DNA from: Styela clava | Lineage: Eukaryota | Direction: 5' to 3' | DNA length: 64,000 nucleotides | NCBI RefSeq assembly: GCF_964204865.1 | Contig: NC_135254.1 | Span: 11,842,001-11,906,000 of the forward strand | In this document: piece after piece, positions 1-64,000 of the stretch | Numbering within the stretch: position 1 is the first letter of the stretch | How the letters are laid out: every line of letters starts with the position of its first letter | The notes under the pieces: generated by a model | What the model was told of the DNA's origin: nothing | The model's input: only the letters and a program-made list of their open reading frames with translations | Database searches by the model: none | Program-made: the position numbers and the translations under genes

Positions 1-1256
1 ATTTGATAATGCAACTGCAGATATAGCTAAGAAGAAAAGTCATATGAGCATCTTAAGTACTCAAACCCCACTGGGCTTGAGGTTGCAGTTATTGAATAAA
101 GTCTCGGTCTGAAATGCCTTTCCTCAAACGTAATATATGACATTAGGCTTGATTCTGTGATACAAATTGGAAGCACCTCATATTGTTGAGCTGAACTGAA
201 AAAACTGTGTCTGATATAAGCAAGTCAAGTTTACAAAAAAGCAATTGTCTTGCGACAAGTCAGCCGTATACCATTTAAAAGAAGTAAACTTTTAAGGTCC
301 CAAAACACTGGAAAAGTTCAATACTTATATAAGGCACATTGACTTTGATGAGATATATTTTGCAATGGCGGTGATAACTACTGATTAAAATATATAGTTT
401 TTTGAGTACGTTTCTCAAAATATGGTTTGAAATGATGTGATCAGTACTATTAGTTAACAAACAAACTATATGAGGTCAACACCAAAAATATCACTATATT
501 ACTTTGTGGTAGGTAATAATGAATCCTGTTTTCAAATCTTAAGATATAAACCCAAAAATAATTGTAAGCCTTGAAATGTTACCACCATTTGTGAATATAA
601 ATTTTTAAAACTATTTAAGCATTCGATTAGTGCAGCACAAAAACAAGCTGAATAAAAAAGTGAATCACCTAGATATGGACTATGAAGATGTCCTGAATAA
701 AATAACCAAAATTAAATGGTTCTGTATCAGTCTTTAGAAACATACACAACGAATTTTTAGTGCAAGTATGGGATAAAAAACTGCATTGATAATTGTAATA
801 TCATTTCTAAATGAGCTTGTGTCTCAGCAACTTAACCAAATATAGAGTGGAAACATAAAAAAGCCATGACACAAAATGCCTGATCAGCAAAACGAGCACA
901 TTTTCATTGATTAGATACACATTTCCCTGAAATTATAATTTTGATGAAAAATATCATCATTTGCATTTGTTAGAAAATCACTTTGATAACAATCATAAAA
1001 CGATTTTCATATGAAGTATATAAAATGTTTACTTACTGCAGATTATAATTGCGTTATCTCTAAAACATGAGGAAAATTCCACTACGAACATCTTGCATAC
1101 TAACCATGTCAAAATGTAAATTCTATTAACTGAATTTGAGTGAATATAAGCTGCTTAAAAATTTCACATTGACTGCAAGGAAAAGTAGAGCTAAAAAAAT
1201 ATTCATTGTACAGTCCGAATACAAATTGCCATTATTTATTGTTGGATTTTATAGAC

Positions 1257-4200
1257 CTATGGTCCAACGAGAGTCGTCAGAAGATTCTTGTAGTCTCCAC
1301 TGGTATCACCCTGAATGAAACTGCCCAATGTTTTGCTATATGTACGCTGAAACTCTTGTTTGATTTCTACCATGTCAATCTAAAAACAAGAGAGCAAATA
1401 TGAACTAAATGGTCAGAATACCTTTCCTTGTCGCAATGCCACATTATATATGATAGAATCAATTCATTTCCCACTTCACACCCAAATGTAAACATCATAA
1501 ACGTTATCCCAAGACCTGCAGTTGTATAAACATTGTTTTAAAAACTCGTCATGGAGATATCAACAGGAAACATAGCTGCTCACTCAAATCTATTTGAAAA
1601 TATGAAAACTTTTCCACATTACCTCGTTCAGAAAATGCAGAAATATTTTTAAATAATTGTACAAAATATAATCGGAAATTACCTCTGAACGAGAGACAAC
1701 AATTCGAATCAGTGTGTGATCATCAGTTCCTGCACCAGACATAGATTTATAAAGTCTCTTGGCGAAGTACGCAGGTGCGCTACGAGCAGTTTCTACAACA
1801 GCTTTCAGCCCTTCCTCAATATCTCCTGAAAATTCTCCCTCAATAGATTTTGAAATATCTCTATTTGCAATCTGATTGAAAACAAGTTGATCAAGAACAT
1901 GTTAAACTATTTTTACGAAGAGCCAATCTTCACAAAACAAAAAAGCACAGACTTGTTAAAAGTCTTGACATGAAATTTTGATAACTGCAAATCTAGAAAT
2001 TGTTCATTGCATGAACTCCAAATTTCAGCTACAGTGCTACTACGGTATTAAAAGTACATTAATATAATCTAAAAAACAACAAGTCCTAATGGCACCTCCT
2101 CTGTTTATAGGACTTGATATAAGAATACTTGGTTCTGAATCAACAAGGTTTTCACAAGCAATATACCAAAAATATTTCCTACTTTGTGATACTCTATGAA
2201 TGTCGCACGAAGTTGTGGAATACTTCTGGAACACATTATCATGTTGAATGTAGCCTCATCAGTTCCCCATTTCTTTTCACCAGCTTGATAGAGAGCCTGG
2301 GCATCAGCACGGGCCTTTCCTTGGTCAACAGAAGTCGTTTCGTTTCTTGATGCCTGAACGAATAAAAAAAAATTCAATTTCATAAATCTATGCTAGACAA
2401 CATACTTCTTCAAAAATGACAAGGTCACCCAAATATAAGTTAATTTTGATGATAGACTTATAGATATAGATGGAAAAAGTTATATCAATTTTTTTTCTCT
2501 AATAATTCCAGTTTTATATGGCTATTTTTCTGAACATATTGACCCAAACTGATCAAGTACATCGTGTCGATTTGCATTGTGAACAATGATTGATACTATT
2601 CTTTACAGTCTCGATAGCTCTTGGCACTTCAGAGGCCATCTGTAATTTCGCTCAGATATCAGTTTTTATTGCTTCTGAGCTCCGAGTAAATCACATATCA
2701 ACCTATGTCCAAATTACTCAGGTTTACTCACATTGCATAAAGACACAAGCAATCTTGAAAAATGTCCACTTGTCTCGCTCTTCAATGCTTTCTCCAAATC
2801 CTTCTTTCTCTCTTTTTTGAAAATTTCCTTAATCTCCTTTATCTCAGCATTACTTCTTGAAGTGAAGATTTCTATCAGTGCCTGAGTATACATCAATGAA
2901 TATTTAATACAATATATAGGATTCCTATTATCAGCAGAACTGGAGAAGTTTTCGGTGTTCTGAAATTCTCAAAATAAAATAAGCCTCAGAAGTACAGTTC
3001 ATAAATCACAAGATGAAATGTGCCTTATTTTCCAGAACCAGTTTTGTTAAACCATCAGGTTGTACCTTATTCTGTTGACTTAAGGTAGAGTTTGAATATT
3101 CATCCCAAGGGAGAGGAAAACTGATAAAACGACTTATTCATATTGTGAACTACGGGCTCTCGTCAGGTTACCTGTCCACTTCGAGTATGATATTAGCTAA
3201 AAGCTAGCCAAATATTTGTTTTTCAGATGTATATACTTGCTGGTGGAGGAAGCCGTAAACGACCAACGGTTATGTGAACCACCCTACAGCGGCAAGGAGT
3301 CCAGCAATCCTTCCACATATCAATATCCCTGAATGGGATTGGAACCTGCGAACCCACGCAAGGTGATTAGAGGTGCGGTCCGAGCATATTCCCAACGATC
3401 AGCATGATGCGTCACAACGCCAAAACCTAATGAGTTGTATTTCCTGGTATTGTCAATGGGCCATTATGTAACTCTTAGTGAATGAATGGTAAGCCTATTC
3501 ATGGCTTGAAAAAGACATAGGGTTCAAATGACATCTGTTGTAAAAATAGACATTATCCTATGCTACTCGTATTATTACTTACAGATTCATCAGTTCCAAT
3601 TCCGCTCATTGATCTTTCCAAACAATAGACATCATAATGTCTAGGTTTCATGAACATTGCCTTCACCAAACTTTCAAAGTTTCCACTCAGTTCAGACTTC
3701 AAATCTTTGATCAGATCCTGTTTATAGAAAGTTTCATAATATTATGATAAATAATTTATTGTCAACAAAATTCAAAGTCCTTCAACATGGTTTTCTGCTC
3801 TAAAATCATGAAAAAAATTTGAAAGCAAAAATACTTGTAGTACTTATAGATTTGCTTGCATAATTCAAATTTGATATCAATATCCAACAGGAATTAATTT
3901 AGAAATACCACTATGTGTCGCGAAGCTTCATTAAATTGTGGGATAAAGTTTACCTTGTTAAAATCAATCAGTACATGACTCATTATTAAGTAAACAATAA
4001 GGCTAACGTTTACAGTCTCGTCATCCTTCCTATAATTATTCTATTGTAATAACAACACAGGTCAAAAGGAAGTAGCAATAAGAATTGAAGAATTATGTAC
4101 CGTTGACTCAATAAGTGCTTTTTCAACTCAACTGAGAGGAATATAAACAAATATAGATAATAGGTGAAAGTAAATATACCAGTCTGTATGAGCAAATACT

Positions 4201-7200
4201 TGAATATGGGTATTTCTCTTATCATATGATTATTGATTATCAGATGTCTATTCGAGAGATATTGGTAAAGGTGGCGGCTGACTGCCAAGTAAAACATTAC
4301 TACAACCCTACGAGTGTTTTTTATTCACAGCATTCAATATCAAATCACAGAAACATCTGACAATATTAATTTCATTTTAATTGATTTGATGAAGATGAAG
4401 AAATTCAGGTTTCATTTTTATACAGATTAGAGTTTAATAAATAATAATAAATTGATAAATAATTAATAATAATTAGCAAAAAGTTACTTTTCCATAAGCT
4501 TGCTTGTAAGCAATTATGATGTCTTGCCTCTGCTTATTGTTGCGATGACCAATGACATTGATTATGGACTTTTCATCAGTTCCTTTAATAAAGTGAATAA
4601 TCATTTATGAGCAAAATTTAAACTTTATTGAAAAATAATGTCCATTGCACATCAAAAAGATGGTATCATTATTGAAAGGAGATAGCAGAATAAAATAATA
4701 TTACCATCGACTAAAGAGGAAATATTGATGGGATATGCAAAACTGGAAAGACACCAAGTTATTCCAAGACTAATAGTAGCTGCAGCTCCTTGTCCAAACC
4801 CTTGGTCAGAGTAAACCATTGAAACATAAAAAGTAAAACCTTATACAGTAGAATCACAATAGGATTTGTCTGAAACATTAGCCCATCGGAGGAATTACAT
4901 AAAAACCTACCAATTCCTTTCATTGCTTTCCTCAGAATTTTTGCATCTTCTTCTGCGTTGAAGGAAGGATAAGCCTTAACTGTTCCGTGAGTTGCAATCG
5001 TCATTGCAGCCATTCCTGCCGCTAATTGTTGAGGATTACTCATCTTATGTGCTGGAAATATATAGTAACAGTTTTGCTTATTGAAACTATATAGGTGGTC
5101 AGAGTAAACCAAATTATTGTCAATTCGTAACAATTTGGATTTGGTGCAGTTTTTAACCCTTATATATTTTTGGTAAAATTCCATGCATTGAATTGAACAT
5201 ATAAATTATGATATTTAGTGTTTCTGTTGAACATTTTGTGAAAATATGAATTAAGCTCATTTACTTGTTACCACATTAATATGATTAAAATTTAACACAT
5301 AAGCTATTAAATAAATGTACCACAACACAGCAAAATTCAGTTTGGAAATTTGAAATATCTCCATTTATCAGGAAATTTTATGCAATTTATAGGTATTGAA
5401 TTGTTACGGTTATATCACCGAAATTTGGGCACTGCATTTCATCCATTCCAAATACAAAGGCAATGCAATAACATATCGATTTTATAGCACTTAGAGATTT
5501 AGACTAAAACAAAACAAACAATGAATCAATTTACAATGGGCTGAAATTTATTTATTGCTTGTATTCATTGGCATTAACATATCTAGCTAGTAGAATAAAA
5601 TAAGTAGGAACGACACATTCCGACTTACTCAAGTTAACAAATCAGTAATTTAGATGTCTGCAAAAACCACGCACAAAATCTCAAACAAGAAAATCAAAAC
5701 GAAAACTAAAAATCACATTTAACTGGCAAGATTAGTGACACTTTAAAAGACAACAGTTCTTGCAATAGTAAGTAAATTTAAGAGAAAGAAAAAACGATCA
5801 CTGCTAATGCAAGAGCTGCACTCTTTTCTCAAGGTAATGCTAATAAGCTTAATAGCTTTAAACAAATATTATCACTACAAGCAAACATCACATAATGGAA
5901 TTTTATCAATAAATGCTTAGTCTTATTTATTTAAACTAGTAATTAATGAAATTGGATATATTCACTCTAGCATGCTAATAGTTTAAAAACACTGAAACAT
6001 GGAACCACTGCTGCACTGAGCAATATCTGGATATGCAAACAATCACATATTTTCATATAGTTAAATAAATGATAAAACCAAATTTTTGTTCAATCAAAAG
6101 TAGTAATAATAGTACCGTATATTCTCGAATATAAGCCGAGTTTAAAACTTCGAAAAAAAATTGCCAAACTAAGGGACCGGCTTATAAGCACATAACTCTG
6201 ATCGAGCTTGCAAATAGTTATTCACCAAAGTATCATTCTTGCAAAACGATAATCTGAAATGCATGCAATGCAAAAAACACATTCAAAATGCAAAGTATTG
6301 TTCATTCAACTGACCTCACCTACCTTGTGGATAAGAAGAAGCCTGATAATCTAGAAATTATATTAAAACAAATTAAACAAAAATTATCTTGAGTAAATTT
6401 CCAAAATGTAACATTATTTATTTAACAACAATCACAGTAAGAAACTCCACCATAATGCTTCAAAATATAAAGCTAAAAGCTGACTAAAAAAATTTCCGAA
6501 TTTTAAATTAAATCCAAGTTATCAAGTAGGTTTGATTCACTTTTACATTCCAAAACTAAGTCCCATGTGCAGACTAGCATATCATATTCACACACAATCT
6601 CCATAAAAATCGATACAACTACGTGACTAACAGTATCACATTCACATCTCATTGATGGATATGGATCAGTGATGCACAATATAAAACAAAAATAATTTCA
6701 ATGTATTCTTATTCGAGAGTATCATAGCCACGTCATTGCCACACCTTATTATCTGGAGAATACTAAGTTATGTGATTGATAGTTTGGCAGTTATTATATA
6801 TTAGGTCTGGATAAATCACTTGTGTTTGGGTCCTGGGTGGTTGGAATGTACCCGAATTTTACAAATAACATTAGGATATGCCCAATCAGTAAGGATCTGG
6901 TTTTCCCAAAGCCAAAATATATGTAAATAAAGATTGGCTACTCATGTCGTTTTCGTTTCACACAAACATTGGGAATGAATGAATTCAGAAAAAAAGATGA
7001 GAATGGTTGACTATTAAAATTGATAAACTGGTCCCAGAAAATTAGGATGGCTATAATGAACAACAGCATGCTCTTAAACTAAAAATGTGTACAAGTAGCT
7101 AATATGAATTATAATTATCTTGACTCTGATAGGATGAATAATTTAAACATTTAAAAAAGGTAACAAAGAATGTAGCGATGAATCATTTGTGATATGCACA

Positions 7201-10200
7201 ATTAGATCATGTGATGTTTAGGTTTATTAGATTAAAGGTCTTTTATTTTCTTATTTTATACTAAACAATGTGGTTTGTTAAGACTATCATTGCAAAGCCA
7301 GTTTATTTTTTACGTTTGTTAATATTATTCATATTTTATACCACTTCTAAACTATGTTGTCAACAGGATGACCATGCCACAGGCAAATACAAAGTCATAA
7401 CACCGGCATTATTATGCCACTATCATTACCTGTGGGCAAATCACAGTTACAATTATTGCTTCTTATACAATATCATACACGCAAGTTTAAAGCCTATTAA
7501 AATTGATTATTAAGTTGATGGCAATTCAAATATATAACTAGCGTATATTATCAAATCTTGGCAAACAATTAATAACACACCCACATCCTATTATTAGGTA
7601 TGAATTTTGTCACATGATAATTACTATTTGCACTGCTGATTTAACAACACACATAATAATACAATCTAGTGATCATATGAGCATTGACAAAATGAACGCT
7701 TATCTTTTTACCACAATATGATTCTAGGATAATGAATCATAATATACATGATTCATAAAGAGGGCGTGGCATCAGTCAATATTAAGTTTATTACTTTGAA
7801 AGCACTATGGTACCTTAACATGATTACTGCCTCCTATTATGATACTAAAAACTCTGCTTATAAAAAATACTTATCAGTTTCTTAAGTCAAAATATTTTAC
7901 AAGCTACATATCCTTGTTTTAGGCTGTCTGAACAAACACTTCTATTTTCATTTTGTACAAACTAAGCCTGCTAGGTATTCTACAAAATATTATGGCCTGA
8001 AAATGGACTCTTCACTTGAAAAATTTGCATTTTATAATACTGAGAGGTATAAGACAGCAGATCAATATCCATCAATCTATCACCACTATTATCAACTGAG
8101 CTACAGAGATATTAATTCGTCACAAAGTTGAATGGTTAATAGGAAAATGTCACATCAATCTTACAGAAATAAAGCCTGATTGGGTAACTGAAGATTTAAT
8201 AAAATTAACTCCACAGGGGTCCAACAGCAAGAGACAATAAGCTGTTCTTTTTATGAGGCACCATGCCAAGTTCAACTAATTAAAACCACCACAAAAACCT
8301 CATTAATCGGTTATTTGGGATATTAAACAGCAAAACTGTCTGAGATAAGTAAATGTGAATAACCTACAGTGAACTTCGATAAGGGTAGAAGTGAAAAGAA
8401 GTATTGAAAAGGCGTGGTTTAAAAAAATCTCGTGATTTACTTGCAAAGTGCTTAATCAATCAAATTCTGCAAAAGCCTGCAATACCGCCCAGCTATTAAT
8501 ATACTATTATCAACGCCAATCAGGTCCAACAGAAATATTTGACATGCACCTCTCAGCCAAAAAATAAACTGTAAAAAGAATAATAAAAATTCAAACAATT
8601 CATAATTATCGTAAATTCTTTACAATCTGTGTTGTAAAATTAATTTCCTTGAATTCACAATGAATGGTTAATGTGAAATCTCTGTTGAAAAAGACCCATT
8701 TTAGAATATACTTGTTATTCCATAATGTATTTTGAATAGTCAATCACCACACAGTATTTTAACGAGAGTGATTTTCTTTCTGTTATTATTCTAAGGTGTG
8801 CTTTGTACTCAATCCCTGAAGGTTCATGAAAAACAGTAAGCAAACATTAAAGTCGATATCGGATGTCAGACATTATTTCTTAAACATATCTCTTATGGGG
8901 ACACTCATGCACAAAAATAAGTACGAGAGATCAAATTTTTGAGTTTCTATGAACTTATTCCATAATTAGACATATTTTATTCATATTACAATAGTCATGG
9001 CAAATCAGGTATGGCGATACATTGAGCAATTAGAAAAGGTTTAACTGCACAATGTGTTACAGAATTGTTTGACGTTTATGAGAGTGTTAAAATTTTAATT
9101 GTGACAGATTAGTGTGAAATACTTTCTTTTACATTAGTGTGGAAGCAGCAATTATCTTATAGCCTACTTTCTGTGTGTTGTATTTCTGATTGATATTGTC
9201 CACGTTTTTAGTAATTATATTGACATAAAAAACTCAAACCAATTATCTTATATTGTTTACTGTGAAAAAATATTTTACAGCAAACATCCTAAATATTCAG
9301 ATGATAAGAATGATATTTGTGATATAATTTGTCATGATGGAGAAGTTTCAAAATGAGCAACTGCAGAAATAAATGTATGAAAACGTTGCATCATCTGGTG
9401 ATCTAATGATGATAAATTCCAGCGTCGATAAACCACCTGTTTTCTATTTTCACCCTATCATTCCGATATTATAATTAATAATATACCATATTTTCATTCC
9501 TGTCTAACATTTGAAACAATAAAATCCTGCTTTCCTGTTTAACAATGTCCCCAAAATTATTCACTAAAATTTAAAGTTGATCCAACAGTATCTACTCATC
9601 TTATTACAAGCCTTATTAACCAATCAAAATCAGAGATTATTAAACTTACAAAAGATTTTCAAACATATAGTTTAATATCATTTTTTGAAAAGTAATAACG
9701 ATAGTAACAAATGCAATTGGAGGATTAACTATCCAGTTAGAAAAATATTCAAAAGTTTTCACATACCGGTAATCTATTTCAGTTTTCTAAACATGAATCT
9801 AAAGTAAGATCAGAAATATTCAAAATATAATCAAATACAAGCAATTCTGGATTAATTGGTTAATGGGTATTTTATCCTAAGATACTAAAACAAATTTTCT
9901 CAATAAAATGCCAATACCTGCTATGGGGCCACTGGTCAGTAAATTAACATTCTAAAATGGATACTTATTCCCAATTATTTTCAAGCTATAGAACACTAAT
10001 ATACACAGCATAATCAGTAAGGAAATGAACTTGACTAAATCTATACTTCAAAATACAGTACACATTTTAATATACAGAGTGAATTATGCATAATCGTTGA
10101 TAAAGCCCAAAAAATATGTATAAATGCTTTAAAATGCTGCAATATTAGTATTGAAAGAACTAAAATGAAAAAAGAACTACTCTATTACATACTATTTCAT

Positions 10201-13200
10201 TGGTATATCTCATGATGGAAATCATCGAAAGCAAGGGCAGAATATCTCATTATTATAAAAGCAAAATAAAAGTGAGTCCTATCTGAATAACTGTCCAACA
10301 AACTATATATGCTAGAACTAGAATATAAGCAAAGAATATAAAATACTACACAGGCCAAAATATGACGAATCGGAGATAGCTAGCTGTTTATCTGTTCCCA
10401 TATCTCCAGGAATAGACTTTCAGATAGATGCAAATTCATAAAAAATTCATAAAAAATTCATCAACTTGGAAAGATGTAAAAAAAGTTATTCAGTTGTTGT
10501 AAGATTGAAAGTACCTTGCTAAAAAAGGCATTTTGCTTTATGACTATGAGGTATACAGTACTTCCAACTTTGTGATGAATTAGACTAAACTGATTACTAT
10601 GGGATTGTTAAAAATGTGTTATGGATTATATTAAATATTTGACCAGTTTATTTAAACATGTTGCCCAAATTGATATTGACTAATATACATCTAGTAAATC
10701 ATCAAGACTTTCTTTGTAAAAAAAAATCATTGAAAAATATGGTATAACGTATCCAAAATATGATATTTGCTTGAACAGCTATCAAAGATGGGATATGCTA
10801 CAGAAAAAATCGCAAAAATTTTTTTAAAACTATTGGAAGCCTCTCACAACATGTTATGCATACAAAAGATCTAAATTAAAAAGTATAACTGTTCAATGAA
10901 TTTCTAGTTTTAATGATTTCTCTGAAATCTGGTCTTCATAGCATATCTTTCTAAATGAATACAGCGACTTGACACGGCTTGTATTAAGTCTTTTTTTGTG
11001 AATTCGCATATTGGTATTCCATGTCCTAATGGAAAAACAAAAAATATAGAATTTTAATTCCAATCGATTGACTGTTTTCGTTTTTCCATCTAGGCCATGA
11101 ATACCATCACACAAATTCAACAAAACAACAATGAATTTCTATCCTAGCTCTATATATACAAAACTATCTTACGGCAAAAATCTGTATATTGTTACTACAA
11201 AAACATTCACAACCAAGTATTTCAGCCAGAAAACATATAACTTTTCAAATATTTACCGTAGTTTCTAATTCGATGTCAACCACAAAAAAGAATATAATAG
11301 CCTAATATTCAAGAGAAATAGTAAAAGTGATTACTTACAAGGTCCTGGGGCTCCATACCCAGCTGGGGGGTGGTATCCTGCAGCAGGCGGGGCACCATAA
11401 GCTGGCTGGGCTTGAGGTGGATAGCCCGCAGCTGGTGGGTAACCCCCTGGTGCAGGTGGTGCACCATATCCATAGCCACCTGGTGGTTGGCCGTAACTTT
11501 GTGCTGCTGGTTGGGGAGGTCCAGCTAAGGCATCGAATCCGAGACCTGTGCAAAGTGAAAAAAATATCCGTTTGGATAAAACTTAAGTGACACTGACACT
11601 GACAGCAATTCAGATTTTATTAAACTGTCAATTCTCAAATACTAATTCATTGGGAACCAAAAACTGCACAATACACTATTCAAATTTGTGGTTTTGGACC
11701 AGTTTTGGTTCATAGAACTGTCTAAAATATTTCATGGTTAGTCAATTGTTTTACAGGTTAAAACATGATGTATATTCTACATAAATTTGACAGAACAAAT
11801 AATAACAGATAAACGTGTGTAAATATAAATTATGCTTGAGCTATTCTATAAAATACCACAGCTTATTGAAACTCTTGGTCTATTGGTCTTGCCAAGACTG
11901 AAATACTATACAGGGTGTTTCAAAAGTAAGTTTACACTTTTAATTTTGATTAGCTTTTCAGGTACTCATCATAGAGCGTTCATTTCTTCAGGAAACATAG
12001 TATGGAGTAAAATTTAGGTATTGTGTTCCTTTTTCGACAAACCCCAGATAGGGATGGGCAATATGGAATACCGAATCCGGAGGATTGGAATCCCAAAGTA
12101 TTGAATCCAACAGGATCCGAATCCGATAACAGGATCCGGTTTCTGCCTCTTCGGCGATTTTTGCGTTTTCCGCTGTACTATCTAGTTATCGTATAATAAT
12201 AATTATTTGTGCTGACTGGTGATATTCCGATAAACTTATTGTAACAATCTTAATTTTTACAGACGTGCCTTGCTTCAATTTACATTATTAAATGATTTTC
12301 GTGACCAGCGAGTTTTGAGTTTTCCACAACAAAATGATGTAAACCAAAAGCCAGGCATCAAATGTTATGACATTATTTGCGATTAATTTAGATCCAATAT
12401 TATTTGCAAATAGTTTTATTATTTTTACTAAACCATTTTCCGAAAAACGAAGTTATATCGCAGTACAAGGCATTTATTTTTCAATCCCGAAAGATTACAT
12501 ATTTTTGTTGTTCAAATCGACGAGTCTGTTTCTATCGTTCAAGATTGACATACGTTTGATCGAGTGTCTGTGGTATTTTAGTCAACGATAAATTTGAAAA
12601 CCTATTGTTTAAGCAGGGCCAAGTCTGGGTAGATATATAACGAATTTCTGGGAAATGCCTGTTTTTACAATTTAAAATCTAAATCCAGCAATGTGCGAAA
12701 TTCCCACTATTTGAATAGGTATAAAAATAGAATAGGATTCGGTATTCTGGATTCGATTTAACTATTCTAGAATAGTAAATTATTCTATATTGCCCATCCC
12801 TACCCACAGAATGACAAGGATATTAAACCAAGGAATGAGGTGCAAAATTTGGAAACTGGAACTGAAGTTGATGCACAAAGATCAGGAAGACCAAGGAGCG
12901 GACGCTCTCGAGAAAAACATTGAGACTCAGAGCTGAACTAATTCCAAATTCTCCGTTGAAGAGGCGCTGAGTTTGCTGACCGACTGGTCGATCGCGATCG
13001 GCTATTGGCCACCCTTGCTTTACACTGTTATATGGAAAAACAACAAATTTCCAGTTTCCCAAATAGCTACTTGAACAGTTATCACATCCTTATTAACACT
13101 TATTAAGATTATAAATACAAAACATAAGGTAAAAATAACCTGACGATTGTCCAGGTGGTGGATATGCCCCTGGTGCTCCAGGCTGAGGATAACCTCCAGC

Positions 13201-13890
13201 AGCTGGTGGATATCCAGGTGCAGGGGGATATCCAGGTGCTCCACCAGGAGCTGGTGGGTACCCAGGTCCCCCCGGCCCAGGTGGATATGCTGGACCTCCA
13301 GGTGCTGGTGGATATCCTCCTTGAGGGGGGTAACCTCCTTGTTGTGGTGGGTATCCTCCCTGTGGTGGATATCCTTGTGGTTGAGGTGGGTATCCTCCAC
13401 CAGGAGGTGGTGCGCCACCCTGAAATAAAATGACATGACTGCATTATTGTAAAATTGATGGAAAATTTGAATAACCTACGTCACTACGACATAATAGGGC
13501 TTGTCAAAATATACGGATGGTCGTCAAAAAACGTGCAGATGATCATCAGAAATCGAGCAAGCTACGTCCTATACAGAGTCATACGCTCTCTCGTTTTCTC
13601 GTCAGAACAATCCAGATATCAGAGAGACTGTAGGCGTTCGTGAGTTCGTAATCAATATTTGCGATACTAAATTATGCTAGACCTGAATATATCTCATCTA
13701 CTTGATACGATACCGAGAATATACAAACGTAGATACTGAAGGATTTCCCCGATTTAAAATCTTTAATTACCATATAGTTTTACCTTTATAAAATTCTCCT
13801 ATACAAATCACCATAATATTGAGCTCCCATTTAGATAAATAAGCAATAAGGTAGATTAATTACCTGCTGATATGGGTATCCGTATGACAT
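1257..13890 (-). CDS. Annexin A7/A11-like (long Gly/Tyr/Pro-rich N-terminal tail plus four annexin repeats), 10 core coding exons
   Basis: Hand-spliced GT-AG exons with consistent phases: 13890-13864 (MSYGYPYQQ), 13419-13140 and 11545-11339 (GYPP repeats), 5051-4911 ([27 protein letters not shown]), 4582-4488 ([13 protein letters not shown]), 3717-3583 ([15 protein letters not shown]...MSGIGTDES), 2881-2732, 2353-2183 (GEKKWGTDE), 1871-1683 ([20 protein letters not shown]), 1379-1257 (IDMVEIK...[17 protein letters not shown]). All four Ca2+-binding loops and acidic cap residues are present. A7 versus A11 cannot be decided by eye. Confidence 0.95.
3085..3410 (-). mobile_element. tRNA-like SINE copy
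   Basis: Reverse-complement homology along its length to 15645-15970 (ggattgctggactcct, ttcctccacca, tttcctctccc); degenerate B-box GGTTCCAATCCC on the minus strand. Confidence 0.7.
5629..5657 (-). other. Candidate 29-nt non-coding or poison exon in annexin intron 3
   Basis: Long T-rich tract ending ttttgcag|ACATCTAAATTACTGATTTGTTAACTTGA|gtaagt; contains a TAA in the long-isoform frame. Confidence 0.45.
6324..6350 (-). CDS. Candidate 27-nt frame-preserving cassette micro-exon of the annexin gene (YYQASSYPQ)
   Basis: T-rich tract + ttctag|ATTATCAGGCTTCTTCTTATCCACAAG|gtaggt; phase 1-1 like the host intron; Y/Q/P composition matches the tail; TGCATG about 60 nt downstream. Confidence 0.55.
12049..12802. 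mobile_element. Non-autonomous hAT-like element in annexin intron 2
   Basis: TIRs tagggatgggcaatat / atattgcccatcccta; subterminal gaatcc/ggattc repeats; flanks accccaga / cccacaga (6/8 match, decayed TSD). Confidence 0.7.
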
Positions 13891-15644
13891 TTTGCTATCA
13901 ACAGGCAATAGTACAGTCAGACAGTTGGGTGAGTTCTTTTTTAGGAGAAATTACTATAACTGTATAAAGCTGGCTAGAAAATTAATAAAAGGGTTAGTTA
14001 ATATCCAATCAAACAAGGATCCCGAGTCACGGCTTAATAATTTCGCATATTCAACTGCTAAGATAGACACTCACTCACGTTTCAAAAGACGCCATTTACC
14101 GGTAGTTGTTAATAGGAATGGATTTTGGTGTGTTTGTGAAAGCTGGAAGGTGCAGGGTTTTCATTATCAGTGACTTTGTTATGTTAGCACTTGTCAGCAC
14201 TGTTTAGGGTGGCTTACCCACTTTGCGGCCATGACCTATCTGCGACCATCAACTTCATCGATTAAATTAATGCCGAAAAAATTAACGAACCGCGCCGATA
14301 TTTCTCACGCGTTATCGTCCACTTATCCCTCGTAGCTCTACGAAATCACACTAAAATGCGGCCACAAATAAAAAAGTTACGACCGAAAACCTGACCGAAC
14401 AAAAAAAACGGACCATTTTACCATGTCGCCAACTACCCATTGTTCCTTCGAAAAAGGTTGAAAATCCATACAAATATAAGAGATAAAGAGATGAAACTTG
14501 GCAGGTGGGTAGAGTTGTGTTTCTTTTAACCATCTTTAAAGTTTCGCGTTTCTACCTTCAAAGGAGGGGGAGTAGGGGGGTGCGCATTTCCAATACGTCA
14601 ATAATATCTTTGTCAACTAATTTGCGACCACCGTGTTTTTGTCTGTTTGATTGCTGTGATGCAGTGTTTGTTTATAATTTGAAGAATTTTGTTTGAAATA
14701 ATCGTGTTCTTAAAATATATGACGGTCAGAAATGCAATTAGAAGCCCATTTTTTCATGCATGGCTGCGTATGCCCTAGTCTCGACGCAGCATAAACGATG
14801 TTCAAGGCTTGAAATCCGTGGTCGCACACTGGTCGTTCGGTCGCAAATACATCTTCAGAGTGTCGTACTTTGGTGGTTTGTTTAGCTTTAACCCCTGGTC
14901 GTAGAAAGTTAATTCGAAGTTCAGCGTGTAGAATAAATGCCAATGCACCTACGGTGAAAAAATTAACGGGTTAGAAATATTGGTTTTTGTTTTATAGCGG
15001 TTTGAATGAAATCGTCCGCAGACTGGCTACACCACCCTATTGGTGGATGACTCATTCCACCAACCACCAGACTGTCAGATATAATAGGATTTCAATCATG
15101 TGCATTTTCAGGGAGCACTGGCATACGGTACTCAGGCATTATGACATTACATTCTTTGTTCTTGTATGACATTTGATAGCCACCAATAAACATTACTGAC
15201 AAATTCTGACTTTCAGACTTTATAAACTGAATGATTATAGGCAACACGCACCTTTCGGCTTTCACATACGCCAAAACCCATGCAATTGACAATAAAATGG
15301 GCTTGTCTACCTGCAGACCTGTCCTTGGGCACTACAGCACTAGGTTTTCTACTAGACTACCCTAACAAAACGGTTTATTGCGTTATGTTTGCGATTATTT
15401 GACCTTTGACTTATGCCAAAATATGCATCGTCGTCGTCGTTTTGGGTGACAGGACTGTGCAGAGAGTACAGTTATTAGTTCATTATATTACATTAGTCAT
15501 AGGCTAGTAGATTTCGAAGATCATTTGAAGTTGATGTTGTTGCTTCAGCTGCCTCTGAGCGATTTTATGTTTCTGCTGTAGCCTACATATTTTTTTTAAT
15601 CGAAACAGGTTCCTTATATGACTGTACAGTATGACATGTAACAT

Positions 15645-15970
15645 TGCCACAGCATCTCTAATTACTCTGCTTGGGTTCTCAGGTTCGAATCCCATGCGGG
15701 GATGCATATGTGCAAGAGGATTGCTGGACTCCTCGTGCCGTAGGGTGTTCCACGTAATCGCTGATCAATTACAGTTTCCTCCACCATCCACAGATCCAGT
15801 CCATGATTCCAGAAACAAATACCGGTAGACTAACTAATCACATACCCGACATGGAATGGTAACTGGACAAGACAGGTGGTGGTTCGCCATAATACAGTAA
15901 TAAGGTTAATAAGCCGTCTTATCGGCTTTCCTCTCCCCTGGGATAAATATGTGAATCCTATCTTATCCTA
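15645..15970 (+). mobile_element. tRNA-like SINE copy (5'-truncated)
   Basis: Pol III B-box GGTTCGAATCC at 15682-15692; homologous to 3085-3410; ends in a short simple-repeat tail (cctatcttatccta). Confidence 0.7.
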
Positions 15971-16007
15971 AATTTTTTCAACATCAGCATTTAGTCTAAA
16001 TAACGTT

Positions 16008-16416
16008 TCGGTACCGGTATTGTTCCACTTTCAGACTTTACAAGATTGAAGTTTTGTACGGTACGGTACGGTACCGGTAGCTGACTTTCTTTCTGCCGAT
16101 AATGTTTTTTAAGATACCTACCGTACCTATGTTTTACAGTTTTATGACAGCTGACAGAATGTGGTACCCTACGGTACCGGTATGTTGCTGACAGAAAACA
16201 AAGACACACTTTTTAAAACAATCAAATTTGCAGGGCCATATACGGTACCGGTACCGGTACCGTAACGGTATGAGGTACCGGTACCTGGTAGTCTCTGTTT
16301 CAGCTGTTTTTCTGAGATACGGTACCGGTACCGTACCGGTAATAAAAAAAACTTTGGCGTACAGTATCCAGTTACAGAGCTATAAAACATCTAAAGTCTG
16401 GAAATGTCGGCCCTGG
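16008..16416. repeat. Cluster of palindromic GGTACC/ACCGGT motifs, probably DNA-transposon subterminal repeats
   Basis: Many cggtaccggtaccg units; cagggcc (16231) and ggccctg (16416) resemble hAT ends, but no TSD was seen. Confidence 0.5.
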
Positions 16417-17544
16417 TAAATCGTCCTCTTCTTCCCCAGCAAAGTGATTCCCAGCAACACTTAGCGCCGATAGCGGCACCTATCTTTCAAATTAGAACAC
16501 CTCCATGGTACGATATGGTGTGGATGTTTCTCCGTCACAATTACAAATCAGCAATACGTTAACAATGACGAAACAAATGCAATTTATGCGGCCGCTCAGA
16601 TACTTCTTTTGCTCAAACAGATATTTGAGCGTGATTGTAAACATCACAATTATTTGTTAGTTTTTAGTTTAGGCCGCGAGCCGAGGCACTGAAAAACGCC
16701 TAGAAAGTTGGGCAGCCTTTCCATAGCCCTGTTTAGTTATGCTAAGACGTTGTTAAAAAGTATAAGTAAGTTATTAAACACTTGTAGATCCTTACCGCGG
16801 ATATGGGCCGTGAGACGAAGCCTTGAAAACGCCCAGAAAATGAGTTTCGTAGCGCACATTTGGTAACTAAATAAATTCTTCAGTTTTGTGTGAAGATGAA
16901 CATACTGAACGCATTATAGCTTGTTCCACAATCCTGATGCGAAATTGAATATAAGAGGTTCCCGGAAATTCATTAACCATAAGTTTACAACACATACATA
17001 AGAACTATGCAGTTCGAAAGCCCTACAGCACACTAACACAAATGTATTCCTGTAACGTTTTGCCTGACCAAAATCAGACTTCCTCAGTCAATCATAATTT
17101 ATCGGGTAGATTACGAAAATAATGGCATACATGTAACCAACAACAAAAAATACTCAATTGTGTGACAGGAGTCGCGAGTGACCTCGAGAGGTCTTCAAGC
17201 AGCGACACCAACAACGCTGATACACATTAGCGAATAAATTTTATGTAATAACCACAAGCAGTTTACAACAAGAACAGCATAAAAAGCTACATCCATTTTA
17301 TAGAAGCTATCAAACGTATTTTTTTTTAAACAATGAAGTCACAAATTAACATCGTGTGCACGAAAACACAAATAAATCCGTTATTTCTCACATAGAAATT
17401 TACTGGAAAAGTCAAGAAAATTAAATGAATGTACAGTATGTACATAACATAGTGAACAGAAATATTACAATTAGTCTTTTTTTAGTTTATGTGGTTATGT
17501 ATTTGAACAAAGGCAATATTATTTCTAGAAACAGGACAACGACA

Positions 17545-17990
17545 CTAACAAATGTCCGAAAAAACAAACAGATAAATGATACTTATTAAATCAACTGCAA
17601 TATCCAATTCACTTTCTTCTGAATTGTTTTCGAAATCCACTATCTCGAAAATCGACTTTTCCCCTATAAGGGTACTGTGATTTTTGCAGTCAATACGAAA
17701 ACAAAAATCTGTGCAATTTAAGTTGATTTTGGCACACTCGCATAAATTATTTTGACTATTTTTCCCACACTTGCTTTTTTCCAACTCAAGAACTGATTTG
17801 AGGGCCACATGCTTCTTCAGTGAATCATTGTTGGATGGGAGAGTATAATCCTTGTGTTTGCCAGTGTTAAATAGACGTGCCCTGGCATCATTTACATTCT
17901 TCATATCCTTTTCATACAGTGAACAAACAAATTCCTCAGTTTTATTTATTAATGCCTCGTTGACCTCAAAAGATCTTCATAGTTGAGAAA
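17545..17990 (-). pseudogene. Degraded C-terminus of an Academ(X)-like transposase (XPG-adjacent region plus Cys-rich finger)
   Basis: Translation FSQL*RSFEVNEALINKTEEFVCSLYEKDMKNVNDARARLF...LPS...DSLKKH...CGK...LCECAKINLNCTDFCFRIDCKN matches the E-FVC-LY...VN-AR--LF...LP...Cys-cluster pattern I associate with Academ proteins; stop codon and apparent internal deletion present. Confidence 0.55.
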
Positions 17991-18691
17991 AAAATGAATT
18001 GAAAACCTCAATGAAGTCTCCAACATGAGTTTGATGGGCAGTTCCAATTGCAGAAAAGTGCTAAAGTATTTCAATATGAATAGCCCATCTAAGTGTTTGC
18101 AACTATTATGATTCTCATATACCTTTAAGCTTCAAGACTTCTTGTTTAATACATTTTATAGCACTGATAGCAGCAGGGATTAGAGCCTGCGTTAGGTCGG
18201 ATTGGCGGAACAGAAAATCATATTTGGAACAGCATAAGTGTAAAAATTCCCCTTAAATACTAACTAATACCTTGAATCAGTGGCGGCGCGTGGTCATTTT
18301 AACAACCGGGGCAAGCTACTGCGGGACCAAGTCACCCCCATCTACGGGGACAGGATGAGCGCTGTAAGTTCTCCCATCATTTTACGAGTATAAAAACCAT
18401 TCCATCGGTAACAACCAATCGGCAAAAGCGACAATGTTTAACGATAAGAAAGTGTCTTTAAAACCGGTCCAAGTCAAGGGATTAATAAATATAGACATAG
18501 TTTATTTTGAAACCTCTTTCAAAAGGAAAGGCAATATTTACCCAGATAAATACAATGACATATTACCAGAAACTTCGGGAAAACAGACAAAACCTAAAAT
18601 AAGGTTTAAAACGTTACTATGAAGAAAGGAAAGGTAATGCAAAGATAAGGACATGCGTCGCTCACTCATAGATATATATGCTGCTAGACTT

Positions 18692-20038
18692 CTACTGCTT
18701 GAACATATATGCAACACGCCGCGGTTTCTTGGAAGCAAAATGCTCAATAAGGCGCTGATTAAAGACATGCATCCCAGAAATAACGTCTCTGTGAATGGAT
18801 AAAACAGCCAAGGAATTCAATCTATCTTGCTTCATTGTGTTTCTGAGATACGTTTTAATACGCTTCAGCGTGCTGAATGTTCGCTCTGCGTCGGCGGAAG
18901 AAATAGGCGTCGTCAAAATGATGTTCAGAAATTTTGCAAACGCCGCAAAGGTAGTTACTAGAGTGTTATCTATGAGGAACCCATAGAGCGCGCAAGTTGA
19001 TGTGATGTTCAAAAAAGTTTGATTGGTGTATATACATCGCAATTCATTTTCCAATTTACCCACGTTTATCATGGGGTAAAATTTGGAGACAGTAGCCAAA
19101 AATGGATGGGAAATTAACGTGTAAATTTTGAAAAATTTTTGGGGTTCATCAAAGAGAACGCGGCAAAGTGTTCAGTGCGCAGACGATCGCCTATTTGATT
19201 CACCAGAATGTCACAGCATTCCTTTGCAGACAAAATCAAACGCTGCGTTGTTTGCCCGCGGCGTAAAGGAGCACTCCATGTGTCGTCGTATTTTATTGTT
19301 TCCCGGATACGAGATACAGCATCGCAGAAGTCTGAAATACACGACTGCACAGACGCTCCATCCATTAGCCTTGACTGCAATGCGCCGTATAATACATCCA
19401 CGTGATAGAATATTGTGGAGAAAAAAGCGAGAAAAAATTAAAACTCACCATCTTCTAGTAGTCGCTTTAGACCTGCCGCCGCCCTCACAGAGCGTTCGTC
19501 CCAAACCGGAGAGCTCTGAATGCCATTGAAACACTCAATGAGCTCAGACCTATTTCGGACACGCCCTGCACCACGCGTGATTGGAAGTTCCAACGTGTTG
19601 GTGCACAAGCTGGGAGACGGCGGCTACATATCTGGCGAAGGAGGTCAGAGCGCTTCGGCGAAACGAAAAAAAATGAAGAAAACCCCGAAACATTTGCAAA
19701 AAACATACGGGCGGGAGGGGTATCAAGACACATATTTTTAATAACGAGGTTAAATTGGTGTGCATAACAATGTAAAAAATGCTCATGAGGAAAATCTTCT
19801 TTTATATAAACTTGAACACCATGTTTCGACCCACTCATGACTGCCGCGCCGTCATAAGTTTGAGCTATCAATTTTGACTTCGCGTTGTAAGGCTGTAACA
19901 CTTCTTTCAGTACAGCCGATATCCCGCAAGCCGTGCGATCAACGATTGGTACAAAGCTGTGAAATCTCTCGGTAGGTTTAGCATCTTTCACAAACCGAAA
20001 AATCACAGCCAGTTGGGAAACGCACGTGATGTCAGTTG
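18692..20038 (-). pseudogene. hAT transposase C-terminal half including the hATC dimerisation domain
   Basis: Continues TDITCVSQLAVIFRFV...QTYDGAAVMSG...HCYAHQFNL...PTRWNF...TPISSADAERTFSTLKRIKTYLRNTMKQDRLNSLAVLSI; split over three ORFs by frameshifts. Confidence 0.92.
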
Positions 20039-20568
20039 CAGTGGCGGCGCGTCAATAGGGCCAACCGGGGCAATGCCCCGGTTGTTTTTTCGGTATAATA
20101 AAAAATATTCGAAAAATACCTCAATATCGGTTGCACAGACTGTCTACACTAGCCATATTCTCCCGACATGGTTCATTTTTCGCTCGCAAAGCCTTCGCCG
20201 AACGTCGACGGGGCGACGCCGATTTTGCCCCGGTTGCTCATTGTATATCGTATTCTATCTTTTATCTTCCACTCGCCGCGTTTGTCTCGTTTGTTTTCTG
20301 TTTCTTTTACTACATCATCGGGGCTAGCCCCGAAATCATGATGACACAATGCCGACGTTTCTTACAACAACGTGTTGACATATTCACGCATTCCTTCTGG
20401 TTCGTTGGTTGCTTAAAGAGTTGATAGTTTCCTCGCCTTCGTTTTTGTCGCTTGTTTCGCTATTTGAATCAGTTAGACCCCTTTAGTCCATTTGCTTTCG
20501 ATTTTCCACATTCCTTTTGAGCTCCTCACTTCTTTCCGGCTTCGCATTTCTTAGCCTTAGACCTCATA

Positions 20569-21317
20569 ATGAATAAGGTTGATGCACTACTTCGCACTCC
20601 GTTTTCGCAGCTGCCGCTGGAACAAAAATTAGAGGTACAACGTCTTGGGCCTTATCAACCAAAAAATTGTTCACTGGAATAATCCCATGACGGAGGAAAG
20701 CGTCGGCGTACATTCTGCGCAGAAACTTGGTATAAAAAACACGAATGGTTGTGTTACAGCGAGGACGAAAATGCACATTTTTATGTTTTTATTGCCTACT
20801 TTTTGCTACCGCCCGTGACTCACGTTGGTGTAAATTTGGTTTCAGAGATCTTAAACATTTTTCCGAGCGTGCCAGGGATCATCAATCTTCTATGGAGCAT
20901 CTGGACAATGCAGTAAAATACCGAACATTCGGAAATGTTAATATTGCAGCACAGTTGGATGAAGGACGCGCGGTTTCTATTCGTCGGCACAACCAAAACG
21001 TCGAGAAAATCCGTCATGTTCTCGGTCGATTGATAGATGTTTTGAAGTTCATTGGTTGTCACGAGCTGTCCCTCCGTGGGCACGATGAACGGGCTGGCTC
21101 TTCTAATAGAGGGGTATTTTTGAATATGGTGGAATACACCGCATCCCTAGATACAGTATTGAGAGATCATCTTGATGCCGCAACTGTTTCGAAAGGGACA
21201 TCTAAGGATATCCAAAATGATTTGCTCGACTCAATGTATAAAATTTATTTACAACATTTGGCTCTGGAAATTGAGAATTGCCAGTTCCTTTCGATTCAGT
21301 CTGACGAGACAACTGAC
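20569..21317 (+). pseudogene. hAT transposase N-terminal half (TTF-type zinc finger, DUF4371-like region, first catalytic Asp)
   Basis: MNKVDALLRTPFSQLPLEQKLEV..., in-frame TAA, WYKKHEWLCYS, frameshift, CFYCLLF...LSLRGHDE...NRGVF...SKDIQNDLL...SIQSDETTD, then an abrupt TIR. Confidence 0.9.
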
Positions 21318-24219
21318 CAGTGGCGGCGCGTGTCATTTTGACAACCGGGGCAAGCTACTGCGGCCCATCTACGGGGACAGGATGAGCGCTGTAAGTTCTC
21401 CCATCATTTTATGAGTATAAAAACCATTCCATCGGTAACAACCAATCGGCAAAAGCGACAATTTTTAACGATAAGAAAGTGTCTTTAAAACCGGTCCAAG
21501 TCAAGGGATTAATAAATATAGACATAGTTTATTTTGAAACCTCTTTCAAAAGGAAAGGCAATATTTACCCAGATAAATACAATGACATATTAACAGAAAC
21601 TTCGGGAAAGCAGACAAAACCTAAAATAAAGTTTAAAACGTTACTATGAAGAAAGGAAAGTTAATGCAAAGATACGGACATGCGTCGCTCACTCATAGAT
21701 ATATATGCTGCTAGACTTCTACTGCTTGAACATATATGCAACACGCCGCGGTTTCTTGGAAGCAAAATGCTCAATAACGCGCTGATTTAAGTCATGCATC
21801 CCAGAAATAACGTCTCTGTGAATGGATAAAACAGCCAAGGAATTTAATCTATCTCTATCTAATACGTTTTAATACGCTTCAGCGTGCTGAATGTTCGCTC
21901 TGCGTCGGCGGAAGAAATAGGCGTCGTCAAAATGATGTCCAGAAATTTGCAGACGCCGCAAAGGTAGTTACTAGAGTGTTATCTATAAGGAACCCATAGA
22001 GCGCGCAAGTTGATGTGATGTTCAAAAAAGTTTGATTGGTGTATATACATCGCAATTCATTTTCCAATTTACCCACGTTTATCATGGCATTGCGCCGCCA
22101 CTGATGGTAAGGATATACAAGAGTTTAATATCTTACTTATACTTTTCAACACCTCCTTAGAATAACTGAACTAATAATAATGGAAGAAAAAAAAAACTAT
22201 GGAAAGGCTACCCAACGCAACGCAAAAGCGAGCAGTAGTAAATCTGATGTTCATCCGACCACGGTGGATCCACCTACAGCTGTCTAATTTGTTGTTACGT
22301 CATGCAGAAGTCTGCGTTCATTGCCCCATGATACCGGAAAAGCAGAGAAAATAGGACAGATGGTAACACATATTTATTGTAGTAAAAGCGTCTTTTCTGT
22401 AAAACGTGCAACTTTTGGAAGTGGGAACAAGGCAATATTTGTTACTAAATTTCTAAGGAACATTTTAAAATCATTTTCAGATAGTTACCTTATGTGCGCT
22501 ACGAAACTGAAAGATAAATGGCCTCGGCCTTGTTGTGTTTCCAAAAATAGGTGTAAACCAAATACAATAATTGGCATTATGTTTTCTAAAGACCTTCAGT
22601 TTAGTTGGAATAATCGAAAATTGATAGCGCAAATAAGTCAAGTTTTTTTTTCCAACTAGTAAAAAACAAAACAAAAAACATGCAAAAATTTAAATAAAAA
22701 ATATAATTAAGGTTACTGGGCAGTTATCGCAGCAAACGCTGCGATAGACTAGCCTAAAATTAGCTATCAGTAGGCTACCTAAGCAACAGGTCATAAAAAT
22801 GGTAGTTTTGGACATGTAAGCCAGTATGTATTCGCCAAAGTTTTGCAACGATAAAGAGAATCTCAAAGAGAAAGAAATCTGGAGAGAATCTCCCGGAAGT
22901 CAATGGTTGTGGAAACGTCTATACAATTTTCATATTCATACAAAAAATCTGTAATTCACTGGATAGTGGATACCAAAGTCAAAGTGACTATAACCCAAGT
23001 GAGGACATCGAGTGCGATGATTTTTTGCGTTTGTTTATATATTAAACCACTTATCACCTTTTCCGCAATGCGCAATCAAGCAATCAGTGTAGTTTTTCAT
23101 GGCTTGGGTTTTTCTTAAAGCTTTCATGGCTTCATGAGTATTACTATCGTCGCAAATTTATTACATTCCACTCCCCACATTATCTTTGCATGAGATTGTA
23201 GGTATTGGTCATTATCAACGTAATTGTTGAAAGTACATCAGCCCGAAAGTTTAATACTATCGTGTATTTTGTTTAGGTTTGGCCCAAGCCGCATTTAAAT
23301 TGGGCTTGTGTTTTGTGTGCGTGCTGATGGGCAGGCAAATGAGATACTTCTCATGTTTTAAACTTTTCATAGGTTTTGCTTGTCCTCCAGAATTCTCCAT
23401 TTTTAATTTATGTTTGTTATGGAGTTTTCAAAATAAACTATCTATGCCTAATGCGGCTTCACTGCGCCCAATGCGCTGCTACTAATGCGCCTCACTAGGC
23501 GTAGTGCGCTGCTCCTAATGCTCTGCACGCAATGAGACTTTTATGTTACCACCACTGATGGTTCCGTTTGTCAGTTTGGCTGGAGATTCGTGATTGTTTT
23601 GAATTTTATTTGGGTAAGTTTAGTATTTTTTTTGCTATTTGTTATTAATGGAACAATACTGGTTCCGTGCAGTTTCGTGAAAGTTGCGATATTTATCCTA
23701 TCATAGCTGTACGATCGAGGTGTAACTTATAAGTTAACACCCTGGGCACTGAACTGGAAATAGATTATAACGTTACTGGTGTATGGAACAATCATCTCTC
23801 TCGGTTCACGTTGTGTTGCCTGTTTTTCGTGTATGCTTGTAGCGAACAAGATAATAATGAAAGTGAGCAAAAATGGATATATCCGAGGACATTTCATATG
23901 CGAAATCGACTACAAGTACCATACTATTATCAATATCAGTTTTTATAGTCACTTTGGTGAATACGAAATGTACATGTCGATCGTTTTGTTGAATTGTTGT
24001 TGTTTTTTATTGCCGTGTTATTGAAAAAACGTACTGGACACAAAGGGAAACAATGGATCGATCTTTTCAGCAACTCATTTAAGGTCGTGAGAATTGCTCT
24101 ATTGTTCGACACGGAGTGGCCTCCTCTAAATTTCAATTGCTTTTGTTGTTAGTTTTGTTGTTCTAGTTGCGTTGCTGTAATGTCTTATTGTGCCGCTGCG
24201 CAACTTGCAAAATCTACTG

Positions 24220-24563
24220 CAGGGCTACTCAACTGGCGGTCCGAATCCGGACCTTCCTAGTATTCTCTTCGGACCACCAAATTCTTTATTTTGGATCATT
24301 GGATGTGAAGGTTTCCTGTTATTAGATGACCTATAGTTTTGAAGGCTATTTTATGATATTTGCATCTGACTATATATATGACAAGAACTGTAACGCCATA
24401 ATAAACAATGCGAATAGCGCTATCTTGATTAGCGAATACTTCATCAATCGGCCGAAGAAATGCTTGTTTATGACTGCCGAAATATAATTTCGGTAACGAC
24501 TGGACCCCAGTAGTGTTGAAGTTTTGTTTACAGATTTCTGGTAAAAATAATTGAATAGCCCTG
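24220..24563. mobile_element. hAT (Charlie/Buster-type) MITE
   Basis: TIRs cagggctactcaa / ttgaatagccctg; perfect 8-bp TSD atctactg (24212-24219, 24564-24571). Confidence 0.9.
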
Positions 24564-24631
24564 ATCTACTGGATTAGTCATTCGGCCTAGAGTCGATGTA
24601 AAATACTGTCATTCTAGACTAGAGTCTAGAC

Positions 24632-24918
24632 CAGATGTGAGCAAGGTTTTTGGACCAGGGACCAAAAAGTTTGCCCATTTGGACTGGCGGGCCAGGTGAG
24701 TGTAACGTAAAAATTCACATTTTATGAACAGAATTTCATTTACAGTGCTTCAAAAGTGGAAAACTAAATTTAATCCCAATCTCAACGAATTCATTAAGCT
24801 ATTTTTAGATAAAACATCAAAACTTGGTTTTAGTTTGATTGTAGCAGCATCAGGTGGGCAAGATAGAACCACCCAATGGGCCTGATATGGTTCTCGAGCC
24901 GTAGTTTGCTCATGTCAG
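24632..24918. mobile_element. hAT (Charlie/Buster-type) MITE
   Basis: Imperfect TIRs cagatgtgagcaa / ttgctcatgtcag; TSD gtctagac / gtctaaac (7/8, central TA); right end similar to 40560-40656. Confidence 0.75.
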
Positions 24919-25100
24919 GTCTAAACAGTGAAGTCACAAGATTTTTTGTTAAATGACTTGTCAACCTAAATCAATCTGACCTGACACATATACCCCATGG
25001 ATAACACAAGTACAAATCAAATTCAATGCTTGATATTCACATTTTTCGGTGTATAATATATTTATATAACAAATGATGAACTAGCAAACAAATTTTATTC

Positions 25101-25207
25101 CTCCTGAAGTATGCGCACCAAGATGGCGCACAACCTGAACTCAGGTCATGTACCAGGTTAGTGTTCAGGTTGTGCGACATCTTGGTGCGCATACTTCAGG
25201 AGTACCC
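25101..25207. mobile_element. Palindromic MITE (ctcctgaagtatgcgcaccaagatggcg family)
   Basis: ~40-bp near-perfect inverted arms; related copies at 45388-45497, 52060-52169, 56875-57110, with partial copies near 40780 and 48955. Confidence 0.85.
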
Positions 25208-25501
25208 AAATTTTTTCATCAGAATTGTGACAAAAATTTCTTTTTAATTATTCCTTTAAGGACAAATTTATAGTCAAGGTCTAGTTATGGTTTAGGAAGT
25301 ATGCCGTTTCACGCATATTGTTGTTAAGTTTTCAATTTTCAATCAAATTCAGAAATGTTGACATCAGATGTGCATTGCTTCTCAAACCTGTTATAAAATA
25401 TAAAGTCGAGAAAACTCGAACTCAATAGATTGTTTGTGATTTCGGTACGGGACAAAAAAAGTTAAATGGAACTTGGGATGTGTGTAGATGGCCCCGCGAC
25501 C

Positions 25502-28500
25502 TCAACGAATGATTTGTGTATCGTCTTCGAGAACACAAAATACAAAAATGATATAAAATTCTCCTAATCATAAGTTCCGGGATGAATTCAATGATATTGT
25601 TCTGATACCAATTGGCGCACTCGATGGAATAGAAGATGCTATTTTTGTGAGCCATCTCACTTGTTTACCACAATCTCAATCGCATACCAAAGTGGAAACC
25701 CAATGGTGGAAAATTCTTACTATGAGTTACATATTATGTAATGAAACACAAGATTAAGCTTACCAGCAATAGAGCTTCGTAATCCGTCAAATATGATAGC
25801 TTTAATTGGTCCCGAATCTACAAAGTTCGTGTTTTCGTCAATTCGATTGGCATATGTTTCCAATCTATCTATAACCTTGTTAATAAAATCGGCGTCCGTT
25901 TTTGCCATTTTGGCAAGTCTTCTAGTTTCCATCAGTCCTGAAAACGTGGAAATACAAAGAGAATAAAATTTACAAGTTCCCAAGTTTAGTTCCTAAAATT
26001 TTCAGTCATTGCTCATTCTTGCCAGACTGCATTGTTTTAGCTATTGAGTTTAGCTGCGGTTGTCGATTTAGAATATATGTAATAAATAGAAAGATATGCG
26101 AAGGGCATTGTATTTCAGAATGATGAGATGATAATTTGTCTTTCACGGTGTGGATTATAATATTTTTAGAGGTAATACCCCATATAATGCTCCCAATTAT
26201 TACTCACGTTTTGTGTGGCTATCTTCAAATATTACCACTTCGTTGCTCTTTGTACATTTTTTTCCCAAAAACTTCATCAAGACGTAACTCTAAAAGTGTT
26301 CAAACATGGAAAGCTTGAAAATCTAATTTATCCCCAAAATTAATACCGAAGAGTAACATATTACGATTGAGTATTAATACTTATTTCAAATAATTCCATA
26401 TACAATTATCTCTTTGTGTTTAAAATATCTGGGCCGAATATGTAAATAATACAGTTAGAATAGTTGTGTTGTTTATAACATATTACTTCAACAGGAAAAT
26501 CTTTACAGTGTATTAACCATTTCATCGTCGGTATTTCTTCAGGCGAACACACTTTGGTGACTTTTTTGCAGAATGATCTAAACATCGAAATGGGTAAATA
26601 AAGCTCAAAGTTTAGCAAAGACCAATCAAAACTGTTTATGATTTCAAATATTTCAAAATTTAAACCTGCATGGTTGATCCATTCCACAAGGCGAATAGTA
26701 AGCCAAACAGATGAATCTTTCGAGGACGTATCTGCACTCAACCTGAAATGCATGAACAAAATAAATTTCAGCAACAGTGTGGCTGTCTATAAAAACTCTA
26801 TATAAACCATGGTGGATTTGATATGGTCTATCGAGGCAGATGAGTTATATTCCGATGATAAAATGTATAGGCCTACACCAAAAATGAATAAAGATTGGAG
26901 GTATATGATGGCTATCTCACCGACACGTGATTGGCGAGGTTGTCCATCCATTTTATCAAGTTTTGACGATAGGTATCATAAGACGTATTCCCAATTATTG
27001 TCCTTGTAGTATTGTAGCCAAAGTATTTGCACATCGGAACATCTAGTTTTTCACATTCTAGGTATTTGGTTGTAAAATTCATGTCTACATAGCAAACTTA
27101 ATATAACAACCACAAACCATGATTGAAAATATGATATAACATAACACATTTGACGAGAAAACGATATGGAACATTGTTTAAAATTTACTTACGCCTTTCT
27201 GTGGTTTGTTTCGAATCGATACATTTCTATTGAAAATATAAAATAAAATACATTTGCTCACGTAATTTACTAAGGGCGTACTACTAAGACCAGTGAGGGT
27301 TGAATCCCAAATAATTTGATACCAAAAACCAATCACTACGATTTTTCTTAATTGCAAGTCTTGAAACGGACAGTATTCGACCATAACGAGATAAAAACAT
27401 TTCAAATTATAAAAGAAATCACAGGTTTGGGTATTTGAAGGCTTGTCCATGGGAATGGGATGGGACAGCACACATTTGTATTTCCCATGAGACACAAAAA
27501 CCGTATGATTTTCGGGGAAATGATGGTAAAACATTTCGTTATGGATTTCGTGTCCATATATTTGAGCATAGCCCTCTTGTTAGTTATGAAGACCAAAACA
27601 TATTTAGCATTGCAAATATACTTCGTGAAGGGGCTGATGGACACATGCATCATAGTAAGAAATATACAGTTAACAAAGTCGGACGCTAAACCTAAATTTA
27701 ACAATTTTTATTGAATATTATTATAATGGGAATCCCATGGGATGGGACAGGCATAATTGCTATGGGATGTATAAGGAATGAGAGAGAAAAAATGTCCCAT
27801 GGACAAGCCTGGGTATTTGCTTTATTTATATATATTTGTAATGCTCCGTATTCAAAATATTTACCAATAAACGTTTTTAAGGAATACTCACTGTCTCGGA
27901 AAAGTTTTCACAAGACAAAGACGACGGCCACGTAAATCCGAAACTCTGCATTGCGCTGTAGCAGAATCGTTTAGCTTCTTCGCACATGGACCTGTACAAA
28001 AGACTTAAAAAAGTGTTCCGCTGAACAAATACAAGATTTCAGAAAAACTCTCTTAAATCATGTCGAGTAAATTAATCATCCAATACTCATACTTATCCTG
28101 TACTCGGGGGCGAGTCAAACTTTTCTGCTACCCGGGGCGTGTTCCTGATAATGATGCCTTTTATACTTAACTTGCAAAATAACTTGGGAGATAAACAAAT
28201 TATAGATGTGCATGGTTATACATGATGATAATCAAATGTCAAATAATCGTGAAATTTTTGTATTATTATTATTTAAATCAGGGCTTCCCAAATATATTTT
28301 AAAATTTTTCACGGCCCGTGTTCACGCTAATTAGTTCGAAATATGCATTTTTGATATTTTATTGACACCGCTAATTCTTAACTTCTAGTAGGGCTACTCA
28401 AAAATAAAAAACAAACACACATATACTCAGATTAACGTTATTCGATATATTGGGTGCGAATGCTTTTTGCGACATAAAAGTTCAGCCGTGCCGCAATGTT

Positions 28501-31500
28501 TGTTTGTGTAGGCCTAAATGATGAATTACGATGTCTGGCCACCGAGGGCCTGGTCCTTATGCGGAATTGTTCACTCTTATTGATCAAACTTAGCATAAGG
28601 CAGCGGTTTGTGCGCACCAAACTATCAGGGAAAACACTAATGGCGCACCTCCACGAAAAATATGCTGCCGCAAAATAAAACACAATTTTGTCATCCTTAA
28701 TAATATGTACTTTATGCCTTTTGAGGTTTATAAACATGTAGGCCTAAGGAATAAAAGCAAAAAGTTAACTTTTTTTCTTAACTCTGCCTAGTTTTATCTT
28801 TAAATTGCTTAATACTCACTCATGTACGATAACTCGGTTCAGAAATGAATAAACTGCGACCTACGAAATTGCAGCATGCAGGGTATCTGTTATCGTAACA
28901 ATATACCCACGTAACAGAAAGAAAACACCAGAGAACGGTAAAATGAATTTGATTCATATACACATCATTTTCATTAATGAGAAACAATAAAACATTTAGA
29001 ATAATAAAATATGTGATATGTTTCGAGGCGTACTTAGCAAATCGCCTTCCGGAACCGCTAGCTTAGTTATTAAACCCGGCGTTGTTACGCAAGCACACGA
29101 ATCGGATCTTGCGATCAGAATATGCATTGGTATGCAAGCGCGATGATTCTACCGTGTTTCCCCAAAAGTTTCCCCCAAAAAGCCTAAATTTTAAAAATGA
29201 TTTTAATAATATGAAGCGAAAAAAGATTTCGTCGATAGCGCATTTTTTTACCTAGTCCCATGAAAGTGCGTCGTTCCAATTCTGCTAGGCCGTCGCAAAA
29301 TTTAGTGATGGTGTTATAATAAATAGGTTTAATTCTGAAAATTCGGGTTTCTGTAGATAAAGATTATTTTTCCCTGGTTCAAAAAGCGTTGCGCACCCCA
29401 TCCTCCTTGCGATTTCGTATTTATATAAGACAAGCTTTTCTACCATGGCAACAACTACTGAGTCCTAGTCGATAGAAAGAAATCTTTTCTACTTTTTAAA
29501 ATGTGAATGCTCAATAATATAAATGTAGCAGTTATTTTAAATGAAAACGTGGTATTAAATTAGTAAATAAAAACCGGTATTCATATTTTGTATATTAAAA
29601 AATCTCGTTATCATCTACATCCCCAAAAAATGAGCCCTAGTGTTCGGAAGAAACTATTATTAATCACTATTTCTAATAATTGTATTTCGAATCAAGAGTC
29701 TGTAAAAGTACAATTGATATAGTACTTTGTGTAAAATTGGTGTTTTCTTTGCGGCCTCTAGACATGCCTCTGCCTGTATCGCACTTTACTGAATTAAAAA
29801 TATGACGTAATTTACCTGCAAGGATATATCACTTCGTGGGTTGGCGTACATTCTGGTAGATAGGAATAGCAGAGGAACTCTTGAAGATATTTGGAACATC
29901 CTATCTAAAAGTGAGTTATACATAAATAAACTATATAGTCAAATAGTTCCATCACGGGCACATAATGCATGTAAATATGAATTTCACATCACCGAGATCA
30001 ACATGCGTAATGAGAGCACTTTGTCAAATATTGATGCTATTATATAAATGTACCAACTATTTTTCATCTTTTGCTAAATATTTTGAAATTAAACTATGTA
30101 TATATATATGTATACGACTATATTCACACGGATTGCTCTACAGTGGCACATATCTAAAATTAGGTATAAAAATAGCTCAATATACAACAAATCTTCTATA
30201 ACAGATTCTTAGCGACACGTGAATATAAATACCATACGATTTTGCCACTTCATTGCATTATCAATGAATTAAATATAAAGATCATCTGAAATACCTGTAT
30301 TAAGGGATAAAACTGATGCAGCTCCAGTGTTGCGTCAGATTGCCGTTCAAACCTAGCAGTTGGAAAGCTGGTGAAGTTGTATTCCATGTTTCGGCACATA
30401 GTGGATTCAATAGGTTCACAATTTATAGCTGTTTATTTTTTATTTTAAACAGTAATGAAATGGATACAATGAAAATATTTTTTTTTTTAATGTCAATTTC
30501 ACAGCAAATGAGAATTTTTAGATTCATTAAACAGTGCAGGCATAGAGAACACACGGGAATTTTTCCTGTGGTTTTATTTTGCCTTTTTTATTTCAAATCA
30601 AGTGTGATGTTATGTAAATTTGCGCAAAAATACACGTTGTTGCTATATACAAAATGGTATTTCATTTCGTGGTACAATCAATGAACTACTCTGAGTAGAT
30701 AGTTTGAAATTCATTCCAAATCACACCACATAGTAAATTTGACGTAAAAACGATAAACCAAGATTGGAAACATTATTGAATTCACATATTTGCTGAAAAA
30801 AACTATATGAAACAATTGGCCAACAAATTTACTCACGTCTTGCAGTAGATTGTTGAGAATCGAGAGCTTTGCAATTCTGATCACGAGAAAAAGAATAGTT
30901 TACTTCGTTAAGTAGTTTTAATAAAACAACAAAAACTATCGAGCGGTAAATACCAATAAAAAATGACGTGATGTTTATTGAAAAACAATCACAAATAATC
31001 AATTGCGACACGTTTTTATTCGAAATTGCAAGTAACTATACCAAACGCGTCTTGAAGCTGATGGTATTCGGATAAAACAAGATGGAAACATTTTAATTCA
31101 AATTAGTTACAACTTTGGCGTATGCGCCGTGTTCGAAATATTTACTAATGCTAGTACTTAAAGAATACTCACAGTTTCAGAAAAGTTTTCACATGACAAA
31201 ACCGACGGCCACGAAAATCCGAATTTTTCCATTATGTCTTCACAGCCTGGTTTAGCTTCTTCGCACATAGACCTGTACCAAAAAGAACAAAAACCTAATG
31301 TATAAGATCAGGGCAGGATTTACCATTTGGTGGGATAGACTGAAGCACAGTTGCCACAAACAATAGGTGTCTCGATATTCAATCCTGAGTCGTTTTTAAA
31401 TTTCAGAGGCTTGTTTCAAATATAAACGGTTTGAAATTCTAAACTTATATTCATATTTTTTAAATCAGGTTAATAATTTGTGTCGTAATAATTTGCTTTT

Positions 31501-32858
31501 AAAAGAGTAAAAAATCGAATATGCTCGAATAAATAAATTTTATAAACTCAAATATACTAATTTCAACTACTTGAACAGTTTTTATCCTAACAATGACTTA
31601 TGATTTTATGAAAGGAATAAGAAAATATTGATATTTAGATATACTAAAATAGCTACGCAACAACATATCTAAGCCCCGTAACAAACTTAAAGTGCCGGTT
31701 GAGTTACATTTTAATTAATTATGCTAATCCTTCATTGCACCAAACTGAATGAAAAATATGACTAAATTACCTGCAAGGGTAAATCACTTCGTGGCTAGCC
31801 GTACATTCTGGTAGATAGGTATAACAAAGAAACTCTTGAATGCTTTCTGAACATCCTATCTAAACGTGAGTTATATATAAATAGTTGTTACCAAGTGGTG
31901 GCTAATATAGTAAGTTACAAACAAAAAATTCTAATATTGCTCTATCAAGCAAACAAACAGTATGTAAATATTAATTTAACATTGCCAAGGTCAACATTCG
32001 CAATAAGAACACATTTCAAAAGCTGATGTTATTATATTATGTAAACAAATGTTTGCTTTGTGTCAAATGCTTCGAAACCAAGCTGTGTATATATAAGCCT
32101 GCAAATCATTTCGTGTATGGATATATATATTTATCATAAATACTAAGATACCTTAACCAATGGATAAAATTGATGTAACTCTAGTACTGCGTCAGCTTGT
32201 CTTTTAAATCGAGCAGTTGGAAAGCTGGTGAAGTTGTATTCCATGTTTTGGCACATTACGTATTCCACAGGTTCACAACTGATTTCTTAAATTGATTTTA
32301 ATTTAAAATGCGAGTGAAATATTTACAAAATTAGGTAATGTTCTAAGTGATACAAAATCACATGTGCAGCAAGACTCTTGAATAGTTTAGAATAGCTATC
32401 TTCACTCTTGCAACAGCATCCTTGCATTATATGCATACGGATCCACCGGCGCAAGAGCATAGAAGACGGAGCTAGTCTCGTAGAAACCCAATCGTTTGGT
32501 AATGTTGTCTAAAATTTAATACACTTCGTGGTATTCAGTACTCGTTTTTAATTGGCTATAGTTCCCCTGCTCTAGAATATCAAAAAATCTGACAATATTA
32601 TATACAACGGAAGTCATGGATGGGTATTTTAAAATTGCGAAACTAGTTACATGTAGTAAATTAGGTGTCTGAGATTATGTACTTAGTGACTTCAAAGTTC
32701 GATAACATTGCCTGTTTTGAGCTATTTTACCCAGCGTTTATTAAATAAAACTGGGGCTTACCATTATTACCTGTTGTCTGTTGTTTTTCTGTTACTATGC
32801 AATGTAACAAACATAAAAGTAGCTGAATTGCAACGATTAAGTGACTCGCTGTGTTCAT
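25502..32858 (-). CDS. Secreted protein with three tandem Frizzled cysteine-rich domains (CRDs), ~470 aa
   Basis: Hand-spliced phase-consistent exons: 32858-32771 ([23 protein letters not shown] signal peptide); CRD1 32285-32152, 31859-31771, 31272-31173, 30876-30837; CRD2 30428-30295, 29904-29816, 27991-27892, 27226-27193; CRD3 27084 (or 27057)-26921, 26742-26666, 26577-26487, 26289-26208; tail 25937-25764; last exon uncertain (25524-25502, DDTQIIR*). CRD1 = [20 protein letters not shown]...[29 protein letters not shown]...[38 protein letters not shown]; each CRD has 10 Cys in Frizzled spacing. Confidence 0.88.
27438..27811. mobile_element. hAT-type MITE in an intron of the CRD gene
   Basis: TIRs aggcttgtccatggga / tcccatggacaagcct; perfect 8-bp TSD ggtatttg (27430-27437, 27812-27819). 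Confidence 0.9.
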
Positions 32859-33930
32859 CGTTTGTGAGATTTGGAATATGAATCCCTCCTTGAAACGAGA
32901 ATACTTTTCCAGACACGGTTTGCTCGTATTTCTAATTGTTCACTGCAATGTACGAATACTTAACAATTTGAACGATATCAGGTTACTGCTTATTGAAATA
33001 TCGGAATACGAATCAAGATATTAACAAATTTCAACCTCAAATGTCGCATACAGAGGCGCATGAAATGAACTACATAACACAATACGGTTAAACCCCAACA
33101 GCTAGCCCTAATTGCACAAAACTAGGTAGTATACTTTGCCTACATTGTTTAGCAACCATAGATTTATAAAAATCACAACCTTTTTAAAATACTAATTACG
33201 GAATATTGCCCCGCAATCACATGTCTTGAATTGCTGCCAAATTTACCTCATTTCAAAAAAAAAATTCAGTATTCAGCAAAACGTGATTTTCAAAATAGAA
33301 ATGAAGTCGTTTGTATTTCACGCAATGCCTCCGGTATGTAATATGCCAACAATTTCCTCGATATGATCTTTGAAAAGTTCCCCAGCTTTTTCGCGGGTAA
33401 ATTTATTCTGGTTAAATAAATATAATGTCACGGAAATAATCAACTATAAATTTTTTATTTGCAGATTTACAATTGATTTATTTTTAATAATAATAAACTG
33501 TATAATAATATCCACTGAAGTGGATATGTATGGTTTTATCGTGGAGTGATTTTTTAACATCACAGCACGTAACACATTACTCTTTACGCATTACTTGAAT
33601 TTACGTAGGCATTTACGTTACGCGTCGTGTATTCGACATATTACGCTGTCGATTGTCGTGTCTCATTTAATGCATGGTACAATGCGTCACGAAATGACAA
33701 ACCGTAGCTGCATACAAAGTTTCGTTTTTGTCGGCACTTTTGTTTAGTCAGACGGCGAATGCAGCCATACAATCAATGCTTGTGCAAACTATTCAAACCG
33801 CATTAAGTAGTCAGCCATATTGGGTGACGATGGTAAAACATTCAAACCAAAGCAAGTAGTCAGCCACACAACACAACCGCGTCGACAGTAAAAATTTATT
33901 CTGAAGTATACCTGTTTCAAAAGAACTGAA

Positions 33931-36418
33931 ATGATACACGGGGATAATCAGGTGAGTAATCAATTTATTGTTGTGTATACTGGTACCTGGCTGGTATGAC
34001 TAGTTTGATATTAACTATTTTGAATTTGTACTGTACTTTTTTTTATTACACACTTGGTTGTTTGCTTTTTTAAAACCGGTACATACTTTTGTACGTTTCG
34101 TTGTATTTCAGCAAATATTCGTATATTGTTATCTGAGAGTGACTATTACAGCTAAGCCCCTTTGTTTTACATTGCATATAAAATAATTCAGCAATGATCA
34201 AGTTATGTTAGACACGTATGGGCTGAATAACGTTAATGTAGCAAAGTCAGCTTTTATAGCAAAGATCAATATCCAGCGTGTATTTAAGTATTATATATTG
34301 CATTATATATAAATATTATTGCATTTGGATCAGAAATTTGACCCGGAAATAGATCACATGTATATGCCAAGTAAGTGGTCTAAGCGGCACCAATGCGAAC
34401 AAATATTTTTGACGTACTTAACCAAAGAATCCAGTGACCTACGGGATGTATTGAAAGACTGGGTAGAGGTCGTGCGATATGGAAAGGGTCAAAAACAAAT
34501 TTTTGAAATTTTACGGGACCCGGAAGTGAAGGAAGGTAAATATAACAAATATCTATCTATAACAAACTTTTTAGTAACTAAATCAAGAAACATACTAAAA
34601 ATTTAACACTGACTGAAAACCGCTCAACTTCGCATATTCCACAAAACAGTCAATCATATATGTATTGAATTCTATCTATCCCTACAAGGAATTGCTAATC
34701 CATGCAAAAATAAAAGTAGACTGCTAAAGTCACCATCTCAGGAACACTTCGCTACCATTCTCTGTGAATCTTTCCCAATATAGTTTGTTTTTCAGATGCC
34801 CCAATTATGATCTTCTTGCACGGTGGATACTGGGTCGAATCAGAGTAAGTATAATATTGTGCTTATACGTAATTTCACAGTAAACGATTAATAGTCTTTA
34901 CTTTTACATATTCTTTTCCATTCAAGTCGGGAGATATACCTTATTTGTGCCGAACCTGCAGCCAAAAGAGGATTTATAGGAATCGTTGTGGGGTATGATC
35001 AAGCACCAGACGGTGAGTCGTACGGCTATTTAAATTAGAGGAGCGGTCGCTCTAATTCTCAAGAGGAGTACGGAGACAGCAGAGGCTTAAGTTTTGCGCA
35101 CATAAAACGATTCTTGCCATTTAGTCTTGTTTTTGTTTATTTTGCAGTTTCTCTGACCACAATTGTCAACGAAATTCGAGATGCTTATTTGTTTCTATCA
35201 AGAAGATACACAAAATGCCCCAGTATTACTTTATTGGGTCATTCAGCTGGGGGTCATTTGGGGTCAATGCTCATGGCTACAAACTGGAAAGAGTATAATA
35301 CGTCTGGAGAAAAATTAATTCCAATTAAAAGACTTGTATCTTTGGCTCCGGTACTTGACTTGAGGCCAGTCGTTCATATTAGCTACAATTCATATCTCCA
35401 TTTAACAGAGTAAGTAATAGCACAGTAAAAATTTATAATAAATCAGCGAAAAATGTTTCTATAGGAGTGCTTGACAAAGGCCAGAAATTTGAAACTAACT
35501 GCAATTAGGTTGAATCAGTTCAATTCCGTTTGTCAGTTTATACCAAGAAATTTAAAAAGACAGGTTTGTAGATAAATTGCTTATAATATATTCACGTATC
35601 GTTTCTGTTAATAGTATATTCTCATAGACAAGATTTTTGATTTGTATTCCGTATTTTTGTAATAATGTTTGTTTGCAGCGACGAAATTACAAACTTGAGT
35701 CCACTTCAACAAGTTGAAAATTCTGTTCATAACATGAAAATATTTGGAACTAAAGTGCTATCTGTGGTTGGAGAACATGACCCACCAGTGTTAAAAAAGA
35801 AGTCCGGAGAATATGCCGAAGTAAGTATGAAAACATATAAAGTAGCAACGAAATGATTAAGTATGGTCTCAATTTGTAATTTGAATGGACTCATTCCAAA
35901 AAGGCCACAGGGTTGTAATATATAAACACTTTCAAGCACATGGTTCAAATCGACGGCTTCGCGAGTAAGTAGCAGTTAGACAACAGCCATTTCTAATAGT
36001 CACTATGCGAAAATCTGACTTTCGATTGTCTGCTTTCTTCAGGCTTTAAAGAAAAATTCAATCGACTCCAAATACTTTGAAATACCAGGCCTTGATCACT
36101 TTGAGCCAATAGAACAGATAAGAGAACCTGATTCATTTCTTGCCAAGGTAACTTTTTTGTAAGATAATTAGGATATATTTGCAGATTTTCTTTTTGTGAT
36201 TTTTCCATGGCTAATGTCTCACATATATAAAGTTATTCAACAAGACCAATGTCTTATGATATTTATTTTTTTTACTTGATTTATCAGTCACAAACACTTG
36301 TTTGGCAAATTCAATCGACACTCAATTCCTGATATTAAATACAGAATTATGTGATAAACGTATTACCGAATATTTTTTTTAATTGTAGTGCTTATTTGAC
36401 GAAGACGGACCCTTGTGA
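33931..36418 (+). CDS. AFMID: Kynurenine formamidase (arylformamidase)-like alpha/beta hydrolase
   Basis: Exons 33931-33951, 34334-34535 (YMPSKWSKR...RYG), 34796-34844 (FLHGGYW), 34927-35012 (VVGYDQAP), 35148-35409 (GHSAGGHL nucleophile elbow), 35679-35820 (LSP...VVGEHDPP), 36043-36147 (DHFE); last exon uncertain (36389-36418 or ~36288-36332). Ser-Asp-His triad present. Confidence 0.88.
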
Positions 36419-37180
36419 AGATAACTTCGAAATTTGTATTGATGCATGTACAATATTGCTGTAAATTTAGGGCTCAGGCAATGTACAAGACTCATATTAC
36501 AATAAAATGTTTCTCAGGGGGAGAAGACACAACATTCAAAGTCCAAAAGTGATTTTATGAATTCCATTTTAATTTGTTCTAGAGTTATGCAATTCTCAAA
36601 GAGTGATAACTGATTTGGGTGCTTTCTATGCATTTATGAATATTCAATCATATTCGAGAATGAGAATTTTATACAAATCGAAGTTTTTGATACTATTACC
36701 CTCTAAACTAATCATCATCAAACTAATCAACTATTTATCCCTCTTTGCTATTTTGAAGATACTGTCCTAATTGGCAGATAAAGCTCCGTTATGGAGTCAC
36801 TCGATCGTTTTATAACACAAAACCCACGATAGTTCTTCGGGCGCTGGGAAGTTTTCCAAGAAGCCAAATATTTCGCCCGGGCATTGCGCTTGAAAAAATA
36901 CTGCGAAACCGCGCAGAATTTAATATATTGTGTATGTATCGAATAAGATCAAATTTCTCATTGCATTGAAACCACATCACTTGCCTTCAACAGATACCGC
37001 TCAAAATATTTAAGTACTGAAATACACGATTGAAATACCAATAACACCCACAGTTTGTGAAATCATTGGTAAGGCTAACATGTTTTAACTGTAGTTCAAC
37101 ACTGTAGTAAAAACTTTCTGTTTAGCTATTCAGGCAAAAAAGCACAATAAAAAAAGGGAAATATGAAAATTTATTTATAT

Positions 37181-37259
37181 ACAGGGTGGGCCATAAAAAT
37201 GTTACCATTATTTACATTCTGGATGTAAAAATGGTAACCTTTGTTTGGCGCAACCTGTA
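37181..37259. mobile_element. Tiny Tc1/mariner-type MITE
   Basis: tacagggtgggcca...aaaatgttacca / tggtaacctt...tggcgcaacctgta imperfect inverted termini with TA flanks. Confidence 0.5.
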
Positions 37260-38951
37260 TATTGTATCCGGAATGAATGGAATAACTGCGACATGACCAT
37301 GGTCTACGTGTCAGTGGAGCCTTGCAATAGCTGTATAAATAAAATTTAACAATTTGTCAAAATTACCATGGTGTGAGTACACGATTTTGGACGAGATCAC
37401 CCGATCCTGGTAGCTTAAGCAGAAAAATATATCAATTGACAATAGAAAACCAGAAAATGGAAAGGATCACCATTTATAATGATGAGGCAAATATCTGTTA
37501 ACATATTGGCCCTTTCTTAGCCCTTATGCAGTGCAGAGTAGCCGTCTAACCTCTGCTCGTAAATCTACCCTTCTACCGTAAAGTGAACGACAAACTGCTC
37601 AAAAATTCGGATGCTTATTTAAAATTGAATATGATATCATGTACATCAAAATGGAAACGAAAAAAGCGTAATTAATGTTCCTTTGGGATCTCCACAACAA
37701 CAAAAAATAAAATGTATAAACGCTATTTCAGTTGGTGTGAATCGAAAATATTTAGCGTCATGCTTTGTTATCAACAAAAAACGTACGCATTGAAAATCGA
37801 AAACGCAATTTCGTGCGCAATGCGCCCTTTCACCACCTGCCGATTTCAAACGAGCCTAATTAAAATTACCGCAACAATTTTAATCCGGATGAAATAAAAT
37901 GTAATATATGTTCAACCATTTTGTACTTTATTCAATTAAATCGTATTCTTTGGGATCATAGTCGGGATAAAAGCGTCATTAATTAACATAGTCGCGCGTT
38001 TTCGTTGAATACTATTGTATTGTCGCGGACCGTATACATTTCGCAAAAAAATAAGTATATACAAGTTGGAAAAGTCAGGTCTTCTTTCACAGATGTCCTC
38101 AAAATTTCCTATTTTTAAAGCAAACTGCGGCGGACAGGATGAATTATCCTCTGTAGTTCGATGACTCATGTACTATTTATACAACACGTAATGCGATTTC
38201 GACACGAGTGGAAACATCTCAGCGATTCCTTAGGCCTAGGGGGAATTCCACCGCCCTCTTTCTTCATTTACCTCTATTCTTTTTGAAATCGCCTGTCTAT
38301 GACATTTACCACCCTAACTTTAGATCTAGAGACCAGTGTTTCCAAAACTTGATGCAATATGTTTGGTTCAGACGACAAAGTATCCTCAGCGTATTTTGGG
38401 GTTAAATGTTTGTCTTTCGAAAATTCGTATAGCCAAATGAGAGATCTGATATTGCGTCATATCTCGCACAATACTTGACCTGAAACCTGATTTACACAAG
38501 AATATCGATACAAACAGTAATAACTTTAAAATAATTTCCTAGATCGTTCATATCAAATTCCCCAATTCTCCGCGCGTTTTTGATAAGGCAGACTACCCGT
38601 AGTCTAGTGTAGAAGATTTGATGCTACTTCATTTTGGTCCTCGTGTCAATGTGTTTAGGCATTGGTTATGTGAGTGTCCTTTCTTTCTATAGCCTATTTG
38701 GCAGCACTACCAAAACCATGACTTTATTTGTCTCTGGTACTGGTGTTTTCTTCAGAGCTGCAGGCAGTGATTTCCCTACCCCCCCTATAGGGGGTGAACA
38801 CACCCCCTAAAATTTCAAACACCCCCCTAATTTTGAAGTGCGATTCGACACTGTTATTCCCATGTGCGATTCCACAGTCCACACTGTAATTCCTGACTCA
38901 ATTATAATTGTATTCAAATAAAACGACTATGGAATATTTATCAGTGTAGAT

Positions 38952-40656
38952 GAGGGGTTCCAAACCGCAGCCCGCGGGCCAATTACGGCCCGCGTAACGA
39001 TTTAAAATGGCCCGCCGAACTTGAGTGAAAAAGTTTAACACTTCATGTGGTACGTTTGAGTTTTAGATTCCGTCTATCCTTACATCATTATCACAGTTTA
39101 AGCACTTTTATTTCGTAACAATTGAATTATACTGGTATATTACGCTCGTATGTATACGTATGGGTATTAGGATTACACACCGCAGTATTTTAGATACCAT
39201 ATTAGCCATATATTAAGAAAGCTTGCAGATGTCACAAAACAAAAAGTAGGCACTGAAAACAGACATTTTTTAGATGAATGGCAGTGTTTTTATTTCTTTA
39301 TTGGAAAAAAATCAAACTTCAGCGATTTGTCTTCCTTGCCAACAAAAGATTTCAGTTCTGAAGGAATACAACATTATGCGCCTTTATGATCAGTTGACGC
39401 GCGTATTTCAAAATTTAATTCATTGCTTGATTCGTACAAAAGTCAAACAAACATGTTCAAAAAAATGTGAAATGTGTAACAAAACAAGCCATAAGTAGCC
39501 AAACATACGATGCCATATGCTAGATGAGCAAGTAACTTCATTAGTCACTATAAGTTGTAAATTACTTGCTGAAAGCCGTGCTTGTTATTTATTCCTCGGG
39601 AATTCTATCAGCTAAATATTATAATTATTAATTTCATTACATAACAAACTGCGATGCTAGGTGTATCTAAAATCAAGCTTTGAACCTATTTTGGTGCCTA
39701 TTTCTCAAAATTTTCTCAGGCCGCTTAAGCGCGCCCTGAACCCCAGCCGTATCGTCGCGCACTTTTCCTCGCTCCCCTTTTCTGGCCCTACAATTTTATC
39801 CTGCTGTGTATTTTGGCTCGCCGACAATCAACTCGGGGGACCCCCTCATGTACATCGTTTCTTAAATACATACCAATTTTTGAGAATACAAATAGTTTCA
39901 TCGCTAATAGCAAATTATTTACCACCCCTAAATTTCGAAACACCCACCCCCCCCCCAAAATTAAAAGCTGGGGAACATACTGGCTGCAGGTCCAATCCGT
40001 GTATGTCACAACTGCTAATTCAAAATGCCATTTTGAAATGCAAAACATTACGAGAACGGGTTGAACAAACTCTTTTGTAATGTCCGGGGCATTGCGCAAA
40101 CAGAAAATGCGAGCTGTGCTATGTCCGTCGCATCTGCTCTTGGCCAACAGCTAGCTACTGGTAATAGAATGGAAAGTATTTTTATGTGCCTCTATTAACG
40201 ACGTTTCACGTTCACTGAAAATCTGTAATGCATTTTTACAAATTGACCCATAACGTTGTAAGCCTTATTGACAGCCAAAGATGAATACCAAAACAGGCAT
40301 AAACGTTTTTCTTAAACTGAAGGGAGAAGCTTTGACTTCCGTGCGTCATTGAAACCTCTTCAATCAGCATTCGTCTGATTCAGCTGAAATTGGCTATCAT
40401 GTAACTACAATTTCACGACTACCGCTATAATCAACACAATTAACTGATCTTCTTGTTTAACTTTAGCTTTTATAAAGTGCATGTTAACGAATGACTGTAT
40501 TGCATACTATGGAAGACAAAATAGCCTATTATTTCTCCATGAAAAACATCAACATCAAAATCTAGTTTCAGTTTAGTTGTCGCAGCATCAGGCGGGCCAG
40601 ATTGAATTACCTTACGGGCCGGATACGGCCCACGGGCCGTAGTTTGCCAATGTCAG
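38952..40656 (+). mobile_element. Decayed Buster/SPIN-like hAT element with a remnant of the transposase N-terminus, interleaved with other repeats
   Basis: Left end with ggcccgc repeats; 39230-39385 reads, with a frameshift, KVGTENRHFLDEWQCFYFFI..SAICLPCQQKISVLKEYNIMRLY (GTF2IRD2/SPIN-like zinc-finger start); right end ggcccacgggccgtagtttgccaatgtcag. Confidence 0.6.
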
Positions 40657-40842
40657 GTCTAGCCTTACGTGACTACAACATGACCCTGTGAACAGTTGTT
40701 TTTCAACAGCAACCAATAGTTTCACATACGGGCCACGAGCAAGGCAGTTTACGGGGCAGTCTAGCACGTAGCTTTCTCGGTACTCCTGAAGTATGCGTAC
40801 CAAGATGGCGAACACCGGAGGGTAGTATGTGTACCAGGTTAA
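40526..40842 (+). repeat. 317-bp direct repeat, copy 1 (outer flank of the inverted CYP duplicate)
   Basis: Colinear with 48700-49016; I count about 8 substitutions. Confidence 0.95.
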
Positions 40843-42525
40843 GATTTGTTTGAAAACTTAAGTGGATTGTAGCACTGAATGTAAACGTTCGTATTCAACA
40901 ATATGTCTTGAAATGCCTACCTATCCAACATATAGTGAATACTAAACACAAATTGATCTAAATAAAAATAGCTTTAAGATGTACGTGAACGTACAGCCTT
41001 GCTCGGAAAGAATGGCCTGAATAAGCGCCGTATAAAAATATATATTATAATTACCAATATGATAATTATAATTATGAAACATATTTCCCAATATGACATA
41101 TACAACGTTTCCTCTTTCTTTACCACTGCCCTATGTATGAATTCATTTGGCCATCTGTTGAAAAAAACCAAAGAAATAAATCATATATATATTATAAGAA
41201 GATTGCTATCACGAAGACACGCACTACACAACGTGAATTTAGCATTGAAATAGTTTCCAAAAATTGTCTCGGTAAAATATCTATCTGCAAAACACTATCA
41301 TCATTATTACTTAGTGTTGCTTTATATAACTAGAGCGGGTTCATTTATGCTGTTTTCGAGTTAGCGCTGTGTCCTTTCGCGTGATCTTCATATTATTCAA
41401 AGCAACGAAAATTACGCATCGGAGGTCATTACGTCACGCAAGTTGCATCGGGTTGCAACACAGTGTTGCCATCCGGATCACGAGTTGGCACACAAAGTTG
41501 TTCGTCGTGATGTAATTCTTAACAACGCCAAATTGAGTGGTGGTGACAAAGATTTTGCAACGTGGAACCTAAACAACATTATCTTCTGTTAGAAAGTGAA
41601 TGAAATAGTGAGATAACCTATATTTTCGCAAATAATATTATTATAATTTTAGCTGTTCCGCAATTTCGACGCCGCAGGTCATAATATTGGTTTGATTGTT
41701 GATTATGATGTTAATGAAGCAAGTTTTGATTTGAACAGCATAAAATCATCTGATCAAGCGTGAACTAACACGATGCAGTCCTTGTGATACATTTTCATGC
41801 TCGCTCGCTGCTGCAATGGAAAGGAGTATAAAACTTAAAATAACAGCAATTCCTATTCTTGTTACCATCGACAATATATCAGTAGCTCTTTATCACGAAA
41901 ATTTAGTTCGCTAATTTTCCACAGCCTTATTTCGAATTTAAGCTCGGAATGTTCAACTTCGGAAGCATACAGATGAACAATCATATATAGTAATTCAAAC
42001 ATGATGAACATATATGTGACAAATGCTGTACATTTATAGAAACTATGTTCAACCCCTCTTCTAGTAGTTCCATCCTATTTTCTACTTCATTTCGTCTTGT
42101 TTACGTATGTGCATGCAATGAAACAATCTACGAAGTTGAAATAACGTGAATTGCGATACCATTTTATATGCATATTTTCAGAGGAATTTTAATGCGCTAG
42201 TGACACAAATTGTGATCGCGTGTAAAAGACGCATGAAATGTGATGACAGTTACTCACGAAATGGTTGCAAATACATTAAATCAATGATGTCAAATATATG
42301 AAGACACAAAGTTATATTTTGTTACACTTTTATTTTTGATTTTTGCAGTATATTTTTCGTTTATTGATAGCTTAACATTGCATGAAATACAAAATCAGTA
42401 GTTGTAAAGTAATCAATATTCGGAGTCATTTCTTGTTGTGGTCATAGTGACCGAATTGGTAAAAATTTAAAAAAATGTATAAATAAACAAAGTTCGAAAG
42501 TCAATCTTATTTCTTCCTTTCACAT

Positions 42526-45500
42526 TTACTCTGCTACATTTCTTGGTTCCACCTTCAAATCGAAGTTCACTTCAGGAGCAAGGGTATTGGTGAATTTGAA
42601 TTTCATGGGCGCCTCCTGTGAAAGTAACTTAATATGTCTTGAGTACGTCATTTTAATAACGTTAAATATACTTAATGAAAACAAAAAGACAAATGCACTC
42701 CCAAGCTGTAACAGAATATAATTGTATTATACATTGAAGTAATTTTTTGATTTCTATGAGTAACGTATAACAACCATATTGTCCACAAGAGCATACCCAA
42801 TGTTTGTCATCACGTAAAGCCCGTATCAATAATTAACTTTATCACATAGCGTAACGAGATGATTCAATAAATAATTCGTGATTATAATGAAGCTAATATA
42901 GAAGTGTTTACAAACCGGTGTATTCTCTGCAGGTTTAATAGTAAACTGGTGTAAAATCTTCGCTAGTGCCATCTTGACTTCTATCAGTGCAAATCTCAAG
43001 CCAATGCAATTTCTCGGTCCTGCTCCAAACGGTTGAAACATCATCGGATCAATTTGGCTTATGTCGCGCATTCTGAAAATATCAACTCCAAATAAATGAG
43101 CGGTCAATACTGGACATCTACATTTTCATTTTTCATACTTCAAACTGTTATCATGCTTCTGGGGTTTTAAAGGCTACAAATCGCAATCGCTCGTGTGTAG
43201 GGAAAAAAATAAGAGATACTAGAATTGAACATATTGATATTTCGTATTTATCATAACAGAACAATGTGGTGAAAAACTGCAGTGCATTTCATAGTCGTCT
43301 CACGCCAAAATTCATTGCTCGCTTTATTTTACGAGCATTCCAGGATATTGATTCGGTTTCAGTTGGACTAACTACCCACCATTCCTCTGTGTTTTTATGC
43401 CAGTGGATCCATATGCATATAATACAAGGATGCTATAGCAAAATTAAAAACTACTATTCTAAATAATTCCATATAAATCCACCACGTGGTAATATTTTAA
43501 GTAATTCAAGAGTTTTGGTGCACATCTAGTGGCAAATCTAGCTCAAGTCTTGAATTATGTAGTTTAGTTGAATCATGTATGTCTGGGACGACTGACTTTG
43601 GTCAGATGAAACGTTCCAAAAATATCATTGTGCTAGTGTGAAGCGAAACTATTGAATTACTCGGAATATTAGCACGTGTTTGCTTTATATTTTCATGGAA
43701 ATATTGGTCAATATTTAAATATCATATTTGACTTTCTCATTATACGAAATTGCTTGCTGTTTATACCATTTTTATCAGTTATGGCAAATATTACATTGAA
43801 CTAAATTGACTATATTTAATGTCTATGTAGTACAAAAAAAATGGGTAATTCTAAATTAAATCTTAAGCTGCTCAGCCGTTGCTAAATGTTTATTGACCAT
43901 TACTGTTTAATTATATAAATGAGTTGAATTGAAAAAAAAAAAGATACCTTTCCGGTTTATAAGCAAACGGCTCGTCCCAATACTCAGGGCCATGTGACAG
44001 TCCATACATCGGTATGGCAACCAACAATCCTGCTGGTATTGTGAGGCCATTGATTGTTGTTTCTCTTTCAGCTATGCGAGCCTTTCTAAACATAAATATT
44101 TACGATGGAAGGTTCTACAAAGAAATGCATTTTACCCATAAATACACTCATAATTCAGAACGAAAGCATTATATAACTTTACGTTGCACTAAATATTGCA
44201 CACGGAAAAAACCTAAAATTTGCAAATTTTCATCCTATTGTTCAACAGTCCAATTTTTGGAGTTTCAAGAATATTTTTTAGTTCAAAATTGTTCGTACTA
44301 TACAATTCGCCTTTTTACCCACAAAAAATAAAAACATTTAAAATAAAACGTACTTTATAATTGGCGTATAAAGTCTATAAGAGTTTCATTGATACACATG
44401 TCCAGAAACTTCAAGCCATTTATACCATCATAATCCAGTTTGCCCTGAATAATCATTAAAAATGTTATTATTATGCTGCACATCACGAATTAAGTATTGT
44501 GTACAGCGCATTGGGATCTTGTCACAAGTAACAAAAAATCTTTCCCATTTGAAAAACAAATTTGCAGGCATAGACAGTATGGAAGTCAATTTAATGTATT
44601 TCTGTGGCATTCGAAAAGCTTGATTGATTTTACGTCAAAAGGGTCCTAAAAAGCAGAAACTACATTAGAAATTAAATCTGTTCATAACATATATACATGA
44701 GTTTTTATCATTTCATCTCTTTCTTCTTGAACTTTGGCCTGTATTTCCGGATGTCGGGCAAAATTGAAAAAGAAACTAAAAACGAATTATTAATACACGG
44801 CGATAATGCACTGGTTGTAATTGTAATAGTATTTATTATTTTGAAGAAGAGAAATATTTATAAAATGTAGTTGTTTTATCAGTGCACGTTATGGTATATC
44901 TGGAGGTTCTGGAACGTCTGGACAGAAATTTTCAAGTTGTTTTGAGAATGTCAGAACACAATTTCGGAATAACATATTACGTGAGTATAAAGCGTTGATT
45001 AATTGCCTTTTATACAGCATGCTAACATTGTTTCACAGCTAAACTGCTGGTCATTAACTAAAGCACTTACTCTTTTGAATTGGAAACTCCCCCATTGTTC
45101 TCAACCTTCTTATTTAATGATACAATAGCGTTATCAGCACACCATTCCATTATCGTCGTCATTTGCCTCAACTTTGCGGAGGAAAAAGTTAGTGTCAGTG
45201 TGTTTCTATAACAATATTATTGCAAATATATTCGTACCAATATGGTAACATAATTAAGTGCATCGAAAACCAGGAAGCTTCATGAAGTCAAGTATTTCTG
45301 TTTTAATACAGACATTATACGTGAAATAAATATCAATTAGGGCCGGGTTTTGCAACCATTTATCTAATGTGTACATAAATAAATATTGGACCTCCTGAAG
45401 TATGCGCACCAAGATGGCGCACAGCCTGAACTCAGGTTGTGTACCAGGTTAGGGTTCAGGTTATGCGACATCTTGGTGCGCATACTTCAGGAGTACCTAA

Positions 45501-48425
45501 ATATCACAGTAATGACGAAGAACTAATGGATATTAATAATACTACAGAAAATATAAATCAAAATTCCTCCATAAGAACAACAAAACTCTAAGAAGAACAA
45601 CTCAACGTAGCAGATAAACATTATATTATAATATATACAGATTTTTTGTGAATCACAGTTACGATTAAAATAAAATAATGCATTTTTCTTTGGTATATCT
45701 CGTGATATCAATGTATACCTCATACGTTTCCACTGTTTTAGATCAACATTGGTTAAACTGTTGTTCAACTCTTCGCCGCTAATCTTCAAGAAACGACGCT
45801 AAACATATACAAAAAAATACAATCCCAAAGATGTCAGGCTAGCAACAGAAAGTTGGCAGTTGCCTAAGGTCCTATGTATCGCTTTATGGTAAATGATAAT
45901 TATCATTTAATATATCTTTTTTTTACGTTTAATCCAAACAGCGATATATGATGGTGATTGAAAAAGTCACCCACTCAACAATAAATTTAACAAAATATAT
46001 CACCACTCCACCTGGCGCATTGCAAAATTTGAAAACTCTTTTATGAAAATTTGTCTCAGTATGTCAGGATCATGAATGTGAATCGTTGGGGTAATTCTGA
46101 AGTAAGTCCTGAAAATATTTAAATTTGGTAAATGTACGAAGTACAGTTAGCAAATGAAAAATCTAAAGATTATCCATTTTGCTTTGTTAGGCGTTTCGCT
46201 TTTTCTCGTCTGTATTGATATAAAACGGCTCATGTTTTCCAGATAACTCTGCAACTTCACCGGTGAATTAGGGATTTTTGCCGTCAAGTTGGCGATTGGA
46301 GACTTTGTTTTAAGAATAATTGCAAAAAATTCCTTACTTATATAGAAGCAAAGTATTGAAAATTGTATATTGATGAAATTCACCTACCCGTACACATTTC
46401 CAAACTTTTCTTTGCATTTGTTATCATACCGCAACGCTGCCTGAAAAATTGAAATTCACACGGAAAATTTAGGTGTTTACGAGATTTTTATAACGACGCA
46501 GCAATAAGAGTGCAATGTAACTTTGGCCTCAAAACGTCTTTGAAAATAACACACTAAATTAGGGTTGCCATACCGTCCGGAAAATTCCGGACATGCCCGG
46601 AATTTACGGTTAAATTTTGCGTCCGGGAAGAATTTAAAAATTCTCAAATGTCCGGAATCCGGAATTTTACTGCACCTGCAATCTTACTATGCACACTGCT
46701 AATACAGAACATTGTTATTTCGTACCGCGCGCATATTTTCACTACGAAGTCATGAAAATAGTTATGCACCGTCCGGAATTTTGCTTTTTCAAATATGGTG
46801 ACCCTACACTAAATAGTGAATGTGGCAATGCAGTTCAGGAATAAATTCGTTATTTCAGGTAAAATACATTAAAAAGACCGGAAATTGCTAATTTCGAATT
46901 TCTCCAAATTCATGAATTGGATCGATATAGGACCCGTTGTATATAGACAAACAGATGACAACCAAAAATATAATTGGATCGATGACATATGGTAATTAGT
47001 ATTCCATACTCGAATCGATAACCCCTGATGGAATCGATATCACCATACGCACATACGTGGTATGGTTTCAATTGGATATTCAAAAGGGAGGTATTAAAAG
47101 GTCTGGTATTAGGAGTCGAATCGTCTGTATCAGTGTCGTTTCGTCATGTCTTCATCGTTTGTTCTCCGTGTCTATCTACAATATTAAACTACTTCAACAA
47201 CGTTCAACATCGTTCTTCAACGTGTTTTTATTGGCTAAAATGGTGACAACGTGTTCTTTATTGGCTAAAGCAGTACACATAATTATAGCAACTATAAAAT
47301 AAAAAGCAGGAGAGAAATTTATCCAGATAGTCATTAATAATTTAGCAGTTTTTCCGTCGTTACCGCAAGCTTGAATTGGTAGCCAGTTAAATATGCCTAC
47401 CTCCGCTCCGAAAGTATAAGATAAGTGTCCAAACTTTCGAATTGAACAAGGCTCGTGTGGAATATTAATATTTTTCAGGTATTGCCATTTCCGATGAATA
47501 TAATATCTGAACAAACGAAAAGAGGAAAATGAAACACACTGGAGAAAACTTGTGTACCAGACCATGGCTAAATATCTACCAAACACCTTTTTTAACTATA
47601 ACAATGCCCAATTAAACAATTGCAATTTATTTTAATCAACTAAAAAATGGAAATTAGACATAAATGAATTTGATACATACGAGTACGACACAGTCAGAAT
47701 GTAGCCAAAGCGTATAGGAAGCTTGTCAACGCGGATGGTGGCAAATGGCAAGCTTTACCGACCAAGAGATTACGTCATTCGCGGCGGTTGGAGGGTATGA
47801 CAGGCATTGTCGCATTATACATATATGGGCACGACAGTGTTGTGCTCTCGAGCAAACAAGAGCCCGATGAGATGGAAATTGAATCTCGTTTACGATCCGA
47901 GCAATAAGTATAGTACGTTCCCGATATAGCTATATAAACACTATCCGTATGTTCTAGCATGTCATAGTTAATCAATCATCATTTATTCATCAAAACAATA
48001 TAAGCGTATTATAAGAAAAAAAACCTTATAAATAACAAAAGCTTATTAAAAAGTCTGGGACATTCTGATACAACAATGATCACATTCATTTATTTTTTTT
48101 CTGCTAAAATAACAAAAGACCCAAGGAAAATAAAAATTTCTGGTCTGTGATTTACATACAACTAGTCAGCCCGGAGAGCATGTTGACTGGGATTGTTTCG
48201 AAAAACAAGTCGAAGTATTTAGTCACGTTTTGTGTTTCATTTTTAACCCTGCATTCGAGCCGCAATAACAGTAAGCACAGACGCTGCCAAGGTTCTGCGT
48301 CAAAACTTACTTTAAAAGATTATAAGATAGATATAGTCGTTTATGCGAACTTACCTGCCTAACGCCAATAAGCTGATGATTAAAACCCAAGTCTCAATGG
48401 ATAGAATGTCCAGTGGAGTGATCAT
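42526..48425 (-). pseudogene. CYP3-like cytochrome P450 pseudogene (inverted duplicate)
   Basis: Same exons as 49800-56461, but a ~1.37-kb deletion at ~44770 fuses the start of exon 7 to mid exon 10 (removing the I-helix), and a 2-nt insertion at ~44377 frameshifts the ETLR motif; the heme motif FGAGPRNCIG is still intact. Confidence 0.9.
46560..46806. mobile_element. hAT-type MITE inserted after the duplication
   Basis: TIRs tagggttgccata / tatggtgacccta; 8-bp TSD cactaaat; tccgga subterminal repeats; empty site at ~50960 in the other arm. Confidence 0.92.
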
Positions 48426-48699
48426 CTTTATGCTGTAGCTTCAATCCAATCTTCGAGGCCGATACAACTTGTCGAACCTCTGTCTGTATATCAACTAAAG
48501 AAGCTGTGTTCGAAAACCAACCAAATGCATGCGGGGTAAAAATAAATAAAATGTGGAACTGTTTCAAAACTGATACGGGCAGGAAAACATCTCGGCTAAT
48601 TGAACACATTGATCTTTTTTGTATATTTCAGTAAATATTTGCAAGATATATCAAAAAGGTCGCTCGTTAATTTGATCTTTACCTCGAAGGCAAGTAAAG

Positions 48700-49016
48700 C
48701 TATTATTTCTCCATGAAAAACATCAACATCAAAATCTAGTTTCAGTTTAGTTGTCGCAGCATCAGGCGGGCCAGATTGAATTACCTAACGGGCCGGATAT
48801 GGCCCACGGGCCGTAGTTGGCCAATGTCAGGTCTAGCCTTAGGTGACTACAACATGACCCTGTGAACAGTTGTTTTTCAACAGCAACCAATAGTTTCGCA
48901 TACGGGCCACGAGCAAGGCAGTTTACGGCGCAGTCTAGCGCGTAGCTTTCTCGTTACTCCTGAAGTATGCGTACCAAGATGGCGAACACCGGAGGGTAGT
49001 ATGTGTACCAGGTTAA
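48700..49016 (+). repeat. 317-bp direct repeat, copy 2 (inner flank of the inverted CYP duplicate)
   Basis: Colinear with 40526-40842; only this copy continues into the remainder of the MITE it ends in. Confidence 0.95.
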
Positions 49017-49799
49017 TCCATAATTTTAGGTACAAATACTCGTTAAAAGCGAGGCAAAATGGAAGTAGGCATTGAAGATGATGTTCTGGGTTTAGGAGCC
49101 TGGACACGCCACATGTGTACATTGGTTCTTTCCACAGCAGGCGTTCACGTGGTAGATTGCACCATTGAGTAACGTCGAGAACTATGTAAACCTTATGTGA
49201 ATGAAGATGTGTGTATTTTATGACGAATAGATATTTTTATATTGGTAGACAATTATACATTCGAGATTTGGCAGTCGCGCGCTAGATACCGTTAACATAT
49301 AAGCTCGCGCTGAGACACGGAAATATTTATTGCTCACGGTAGTAGACAACTCGGTACATTGCTTGAAAATATCGTATCGCCATTTGCCAGGGCCGGCGGT
49401 GACTAGGTTGCGTTGCATAAGTTGGTAAATGAGTTAAGGTGGAAAATAACATCAAGGGTTAACATAAAATTATTGGTACTAGACCAGATAAAAATAGAGA
49501 TATTTCTCATACAATCATTGCGGAAACTTTACTTGGCTTCGAGGTAAAGATCAATTAACGAGCGACCTTTTTGATATATCTTGCGAATATTTACGGAAAT
49601 ATACAAAAAAGATCAATGTGTTCAATTAGCCGAGATGTTTTCCTGCCCGTATCCGTCTTGAAACAGTTCTACATTTTATTTATTTTTACGCCGCACGTAT
49701 TTGGTTGGTTTTCGAACACAGCTTCTTTAGTTGATATACAGACAGAGGTTCGACAAGTTGTATCGGCCTCGAAGATTGGATTGAAGCTACAGCATAAAG

Positions 49800-52700
49800 A
49801 TGATCACTCCACTGGACATTCTATCTATTGAGACTTGGGTTTTAATCATCAGCTTATTGGCGTTAGGCAGGTAAGTTCGCATAAACGACTATATCTATCT
49901 TTTAATGTAAGTTTTGACGCAGAACCTTGGCAGCGTCTGTGCTTACTGTTATTGCGGCTCGAATGCAGGGTTAAAAATGAAACACAAAACGTGACTAAAT
50001 ACTTCGACTTGTTTTTCGAAACAATCCCAGTCAACATGCTCTCCGGGCTGACTAGTTGTATGTAAATCACAGACCAGAAATTTTTATTTTCCTTGGGTCT
50101 TTTGTTATTTTGGCAGGAAAAAAAATAAATGAATTTGATCATTGTTGTATCAGAATGGCCCAGAATTTTTAATAAGCTTTTGTTATTTATAATGTTTTTT
50201 CTTATAATACGTTTATATTGTTTTGATGAATAAATGATGATTGATTGACTATGGACATGCTAGAACATACGGATAGTGTTTATATAGCTATATCGGGTAC
50301 GTACTATACTTATTCCTCGGATCGAAAATAAGATTTAATTTCCATCTCATCGGGCTCTTGTTTGCTCGGAAGCACAACACTGTCGTGTCCATATATGTAT
50401 AATGCGACAATGCCTGTCATACCCTCCAACCGCCGCGAATGACGTAATCTCTTGGTCGGGAAAGTTTGCCATTCGCCACCATCCGCGTTGACAAGCTTCT
50501 TATATGCTTTGGCTACATTCTGGCTGTGTCGTATGTATCAAATTCATTTATGTCTAATTTTCATTTATTAGATGAATAAAAAAAATTGCAATTGTTTAAT
50601 TGGGCATTGTTATAGTTATTATAGGGGTTCGGTAGGTATTTAGCCATGGTCTGGTACACAAGTTTTCTCCAGTGTGTTTCATTTTTCTTTTTTCGTTTGT
50701 TCAGATATTATATTCATCGGAAATGGCAATACCTGAAAAATATTAATATTCCACACGAGCCTTGTTCAATTCGAAAGTTTGGACACTTATCTTATACTTT
50801 CGGAGCGGAGGTAGGCATAGATATTTGGCTACCATTTCAAGCTTGCGCCGGTAACGACGGAAAAACTGCTAAATTATTAATGACTATCTGGATAAATTGC
50901 TCTCCTGCTCTTTATTTTATAGTTGCTATAATTATGTGTACTGCATTGCCACATTCACTATTTAGTGTGTTATTTTCAAAGACGATTTAAGGCCAAACTT
51001 ACATTACACTCTTATTGCTGCGTCGTTATAAAAATATCGTAAACACCTAAATTTTCTGTGTGAATTTCAATTTTTCAGACAGCGTTGCAGTATGATAACA
51101 AATGCAAAGAAAAGTTTGGAAATGTGTACGGGTAGGTGAATTTCATCAATATACAATTTTCAATACTTTGCTTCTATATAAGTAGGGAATTTTTTTGCAA
51201 TTATTCTTAAAACAAAATCTTTTATCGCCAACTTGACGGTAAAAATCCCTTATTCACCGGTGAGGTTGCAGAGTTATCTGGTAAACAGTTTTGAGAAAAC
51301 ATGAGCCGTTTTATATCAATACAGACGAGAAAAAGCGAAACGCCTAACAAAGCAAATTGGATAAACTTTAGATTTCATTTGCTAACTGTACTTCGTACAT
51401 TTACCAAATTTAAATATTTTCAGGACTTACTTCGGAATTACTCCAACAGTTCACATTCATGATCCTGACATACTGAGACAAATTTTCATAAAAGAGTTTT
51501 CAAATTTTGCAATGCGCCAGGTGGAGTGGTGATGTATTTTGTCAAATTTATTGTTGAGTGGGTGTTATCAATTAATTTTAACAACTTTTTCAATCACCGT
51601 CATATGTCGCTGTTTGGATTAAACGTAAAAAAAGATATATTAAATGATAATTATCATTTACTATAAAGCGATACATAGGACCTTATGCAACTGCCACCTT
51701 TCTGTTGCTAGCCTGACATCTTCGAGATTTTCTTTTTTTGTATATGTTTAGCGTCGTTTCTTGAAGATTAGCGGCGAAGAGTTGAACAACAGTCTAACCA
51801 ATGTTGATCTAAAACAGTGGAAACGTATGAGGTATACATTGATATCACGAGATATTCCTTGAGAAATACACGAGAAAAATGCATTATTTTATTTTAAACG
51901 TAACTGTAATTCACAAAAAAATTTGTATAATCTAATGTTTACGTGCTACGTTAAGTTTCTCTTCTTAGAGTTTTGTTGTTCTTATGGAGGAATTTTGATT
52001 TGTATTTTCTGTAGTATTTATAAATATCCATTGGTTCTTCGTCATTTCTATAATATTTAGGTACTTCTGAAGTATGCGCACCAAGATGTCGCATAACCTG
52101 AACCCCAACCTGGTACACAACCTGAGTTCAGGTTGTGCGCCATCTTGGTGCGCATACTTCAGGAGGTCCAATATTTATTTATGTACACATTAGATAAAGA
52201 TTGCAAAACCCGACCCCAATTGATATTTATTTCAAGTATAAAGGCTGCATTGAAACAGAAATACTTGACTTCATAAAGCTTCCTGGTTTTGGATGCACTT
52301 AATTATGTTACCATATTGGTACGAATATATTTGCAATAATATTGTTATAGAAACACACTGACACCAACGTTTTCATCCGCAAAGTTGAGGCAAATGACGA
52401 CGATAATGGAATGGTGTGCTGATAACGCTATTGTAGCATTAAATAAGAAGGTTGAGAACAATGGTGGAGTTTTCAATTCAAAAGAGTAAGTACTTTAGTT
52501 AATGACCAGCACTTTAGCTGTGAAACAATGTTAGCATGCTGTATAAAAGGCAATCAACCAACGCTTTATACTCACGTAATATGTTATTCCGAAATTGTGT
52601 TTTGACATTCTCAAAACAACTTGAAAATTTCTGCTTAGACGTTCCAGAACCTCCAGATATACCATAACGTGCACTGGTAAAACAACTTCATTTTTTAAAT

Positions 52701-55700
52701 ATTTCTCTCCTTCAAAATAATAAATACTATCACAATTACAACCAGTGCATTATCGCCGTGTATTAATAATTCGTTTTTAGTTTCTTCTCTCGAATTTCGT
52801 TGGATGTGGTCTGCTCTGCAGCTTTTAGTACCAAAGTAGATTCAATTAACGACACTGAAAATGAGCCCGAAATTGTTAAGAAGGCTAAAGAGCTTATGAA
52901 AGGTGGAGGAGTTTTGAGCAAGATGTTTGTTTTACTTATAGGTAATAATTTATTGTTTTCAGATGGATATAATATTCTCATAAACATAATTGCACTTGGT
53001 CTATTGTCACTCAAATTTCGTGCAAAATAAGATTTCAACCACATATCATCTAGTTTTATTGTATTCTGTAGAGAAAGTGAAAAATTGTGCTCTTTGGCAT
53101 CAAGTTAAATATAGATTTACATATACATTGTTCGTTGAAGCTGTTGAAGGACGTTCTGTTGATAAATAACAAATGATACCGCAAATATATTTCTCATGAG
53201 TAATACTGTTGTTGTATTTTGTTAAAGAATGTTTTGTTACATCTAGATATTTTTTCCGTAAATAGCTATTCACTGATATTTGATAAATTTATCCACATTT
53301 ATTTATAATAAACACAGTGTTGTCTGAGTTTCTCGAGAAGGTCCTCGAAAAATTGAATATTCCGTTGGTTCGTGGTGAGTCGCTCAAGTACTTCAGGAGA
53401 CTTACGGATCACGTGATAGAAAAAAGGAAAAATAATCCACATGATACGGTATTTCTTGATTTATTACTATACGAAATGTGTGTAGCAAAGCACAGCGGAC
53501 AAATTTGTGTTGCAGCATCAGGAATGATACCTTACATATCATGATATGATACCTTACTCAAGTTTAACGATCTGATAAACTACGAAAAATATACACAGAA
53601 TGAATATCTCTGGTAAACTTTTGGGAAACCCACAACTGGCAGGTGTAAATTTTCTTATATTTAAGCTATTGACATGTGACTGCATATATATACCATAGAT
53701 TGTTTCCTCATACAGGGACGTGTTGATTTGATGCAATTGATGTTAGATGCTGAAATATCTCCGGATAAAGTAAAGGAGGGCGCCGAAAAAGGTTTTTGTT
53801 TCACTATTTTTTTATGGTTATGAAGTCAAGTAATTGGGTAGTTTTCACATGAAGACACCAATCCAGCAGAAACGCTTTAAAAATATAGCATGCGGATCTC
53901 GATTAATGTAAAGCCTGTCGGTCTCTATATATATAACTGAGTATTACGTGTAGGTTTCTTTTTTTAATAACGAATCATGTAAAACTCCAACATGGTCTGG
54001 CAGCCGAGCCATATCACACGCACATTTACAAAAGCCTGGAATTTACTGCAGTATGGTTTACCTAGGTTTGACAAAAATCGAAATCATTGGTAATTCTATG
54101 CTGATGATAATGGCTGGATACCAAAACACTGGAAACCTGATGAGTTGGACTTCCTTCAATTTTGCTCGACATCCGGAAATACAGGCCAAAGTTCAGGAAG
54201 AAATAGATGAAATGATAAAAACTCATGTATGTTATAAACAGATTTAATTTCTAATGTAGTTTCTACTCAGCTTTTTAGGACCCTTTTGACGTAAAATCAA
54301 TCAAGCTTTTTGAATGCCACAGAAATACATTAAATTGACTTCCATACTGTCTATGCCTGCAAATTTGTTTTTCAAATTGGAAAGATTTTTTGTTACTTGT
54401 GACAAGATCCCAATGCGCTGTACACAATACTTAATTCGTGATGTGCAGCATAGTAATAACATTTTTAATGGTTATTCAGGGCAAACTGGATTATGATGGT
54501 ATAAATGGCTTGAAGTTTTTGGACATGTGTATCAATGAAACTCTTAGACTTTACACGCCAATTATAAGGTACGTTTTATTTTAAATGTTTGTATTTTTTG
54601 TGGGTGAAAAGGTGAATTGTATAGTACGAACAATTTCGAACTAAAAATGTTCTTGAAACTCAAAAAATTGGACTGTTAAACAATAGGATGAAAATTTGCA
54701 AATTTTAGGTTTTTTCCGTGTGCAATATTTAGTGCAACGTAAAGTTATTAAAGTTATATTGAAATTGGGAATTGATAAGAACATTTTATATAATCACTAA
54801 GGAAGGTAATGTTGGTTAATTTGTCATGTAATTTTAGCTATATAGCCTGCCCTATATAATGCTTTCGTTTTGAATTATGAGTGTATTTATGGGTAAAATG
54901 CATTTCTTTGTAGAACCTTCCCTCGTAAATATTTGTGTTTAGAAATGCTCGCATAGCTGAAAGAGAGACAACAATCAATGGCCTCACAATACCAGCAGGA
55001 TTGTTGGTTGCCATACCGGTGTATGGACTGGCACATGACCCTGATTATTGGGACGAGCCATTTGCTTATAAACCGGAAAGGTATCTTTTTTTAATTCAAC
55101 TCATTTATATAATCAAACCATAATGGGCAATAAACACTTAAAGCAACGACTGAGCAGCTTAAGAATATAATTTCAAAATTACCCAGTTTTTTGTACTACA
55201 TAGACATTAAATATAGTCAATTTAGTTTTAATGTAATATTTGCCATAACTGATAAAAAAATGGTATAATGAGCAAGTCAAATATGATATTTAAATATTGA
55301 CCAATATTTCCATGTAAATATAAAGCAAACACGTGCTAATATTCCGAGTAATTCAATAGTTGCGCTTCACACTAGCTCAATGATATTTTTGGAACGTTTC
55401 ATTTGACCAAAGTCAGTCGTCCCAGACATACATGATTCAACTAAACTACATAATTCAAGAATTGAGCTAGTTTTGCCACTAGATGTGCACCAAAACTCCT
55501 GGATTACTTAGAATATTACCACGTGTTTGATTTATATGGAATTACTTAGAATAGTAGTTTTTAATTTTGCTATAGCATCCTTGTATTATATGCATATGGA
55601 TCCACTGGCATATAAACACAGAAGAAGGATAAGTAGTTAGTCCAACTGAAACCGAATCAATATCCTGGGATGCTCGTAAAATAAAGCGCGCAATGAATTT

Positions 55701-56461
55701 TGACGTGAGACGACTATTAAATGCACTGCAGTTTTTCACCACATTGTTATGTTATGATAAATACGAAATATCGATATGTTCAATTCTAGTATCTCTTATT
55801 TTTTTCCCTACACACGAGATGATCCCTTGCGATTTGTAGCCTTTAAAACCACAGAAGCATGATAAAAGTTTGAAGAATATTGACCGCTCATTTACTTGGA
55901 GTTGATATTTTCAGAATGCGCGACATGAGTCAAATTGATCCGATGATGTTTCAACCGTTTGGAGCAGGACCGAGAAATTGCATTGGCTTGAGATTTGCAC
56001 TGATAGAAGTCAAGATGGCACTAGCGAAGATTTTACACCAGTTCACTATTAAACCAGCAGAGAATACACCGGTTTGTGAACACTTCTATATTAGCTTCAT
56101 TACAATCACGAATTATTTATTGAATCATCTAGTTACGCTATGTGATAAAGTTAATTATTGATACGGGCTTTACGTGATGACAAACATTGGGTATGCTTTC
56201 GTGAACAATATGGTTGTTATACGTTACTTTTAGCAATCAAAAAATTACTGCAATGTATAATACAATTATATTATGTTACAGCTTGGGAGTGCATTTTTTT
56301 GTTTGTTTTCATTATGTATATTTAGCGTTATTAAAATGACGTACTCGAGACATATTGAATTACTTTCACAGGAGGCGCCCATGAAATTCAAATTCACCAA
56401 TACCCTTGCTCCTGCAGTGAACTTCGATTTGAAGGTGGAACCAAGAAATGTAGCAGAGTAA
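49800..56461 (+). CDS. Cytochrome P450, clan 3 (CYP3-like), 14 exons, apparently intact
   Basis: Exons approx. 49800-49870 (MITPLDILSIETWVLIISLL), 50705-50810, 51079-51131, 51424-51520 (DPDILRQIFIKEFSNF), 51752-51831 (WKRMR), 52351-52485 (LTPTFSSAKL), 52781-52941 (DVVCSAAF), 53318-53448, 53716-53791 (DLMQLML), 54066-54226 (AGYQNT), 54480-54568 (ETLR), 54943-55080 (PER), 55915-56071 (PFGAGPRNCIG), 56372-56461. Confidence 0.93.
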
Positions 56462-56874
56462 ATGTGAAAAGTGGAAATGAGATTGACTTTCAAACTTTGT
56501 TTGATTATACATTTTTTTTTAATTTTTACCAATTCGGTCACTATGACCACAATAGGAAATGACTCCGAATATCGATTACTTTACAACTACTGATTTTGTG
56601 TTTCATGCAATGTTAAGCTATTAATAAACAAAAAATAGACTGCAAAAAGCAAAAATAAAAGTGTAACAAAATATAACTTTCTGTCTTCATATATTTGACA
56701 TCTTTGATTTAATGTATTTGCAACCATTTCGTGAGTAACTGTCACCGCATTTCATGCGTCATTTACACGCCATTAAAATTTGTTTAGTCACTAGCGCAAT
56801 TAGAATTCCTCTGAAAACATGCATATTAAATGGTATCTCAATTCACGTTAATCAACTTCATAGATTGAATTATT

Positions 56875-57110
56875 GGGTGCTCCCGTAGTATGTGAATCAA
56901 GATGGCGGGCCCCGAAACGTAGTATGTGTGCCAAGTCAGGGTTAGGCCATAATTTCAGGTACAAACACTACGGGAGTCACTTGGATAGTCCCCGAACTCG
57001 TACCAGAACTAAAATAAGGTAAATTGGAATAAAATTATGGCCTAACCTTTACCTGGTACACGTACTATGTTCAGGAGCCCGCCATCTTGGTGCACATACT
57101 ACGGGAGCGC
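56875..57110. mobile_element. Longer member of the palindromic MITE family, present in the right arm only
   Basis: TIRs gggtgctcccgtagtatgtg / cacatactacgggagcgcc; absent at the homologous site ~42120. Confidence 0.85.
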
Positions 57111-59403
57111 CTTTTATTGCATGCACATACGTAAACAATACCTGGACTGAAGACCTGAAGTAAAAAGTGGGATGAAACTACTAGAAACATAGTTGCTATA
57201 GTATCCATCAAAATTTGAAAAATATACTATATATATTACTGTTAATCTGTATGCTTCCGAAGTTGAACATTCCGAGCTTAGGTTCGAAACAAGGCTGTGA
57301 AATCCGTAAAAATTTACTCCCGACTATGGGTTAAGAAAAATTTATACGACTCTTGAGTCCTAAAAATTTCGACTCTGGCTTCAAACTGAGAGCTATGTAG
57401 CAGGGCGAACCACTGACCCGCCACGATTTTCCGGTAAACCTCTACGCTATGAATTATTAATATTTCAGTGATAAATATTGAACCCTTTTGCAAGCGCATA
57501 AGCAAGGGGGGTAGTATAATGTTTTGGATGTACACGAGAATCAGATGCTACTTTGCTGTTTACTTTATGCCGTAAGGCGTGAACAATACCGAATTAAACA
57601 ACATCGGAAGGTTTCCGCTTTCATTGGTCGATTAGGAATTACTTAGCTAGACCTAGTAGGCTATAAACTAATGAAGGTTGTGACAGATTAGAAACGCCTT
57701 GTGTTTGTCCGAACCGATTACAGTTGAATGACGACAGAATGAAAGCATTTTGTCGTGAAATGCTAACCCTCACGACGATTAAAATTTATCTACTGTAGGG
57801 TTACATTAGACCCGACATGTTTTGCCTGATTAGACCTGGGAAACAAGCAACAACTCCAAATTTAGAAATATAAATTTTCGGGATAAAGAGCTACGTATAT
57901 TGTCGCCTTCAATGGTAAAGCATAGTAATTGCTGTTATTTTCAGTTTTATGCTTACCATTGCAGCAATAAGCGATCATGAAAATGTATTACAAAGAGTAC
58001 AATGTGTTAGTTCCCGCAGGATCAGATGATTTTATGCTGTCTAATCCTAAACTTGCTTTATTAATATTTACATAATAATCAACAATCAAACCAATAATCG
58101 GACCTGAGGCGTCGAAATTGCGAACGGCTGAAATTAAAATAACATTATTTGCGAAAATACACGATTATTTCATTTACTTTCTAACAGAATATAATGTTGT
58201 TTATGTTCCACGTTGCAACATTTTCGTCACCACCACTCAATTTGGCGTTGTTAGTATTACATCACGACGAACAACTTGGTGTGCCAACTCGTGATCCGGA
58301 TGGCAACACTGTGTTGCAACTTGCGTGACGTAATGACCTCCAATGCGTAATTTTCGTTGCTTTGAATAATATGAAGATCACACTAAAAGACACAGCGCTA
58401 ACTCGAAAACAGCATAAATGAATCCGCTCTAGTTATATAAAGCAACACTAAGCAATAATGATGATAGTGTTTTGCAGATAGATTATTTTATCGAGACAAT
58501 TTTTGGAAACTATTTCAATGCTAAATTCATGTTGTGTAGTGCGTATCTTCGTGACAGCAAACTTCTTATAATATATGATTCATTTCTTTAGTTTTTTTCA
58601 ACAGGTGGCCAAAGTGAATCCACACACAGGGCAGTGGTAAAGAAAGAGAAAATGTTGTATATGTGATATTGGGAAATATATATGTTTTATAATTATAATT
58701 ATCATATTGATAATTATAATATATATTTTTTTACGGCGCTTATTCAGGCTATTCTTTCCGAGCAAAGCTGTACGTTCACGTACACCTAAAGCTATTTTTA
58801 CTTAGATTAATTTGTGTTTAGTATTCACTATATATTGGATAGGTAGGCATTTCAAGACATATTGTTGAATACGAACGTTTACATTCAGTGCTACAATCCA
58901 CTTAAGTTTTCAAACAAAATCTCCTTAAGGCTGCGCTTCAGCGTGATTGGTAGAGAGAATAGCATATCGACAACAACACGAATACGTCACTCGCTACTCG
59001 TAGTAGATAAAATGTTTGCTTCCATTCCCTCATTATAGTGTAGAATAAGAATACAATGACGGTACTTGTAGAGCTAATATGCGACAATCTGAGAGTCTTT
59101 ATTCAACATGTCTCTCAAAAGAAATCAAGAATCATAAGGCCAGGTGTAGCATAGTTATAGGAATCAGAAACCGATACCAATATCTAATTCTAGTTGATAT
59201 AAATTTGTAAGCGGACATATATCTGTATATAATTCTAGTGAATGTTACAATAGGCTACTACATTAGCTCAAGATGTAAGGATTTCACACATAGGTAGTAC
59301 AGTTGTGCCAATGTGCCAAGACTTTTGCTTATCACTATAATAACTTGAATTTTAGACTCTGACAAATTGTAATAATATAAACGAGTTCAACAGCTATATA
59401 TAT

Positions 59404-62400
59404 ATGATGATAACTCCACTGGACATTTTATCTATTGAATCGTGGATCTTGATTGCAAGCGTGATATTACTCATCAGGTTGGTATGTACGATTCGTTACT
59501 GTCACTTCCGACTGGATTTGTATTACACCAGTAAATATATGCTCGAACTCTGCAATTTCTGGTGTCAAAAGAGAAACATCGTTTGCTTGAACCATTGCTA
59601 TGTACGCCTATATATATTTTTATTCATTACGTAATGTAATAGTGATTTTCCATTAGTTAAAACGAACAGTTTACGATATGTTTTGGGCACTTTCTGATTT
59701 GAGCCAATTTTATTTTTAGGTATTATTTGAACCAGAAATGGAGGTATTTCGAAAAGCTCGGCATTCCTTATAATCCACCGTCTATACTTAAACTCGGAAA
59801 TATACTTTCCGCCTTCGATAAAGATGTAAGTCGATTGAGTTCATAGGATTTGTAACTATAAAGTTGTTGCATAGGTGTAATTAAGATGAATTGGATGCTG
59901 AAATCCGTAATGCTTTATTTTCAGAATCATCTCAACTTCTGTAATTTATTTGTATATTTACGACTAATCAATCCTTAGGTTTATACACAGCGAGCTGTCA
60001 AGGAAACGAATCTTGTACAACGATCAAAAACGATTTTAATTTAGACATAAATTATTGCTCAAACAAATTTGAACAATAAATGCAGGCTTTCTCAAATACA
60101 AGTTCACAAAAGTACATACTATTGAATGAAAAATTGAATGACTGAAACATAAGTTAAGAATGTATTATGCAATAAAAAAATATTCCGATTAATTATCGTC
60201 CATTCATATTGAAAATAATTTGCTATTTAAGTAGGCTTTGGTTGTTAATGTTTATGTTTTAACGTACTGACAAATCGTCTTTTTTTGCCAAAAATAAAAA
60301 AAACACGTTATTTTTGTAGAATGCGTTCGAATATGACAACCAATGTAAGAAGAAGTATGGAAATATCTGGGGGTATGAAATTTTACTTATTAAGCAATAA
60401 ATTCAATTTTGAATGTACTTGTCGACAGTTGCAGTGTGTAAAAAATACTGACATTCTTTGCTGCCCTATAATTACACGGTTATGTTAGTTAAATAGTTCG
60501 TTTCACATATTCAAGATTTAAAAAGAATGTAAGTAAATTGGAATAATTTTTTCGATCATGGAATAATATAATGAAATATTTATATATTGTTGGTTTTTAT
60601 CACCTCATTATTTTTTACAGGGCATTTACAGGGGTAACGCCAAGTATATCGGTTCACGATCCTGATATTTTGAGACAAATTTTTATCAAAGAATTTCAAA
60701 CATTCCCAGACAGACAGGTTAGTGCTTCTGATACGTCTATTTCAAATAATATCGCCTTTTTAATTGGATACACATTGGAATTTTGTGTATCAGCGTAGAA
60801 GAAAATATTTATAGGAAGATAAAAATTTGATAATGAAGTGTTTTATACCCTAACATTTTTAACATGATTATGTGTATACTGTATAGGATACTACTATGTT
60901 CGTCTAACTTAAATCTTCGCTGTTCCAATGCCGCTTGTTTCTAACGTAATATGCATAATGTATAGTGTATATGGAAATTCATTGGCAGACATTATATAGC
61001 CTTATATCAGCTCTTAGGTAAGGCCATTAAACTCTCTCGTTGAGCGGTTTCTGTTCAATACATTTTGTTGGTTAACATTTTATCAACTTCATTTAATTAT
61101 ACGCTATTTTAACTTTTAGAAAAGATTGACCAAGGTAAATGGCAAAGAGATGAATACTGGCCTAACTGCCGTGCAGGGGAATCAATGGAAGCGGATAAGG
61201 TAAGGATATAAAAAAAGCAATTTGCGGCCGTTCAATATGAAAGTCATACTTGGATATTATTCAAGTTGTCATTCATGTCTTATATGAATTGGAATCAGTC
61301 AACTTACCTTTTAATTACGGATGTCAATGATACACACAGTGCCAGTTTATTTCATGACAGTTCTATGGTTTCGAGTGCTGTTTTTCATGATACTGTGGTT
61401 TTAGTGTCGGTTGCTAATTAGATTTAGATTCTGAACCCCGTAATTTAAATCATGCGCATGCCAGAAGTAACTCGAAAATTTATTTTCTCGAAATATGTGG
61501 ACAAATCAGAAGTGTTTTCATCATGAATTAGAAATAAAATGATTTTTTGTCAAAATGCTATATATTATTTTTACAGAAATACCATGACACCAACATTTTC
61601 TACTTCTAAACTGAAGCAAATGTGTGGTATAATCGACTGGTGTGCCGGCAATACTGTTGATGCACTGAATAGAAAAATTGAAAATAACGAAGGGGTGTTT
61701 AATTCAAAAGAGTAAGTTTTTACTACTTACTATTTTGTTTAGTAACTTGATGAAATGAACTTTTTTCTAGAATTTTGACAATAATGCATCAAGGTCATTC
61801 TAAAGATTACTAATTTTGTGATTCCAGGATCTTTTCCCGTCTTTCATTGGATATAGTGTGCTCAGCAGCATTCAGCACCAAAGTTCACTCGCAGGATGAT
61901 AGAGTAGAAGAGCCAGAAATTTCCAAAAATGCCAAAAAGTTGTTTAGCGGATCAATACTCAGTCCTCTTATCATATTGTTCCGTAAGTTGAACTGGAAGT
62001 ATGACTCAGATTGAATAATAAACTGTATAATTTTGCTGTAATCGACGCACGCCTTGGTTTGTGGATATGTTGCTTGTTTTACCTCTTCTGTAACGGGCAC
62101 ACGGACAATTAAGCAACGAAGGTTGTCAATTCGGCCACCACACTATTTCATTAAGCTTTCAATGACCAAAACTTTTTGGCATAGAATTTTTTGCGTCTAA
62201 ATATAAATTATTGTGCAGCCGGTAAGTGCTAAGCAGAATTAACTTTATCGTCCAAATGTGATTCATCAGATATTTGCATGTTGTTATTCTCAACGACAAA
62301 AATATATTATTCATCCAGGACATTGTTTTTTGTGTTTATGATTTTAGTTATCTTTCCACCTCTTGAAAAAATGTTTGCAAAATTCAACTTCTCAATGATG

Positions 62401-63902
62401 GGCGGTAATGGGTTAAATTACTTTAAAAAACTAGCAACACACGTAATGAATCAACGACAAGAAAATTCACATGCACACGTAAGTAAGCGATTTTTCATTT
62501 TATAACTGAAGATATTTATTGCAAAAGGAAGATTCCTAATGTGTTAATTAATTGAGTGCACATTTAGTTGTTTTTTGGAGTGCCATGCCCATACGATATA
62601 TTCGTGAAAGATTTTGTAAACATGACTAAAATCTGTATTCCAGGGCCGGGTAGATCTCATGCAATTGATGTTGGATGCTGAAGTATCAGAAGAGAAAATC
62701 AAACAAGGCGCGGAAAAAGGTAACTGATCTAACAGCATGTACAGTATATATGTGATTGTCACAACACGTTGCTGAAACTTTACTCCAAATCTGCAGATTT
62801 CAACTGTGCTATCTACCTATTTTATGCTTATTTTTAAACGAAAAAGGGGAAACATAGAAAATTAAATGTTCATAATTAGTAAATTTATAATTTTAAATAA
62901 TTTCACTAAAACGATAATGGTGGCACTATTCGTACACAGTTTTTAGGTGATAATAGTGACGGAATATCACAGACTCATTTCAATCGAAATTGACGACGTT
63001 AGCTTGTTTTCAGGAATGACAAAAACAGAAATCATTGGTAATTCGATGTTAATGATTTTGGCTGGTTACGAAAACACTGGGAATACAATGAGCTGGACAG
63101 CTTATAATTTAGCCCAACATCCGGAAATACAGGTCGAAGTTCAAGAGGAAATCGATGAAATGATGAAAGTTGAGGTAAATACAGCTGAGCCTATTTGAGT
63201 TTGTAAACTATAACAACCTTCTTTCCATTCAACATCACGGAAACGGTTTTTGCTTTCCATTTTATTCTGGGCACAGCGAGCAAACATTTTTGTTCAAATA
63301 AATGACGTCGCATACACAAAAGCAAATAAATCGAGCATAAAGTGAAAAAACTTCCCACGCATTCGTGTAGCATAACGAATCGTACTCCTTATAGCTCAGA
63401 TACGGCTGAACGCTATTGGTCCTTTCGATTATTAGCTTGAAAGCTTTAATAATATTTTATACAGGGTAAATTCGACTACGAAAGCGTGACGAAATTGAAG
63501 TTGTTGGACATGTGCATCAACGAAACCCTCAGACTCTACATGCCGATTCTAAAGTATACATACTTTATTCATAATAAAAATATTTTTCTTCAAAATCCAA
63601 TTGCTTCAATAATCAATATGTGTGAATGGTTGGTTTTTCGTATAATAAGATTCATACGAATTCTACATGTCAATATACAAATGATCTTTGAAGTAGGAAA
63701 ATTCGACACCTTGCGTTAAAAATGAATCTGTACCCACCGAATTAACTGGAACATTTCTTTACAGAAATGCTAGATATTGTGAGAAAGAAATCACTATCAA
63801 CGGTTTAACAATTCCAGAAGGGATAATGATAAGTATACCATCATATGGACTGGCACACGATCCTGAATATTGGGACGAGCCTTATCAATTTAAACCCGAA
63901 AG
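59404..63902 (+). CDS. Second CYP3-like P450 paralogue, 3' end outside the window
   Basis: Same exon structure: 59404-59477 (MMITPLDILSIESW), 59720-59825, 60320-60372, 60621-60717, ~61120-61199 (WKRIR), ~61578-61712, ~61828-61982, 62348-62478, 62644-62719, 63014-63174 (AGYENT), 63465-63553 (ETLR), ~63765-63902 (PER); introns not alignable to the first copy, so an older tandem duplicate. Confidence 0.9.
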
Positions 63903-64000
63903 GTAATTTATTCTTTTCAAAAATATAGTCGAATTTATTATCCTCCCGTGAGTAGCATCTGGGTTTGCTTACGAGTTTCTTTATACAATTTCGCTTTAGT

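Follow-up and report, generated by a model that had tools for sequence, protein, structure and literature searches.

How a hAT transposon came to carry its own transposase gene in two halves facing in opposite directions is the question raised by this locus, which lies in the 64-kb stretch of DNA analysed here (the window). The copy concerned, of ~3,030 bp, is broken at family positions 1270-1277, and the 8-mer at the break recurs, inverted, at both breakpoints. The reading favoured here, with a probability of roughly 0.55, is that the first 1,277 bp were inverted by reversed-ends transposition of two neighbouring copies; no other explanation needs just one step.

Structure of the inverted locus

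Copy A occupies 18278..20038 on the minus strand (family positions 1270-3032), with its 3' terminal repeat at 18278 and, by motif and domain matches, the C-terminal part of the transposase (YDGA, HCYAH, TRW and AERTFS motifs plus the hAT dimerisation domain). The inverted segment, 20039..21317 on the plus strand, holds the 5' terminal repeat and family positions 1-1277, spanning one element end to the target, and encodes the DUF4371 N-terminal part, ending in the DETTD codons. The two pieces overlap by exactly 8 bp, and this overlap at the terminal repeats has the length of the family's own target duplication. One copy of the target 8-mer, GTCAGTTG (20031..20038, minus strand), directly adjoins the 5' terminal repeat at 20039, and the other, CAACTGAC (21310..21317, plus strand), directly adjoins the 3' terminal repeat of a second element, copy B, at 21318; the two are exact reverse complements. 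These observations uphold the initial annotation, which had described a plus-strand N-half and a minus-strand C-half joining at DETTD/ITCVSQL (once joined they read ...SDETTD/ITCVSQL, and all coordinates hold) and the same 8-mer inverted beside a terminal repeat at each breakpoint. Its view of the locus as an inversion bordered by an inverted 8-bp duplication, probably the work of transposase, is borne out by the split point and the duplication seen at both terminal repeats.

Re-inversion in silico with one 8-mer removed, the check proposed with that annotation, restores a copy A of 3,032 bp that aligns end to end with 17/17 full-length copies and lies 1.32% from their majority sequence. The reading frame has an ATG at 20569 and a stop codon at 20680-20682; altogether copy A carries one stop and three frameshifts. 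No meaning attaches to the position of the break at the DETTD codons, a post-hoc coincidence: the ORF makes up 69% of the element, and ~3% of the element is no more than 15 bp away from any of three catalytic codons. Similarity to Hermes is weak (E 0.065) and covers the CxxH, TRW and glutamate motifs, with DETTD outside the matched part. The spacing from DETTD, whose first D is the candidate first catalytic aspartate, to HCYAH is 91 aa, which agrees with the spacing in Hermes.

Copy B consists of a 3' end (21318..22087, minus strand, family 2236-3032), which is a direct repeat of 18278-19074 and carries 1-, 12- and about 14-bp deletions, and of a 5' stub (22088..22103, minus strand) in which family bases 1-12 and 34-39 are joined via 2-bp microhomologies. 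The stub would mark an in-place internal deletion of 2.2 kb. It has a single occurrence in the whole assembly, which rules out copy B as a non-autonomous family member, and a maize-type composite insertion, as described in the available text of PMC4270019, is ruled out by the lack of a direct duplication around B. The 3' ends of A and B have 0 variants in common and differ at 20/770 sites, as much as any pair of copies does. A further difference lies at family position 2676 (C versus A), where four alleles occur without linkage to other variants, so that this position may be a mutational hotspot rather than a lineage mark; among 58 sampled loci it was the only common variant and was unlinked, leaving no usable subfamily marker that separates A from B.

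Both outer flanks of the hAT sequence are colinear parts of one host transposon family, an older DNA transposon of ~2.6 kb. Its left part (16670..18277, plus strand) begins with the terminal repeat TAGGCCGCGAGCC at 16670, has an internal deletion near its left end, lies ~5% from other host copies and contains an ORF remnant (17545..17976, minus strand) with no Pfam family at threshold; the right part (22104..22528, plus strand) lacks the last 10 bp of the terminal repeat. Host copies with both ends found have 3-bp target duplications in 4/4 cases and a terminal repeat starting with TAG, features by which the element is putatively Academ-like. The 8-mers at the outer junctions are host sequence, CCTTGAAT on the left (18270..18277, plus strand; in the 86th percentile among host 8-mers when scored with the family's target matrix) and ATGGTAAG on the right (22104..22111, plus strand; of the form nTnnnnAn, 88th percentile). 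As the initial annotation had noted, they do not match each other, and microhomology is absent at both outer junctions. CAACTGAC, CCTTGAAT and ATGGTAAG all score in the range of real targets (86-88th percentile, close to the in-sample median for 26 true duplications), and the outer two are likely to be the surviving halves of the target duplications of copy A (left) and copy B (right).

Both copies lay within a host element that is itself multi-copy, which makes the lost spacer measurable. Among 28 host rows compared, both flanks are paired in 16, and in 11 of these (10 distinct loci) the host DNA missing exactly between the outer hAT ends amounts to 537-597 bp, the gap being 823-1309 bp in the remaining five. 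The window's 8-mers always fall at or beside the gap edges of the paired rows; row L082 has a deletion at its left edge. The predicted loss of DNA between the ends is thus borne out, about 0.55-0.6 kb of host transposon being gone. Relocation of the spacer is ruled out, since its sequence is absent from the window and neither predicted lost junction has a match in the assembly at up to 2 mismatches.

The hAT family and its other rearrangements

Terminal repeats of the family are 14 bp long, the length is 3,008-3,036 bp in 17 copies, and the intronless ORF has 695 codons. The hAT dimerisation domain PF05699 is found in the window (E 7.6e-11) and in copy L041 (E 1.4e-9), and an 8-bp target duplication flanks 26 of 44 copies exactly and four more with one mismatch. 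The family thus shows the 8-bp duplication, short terminal repeats, length of 2.5-5 kb and dimerisation domain of the hAT superfamily, of which short terminal repeats and the 2.5-5 kb length are given as criteria in the available text of PMC3942097. The BuT2/Tip group treated there is alike in its ~3 kb length, short terminal repeats, 8-bp duplication, DUF4371 and hAT dimerisation domain; set against the text on that group, the present family has an intronless 695-codon ORF and 14-bp repeats, DUF4371 being the one feature shared with BuT2 that would speak for a place in the Tip group. Variants are star-like across the family, with no linked variants among the 58 sampled loci.

Each junction of the inverted locus occurs once in the 377-Mb assembly, and 29/29 further top copies run through the 8-mer colinearly. 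A family-wide arrangement, which the initial annotation had named as a ground for rejecting its reading, is thereby ruled out. Further rearrangements occur in the family nonetheless. C6 holds a mirror-image self-inversion that likewise has an inverted 8-bp duplication and whose outer 8-mers match, as well as two copies 6.1 kb apart within one shared 8-mer, a linked pair acting together. The C1 relic L087 is an inverted duplication of sister copies that share 6 of 6-7 variants, in contrast to the 3' ends of A and B with none in common. No self-inversion was found in ~60 regions from the first 100 of 1,310 terminal-repeat matches listed.

Origin of the inversion

By reversed-ends transposition, A at CCTTGAAT and B at ATGGTAAG would first have inserted in the same orientation into one host transposon, with ~580 bp between them. 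Transposase, possibly supplied by another copy, would have brought together the 5' end of A and the 3' end of B across the spacer and cut both, the spacer being lost along with the inner halves of both target duplications. Within A, the paired ends would then have struck CAACTGAC, oriented so as to give an inversion, which turned round A bases 1-1277 and duplicated the 8-mer. Bases 13-2235 of B would have been lost in place by microhomology repair, before or after this attack; if afterwards, the deletion would have removed the 1.3-kb inverted arm and frozen the structure. Were 655 copies placed at random, 0.34 pairs in the same orientation would be expected within 600 bp of each other, and 2.9 within 5 kb.

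The earlier proposal of two neighbouring copies is the best reading and stands in part: the lost spacer, the mismatched outer 8-mers and the absence of shared variants speak for it, whereas the progenitor is not seen and rival routes give the same core. The variant test is weak in a star-like family, as the C6 partners share only 0-2 of 16-41. Nor is one element plus a flank deletion rare, because matching flanks are absent in 6/44 ordinary copies and one flank is altered in 8 more. Nested insertion followed by recombination gives the same core, as does hybrid insertion between sister chromatids or the re-integration of an autointegration circle, provided in each case that a flank was deleted as well, and from the locus alone one-step and multi-step origins cannot be told apart. 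On C6 the mirror event has matching 8-mers on its outer sides, as one-locus routes predict, which counts against a two-copy origin; a later move of the whole C6 composite would equally yield that matching 8-mer.

One multi-step route, which we consider unlikely, is the inverse-orientation insertion of one copy into another at CAACTGAC, followed by recombination between the inverted N-parts and by a separate flank deletion of ~580 bp. It requires only common events and accounts for the direct-to-inverted 8-mer, the 0 shared variants and the difference at 2676; by chance 0.86 such nestings are expected, and self-nesting is present on C6 at positions 205-212. We take such an inverse nested pair to be a double-Ds-like structure. 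In rice, inverted Ds copies 1.1 kb apart recombined in 33/300 plants, according to the available part of PMC3239180. Nested insertion predicts matching outer 8-mers, and those observed differ, although a later flank deletion could hide a match; this third event would need to stop precisely at a terminal repeat with no microhomology (0.12 loci are expected before the inversion step is counted), and the crossover itself would be invisible in a star-like family.

Somewhat more doubtful is hybrid element insertion: after replication, A's 5' end from one chromatid and its 3' end from the sister would have entered A jointly, and a later flank deletion would have taken away the spacer and one outer duplication. 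A single starting element suffices for this route, which is defined for P and Galileo elements in the text available from PMC2775673, and the same hAT family offers the C6 composite with matching outer 8-mers and, in L087, a sister-copy rearrangement. Such an insertion yields the same inverted core from one locus, yet by that account the copies should be identical and have the outer duplication in common, and here neither is the case: position 2676 differs, the outer flanks mismatch and 0 variants are shared, a result with a chance of 0.11 if the event time is uniform and of low power.

Very improbable is a route in which a copy, once excised, inserted into its own body to form an inversion circle that then recombined into, or templated repair of, a deleted resident copy via the shared 3' 800 bp, again with a separate flank deletion. 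The stretch 18278-21317 does read as such a circle circularly permuted, its terminal redundancy being 797 bp, and Sleeping Beauty and piggyBac produce inversion circles with target duplication (PMC3952818, whose examples, in the part available, include no hAT case). In those systems, too, the ends attack their own body and give an inverted product, but their products are free circles whereas here both ends remain on the chromosome, and germ-line uptake by homology plus a flank deletion would be required.

An assembly artefact in a high-copy repeat is the least probable reading. The 21317/21318 junction was bridged by reads in 0/4 public runs, but a mis-join would not leave an 8-bp duplication, exact and inverted, beside two terminal repeats, nor the unique microhomology stub and the private variants in every part, and those runs represent other haplotypes. 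Contig depth at 21321-21326 is 0 in runs X15, X16 and X17, all 7 reads of X21 there carry the family's extra G, and X21 (read to ~6%) has the window alleles in 0/87 reads at 16917, 0/30 at 17222, 0/41 at 17330 and 0/40 at 22122. The runs lack many private alleles of the window and therefore stem from other haplotypes, so that zero bridging reads count neither for nor against the junction. Sample S16 may carry an allele that lacks the hAT. In runs labelled as metagenomes or as coming from other organisms, 0.06-0.37 of the words are present; X19, a run of another label, gave 225 reads.

Known systems and significance

In maize, as far as the available text of PMC8225341 describes it, reversed-ends inversion runs from one end to the target, creates a new 8-bp duplication at both breakpoints and loses the DNA between the ends; ends 331 bp apart undergo it often (PMC9910405, likewise in part). 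The Ac/fAc p1-wwB54 alleles treated in these texts resemble the present locus in being hAT elements whose 5' and 3' ends face each other across a few hundred bp, with 8-bp duplications and loss of the DNA between. They differ in that the target here lies inside one of the two elements, the inversion measures 1.3 kb rather than 81 kb, the host organism is a non-plant one and the progenitor is reconstructed from further copies of the host transposon. Reversed-ends fossils of maize B73 were likewise recognised by target-duplication patterns beside hAT ends, but those in the accessible text of PMC3744419 are three tandem duplications of flanking DNA, unlike the self-inversion here. The literature searched, with subscription papers mostly outside it, yielded no natural reversed-ends event landing inside one of its two elements, and supplementary junction tables for maize may hold targets inside Ac.

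The locus is probably a clean natural fossil of a known mechanism, preserved in an organism that is likely a marine animal, with no new chemistry and no host gene affected. The event may have been self-inactivating, as the initial annotation put it, but at least 655 copies could supply transposase, and the stop and frameshifts of A may be older or younger than the inversion. Tentatively, aberrant transposition may be a routine by-product of this hAT burst rather than a one-off. That suggestion draws on the two independent self-inversions (window and C6), the two-copy macrotransposon of C6 and the sister-copy inverted duplication of C1; it also cites scars of a one-sided, hairpin-like kind in roughly one copy in five (8/44). 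For P elements, and for Ac/Ds alleles that were engineered or selected, alternative transposition is firmly established, while natural relics with all scars readable are few; a non-plant hAT would here be making such rearrangements in the wild, with products that seed tandem arrays, as on C6. If the routine origin is true, the family would be a natural census of every alternative-transposition route, and self-targeting would be a measurable way for a burst to destroy its own transposase genes.

A hAT copy split by inversion within its own transposase gene

Four terminal-repeat cores of one hAT family lie in the window, at 18278 (+), 20039 (+), 21318 (+) and 22103 (-). Copy A consists of a minus piece (18278-20038), equivalent to family positions 1270-3032, and a plus piece (20039-21317), equivalent to 1-1277, so that exactly 8 bp are duplicated; copy B (21318-22087, minus) covers 2236-3032. 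Family positions are numbered on the majority sequence derived from 17 full-length copies. The initial annotation had described one 8-mer at both breakpoints, inverted and abutting a terminal repeat each time, and the coordinates bear this out: GTCAGTTG (20031-20038) is the reverse complement of CAACTGAC (21310-21317), and each immediately precedes a terminal repeat. The join of the transposase halves proposed there, DETTD/ITCVSQL, is recovered in the rejoined frame SDETTD/ITCVSQL. The break falls within DUF4371 (profile 60-162 in one half, 169-234 in the other), and the minus piece carries the hAT dimerisation domain. The outer 8-mers, the host bases adjoining the composite, are mismatched, as first claimed. 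Both junctions have a single match in the assembly and 29/29 other best family copies are colinear across the 8-mer target, so the arrangement is not shared family-wide; it is real and not a product of chance. The emphasis on inversion at the presumed catalytic DETTD codons is right as to place, the cut lying 7-14 bp past the first base of DETTD, but the site is not special, as a cut anywhere in the ORF, 69% of the element's length, would inactivate it. Copy A is further interrupted by a stop codon (20680-20682) and by three frameshifts, at family 743, 1756 and 2210.

The family element measures ~3,030 bp, with 14-bp terminal repeats and a single 695-codon ORF (531-2615). By its domains, DUF4371 and PF05699, it is similar to BuT2, a Tip-group element (PMC3942097). 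At least 655 copies (1,310 exact terminal-repeat ends) diverge from the majority by 0.6-1.4% in a star-like pattern. Target duplications in 44 simple copies are an exact 8 bp in 26, one-mismatch in 4, shifted or partial in 8 and missing in 6; the preference nTnnnnAn is matched fully by 7/26 and by half in 15/26. In eight of the 44 (L036, L047, L051, L052, L094, L095, L099, L104) one side of the duplication is changed; several of these have a complemented final base and a few extra bases, resembling a hairpin footprint with the element still present, and one-ended cuts that re-joined may account for them. Insertions of 0.2-1 kb flanked by 8-9-bp duplications, probably other hAT-type elements, occur in copies L094, L100 and L089. 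Position 2676 in the 3' non-coding part (~window 18634 and 21661) has four alleles without linked variants (A 24, C 17, G 6, T 5, gap 3; n=55), the family mean minor-allele share being 0.011.

Host flanks, copy B and reads

The left (16670-18277) and right (22104-22528) flanks of the composite are two stretches, in colinear order, of a single older repeat that has terminal repeats beginning TAG and 3-bp duplications and may be Academ-like. Both flanks could be paired in 16 of 28 host rows, where the gap between them is 537-597 bp in 11 (including L056 and L076, the same locus) and 823-1309 bp in 5. Left out were 5 rows that mis-paired with an inner inverted repeat and 7 with one flank absent within the 1.5-kb margin. 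The gap starts right after CCTTGAAT and ends right before ATGGTAAG, which locates the loss between the outer hAT ends, and its edges share no microhomology with those ends. Judged by these alignments, the loss of DNA between the ends predicted initially did occur, with ~580 bp of host repeat missing exactly there, and more if the host had the longer form. This spacer was not found within the window, and the two inner, lost junctions have 0 matches elsewhere in the assembly.

The 5' end of copy B runs through family 1-12, 34-39 and then 2236 onward; because the joins show 2-bp microhomologies and the structure is unique in the assembly, copy B was most likely shortened in place. Substitutions in the 3' ends of A (~10) and B (8-10) include none in common, and the two differ at 20/770 sites, other copy pairs at 13-24.

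The colinear family join is present in 300 reads of the public run X21, and junction 21317/21318 is bridged by nothing in four runs, which are of other haplotypes, since many private alleles of the window are absent from them. Contigs from X15 and X16 span the left end of the host repeat (16537-16698). As X16 has the window alleles at 17330, 17697 and 17962 at single-copy-level depth but lacks the window allele at 7/10 of the listed, covered sites inside the hAT, there is a weak hint that the composite is polymorphic. Runs X1-X3 and X8, labelled as four other organisms, contain 0.19-0.37 of the words of 16500-23500, which may reflect horizontal transfer of the hAT or sample mixing.

Elsewhere in the window are an older, diverged hAT-like end related to the family on the opposite strand (23350-23560), a small palindromic element with GGTACC-rich repeats (16000-16420) and, at 40526-58918, large nested inverted repeats of 88-95% identity (42116-44175 vs 56875-54853, 44770-46559 vs 52786-50960, 47262-48699 vs 50951-49527), an old palindrome-like duplication.

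Origin of the inversion

Four features are established: the inverted duplication at termini, the second 3' end, the mismatched outer 8-mers and the missing host DNA. A single reversed-ends transposition would yield all four. As described in maize (PMC8225341), the segment from one end to the target is inverted, an 8-bp duplication arises at each breakpoint and the DNA separating the ends is lost; the process is reported as frequent with ends 331 bp apart (PMC9910405). A rough random-insertion estimate gives 0.34 same-orientation pairs within 600 bp and 2.9 within 5 kb. The inner junctions were almost certainly made by transposase, and we put the probability that the locus arose by reversed-ends transposition of two neighbouring copies at roughly 0.55.

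Three other routes would, by our own derivation, give an identical core, although each would leave matching outer 8-mers and requires a separate flank deletion, of a kind tolerated in up to 6/44 family copies, some of them perhaps with decayed duplications. Nesting of one copy inside another in inverse orientation, with later recombination between their inverted N-parts, is the strongest of these yet unlikely. The recombination has a rice precedent (33/300; PMC3239180); the same rough estimate yields 0.86 inverse nestings, 0.12 of them having mismatched flanks. Hybrid insertion between sister chromatids, as outlined in PMC2775673, is slightly less credible, being lowered by the 0 variants common to A and B (chance 0.11), where an inverted duplication serving as positive control (L087) shares 6 variants of 6 and 7; the difference between the two copies at 2676 (C versus A) also counts against it, but is a weak mark, the site having four unlinked alleles. 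Re-integration of an inversion circle, as in the account of PMC3952818, is improbable, and an assembly artefact more improbable still.

Related relics and novelty

A mirror self-inversion on contig C6 of the assembly (G000:C6:4546637-4565578; L034, L084) comprises family 1-1786, an inverted 3' part and a full copy; TTCAATGG, from family 1779-1786, is present twice, in opposite orientations. This composite, nested in another family copy at 205-212 between matching GTATATCG 8-mers, was later multiplied to three 5.9-kb units with 8-12 of 15-16 variants in common, the original partners having only 0-2 of 16-41. Two GTTGATAG 8-mers enclose the array and, beyond 6.1 kb of other DNA, another full copy (G000:C6:4546637-4574741; L035, L084, L086), as a macrotransposon would, and the inner flanks of this segment differ. 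The matching flanks favour one-locus routes there; a later move of a two-copy product also fits. At G000:C1:5954188-5963388 (L087, L127) a copy and 2.7 kb of flank form a young inverted duplication ending 7 bp from a 3' terminal repeat, its arms having 6 variants of 6-7 and a 58-bp deletion in common. Some 60 regions taken from C1 and the beginning of C2 contain no further self-inversion. Three tandem units on C1 (L130-L132; G000:C1:6864628-6889152) hold the same deleted copy and 8-bp duplication, and form a segmental repeat of ~11-12 kb.

Reversed-ends fossils are reported from a maize assembly (PMC3744419), and a natural, non-plant, self-targeted case was not found in the literature searched, a weak negative. 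The mechanism is already known and the locus is a clean new example; what is new is that the left and right flanks belong to one host repeat, so that the missing spacer can be measured.

Follow-up and report, generated by a model that had tools for sequence, protein, structure and literature searches.

A Styela clava gene predicted to encode a secreted protein with three tandem Frizzled-type CRDs and a helical tail

The locus and its gene model

The window analysed here is a stretch of 64,000 nucleotides from the ascidian Styela clava (contig NC_135254.1, positions 11,842,001 to 11,906,000 of the forward strand). It is free of N runs and carries a gene of 15 short exons on its minus strand (Table 1). 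Joined in phase and without a stop, the exons give a coding sequence running from 32858 down to 25332 (window coordinates, used throughout), with AG acceptors and GT donors at all 15. The join is exactly that of RefSeq XP_077969007.1 (LOC120344696, "uncharacterized protein", 474 aa, Styela clava). NCBI has modelled three isoforms for this gene, with products of 474-477 residues depending on the isoform, and the joins found here are identical to those of isoforms X2 and X1 (XP_077969007.1 and XP_077969005.1).

The original prediction, made from the DNA alone, was that about 15 exons splice in phase into a signal peptide, three ten-cysteine CRDs and a tail, and the exact RefSeq join bears this out. 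The gene had also been described as hidden. This holds for a prokaryote-style list of open reading frames, from which the gene is absent, but not for the NCBI annotation, where it is present as LOC120344696. Two of the predicted boundaries have to be moved. The acceptor of exon 10 had been placed at 27084, an in-frame alternative that adds nine residues to the product, whereas RefSeq uses 27057. Likewise, the gene had been taken to end at 25502, and the coding sequence in fact continues for 170 bases beyond that point. Two candidates for the last exon (one with an acceptor at 25638, the other with an acceptor at 25524 and the stop at 25502) were rejected, as RefSeq uses 25387-25332. Downstream of the stop, the poly(A)-signal-like hexamers listed in Table 1 likely mark the 3' end of the transcript. 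The idea that the gene is unannotated was also dropped. It came from a single-exon query against 1.84 billion representatives, which returned no Styela protein (best identity 57%); the RefSeq model exists, and the match is missing because of the 50% clustering of those representatives.

Table 1. Features of LOC120344696 in the 64-kb window, in the order of transcription.
Feature	Position	Strand	Evidence
Exon 1: start codon (32858-32856) and signal peptide, residues 1-29; ends in phase 1	32771..32858	-	RefSeq joins; hydrophobic core at residues 4-22
Exon 1 of isoform X1: donor 9 bases further on, exon end at 32762		-	XP_077969005.1 join
Exon 2: first third of CRD1, with C1, C2, YNFT sequon, PTARF, HQFYPL	32152..32285	-	Pfam Fz positions 1-44, E 1.2e-4
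Exon 3: middle of CRD1, C3-C6	31771..31859	-	Pfam Fz positions 45-76, E 3.2e-5
Exon 4: last third of CRD1, with C7-C9, MEKFGFSWP	31173..31272	-	Pfam Fz positions 76-108, E 2.2e-7; genome scan
Exon 5: 40-base linker exon with the tenth cysteine of CRD1	30837..30876	-	GT-AG; phase restored; in RefSeq
Exon 6: first third of CRD2, duplicate of exon 2	30295..30428	-	Pfam Fz E 3.7e-5
Exon 7: middle of CRD2, duplicate of exon 3	29816..29904	-	Pfam Fz E 2.9e-5
Exon 8: last third of CRD2, MQSFGFTWP, duplicate of exon 4	27892..27991	-	Pfam Fz 33.4 bits, E 7.1e-8; genome scan
Exon 9: 34-base linker exon with the tenth cysteine of CRD2	27193..27226	-	Splice sites; RefSeq join
Exon 10: first part of the divergent CRD3, with C1, C2, YNTT sequon	26921..27057	-	Pfam Fz E 0.056 only; RefSeq acceptor 27057
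Exon 11: middle of CRD3, C3-C6; phase as in exons 3 and 7	26666..26742	-	Splice sites; RefSeq join
Exon 12: last third of CRD3, C7-C9; FGF-x-WP motif gone	26487..26577	-	Splice sites; RefSeq join
Exon 13: tenth cysteine of CRD3 and start of the tail	26208..26289	-	Splice sites; RefSeq join
Exon 14: main amphipathic helix of the tail	25764..25937	-	Predicted helix at residues 395-434; unique in genome
Exon 15: last 18 residues and TGA stop	25332..25387	-	Peptide located; exact RefSeq join
Poly(A)-signal-like hexamers: ATTAAA (25248-25243), AATAAA (25099-25094)	25094..25248	-	Sequence only

Domain content of the product

LOC120344696 would encode a secreted glycoprotein made of a signal peptide, three CRDs and a helical tail, secretion being predicted from the signal peptide. 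The latter is the sole hydrophobic segment of the chain (residues 4-22, KD19 2.24); after it no segment exceeds a KD19 of 0.78, which leaves no candidate for a transmembrane (TM) helix in the product. When the whole RefSeq product is compared with Pfam, the only family found is Fz (PF01392), matched in three stretches at 214.6 bits (E 3.8e-64, against a gathering score of 32.1 bits), in line with the three hits that had been predicted. Taken exon by exon, the exons of CRD1 and CRD2 match Fz at E 1e-4 to 7e-8. The same scan found no netrin domain (PF01759), no PF01534 and no Ig family in the product, nor the LDLa, scavenger-receptor and trypsin domains that, together with a TM anchor, are of the corin type. 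Moreover, tblastn with proteins bearing the Frizzled seven-helix (7TM) or netrin (NTR) domain found no such exons in the 64 kb. The absence of TM and netrin domains, also part of the original prediction, is thereby upheld. Of the 32 cysteines, two lie in the signal peptide and ten in each CRD, with the spacing 7-35-8-6-9-3-6-16-7 in both CRD1 and CRD2 and 7-38-8-6-5-3-6-13-17 in CRD3.

Judging from their sequences, CRD1 and CRD2 are Frizzled-1/2/7-like and the product of an internal tandem duplication. Their closest solved relatives are the CRDs of FZD7, FZD2 and FZD1; in particular, exon 2 has FZD7 and FZD2 as its best solved relatives, and exon 4 matches the FZD7 CRD at E 1e-9. The products of exons 6 and 2 are 78% identical, and exon 7 matches its other copy at 70% over 357 columns, a match that extends into the adjoining intron. 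Comparing the CRD1 and CRD2 units gives a dN/dS of 0.22 at a dS of 0.68: the two domains are under purifying selection.

All the motifs that had been reported for CRD1 and CRD2 were located: HQFYPL (residues 67 and 188), M-x-x-FGF-x-WP (118 and 239), PTARF (52 and 173) and the YN-x-T sequons. Two of these contain Q-F-x-P-L and M-x-x-Y/F-G-F, which we take, from the Fz8-XWnt8 structure, to line the groove for palmitoleate; CRD1 and CRD2 both have them, and CRD3 has neither. The PTARF motif is a departure from P-N-x-x-x-H, whose N and H are kept in at least 90% of 38 aligned homologues; CRD1 and CRD2 carry T and F there instead (P-T-A-R-F).

CRD3 reads as a genuine CRD, albeit a very divergent one, from which the groove residues are gone. 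Its score against an HMM of CRDs from other species is 48.1 bits; none of 1000 shuffles came as high, even when the cysteines kept their positions (maximum 22.7). In the CRD tree its branch is very long, at 3.4-3.7 changes per site, and no close likeness to it was found among 381 retrieved proteins.

Predicted fold and helical tail

The AlphaFold2 model of the protein shows the mainly helical fold of a CRD and has a mean pLDDT of 81.4, with CRD1 and CRD2 mostly above 90. Foldseek matches it to the CRDs of FZD8, FZD2, FZD7, FZD5 and FZD4 with target TM-scores of 0.75-0.89 (which of the three CRDs is matched is not specified) and an rmsd of mostly 1.2-2.7 A. The matches include the lipid-bound structures 5URV (FZD7), 5URY (FZD5) and 5UWG (FZD4). 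Free fatty acids and Norrin are among the ligands of the matched Frizzled CRDs.

The tail comprises 91 residues, and its main amphipathic helix, encoded by exon 14, has a hydrophobic moment of 2.11, compared to 1.39 +/- 0.24 in shuffles. The tail has no Pfam match, no other copy in the genome, no usable match in the ESM Atlas and no counterpart among the 381 retrieved proteins. In the monomer model its pLDDT is 50-76. Modelled as a dimer, the tail scores 0.73 (best of three controls 0.00), with at least 96% of contacts common to three runs and a partner pLDDT of at least 82. This score is the model's own confidence and no measurement. Of 30 proteins whose solved structures are pairs of one chain, 21 reached its pass mark, compared with 0 of 23 solved as single chains; for eukaryotes the corresponding counts are 17 of 29 pairs (7 of 16 in animals) and 0 of 30. 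According to this model, two chains may pair through the tail.

Relatives and described systems

The architecture had at first been thought unlike any recognised one. A secreted tandem-CRD protein without netrin is, however, already described: sFRP-1 of the sea urchin Strongylocentrotus purpuratus (Illies 2002, Khadka 2018), which has a signal sequence, four tandem CRDs and one Ig domain (located between CRD3 and CRD4), with neither netrin nor TM (PMC5778778). It is a tested extracellular Wnt antagonist, which antagonises Fzl5/8-JNK signalling, and relatives have been described in sea stars (PMC5778778). The Styela protein shares with it a signal sequence, tandem ten-cysteine CRDs, the lack of NTR and TM, and restriction to a lineage (PMC5778778). 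It differs in having three CRDs without an Ig domain, a degenerate CRD3 and a helical tail predicted to dimerise. Furthermore, the urchin CRDs are related to sFRP3/4 (PMC5778778), whereas CRD1 and CRD2 of Styela are nearest to FZD1/2/7. In the CRD tree (116 columns) Styela CRD1 and CRD2 pair at 100/100, deep forks are without support, and sea star arrays do not join the Styela CRDs; orthology with the echinoderm genes gains no support from this tree, in which the urchin sequence itself was not included.

Other known systems share parts of this layout. The sFRP family (sFRP1/2/5, sFRP3/4, Crescent, Sizzled) consists of secreted Wnt modulators with an N-terminal Frizzled-type CRD, but there one CRD is followed by an NTR domain, in place of three CRDs and no NTR. 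Platynereis FzCRD-1 to -3 and further CRD-only proteins are secreted and, like the Styela protein, have a signal peptide and CRD without netrin; they carry a single CRD and form no array (PMC4669655). The authors interpret them as duplicates specific to their lineage, with a possible modulating role in Wnt signalling (PMC4669655). Frizzled-1/2/7 receptors have the closest CRD sequences, yet combine one CRD with a seven-helix domain (PF01534) that is missing in the Styela protein. A locus at C16:7.917 Mb, considered as a paralogue, turned out to be an ordinary Styela Frizzled receptor gene; it has an intron directly after HQFYPLV(K/E), as does LOC120344696. In the latter, the introns lie in phase 0 after HQFYPLV-K and in phase 2 after P-C, and the tenth cysteine has a mini-exon of its own.

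Beyond these cases, unnamed arrays with Fz as their only domain number well over a hundred in public databases and belong to fishes, corals, echinoderms, hemichordates and crustaceans. The Fz-only multi-CRD proteins listed by a profile search come from teleosts, corals, echinoderms, a hemichordate, crustaceans and a hydrozoan. Examples of the unnamed database arrays are XP_076868251.1 (Brachyhypopomus, 3 CRDs), XP_070562716.1 (Ptychodera, 4), CAL4186659.1 (krill, 7) and XP_047484369.1 (Penaeus, 13 matched stretches). Eight database arrays were scanned, and all contain Pfam PF01392 only, repeated 3 to 7 times. Like the Styela protein, these arrays have CRDs of the FZD1/2/7 kind with HQF(Y/W)PL, their extra regions being mostly short or absent; the PTARF change, the Styela tail and a close CRD3 occur in none of them. 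Some relatives have a transmembrane helix after three CRDs, and one is named as a spider venom component, U68-Liphistoxin. Fish relatives named 'atrial natriuretic peptide-converting enzyme-like' carry PF01392 only, and this corin-type NCBI name is a naming artefact. Most array CRDs cluster in the tree within their own protein or with a close relative and not across lineages, which points to separate expansions or to homogenisation inside each array. In this setting the predicted label 'lineage-specific' holds in one sense, namely that Styela CRD1 and CRD2 pair with full support and that the tail and a close CRD3 are unshared among the proteins retrieved.

In the literature, we found no published function for the unnamed Fz-only multi-CRD arrays and no description of a Frizzled-CRD array with its own oligomerisation module. 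Searches on tandem or multiple Frizzled CRDs and on Styela/Ciona sFRP returned no tunicate multi-CRD gene.

A proposed role in Wnt signalling

Sequence, structural models and analogy together make it plausible that the protein is a secreted, multivalent molecule that traps or carries Wnt or binds lipids. Our preferred reading, to which we give a probability of about 0.55, is that the Styela protein is a lineage-specific, possibly dimeric, secreted Wnt-binding modulator that acts as a decoy or buffer; Wnt binding, antagonism and dimerisation are all predicted roles. The grooves of CRD1 and CRD2 would take the palmitoleate-bearing thumb of Wnt ligands, and the protein would therefore, as we propose, compete with Frizzled receptors in the extracellular space as a diffusible Wnt decoy or buffer, like sea urchin sFRP-1. 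Pairing of two chains through the tail would bring four groove-competent CRDs together in one particle and raise its avidity. CRD3, lacking the groove residues, would more likely be a spacer or bind something else.

sFRPs and Frizzled CRDs are also able to potentiate or carry Wnts, and for sFRPs effects on Wnt that are biphasic or widen its range have been reported. The protein might be a carrier or potentiator whose grooves protect the lipid of Wnt, hold Wnt in solution and let it act further away or pass it on to receptors. Groove conservation and multivalency would serve such a role equally well, and the predicted tail dimer fits a shuttle as well as a trap. Sequence does not separate the two roles. 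Given that the only tested tandem-CRD protein, urchin sFRP-1, acts as an antagonist (PMC5778778), we regard a carrier as rather unlikely. The ligand could also be something other than Wnt (free fatty acids, sterols, a cystine-knot ligand such as Norrin, or a microbial product), with the CRD serving as a general hydrophobic-groove module. The replacement of the near-invariant N and H before helix 1 in CRD1 and CRD2 (PTARF), the lack of groove motifs in CRD3, the Foldseek matches to fatty-acid-bound and Norrin-bound Frizzled CRDs and the relative named as a venom component are all in keeping with this. Nevertheless, the closest sequences are the FZD1/2/7-type CRDs of Wnt receptors, which also have these groove motifs, and we hold a non-Wnt ligand to be unlikely. 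A more speculative and decidedly unlikely possibility is that a covalent-free tail homodimer, with four groove CRDs and two diverged ones, forms a tunicate-specific multivalent scaffold, which would cross-link lipidated Wnts or shuttle them and not just sequester them, its P-T-A-R-F loop and CRD3 being tuned to the Wnts of its own genome.

Two further explanations would remove the function or change the protein. The very long branch of CRD3, and the lack of an orthologue with the tail or a similar CRD3 among the 381 retrieved proteins, might be expected of a young, lineage-specific duplicate with little or no transcription that is decaying or functionless. We consider this very unlikely, since 15 of 15 exons are intact with canonical splice sites, 30 of 30 CRD cysteines are retained, three isoforms are modelled by NCBI and the low dN/dS has been kept over a duplication old enough to have reached its present dS. 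The model could instead cover only a portion of a longer protein, membrane-bound or multi-domain, that has distant TM, netrin, protease or Ig exons; some relatives do have a transmembrane helix after three CRDs, and sea urchin sFRP-1 contains an Ig domain (PMC5778778). This is largely refuted, and highly improbable, because the RefSeq models end at 25332 with poly(A)-like signals beyond the stop, the window holds no 7TM or NTR exon, Pfam finds Fz only and no hydrophobic segment follows the signal peptide.

Implications

The secreted Fz-only tandem-CRD architecture is not new, and the Styela gene is an uncharacterised member of a known but neglected class; the finding overturns nothing. Secreted Frizzled-CRD arrays have apparently expanded separately in many animal lineages, and only the sea urchin one has been tested. 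Because ascidian embryos are easy to manipulate, an example from an ascidian chordate would be a second tractable case. The predicted dimerising tail, the missing groove residues of CRD3 and the two near-invariant positions that differ in CRD1 and CRD2 offer experimental handles, and the protein could help to show how multivalent CRD proteins shape Wnt gradients.

Gene structure and annotation

The triple-CRD gene (LOC120344696) lies on the minus strand of a window that has no runs of N and a GC content of about 34%. From 25.4 to 32.9 kb the stop-to-stop frames hold cysteine-rich pieces repeated in threes, and reading the sequence for AG acceptors and GT donors set 14 exons that join in phase and free of stops. 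Two mini-exons of 34-40 bases, one in CRD1 and one in CRD2, supply the tenth cysteine of their domain and restore the phase. A profile search, whose query aligned an eel single-CRD protein with the window exons as separate rows, retrieved XP_077969007.1 (isoform X2, 474 residues). The gene, described as hidden in the original prediction, is thus already in RefSeq, with further isoforms: X1 (477 residues) and X3 (435 residues, lacking the signal peptide and beginning within CRD1) belong to the same cluster. Joining 15 exons of the window gives products identical to X2 and X1 at every residue. The multi-exon, in-phase structure proposed earlier therefore stands, except that exon 10 starts at 27057 rather than at the in-frame AG at 27084 and that the gene runs past the predicted lower bound of 25502.

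The same cluster includes an older 124-residue fragment, XP_039269939.1, labelled 'frizzled-5-like isoform X5', which is 98.3% identical to the gene product over 121 residues. A single change was read by eye (E to G within the CRD2 sequence NMEYNFT), hinting at a polymorphism or an older assembly.

Features in and around the triple-CRD gene and related receptor loci (window positions unless a locus is named)
Feature	Position	Remarks
Last exon	25387-25332	RefSeq model
Poly(A)-like hexamer	25248	3' of the stop; from sequence
Poly(A)-like hexamer (AATAAA)	25099	3' of the stop; from sequence; within the palindromic repeat
Palindromic MITE-like repeat	25086-25216	~130 bases, 80% self-complementary; just downstream of the gene
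Copy of palindromic repeat	45377-45502	91%
Copy of palindromic repeat	52052-52180	90%
Shorter piece of palindromic repeat	40779-40841	inside CYP region
Shorter piece of palindromic repeat	48954-49015	inside CYP region
Shorter piece of palindromic repeat	57051-57107	inside CYP region
Repeat in intron 1	32380-32470	~85 bases
Copy of intron 1 repeat	43383-43469	77% identical; opposite strand
Copy of intron 1 repeat	55546-55629	77% identical
Frizzled-1/2/7-like receptor gene	L001:4950-6750 (G000:C16:7916949-7918749)	CRD split by three introns
Open frame of 1688 residues	L003:4493-9559 (G000:C13:18020992-18026058)	one Fz domain near its start

Two receptor loci elsewhere in the genome carry related domains. 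The Frizzled-1/2/7-like receptor has one intron directly after HQFYPLV(E), a position common to the triple-CRD gene. The 1688-residue frame belongs to LOC120337160 (2548 aa), for which precomputed Pfam assignments give PF00002 (secretin-type 7TM region) and PF01825 (GPS motif); it resembles an adhesion-GPCR-like receptor that bears a Frizzled CRD.

Domain content

Exon by exon, the pieces of CRD1 (E 1.2e-4, 3.2e-5, 2.2e-7) and CRD2 (E 3.7e-5, 2.9e-5, 7.1e-8) match the Pfam Fz model and span its positions 1-44, 45-76 and 72-108, and a six-frame scan of the whole 377 Mb assembly recovered both C-terminal CRD pieces independently. In CRD3 the first exon alone matches Fz (E 0.056). The full product yields Fz as its sole Pfam family (214.6 bits) in three stretches, as predicted for PF01392. 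Its 32 cysteines comprise 2 in the signal peptide and 10 in each CRD, with a spacing of 7-35-8-6-9-3-6-16-7 in CRD1 and CRD2 and 7-38-8-6-5-3-6-13-17 in CRD3. Against an HMM of other species' CRDs the three domains score 133.0, 128.4 and 48.1 bits, respectively; none of 1000 CRD3 shuffles, including those with cysteines fixed, reached 48.1 bits (maximum 22.7). CRD3 is not a chance pattern.

That these domains form part of a longer multi-domain protein is largely excluded. Besides the Pfam result, tblastn of twelve relatives against the whole 64 kb, including proteins with a Frizzled membrane region and with a netrin domain, found nothing beyond the CRD exons at 26.5-32.4 kb. Residues 4-22 are the sole hydrophobic segment, in agreement with the signal peptide first proposed; beyond them 0.78 is the highest 19-residue Kyte-Doolittle value, which leaves no membrane helix and no GPI-like end. 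A single RefSeq transcript model spans all three CRDs, which had been expected to share one transcript.

Structure and tail

With a 38-row alignment as input, AlphaFold2 gave a model of mean pLDDT 81.4, with values mostly above 90 in CRD1 and CRD2 and mostly about 80-90 in CRD3. Foldseek matches the model to Frizzled CRDs with target TM-scores from 0.75 to 0.89, including lipid-bound FZD7, FZD5 and FZD4.

The tail, 91 residues past the last cysteine (13 basic, 13 acidic), has no relatives in Pfam, the Styela genome, the ESM Atlas or the retrieved proteins. Helices are predicted at residues 395-434, 441-460 and 462-473 (pLDDT 50-76). The top 18-residue amphipathic moment, taken from an 80-residue tail model, is 2.11 against 1.39 +/- 0.24 in shuffles, and the helix lies in exon 14, common to both tail models. 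When two copies of residues 386-474 were modelled together, the complex score was 0.73 (best of three controls, 0.00), and three runs had at least 96% of contacts in common with a partner pLDDT of at least 82. The pass mark for complexes was reached by 21 of 30 solved one-chain pairs and none of 23 solved single chains; among eukaryotes, by 17 of 29 pairs (7 of 16 in animals) and none of 30 single chains. As a prediction, the complex model supports a tail dimer.

Evolution and related arrays

A tandem duplication some 2 kb long gave rise to CRD1 and CRD2. Their exons share about 79% DNA identity, with one match extending into an intron at 70%. In a tree of 65 CRDs, which does not resolve the deep forks, the two pair at 100/100, the CRD3 branch is very long, and most domains group with others from their own protein or from a close relative. 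Such a pattern is consistent with lineage-specific expansions that happened repeatedly, or with homogenisation inside the individual arrays.

The architecture, at first not recognised as a known one, is not new. Searching one exon against 1.84 billion representatives gave 147 matches, many with 3 to 13 CRD matches per protein. Fz was the only Pfam family in the eight multi-CRD proteins scanned (from knifefish, acorn worm, krill, shrimp and corals, and named 'uncharacterized'), and PF01392 was the sole family in nearly all of 120 further proteins listed by a later profile search (many teleosts, corals, sea stars, crustaceans and one hydrozoan). PMC5778778 describes predicted-secreted novel proteins with at least one Frizzled CRD from many taxa, and refers to a published view of the CRD as a mobile evolutionary unit. 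In Platynereis, three genes encode secreted proteins of the CRD-only type (PMC4669655). Sea urchin sFRP-1, which antagonises Fzl5/8-JNK signalling in anterior neuroectoderm restriction, likewise combines a signal sequence and tandem CRDs without a netrin or membrane domain, but it has four CRDs and one Ig domain (PMC5778778), whereas the Styela product has three CRDs and Fz alone in Pfam. A literature search found no publication on a tunicate multi-CRD gene.

Other designs were also seen. Three eel proteins (P0069, P0276, P0279) have a signal peptide and at least one Frizzled CRD, and PF01392 is their sole Pfam family; in P0069 a stretch of roughly 160 residues, matching no Pfam family, follows the CRD, and one relative is named 'secreted frizzled-related protein 2-like' with no netrin domain recorded. 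These proteins represent another CRD-plus-tail design. Protein P0016, whose cluster lies on ENA contigs of 2-3 kb, has three CRDs followed by a clear transmembrane helix and then a short cytoplasmic tail, so that CRD arrays occur in membrane-anchored as well as secreted form.

Proposed function

Among solved structures, CRD1 and CRD2 come closest to the CRDs of FZD7, FZD2 and FZD1. Both domains retain HQFYPL and M-x-x-FGF-x-WP, as originally noted, and we take these motifs to hold residues lining the palmitoleate groove (from the Fz8-XWnt8 structure); CRD3 has lost both. The P-T-A-R-F replacement is likewise present in CRD1 and CRD2, at a site where 90% or more of the 38 homologues in the alignment have N and H. 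The best-supported reading is that the protein may act as a secreted Wnt-binding modulator, and the initial suggestion of a Wnt trap, carrier or lipid-binder seems reasonable. The grooves of CRD1 and CRD2 would take in the Wnt lipid and the protein would thereby compete with receptors; the tail may double the valency, and CRD3 could be a spacer or bind something else.

Three alternatives stand beside this reading. With the groove motifs kept in two domains, the protein could carry Wnt rather than trap it, or, with both motifs lost from CRD3 and P-T-A-R-F in the other two, bind a non-Wnt lipid or ligand. The gene could also be young and functionless. Over 107 codons the CRD1 and CRD2 units show 77% protein identity, a dS of 0.68 and a dN/dS of 0.22, and both have therefore long been under purifying selection.

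As a secreted Wnt-binding modulator or otherwise, the Styela protein is a new, uncharacterised example within a known class of secreted Frizzled-CRD arrays. Its distinctive features are the predicted dimer-forming tail, PTARF in CRD1 and CRD2, and a degenerate CRD3.

Follow-up and report, generated by a model that had tools for sequence, protein, structure and literature searches.

The closest described counterparts of the locus analysed here are the DUP-NML-INV/DUP rearrangements of human patients. In the available text of PMC6902434, three conformers of this class share two junctions, one tail to tail and one head to head, and conformer (a) (Fig S8a of that paper), described for the PLP1 locus, carries an inverted distal duplicate between direct proximal copies with the copy pattern 1-2-1-2-1 and is read as the outcome of two switches. 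The human cases covered there span hundreds of kb to Mb, and the two human cases each contain one LINE-LINE or Alu-Alu join. The related term dupINVdup (PMC5338099, accessible sections) stands for the same two junctions and paired duplications with the middle interval inverted. For human inverted CNVs of the 1-2-1-2-1 type an ODIRA-type route has been argued, and inverted CNVs derived in this way have an inverted segment, a short spacer and near-blunt joins (PMC10766186, in the part available). Finally, the excerpted text of PMC1885836 describes staggered-break inversions of Drosophila, which have duplicates at both breakpoints and daughter copies that mostly decay.

The locus lies in Styela clava (assembly GCF_964204865.1, contig NC_135254.1, positions 11,842,001–11,906,000, forward strand), and all coordinates given here are those of this 64,000-nt window, the whole stretch of DNA that was analysed. 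Self-BLAST and global alignment gave the layout U-A1-rc(C)-A2-B-C-D, confirming the A-rc(C)-A-B-C structure of a preliminary description of the window at the same coordinates. The 317-bp segments A1 (40526–40842, plus strand) and A2 (48700–49016, plus strand) are direct duplicates, of which A1 contains a repeat right-end fragment (40551–40661) along with a 62-bp piece from the left end of a MITE, while A2 has kept the parental connection to B. Segment B (49017–49526, plus strand) is a spacer that, in a search of the animal's own genome scoring the best candidates, was single copy except for its first ~24 bp, which are MITE sequence. Arm 1 (40843–48699, minus strand, 7,857 bp) is an inverted copy of C and arm 2 (49527–58921, plus strand, 9,395 bp) the parental C itself; A2 and B together form a spacer of 827 bp between the arms, in agreement with the ~830 bp stated earlier. 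The end of A is joined to the end of C tail to tail at J1 (40842/40843), which lies inside a MITE fragment, and the start of C to the start of A head to head at J2 (48699/48700). Global alignment showed 8 differences between A1 and A2 (2.5% of 317 bp), and 356 substitutions over 7,013 aligned columns (5.1%) plus 66 indels between arm 1 and the reverse complement of arm 2. Among the best candidates of the own-genome DNA search, the unique parts matched this place only, and neither the C exon region nor the C|D edge turned up a further time on a different contig.

Two duplicated segments flank the single-copy interval B, and a display of the junctions showed one distal-end and one proximal-end join of the two duplicates; as assembled, the locus is an ordinary, well-defined example of the rearrangement class already described in human patients. 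It differs from the DUP-NML-INV/DUP cases in the available text of PMC6902434 in being about 10 kb in size, old and decayed, and in having no chimeric repeat at J1 or J2. The label dupINVdup, which the preliminary description had used, does not apply in its strict sense, because A2-B-C is collinear with the parent and B is not inverted. The third copy, or fold-back with a 40–80-nt loop, of the ODIRA-derived CNVs in the accessible part of PMC10766186 is not left at the Styela clava locus. In contrast to the Drosophila inversions, this locus has direct A copies, and its C is roughly five times the length of the largest D. yakuba duplicate reported in the excerpted text of PMC1885836.

The edges of the segments distinguish the parental from the new side. 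An 86-bp MITE left-end fragment (48955–49040, plus strand), derived from a high-copy MITE with a full length of ~190–240 bp, runs from A2 into B, which identifies A|B as the ancestral join and J1 as the new one. At 58921 the C|D edge is spanned by an alignment with the upstream region of a neighbouring paralog and is therefore ancestral as well. Fifteen sequencing runs were listed, and contigs of two of them, X5 and X13 (RNA by our guess; both show GT-AG joints), pass from A through B into C. Moreover, two paralogs (at 59.4 kb and ~73 kb) are on the same strand as arm 2. The assignment of arm 2 as parent and arm 1 as daughter holds; U|A is taken as ancestral by exclusion only, the repeat in A having given no clear sign of whether it crosses the U|A1 edge. 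In the preliminary description the first junction was said to cut a MITE in half. J1 does fall within the element, 62 bp into the 86-bp fragment, but the MITE right end is absent from B, so the element had been truncated beforehand and no whole MITE was halved there. Since the right end is missing locally, a MITE hairpin was rejected as the trigger of the event. Run X13 carries 294 nt to the left of the MITE edge.

J1 has 1 nt of exact microhomology and J2 has none (0 nt), compared with a chance expectation for random joins of at least 1 nt in 47% and at least 2 nt in 18% of cases. Microhomology is thus at chance level and gives no positive MMBIR/FoSTeS signature over end joining. For FoSTeS/MMBIR, 2–9 nt or a templated insertion would be expected, against the exact 1 and 0 nt of this old event, and the microhomology of at most 2–4 nt previously claimed for both junctions is reached only with a 1–3-nt indel beside the join, which may have been gained later, the event being old. 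Neither J1 nor J2 showed the long homology that characterizes NAHR or unequal crossover, nor a transposon terminus with a short target duplication (J1 is 62 bp inside the MITE fragment and J2 is without a terminus). On these grounds unequal crossover and transposition are excluded, as had been proposed beforehand.

We lean, with modest confidence, towards a single event of templated repair or replication, involving two strand switches, as the origin of the inverted C between the direct A copies. This is the simplest reading because the two switches involve one and the same 317-bp site, as is predicted if one template is left and re-entered. Seen from the D side, synthesis would have passed through C, B and then A; a fold-back across 827 nt would have brought it to the start of C, of which it copied 9.4 kb, and it would have returned to the original template 317 bp before its exit point. 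The earlier proposal of replication template switching (FoSTeS/MMBIR) stands in that two switches remain the simplest cause; it is weakened in that microhomology is at chance and that two multi-step routes give the same string. One of these is an eroded inverted triplication of the ODIRA or tandem-inversion-duplication type, U-ABC-C'B'A'-ABC-D, from which two deletions, of B-C in the first copy and of B'-A' in the inverted copy, would yield an identical string. The blunt or near-blunt secondary joins expected in the available portion of PMC10766186 are what J1 and J2 display, but this route requires three events, one of them a deletion taking, as estimated from the lengths, about 97% of the first copy, and the best inverted match between the break neighbourhoods (5 nt) is uninformative; we regard it as unlikely. 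The other is a staggered-break inversion, U-A-C'-B'-A'-C-D (a true dupINVdup), with a later crossover of the two inverted C arms turning the spacer back. J1 and J2 are common to all three conformers of PMC6902434 (available text), staggered breaks often leave inverted duplicates in Drosophila (PMC1885836, as excerpted), and a 205-bp run of perfect arm/arm identity adjoining the spacer (P = 0.001) hints at exchange between the arms. Set against this are the need for a second event and for a 9.4-kb stagger around a 0.5-kb inversion, whereas the D. yakuba duplicates in the excerpted text of PMC1885836 are not above about 1.9 kb, which makes this route very unlikely.

The duplicated arm contains a detoxification gene resembling CYP3A cytochrome P450s. 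The CYP3-like gene of arm 2 (49800–56461, plus strand) is intact and spliced, with 14 coding exons encoding 514 aa; 15 of 235 joints were listed, and these include GT-AG joints at 11 of the gene's 13 introns, seen in X5 as well as in X13. The likeness consists of a Pfam p450 match in all three arm 2 exons tested and of CYP3A4, CYP3A5 and CYP3A7 as the best solved relatives of two tested exons, and these exon-level searches suggest that the parent copy belongs to the CYP3-clan P450s. The I-helix motif reads G-Y-Q-N-T in the arm 2 gene as opposed to G-Y-E-T-T in CYP3A4. The inverted copy (42526–48425, minus strand) retains exons 1–6, a fused exon 7/10 and exons 11–14, and differs from the parent by 16 non-synonymous and 16 synonymous changes (pN 1.9%, pS 7.0%). 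A 1,367-bp deletion in arm 1 (at 44769/44770, minus strand), corresponding to arm 2 positions 52787–54153/4, removes most of exon 7, exons 8–9 and the I-helix part of exon 10, and a 2-bp insertion in exon 11 (44376–44377, minus strand), also present in run X2, shifts the frame and leads to a stop ahead of the heme-binding exon. The in-frame I-helix and heme-binding exon of a functional CYP are accordingly missing, and the inverted CYP copy is a pseudogene. Of the two head-to-head CYP starts described previously, both ATGs are real (49800, plus strand, and 48425, minus strand, 1.4 kb apart), but only one gene is intact. The structure also shows that the inverted copy has lost A-B in upstream orientation. 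B sits in a contig that runs from A through B to exon 1 and then splices, and is likely 5' leader or upstream transcript. Among the contigs listed, none was both spliced and specific to arm 1, which says nothing firm on expression, and there were 0 Rfam matches in 39000–60000.

Other stretches are confined to one of the arms. Arm 1 alone carries a 255-bp insertion (46560–46814) with terminal inverted repeats and an 8–9-bp target duplication, probably hAT-like by these features and absent from the X1, X2 and X13 contigs that skip it, and a 440-bp insertion (46830–47269) with a 5-bp target duplication, both of them intronic. Arm 2 alone carries a full-length MITE (56868–57111).

A head-to-head join of two alleles of a heterozygous animal during assembly could mimic such a locus. 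The 5.1% divergence of the arms against 5.9% between alleles (see below) fits such an artefact, and no contig or read crossing J1 or J2 was found among the longest or best-supported rows listed. However, the window is gap-free (0 N), neither junction offers an overlap for an assembler to join, a mis-join would not leave a 317-bp duplicate with differences of its own, and arm 1 bears loss-of-function lesions. Further evidence came from runs X1–X4, which represent one public sample (S1) and contain 67–70% of the words, and whose contig ends were compared with the branch points of a k=31 graph of the window. Of 41 S1 contig ends examined, 20 coincide with such branch points, against about 1.6% expected per base, showing that S1 has both arm types; the other 21, including the end at 48699, are off the branch points made by the window alone. 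The S1 contig starts 48987 and 58889 are branch points created by J1, and the 30-mer that ends A occurs only twice in the assembly, in A1 and A2. A 594-nt contig of X2 is identical to inner arm 1 (0 differences) and stops precisely at 48699; an end there calls for two continuations, for example J2 and a B-joined allele of the arm-1 type. These three ends at branch points predicted by J1 and J2 argue against a mis-join, although each could alternatively reflect an allelic variant at that base. A fourth match (an alternative B contig with its end near 49555) was dropped for being 1–2 bases off the prediction. Both junctions lie in cis in the gap-free assembly, for which the S1 contig ends give indirect support. 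Taken with the fit of the S1 branch points to both junctions, an assembly artefact is very improbable, and the structure is genuine or, at the least, very probably so.

At the deletion edge 52786/44770, S1 contigs continue without a break (one covering 52732–53128 and one of 1,104 nt at 44770), so that S1 seems to be without the 1,367-bp deletion, and its arm-1-type sequence could in part be an allele instead of the inverted copy. We infer that S1, which may not be independent of the assembly, carries the duplication at a less advanced stage, together with an allele that lacks it; judging from S1, the species seems to be polymorphic for the duplication, sub-variants included. S1 contig depth looked like about two to three copies of C versus one to two elsewhere, but such depth is not a copy number and carries no weight here. 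Depth in the Hi-C run X15 (~0–2 reads on unique sequence) was too thin to inform.

The preliminary description had expected similar divergence for the A copies and for the arms. The two values are about twofold apart (2.5% versus 5.1%, Fisher p = 0.046; non-coding p = 0.02), but this does not refute a single event, as allelic divergence reaches 5.9%: an intron contig of X13 shows 51 differences from arm 2 in 868 bases and has no placement on arm 1 at 96%, showing that alleles diverge as much as the arms. With a similar level of difference between alleles of other samples, the arm divergence cannot date the event. It is moreover uneven along its length (p = 2e-6), with 1.9% in the inner 585 bp and 5.4% beyond. 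The A copies (2.5%, CI 1.1–4.9), the inner arm and pN (CI 1.1–3.0) are compatible with one moderately old event, and the surplus arm divergence may reflect either allelic differences or a conversion of the inner part.

Shared alleles bear on a further reading, a variant of the two-switch explanation and not a separate class, in which the second switch went to the homologous chromosome, A1 and arm 1 coming from one allele and A2-B-C from another. X5 equals the start of A2-B-C with 0 differences over 1,138 nt, whereas X13 has a different B and, after it, shows in 49552–49826 the insertion of arm 1 together with 7 of the 9 substitutions listed for that arm. Among the variant rows checked, 24 of 30 match arm 1, and X13 carries them in cis with B; the inner inverted arm is closer to a different allele than to its neighbour. 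Such a switch, of a kind described in humans (PMC6480824, in the text available), would also suit the X2 contig that equals the inner 594 nt of arm 1, and the 16 amino-acid changes against the 23–28 expected under full neutrality since the split (P 0.07–0.01). A crossover between alleles at a later time, within A2 or the early part of B, would result in the same pattern, as would ancestral states kept by arm 1, and in exons 4–6 X13 follows the arm 2 state at 7 of 8 listed sites; a second switch to the homolog is distinctly unlikely as the explanation. Under the favoured event with two strand switches, the new copy then decayed to the pseudogene seen today, and the parent side would since have been reshuffled by ordinary allelic recombination, perhaps with short arm-to-arm conversion.

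The locus yields no new gene function or mechanism. It is doubtful that it preserves a fossil inter-homolog switch in a wild invertebrate, with one allele as the template of the inverted arm and the other homolog as the one on which synthesis continued; if it did, this would be a still-polymorphic duplication whose order of decay, from frameshift through insertions to deletion, could be traced across living individuals. In a highly polymorphic genome such as this one, duplicates can owe their divergence to allelic diversity and not to their age. As a small and clean case, the locus shows that gene-family copies arise in a marine invertebrate, too, through a kind of rearrangement described in human patients; here the copy died.

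Contigs from two public sequencing runs, presumably of RNA, extend upstream of the parent gene, the intact CYP3-like gene in segment C. The X5 contig (48730-49867) spans segments A and B together with the MITE fragment that crosses their boundary, reaching 1.07 kb upstream of the ATG before it splices, and can be read either as a long 5' leader or as upstream transcription. In the X13 contig, the 294 nt lying left of the MITE edge (48957 / 40783 in the window) are unlike A, and they may represent either another allele or a contig chimera formed via the MITE. The end of C cuts an upstream region common to the next two CYP paralogs (58108-59990 in the window and 7548-9926 in the further stretch L013, 72-83% alike), about 480 bp ahead of the start of the second paralog. 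An additional CYP3-like paralog was found on the minus strand ~230 kb away (L020 1544-6732, G000:C5 ~12.13 Mb).

Elsewhere in the window, a broken transposase, which we assign to the hAT-like family from its motifs, occupies 18278-22103. It is split into two halves, one on each strand, and left-type ends lie at 18278, 20039 and 21318, whose only right-end counterpart is at 22103. An identical 8 bp adjoins the ends at 20039 and 21318, and it looks as if an element end inserted, with inversion, into the element's own gene. Two exon-like frames on the minus strand (4759-5205 and 13093-13443) resemble, as we take it, the start of an annexin repeat and an annexin-type N-terminus rich in Gly, Pro and Tyr.

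In all three paralogs compared (63010-63168 in the window, L014 3227-3385 and L020 3131-3304) the I-helix sequence is G-Y-E-N-T, and in the parent gene (54066-54226) it is G-Y-Q-N-T, whereas that of CYP3A4 is G-Y-E-T-T. The differing residues form the acid-alcohol pair, which serves to activate oxygen; because the changes fall there, the sequences suggest that the chemistry of these CYP3-like P450s, above all of the parent gene product, may be unusual.
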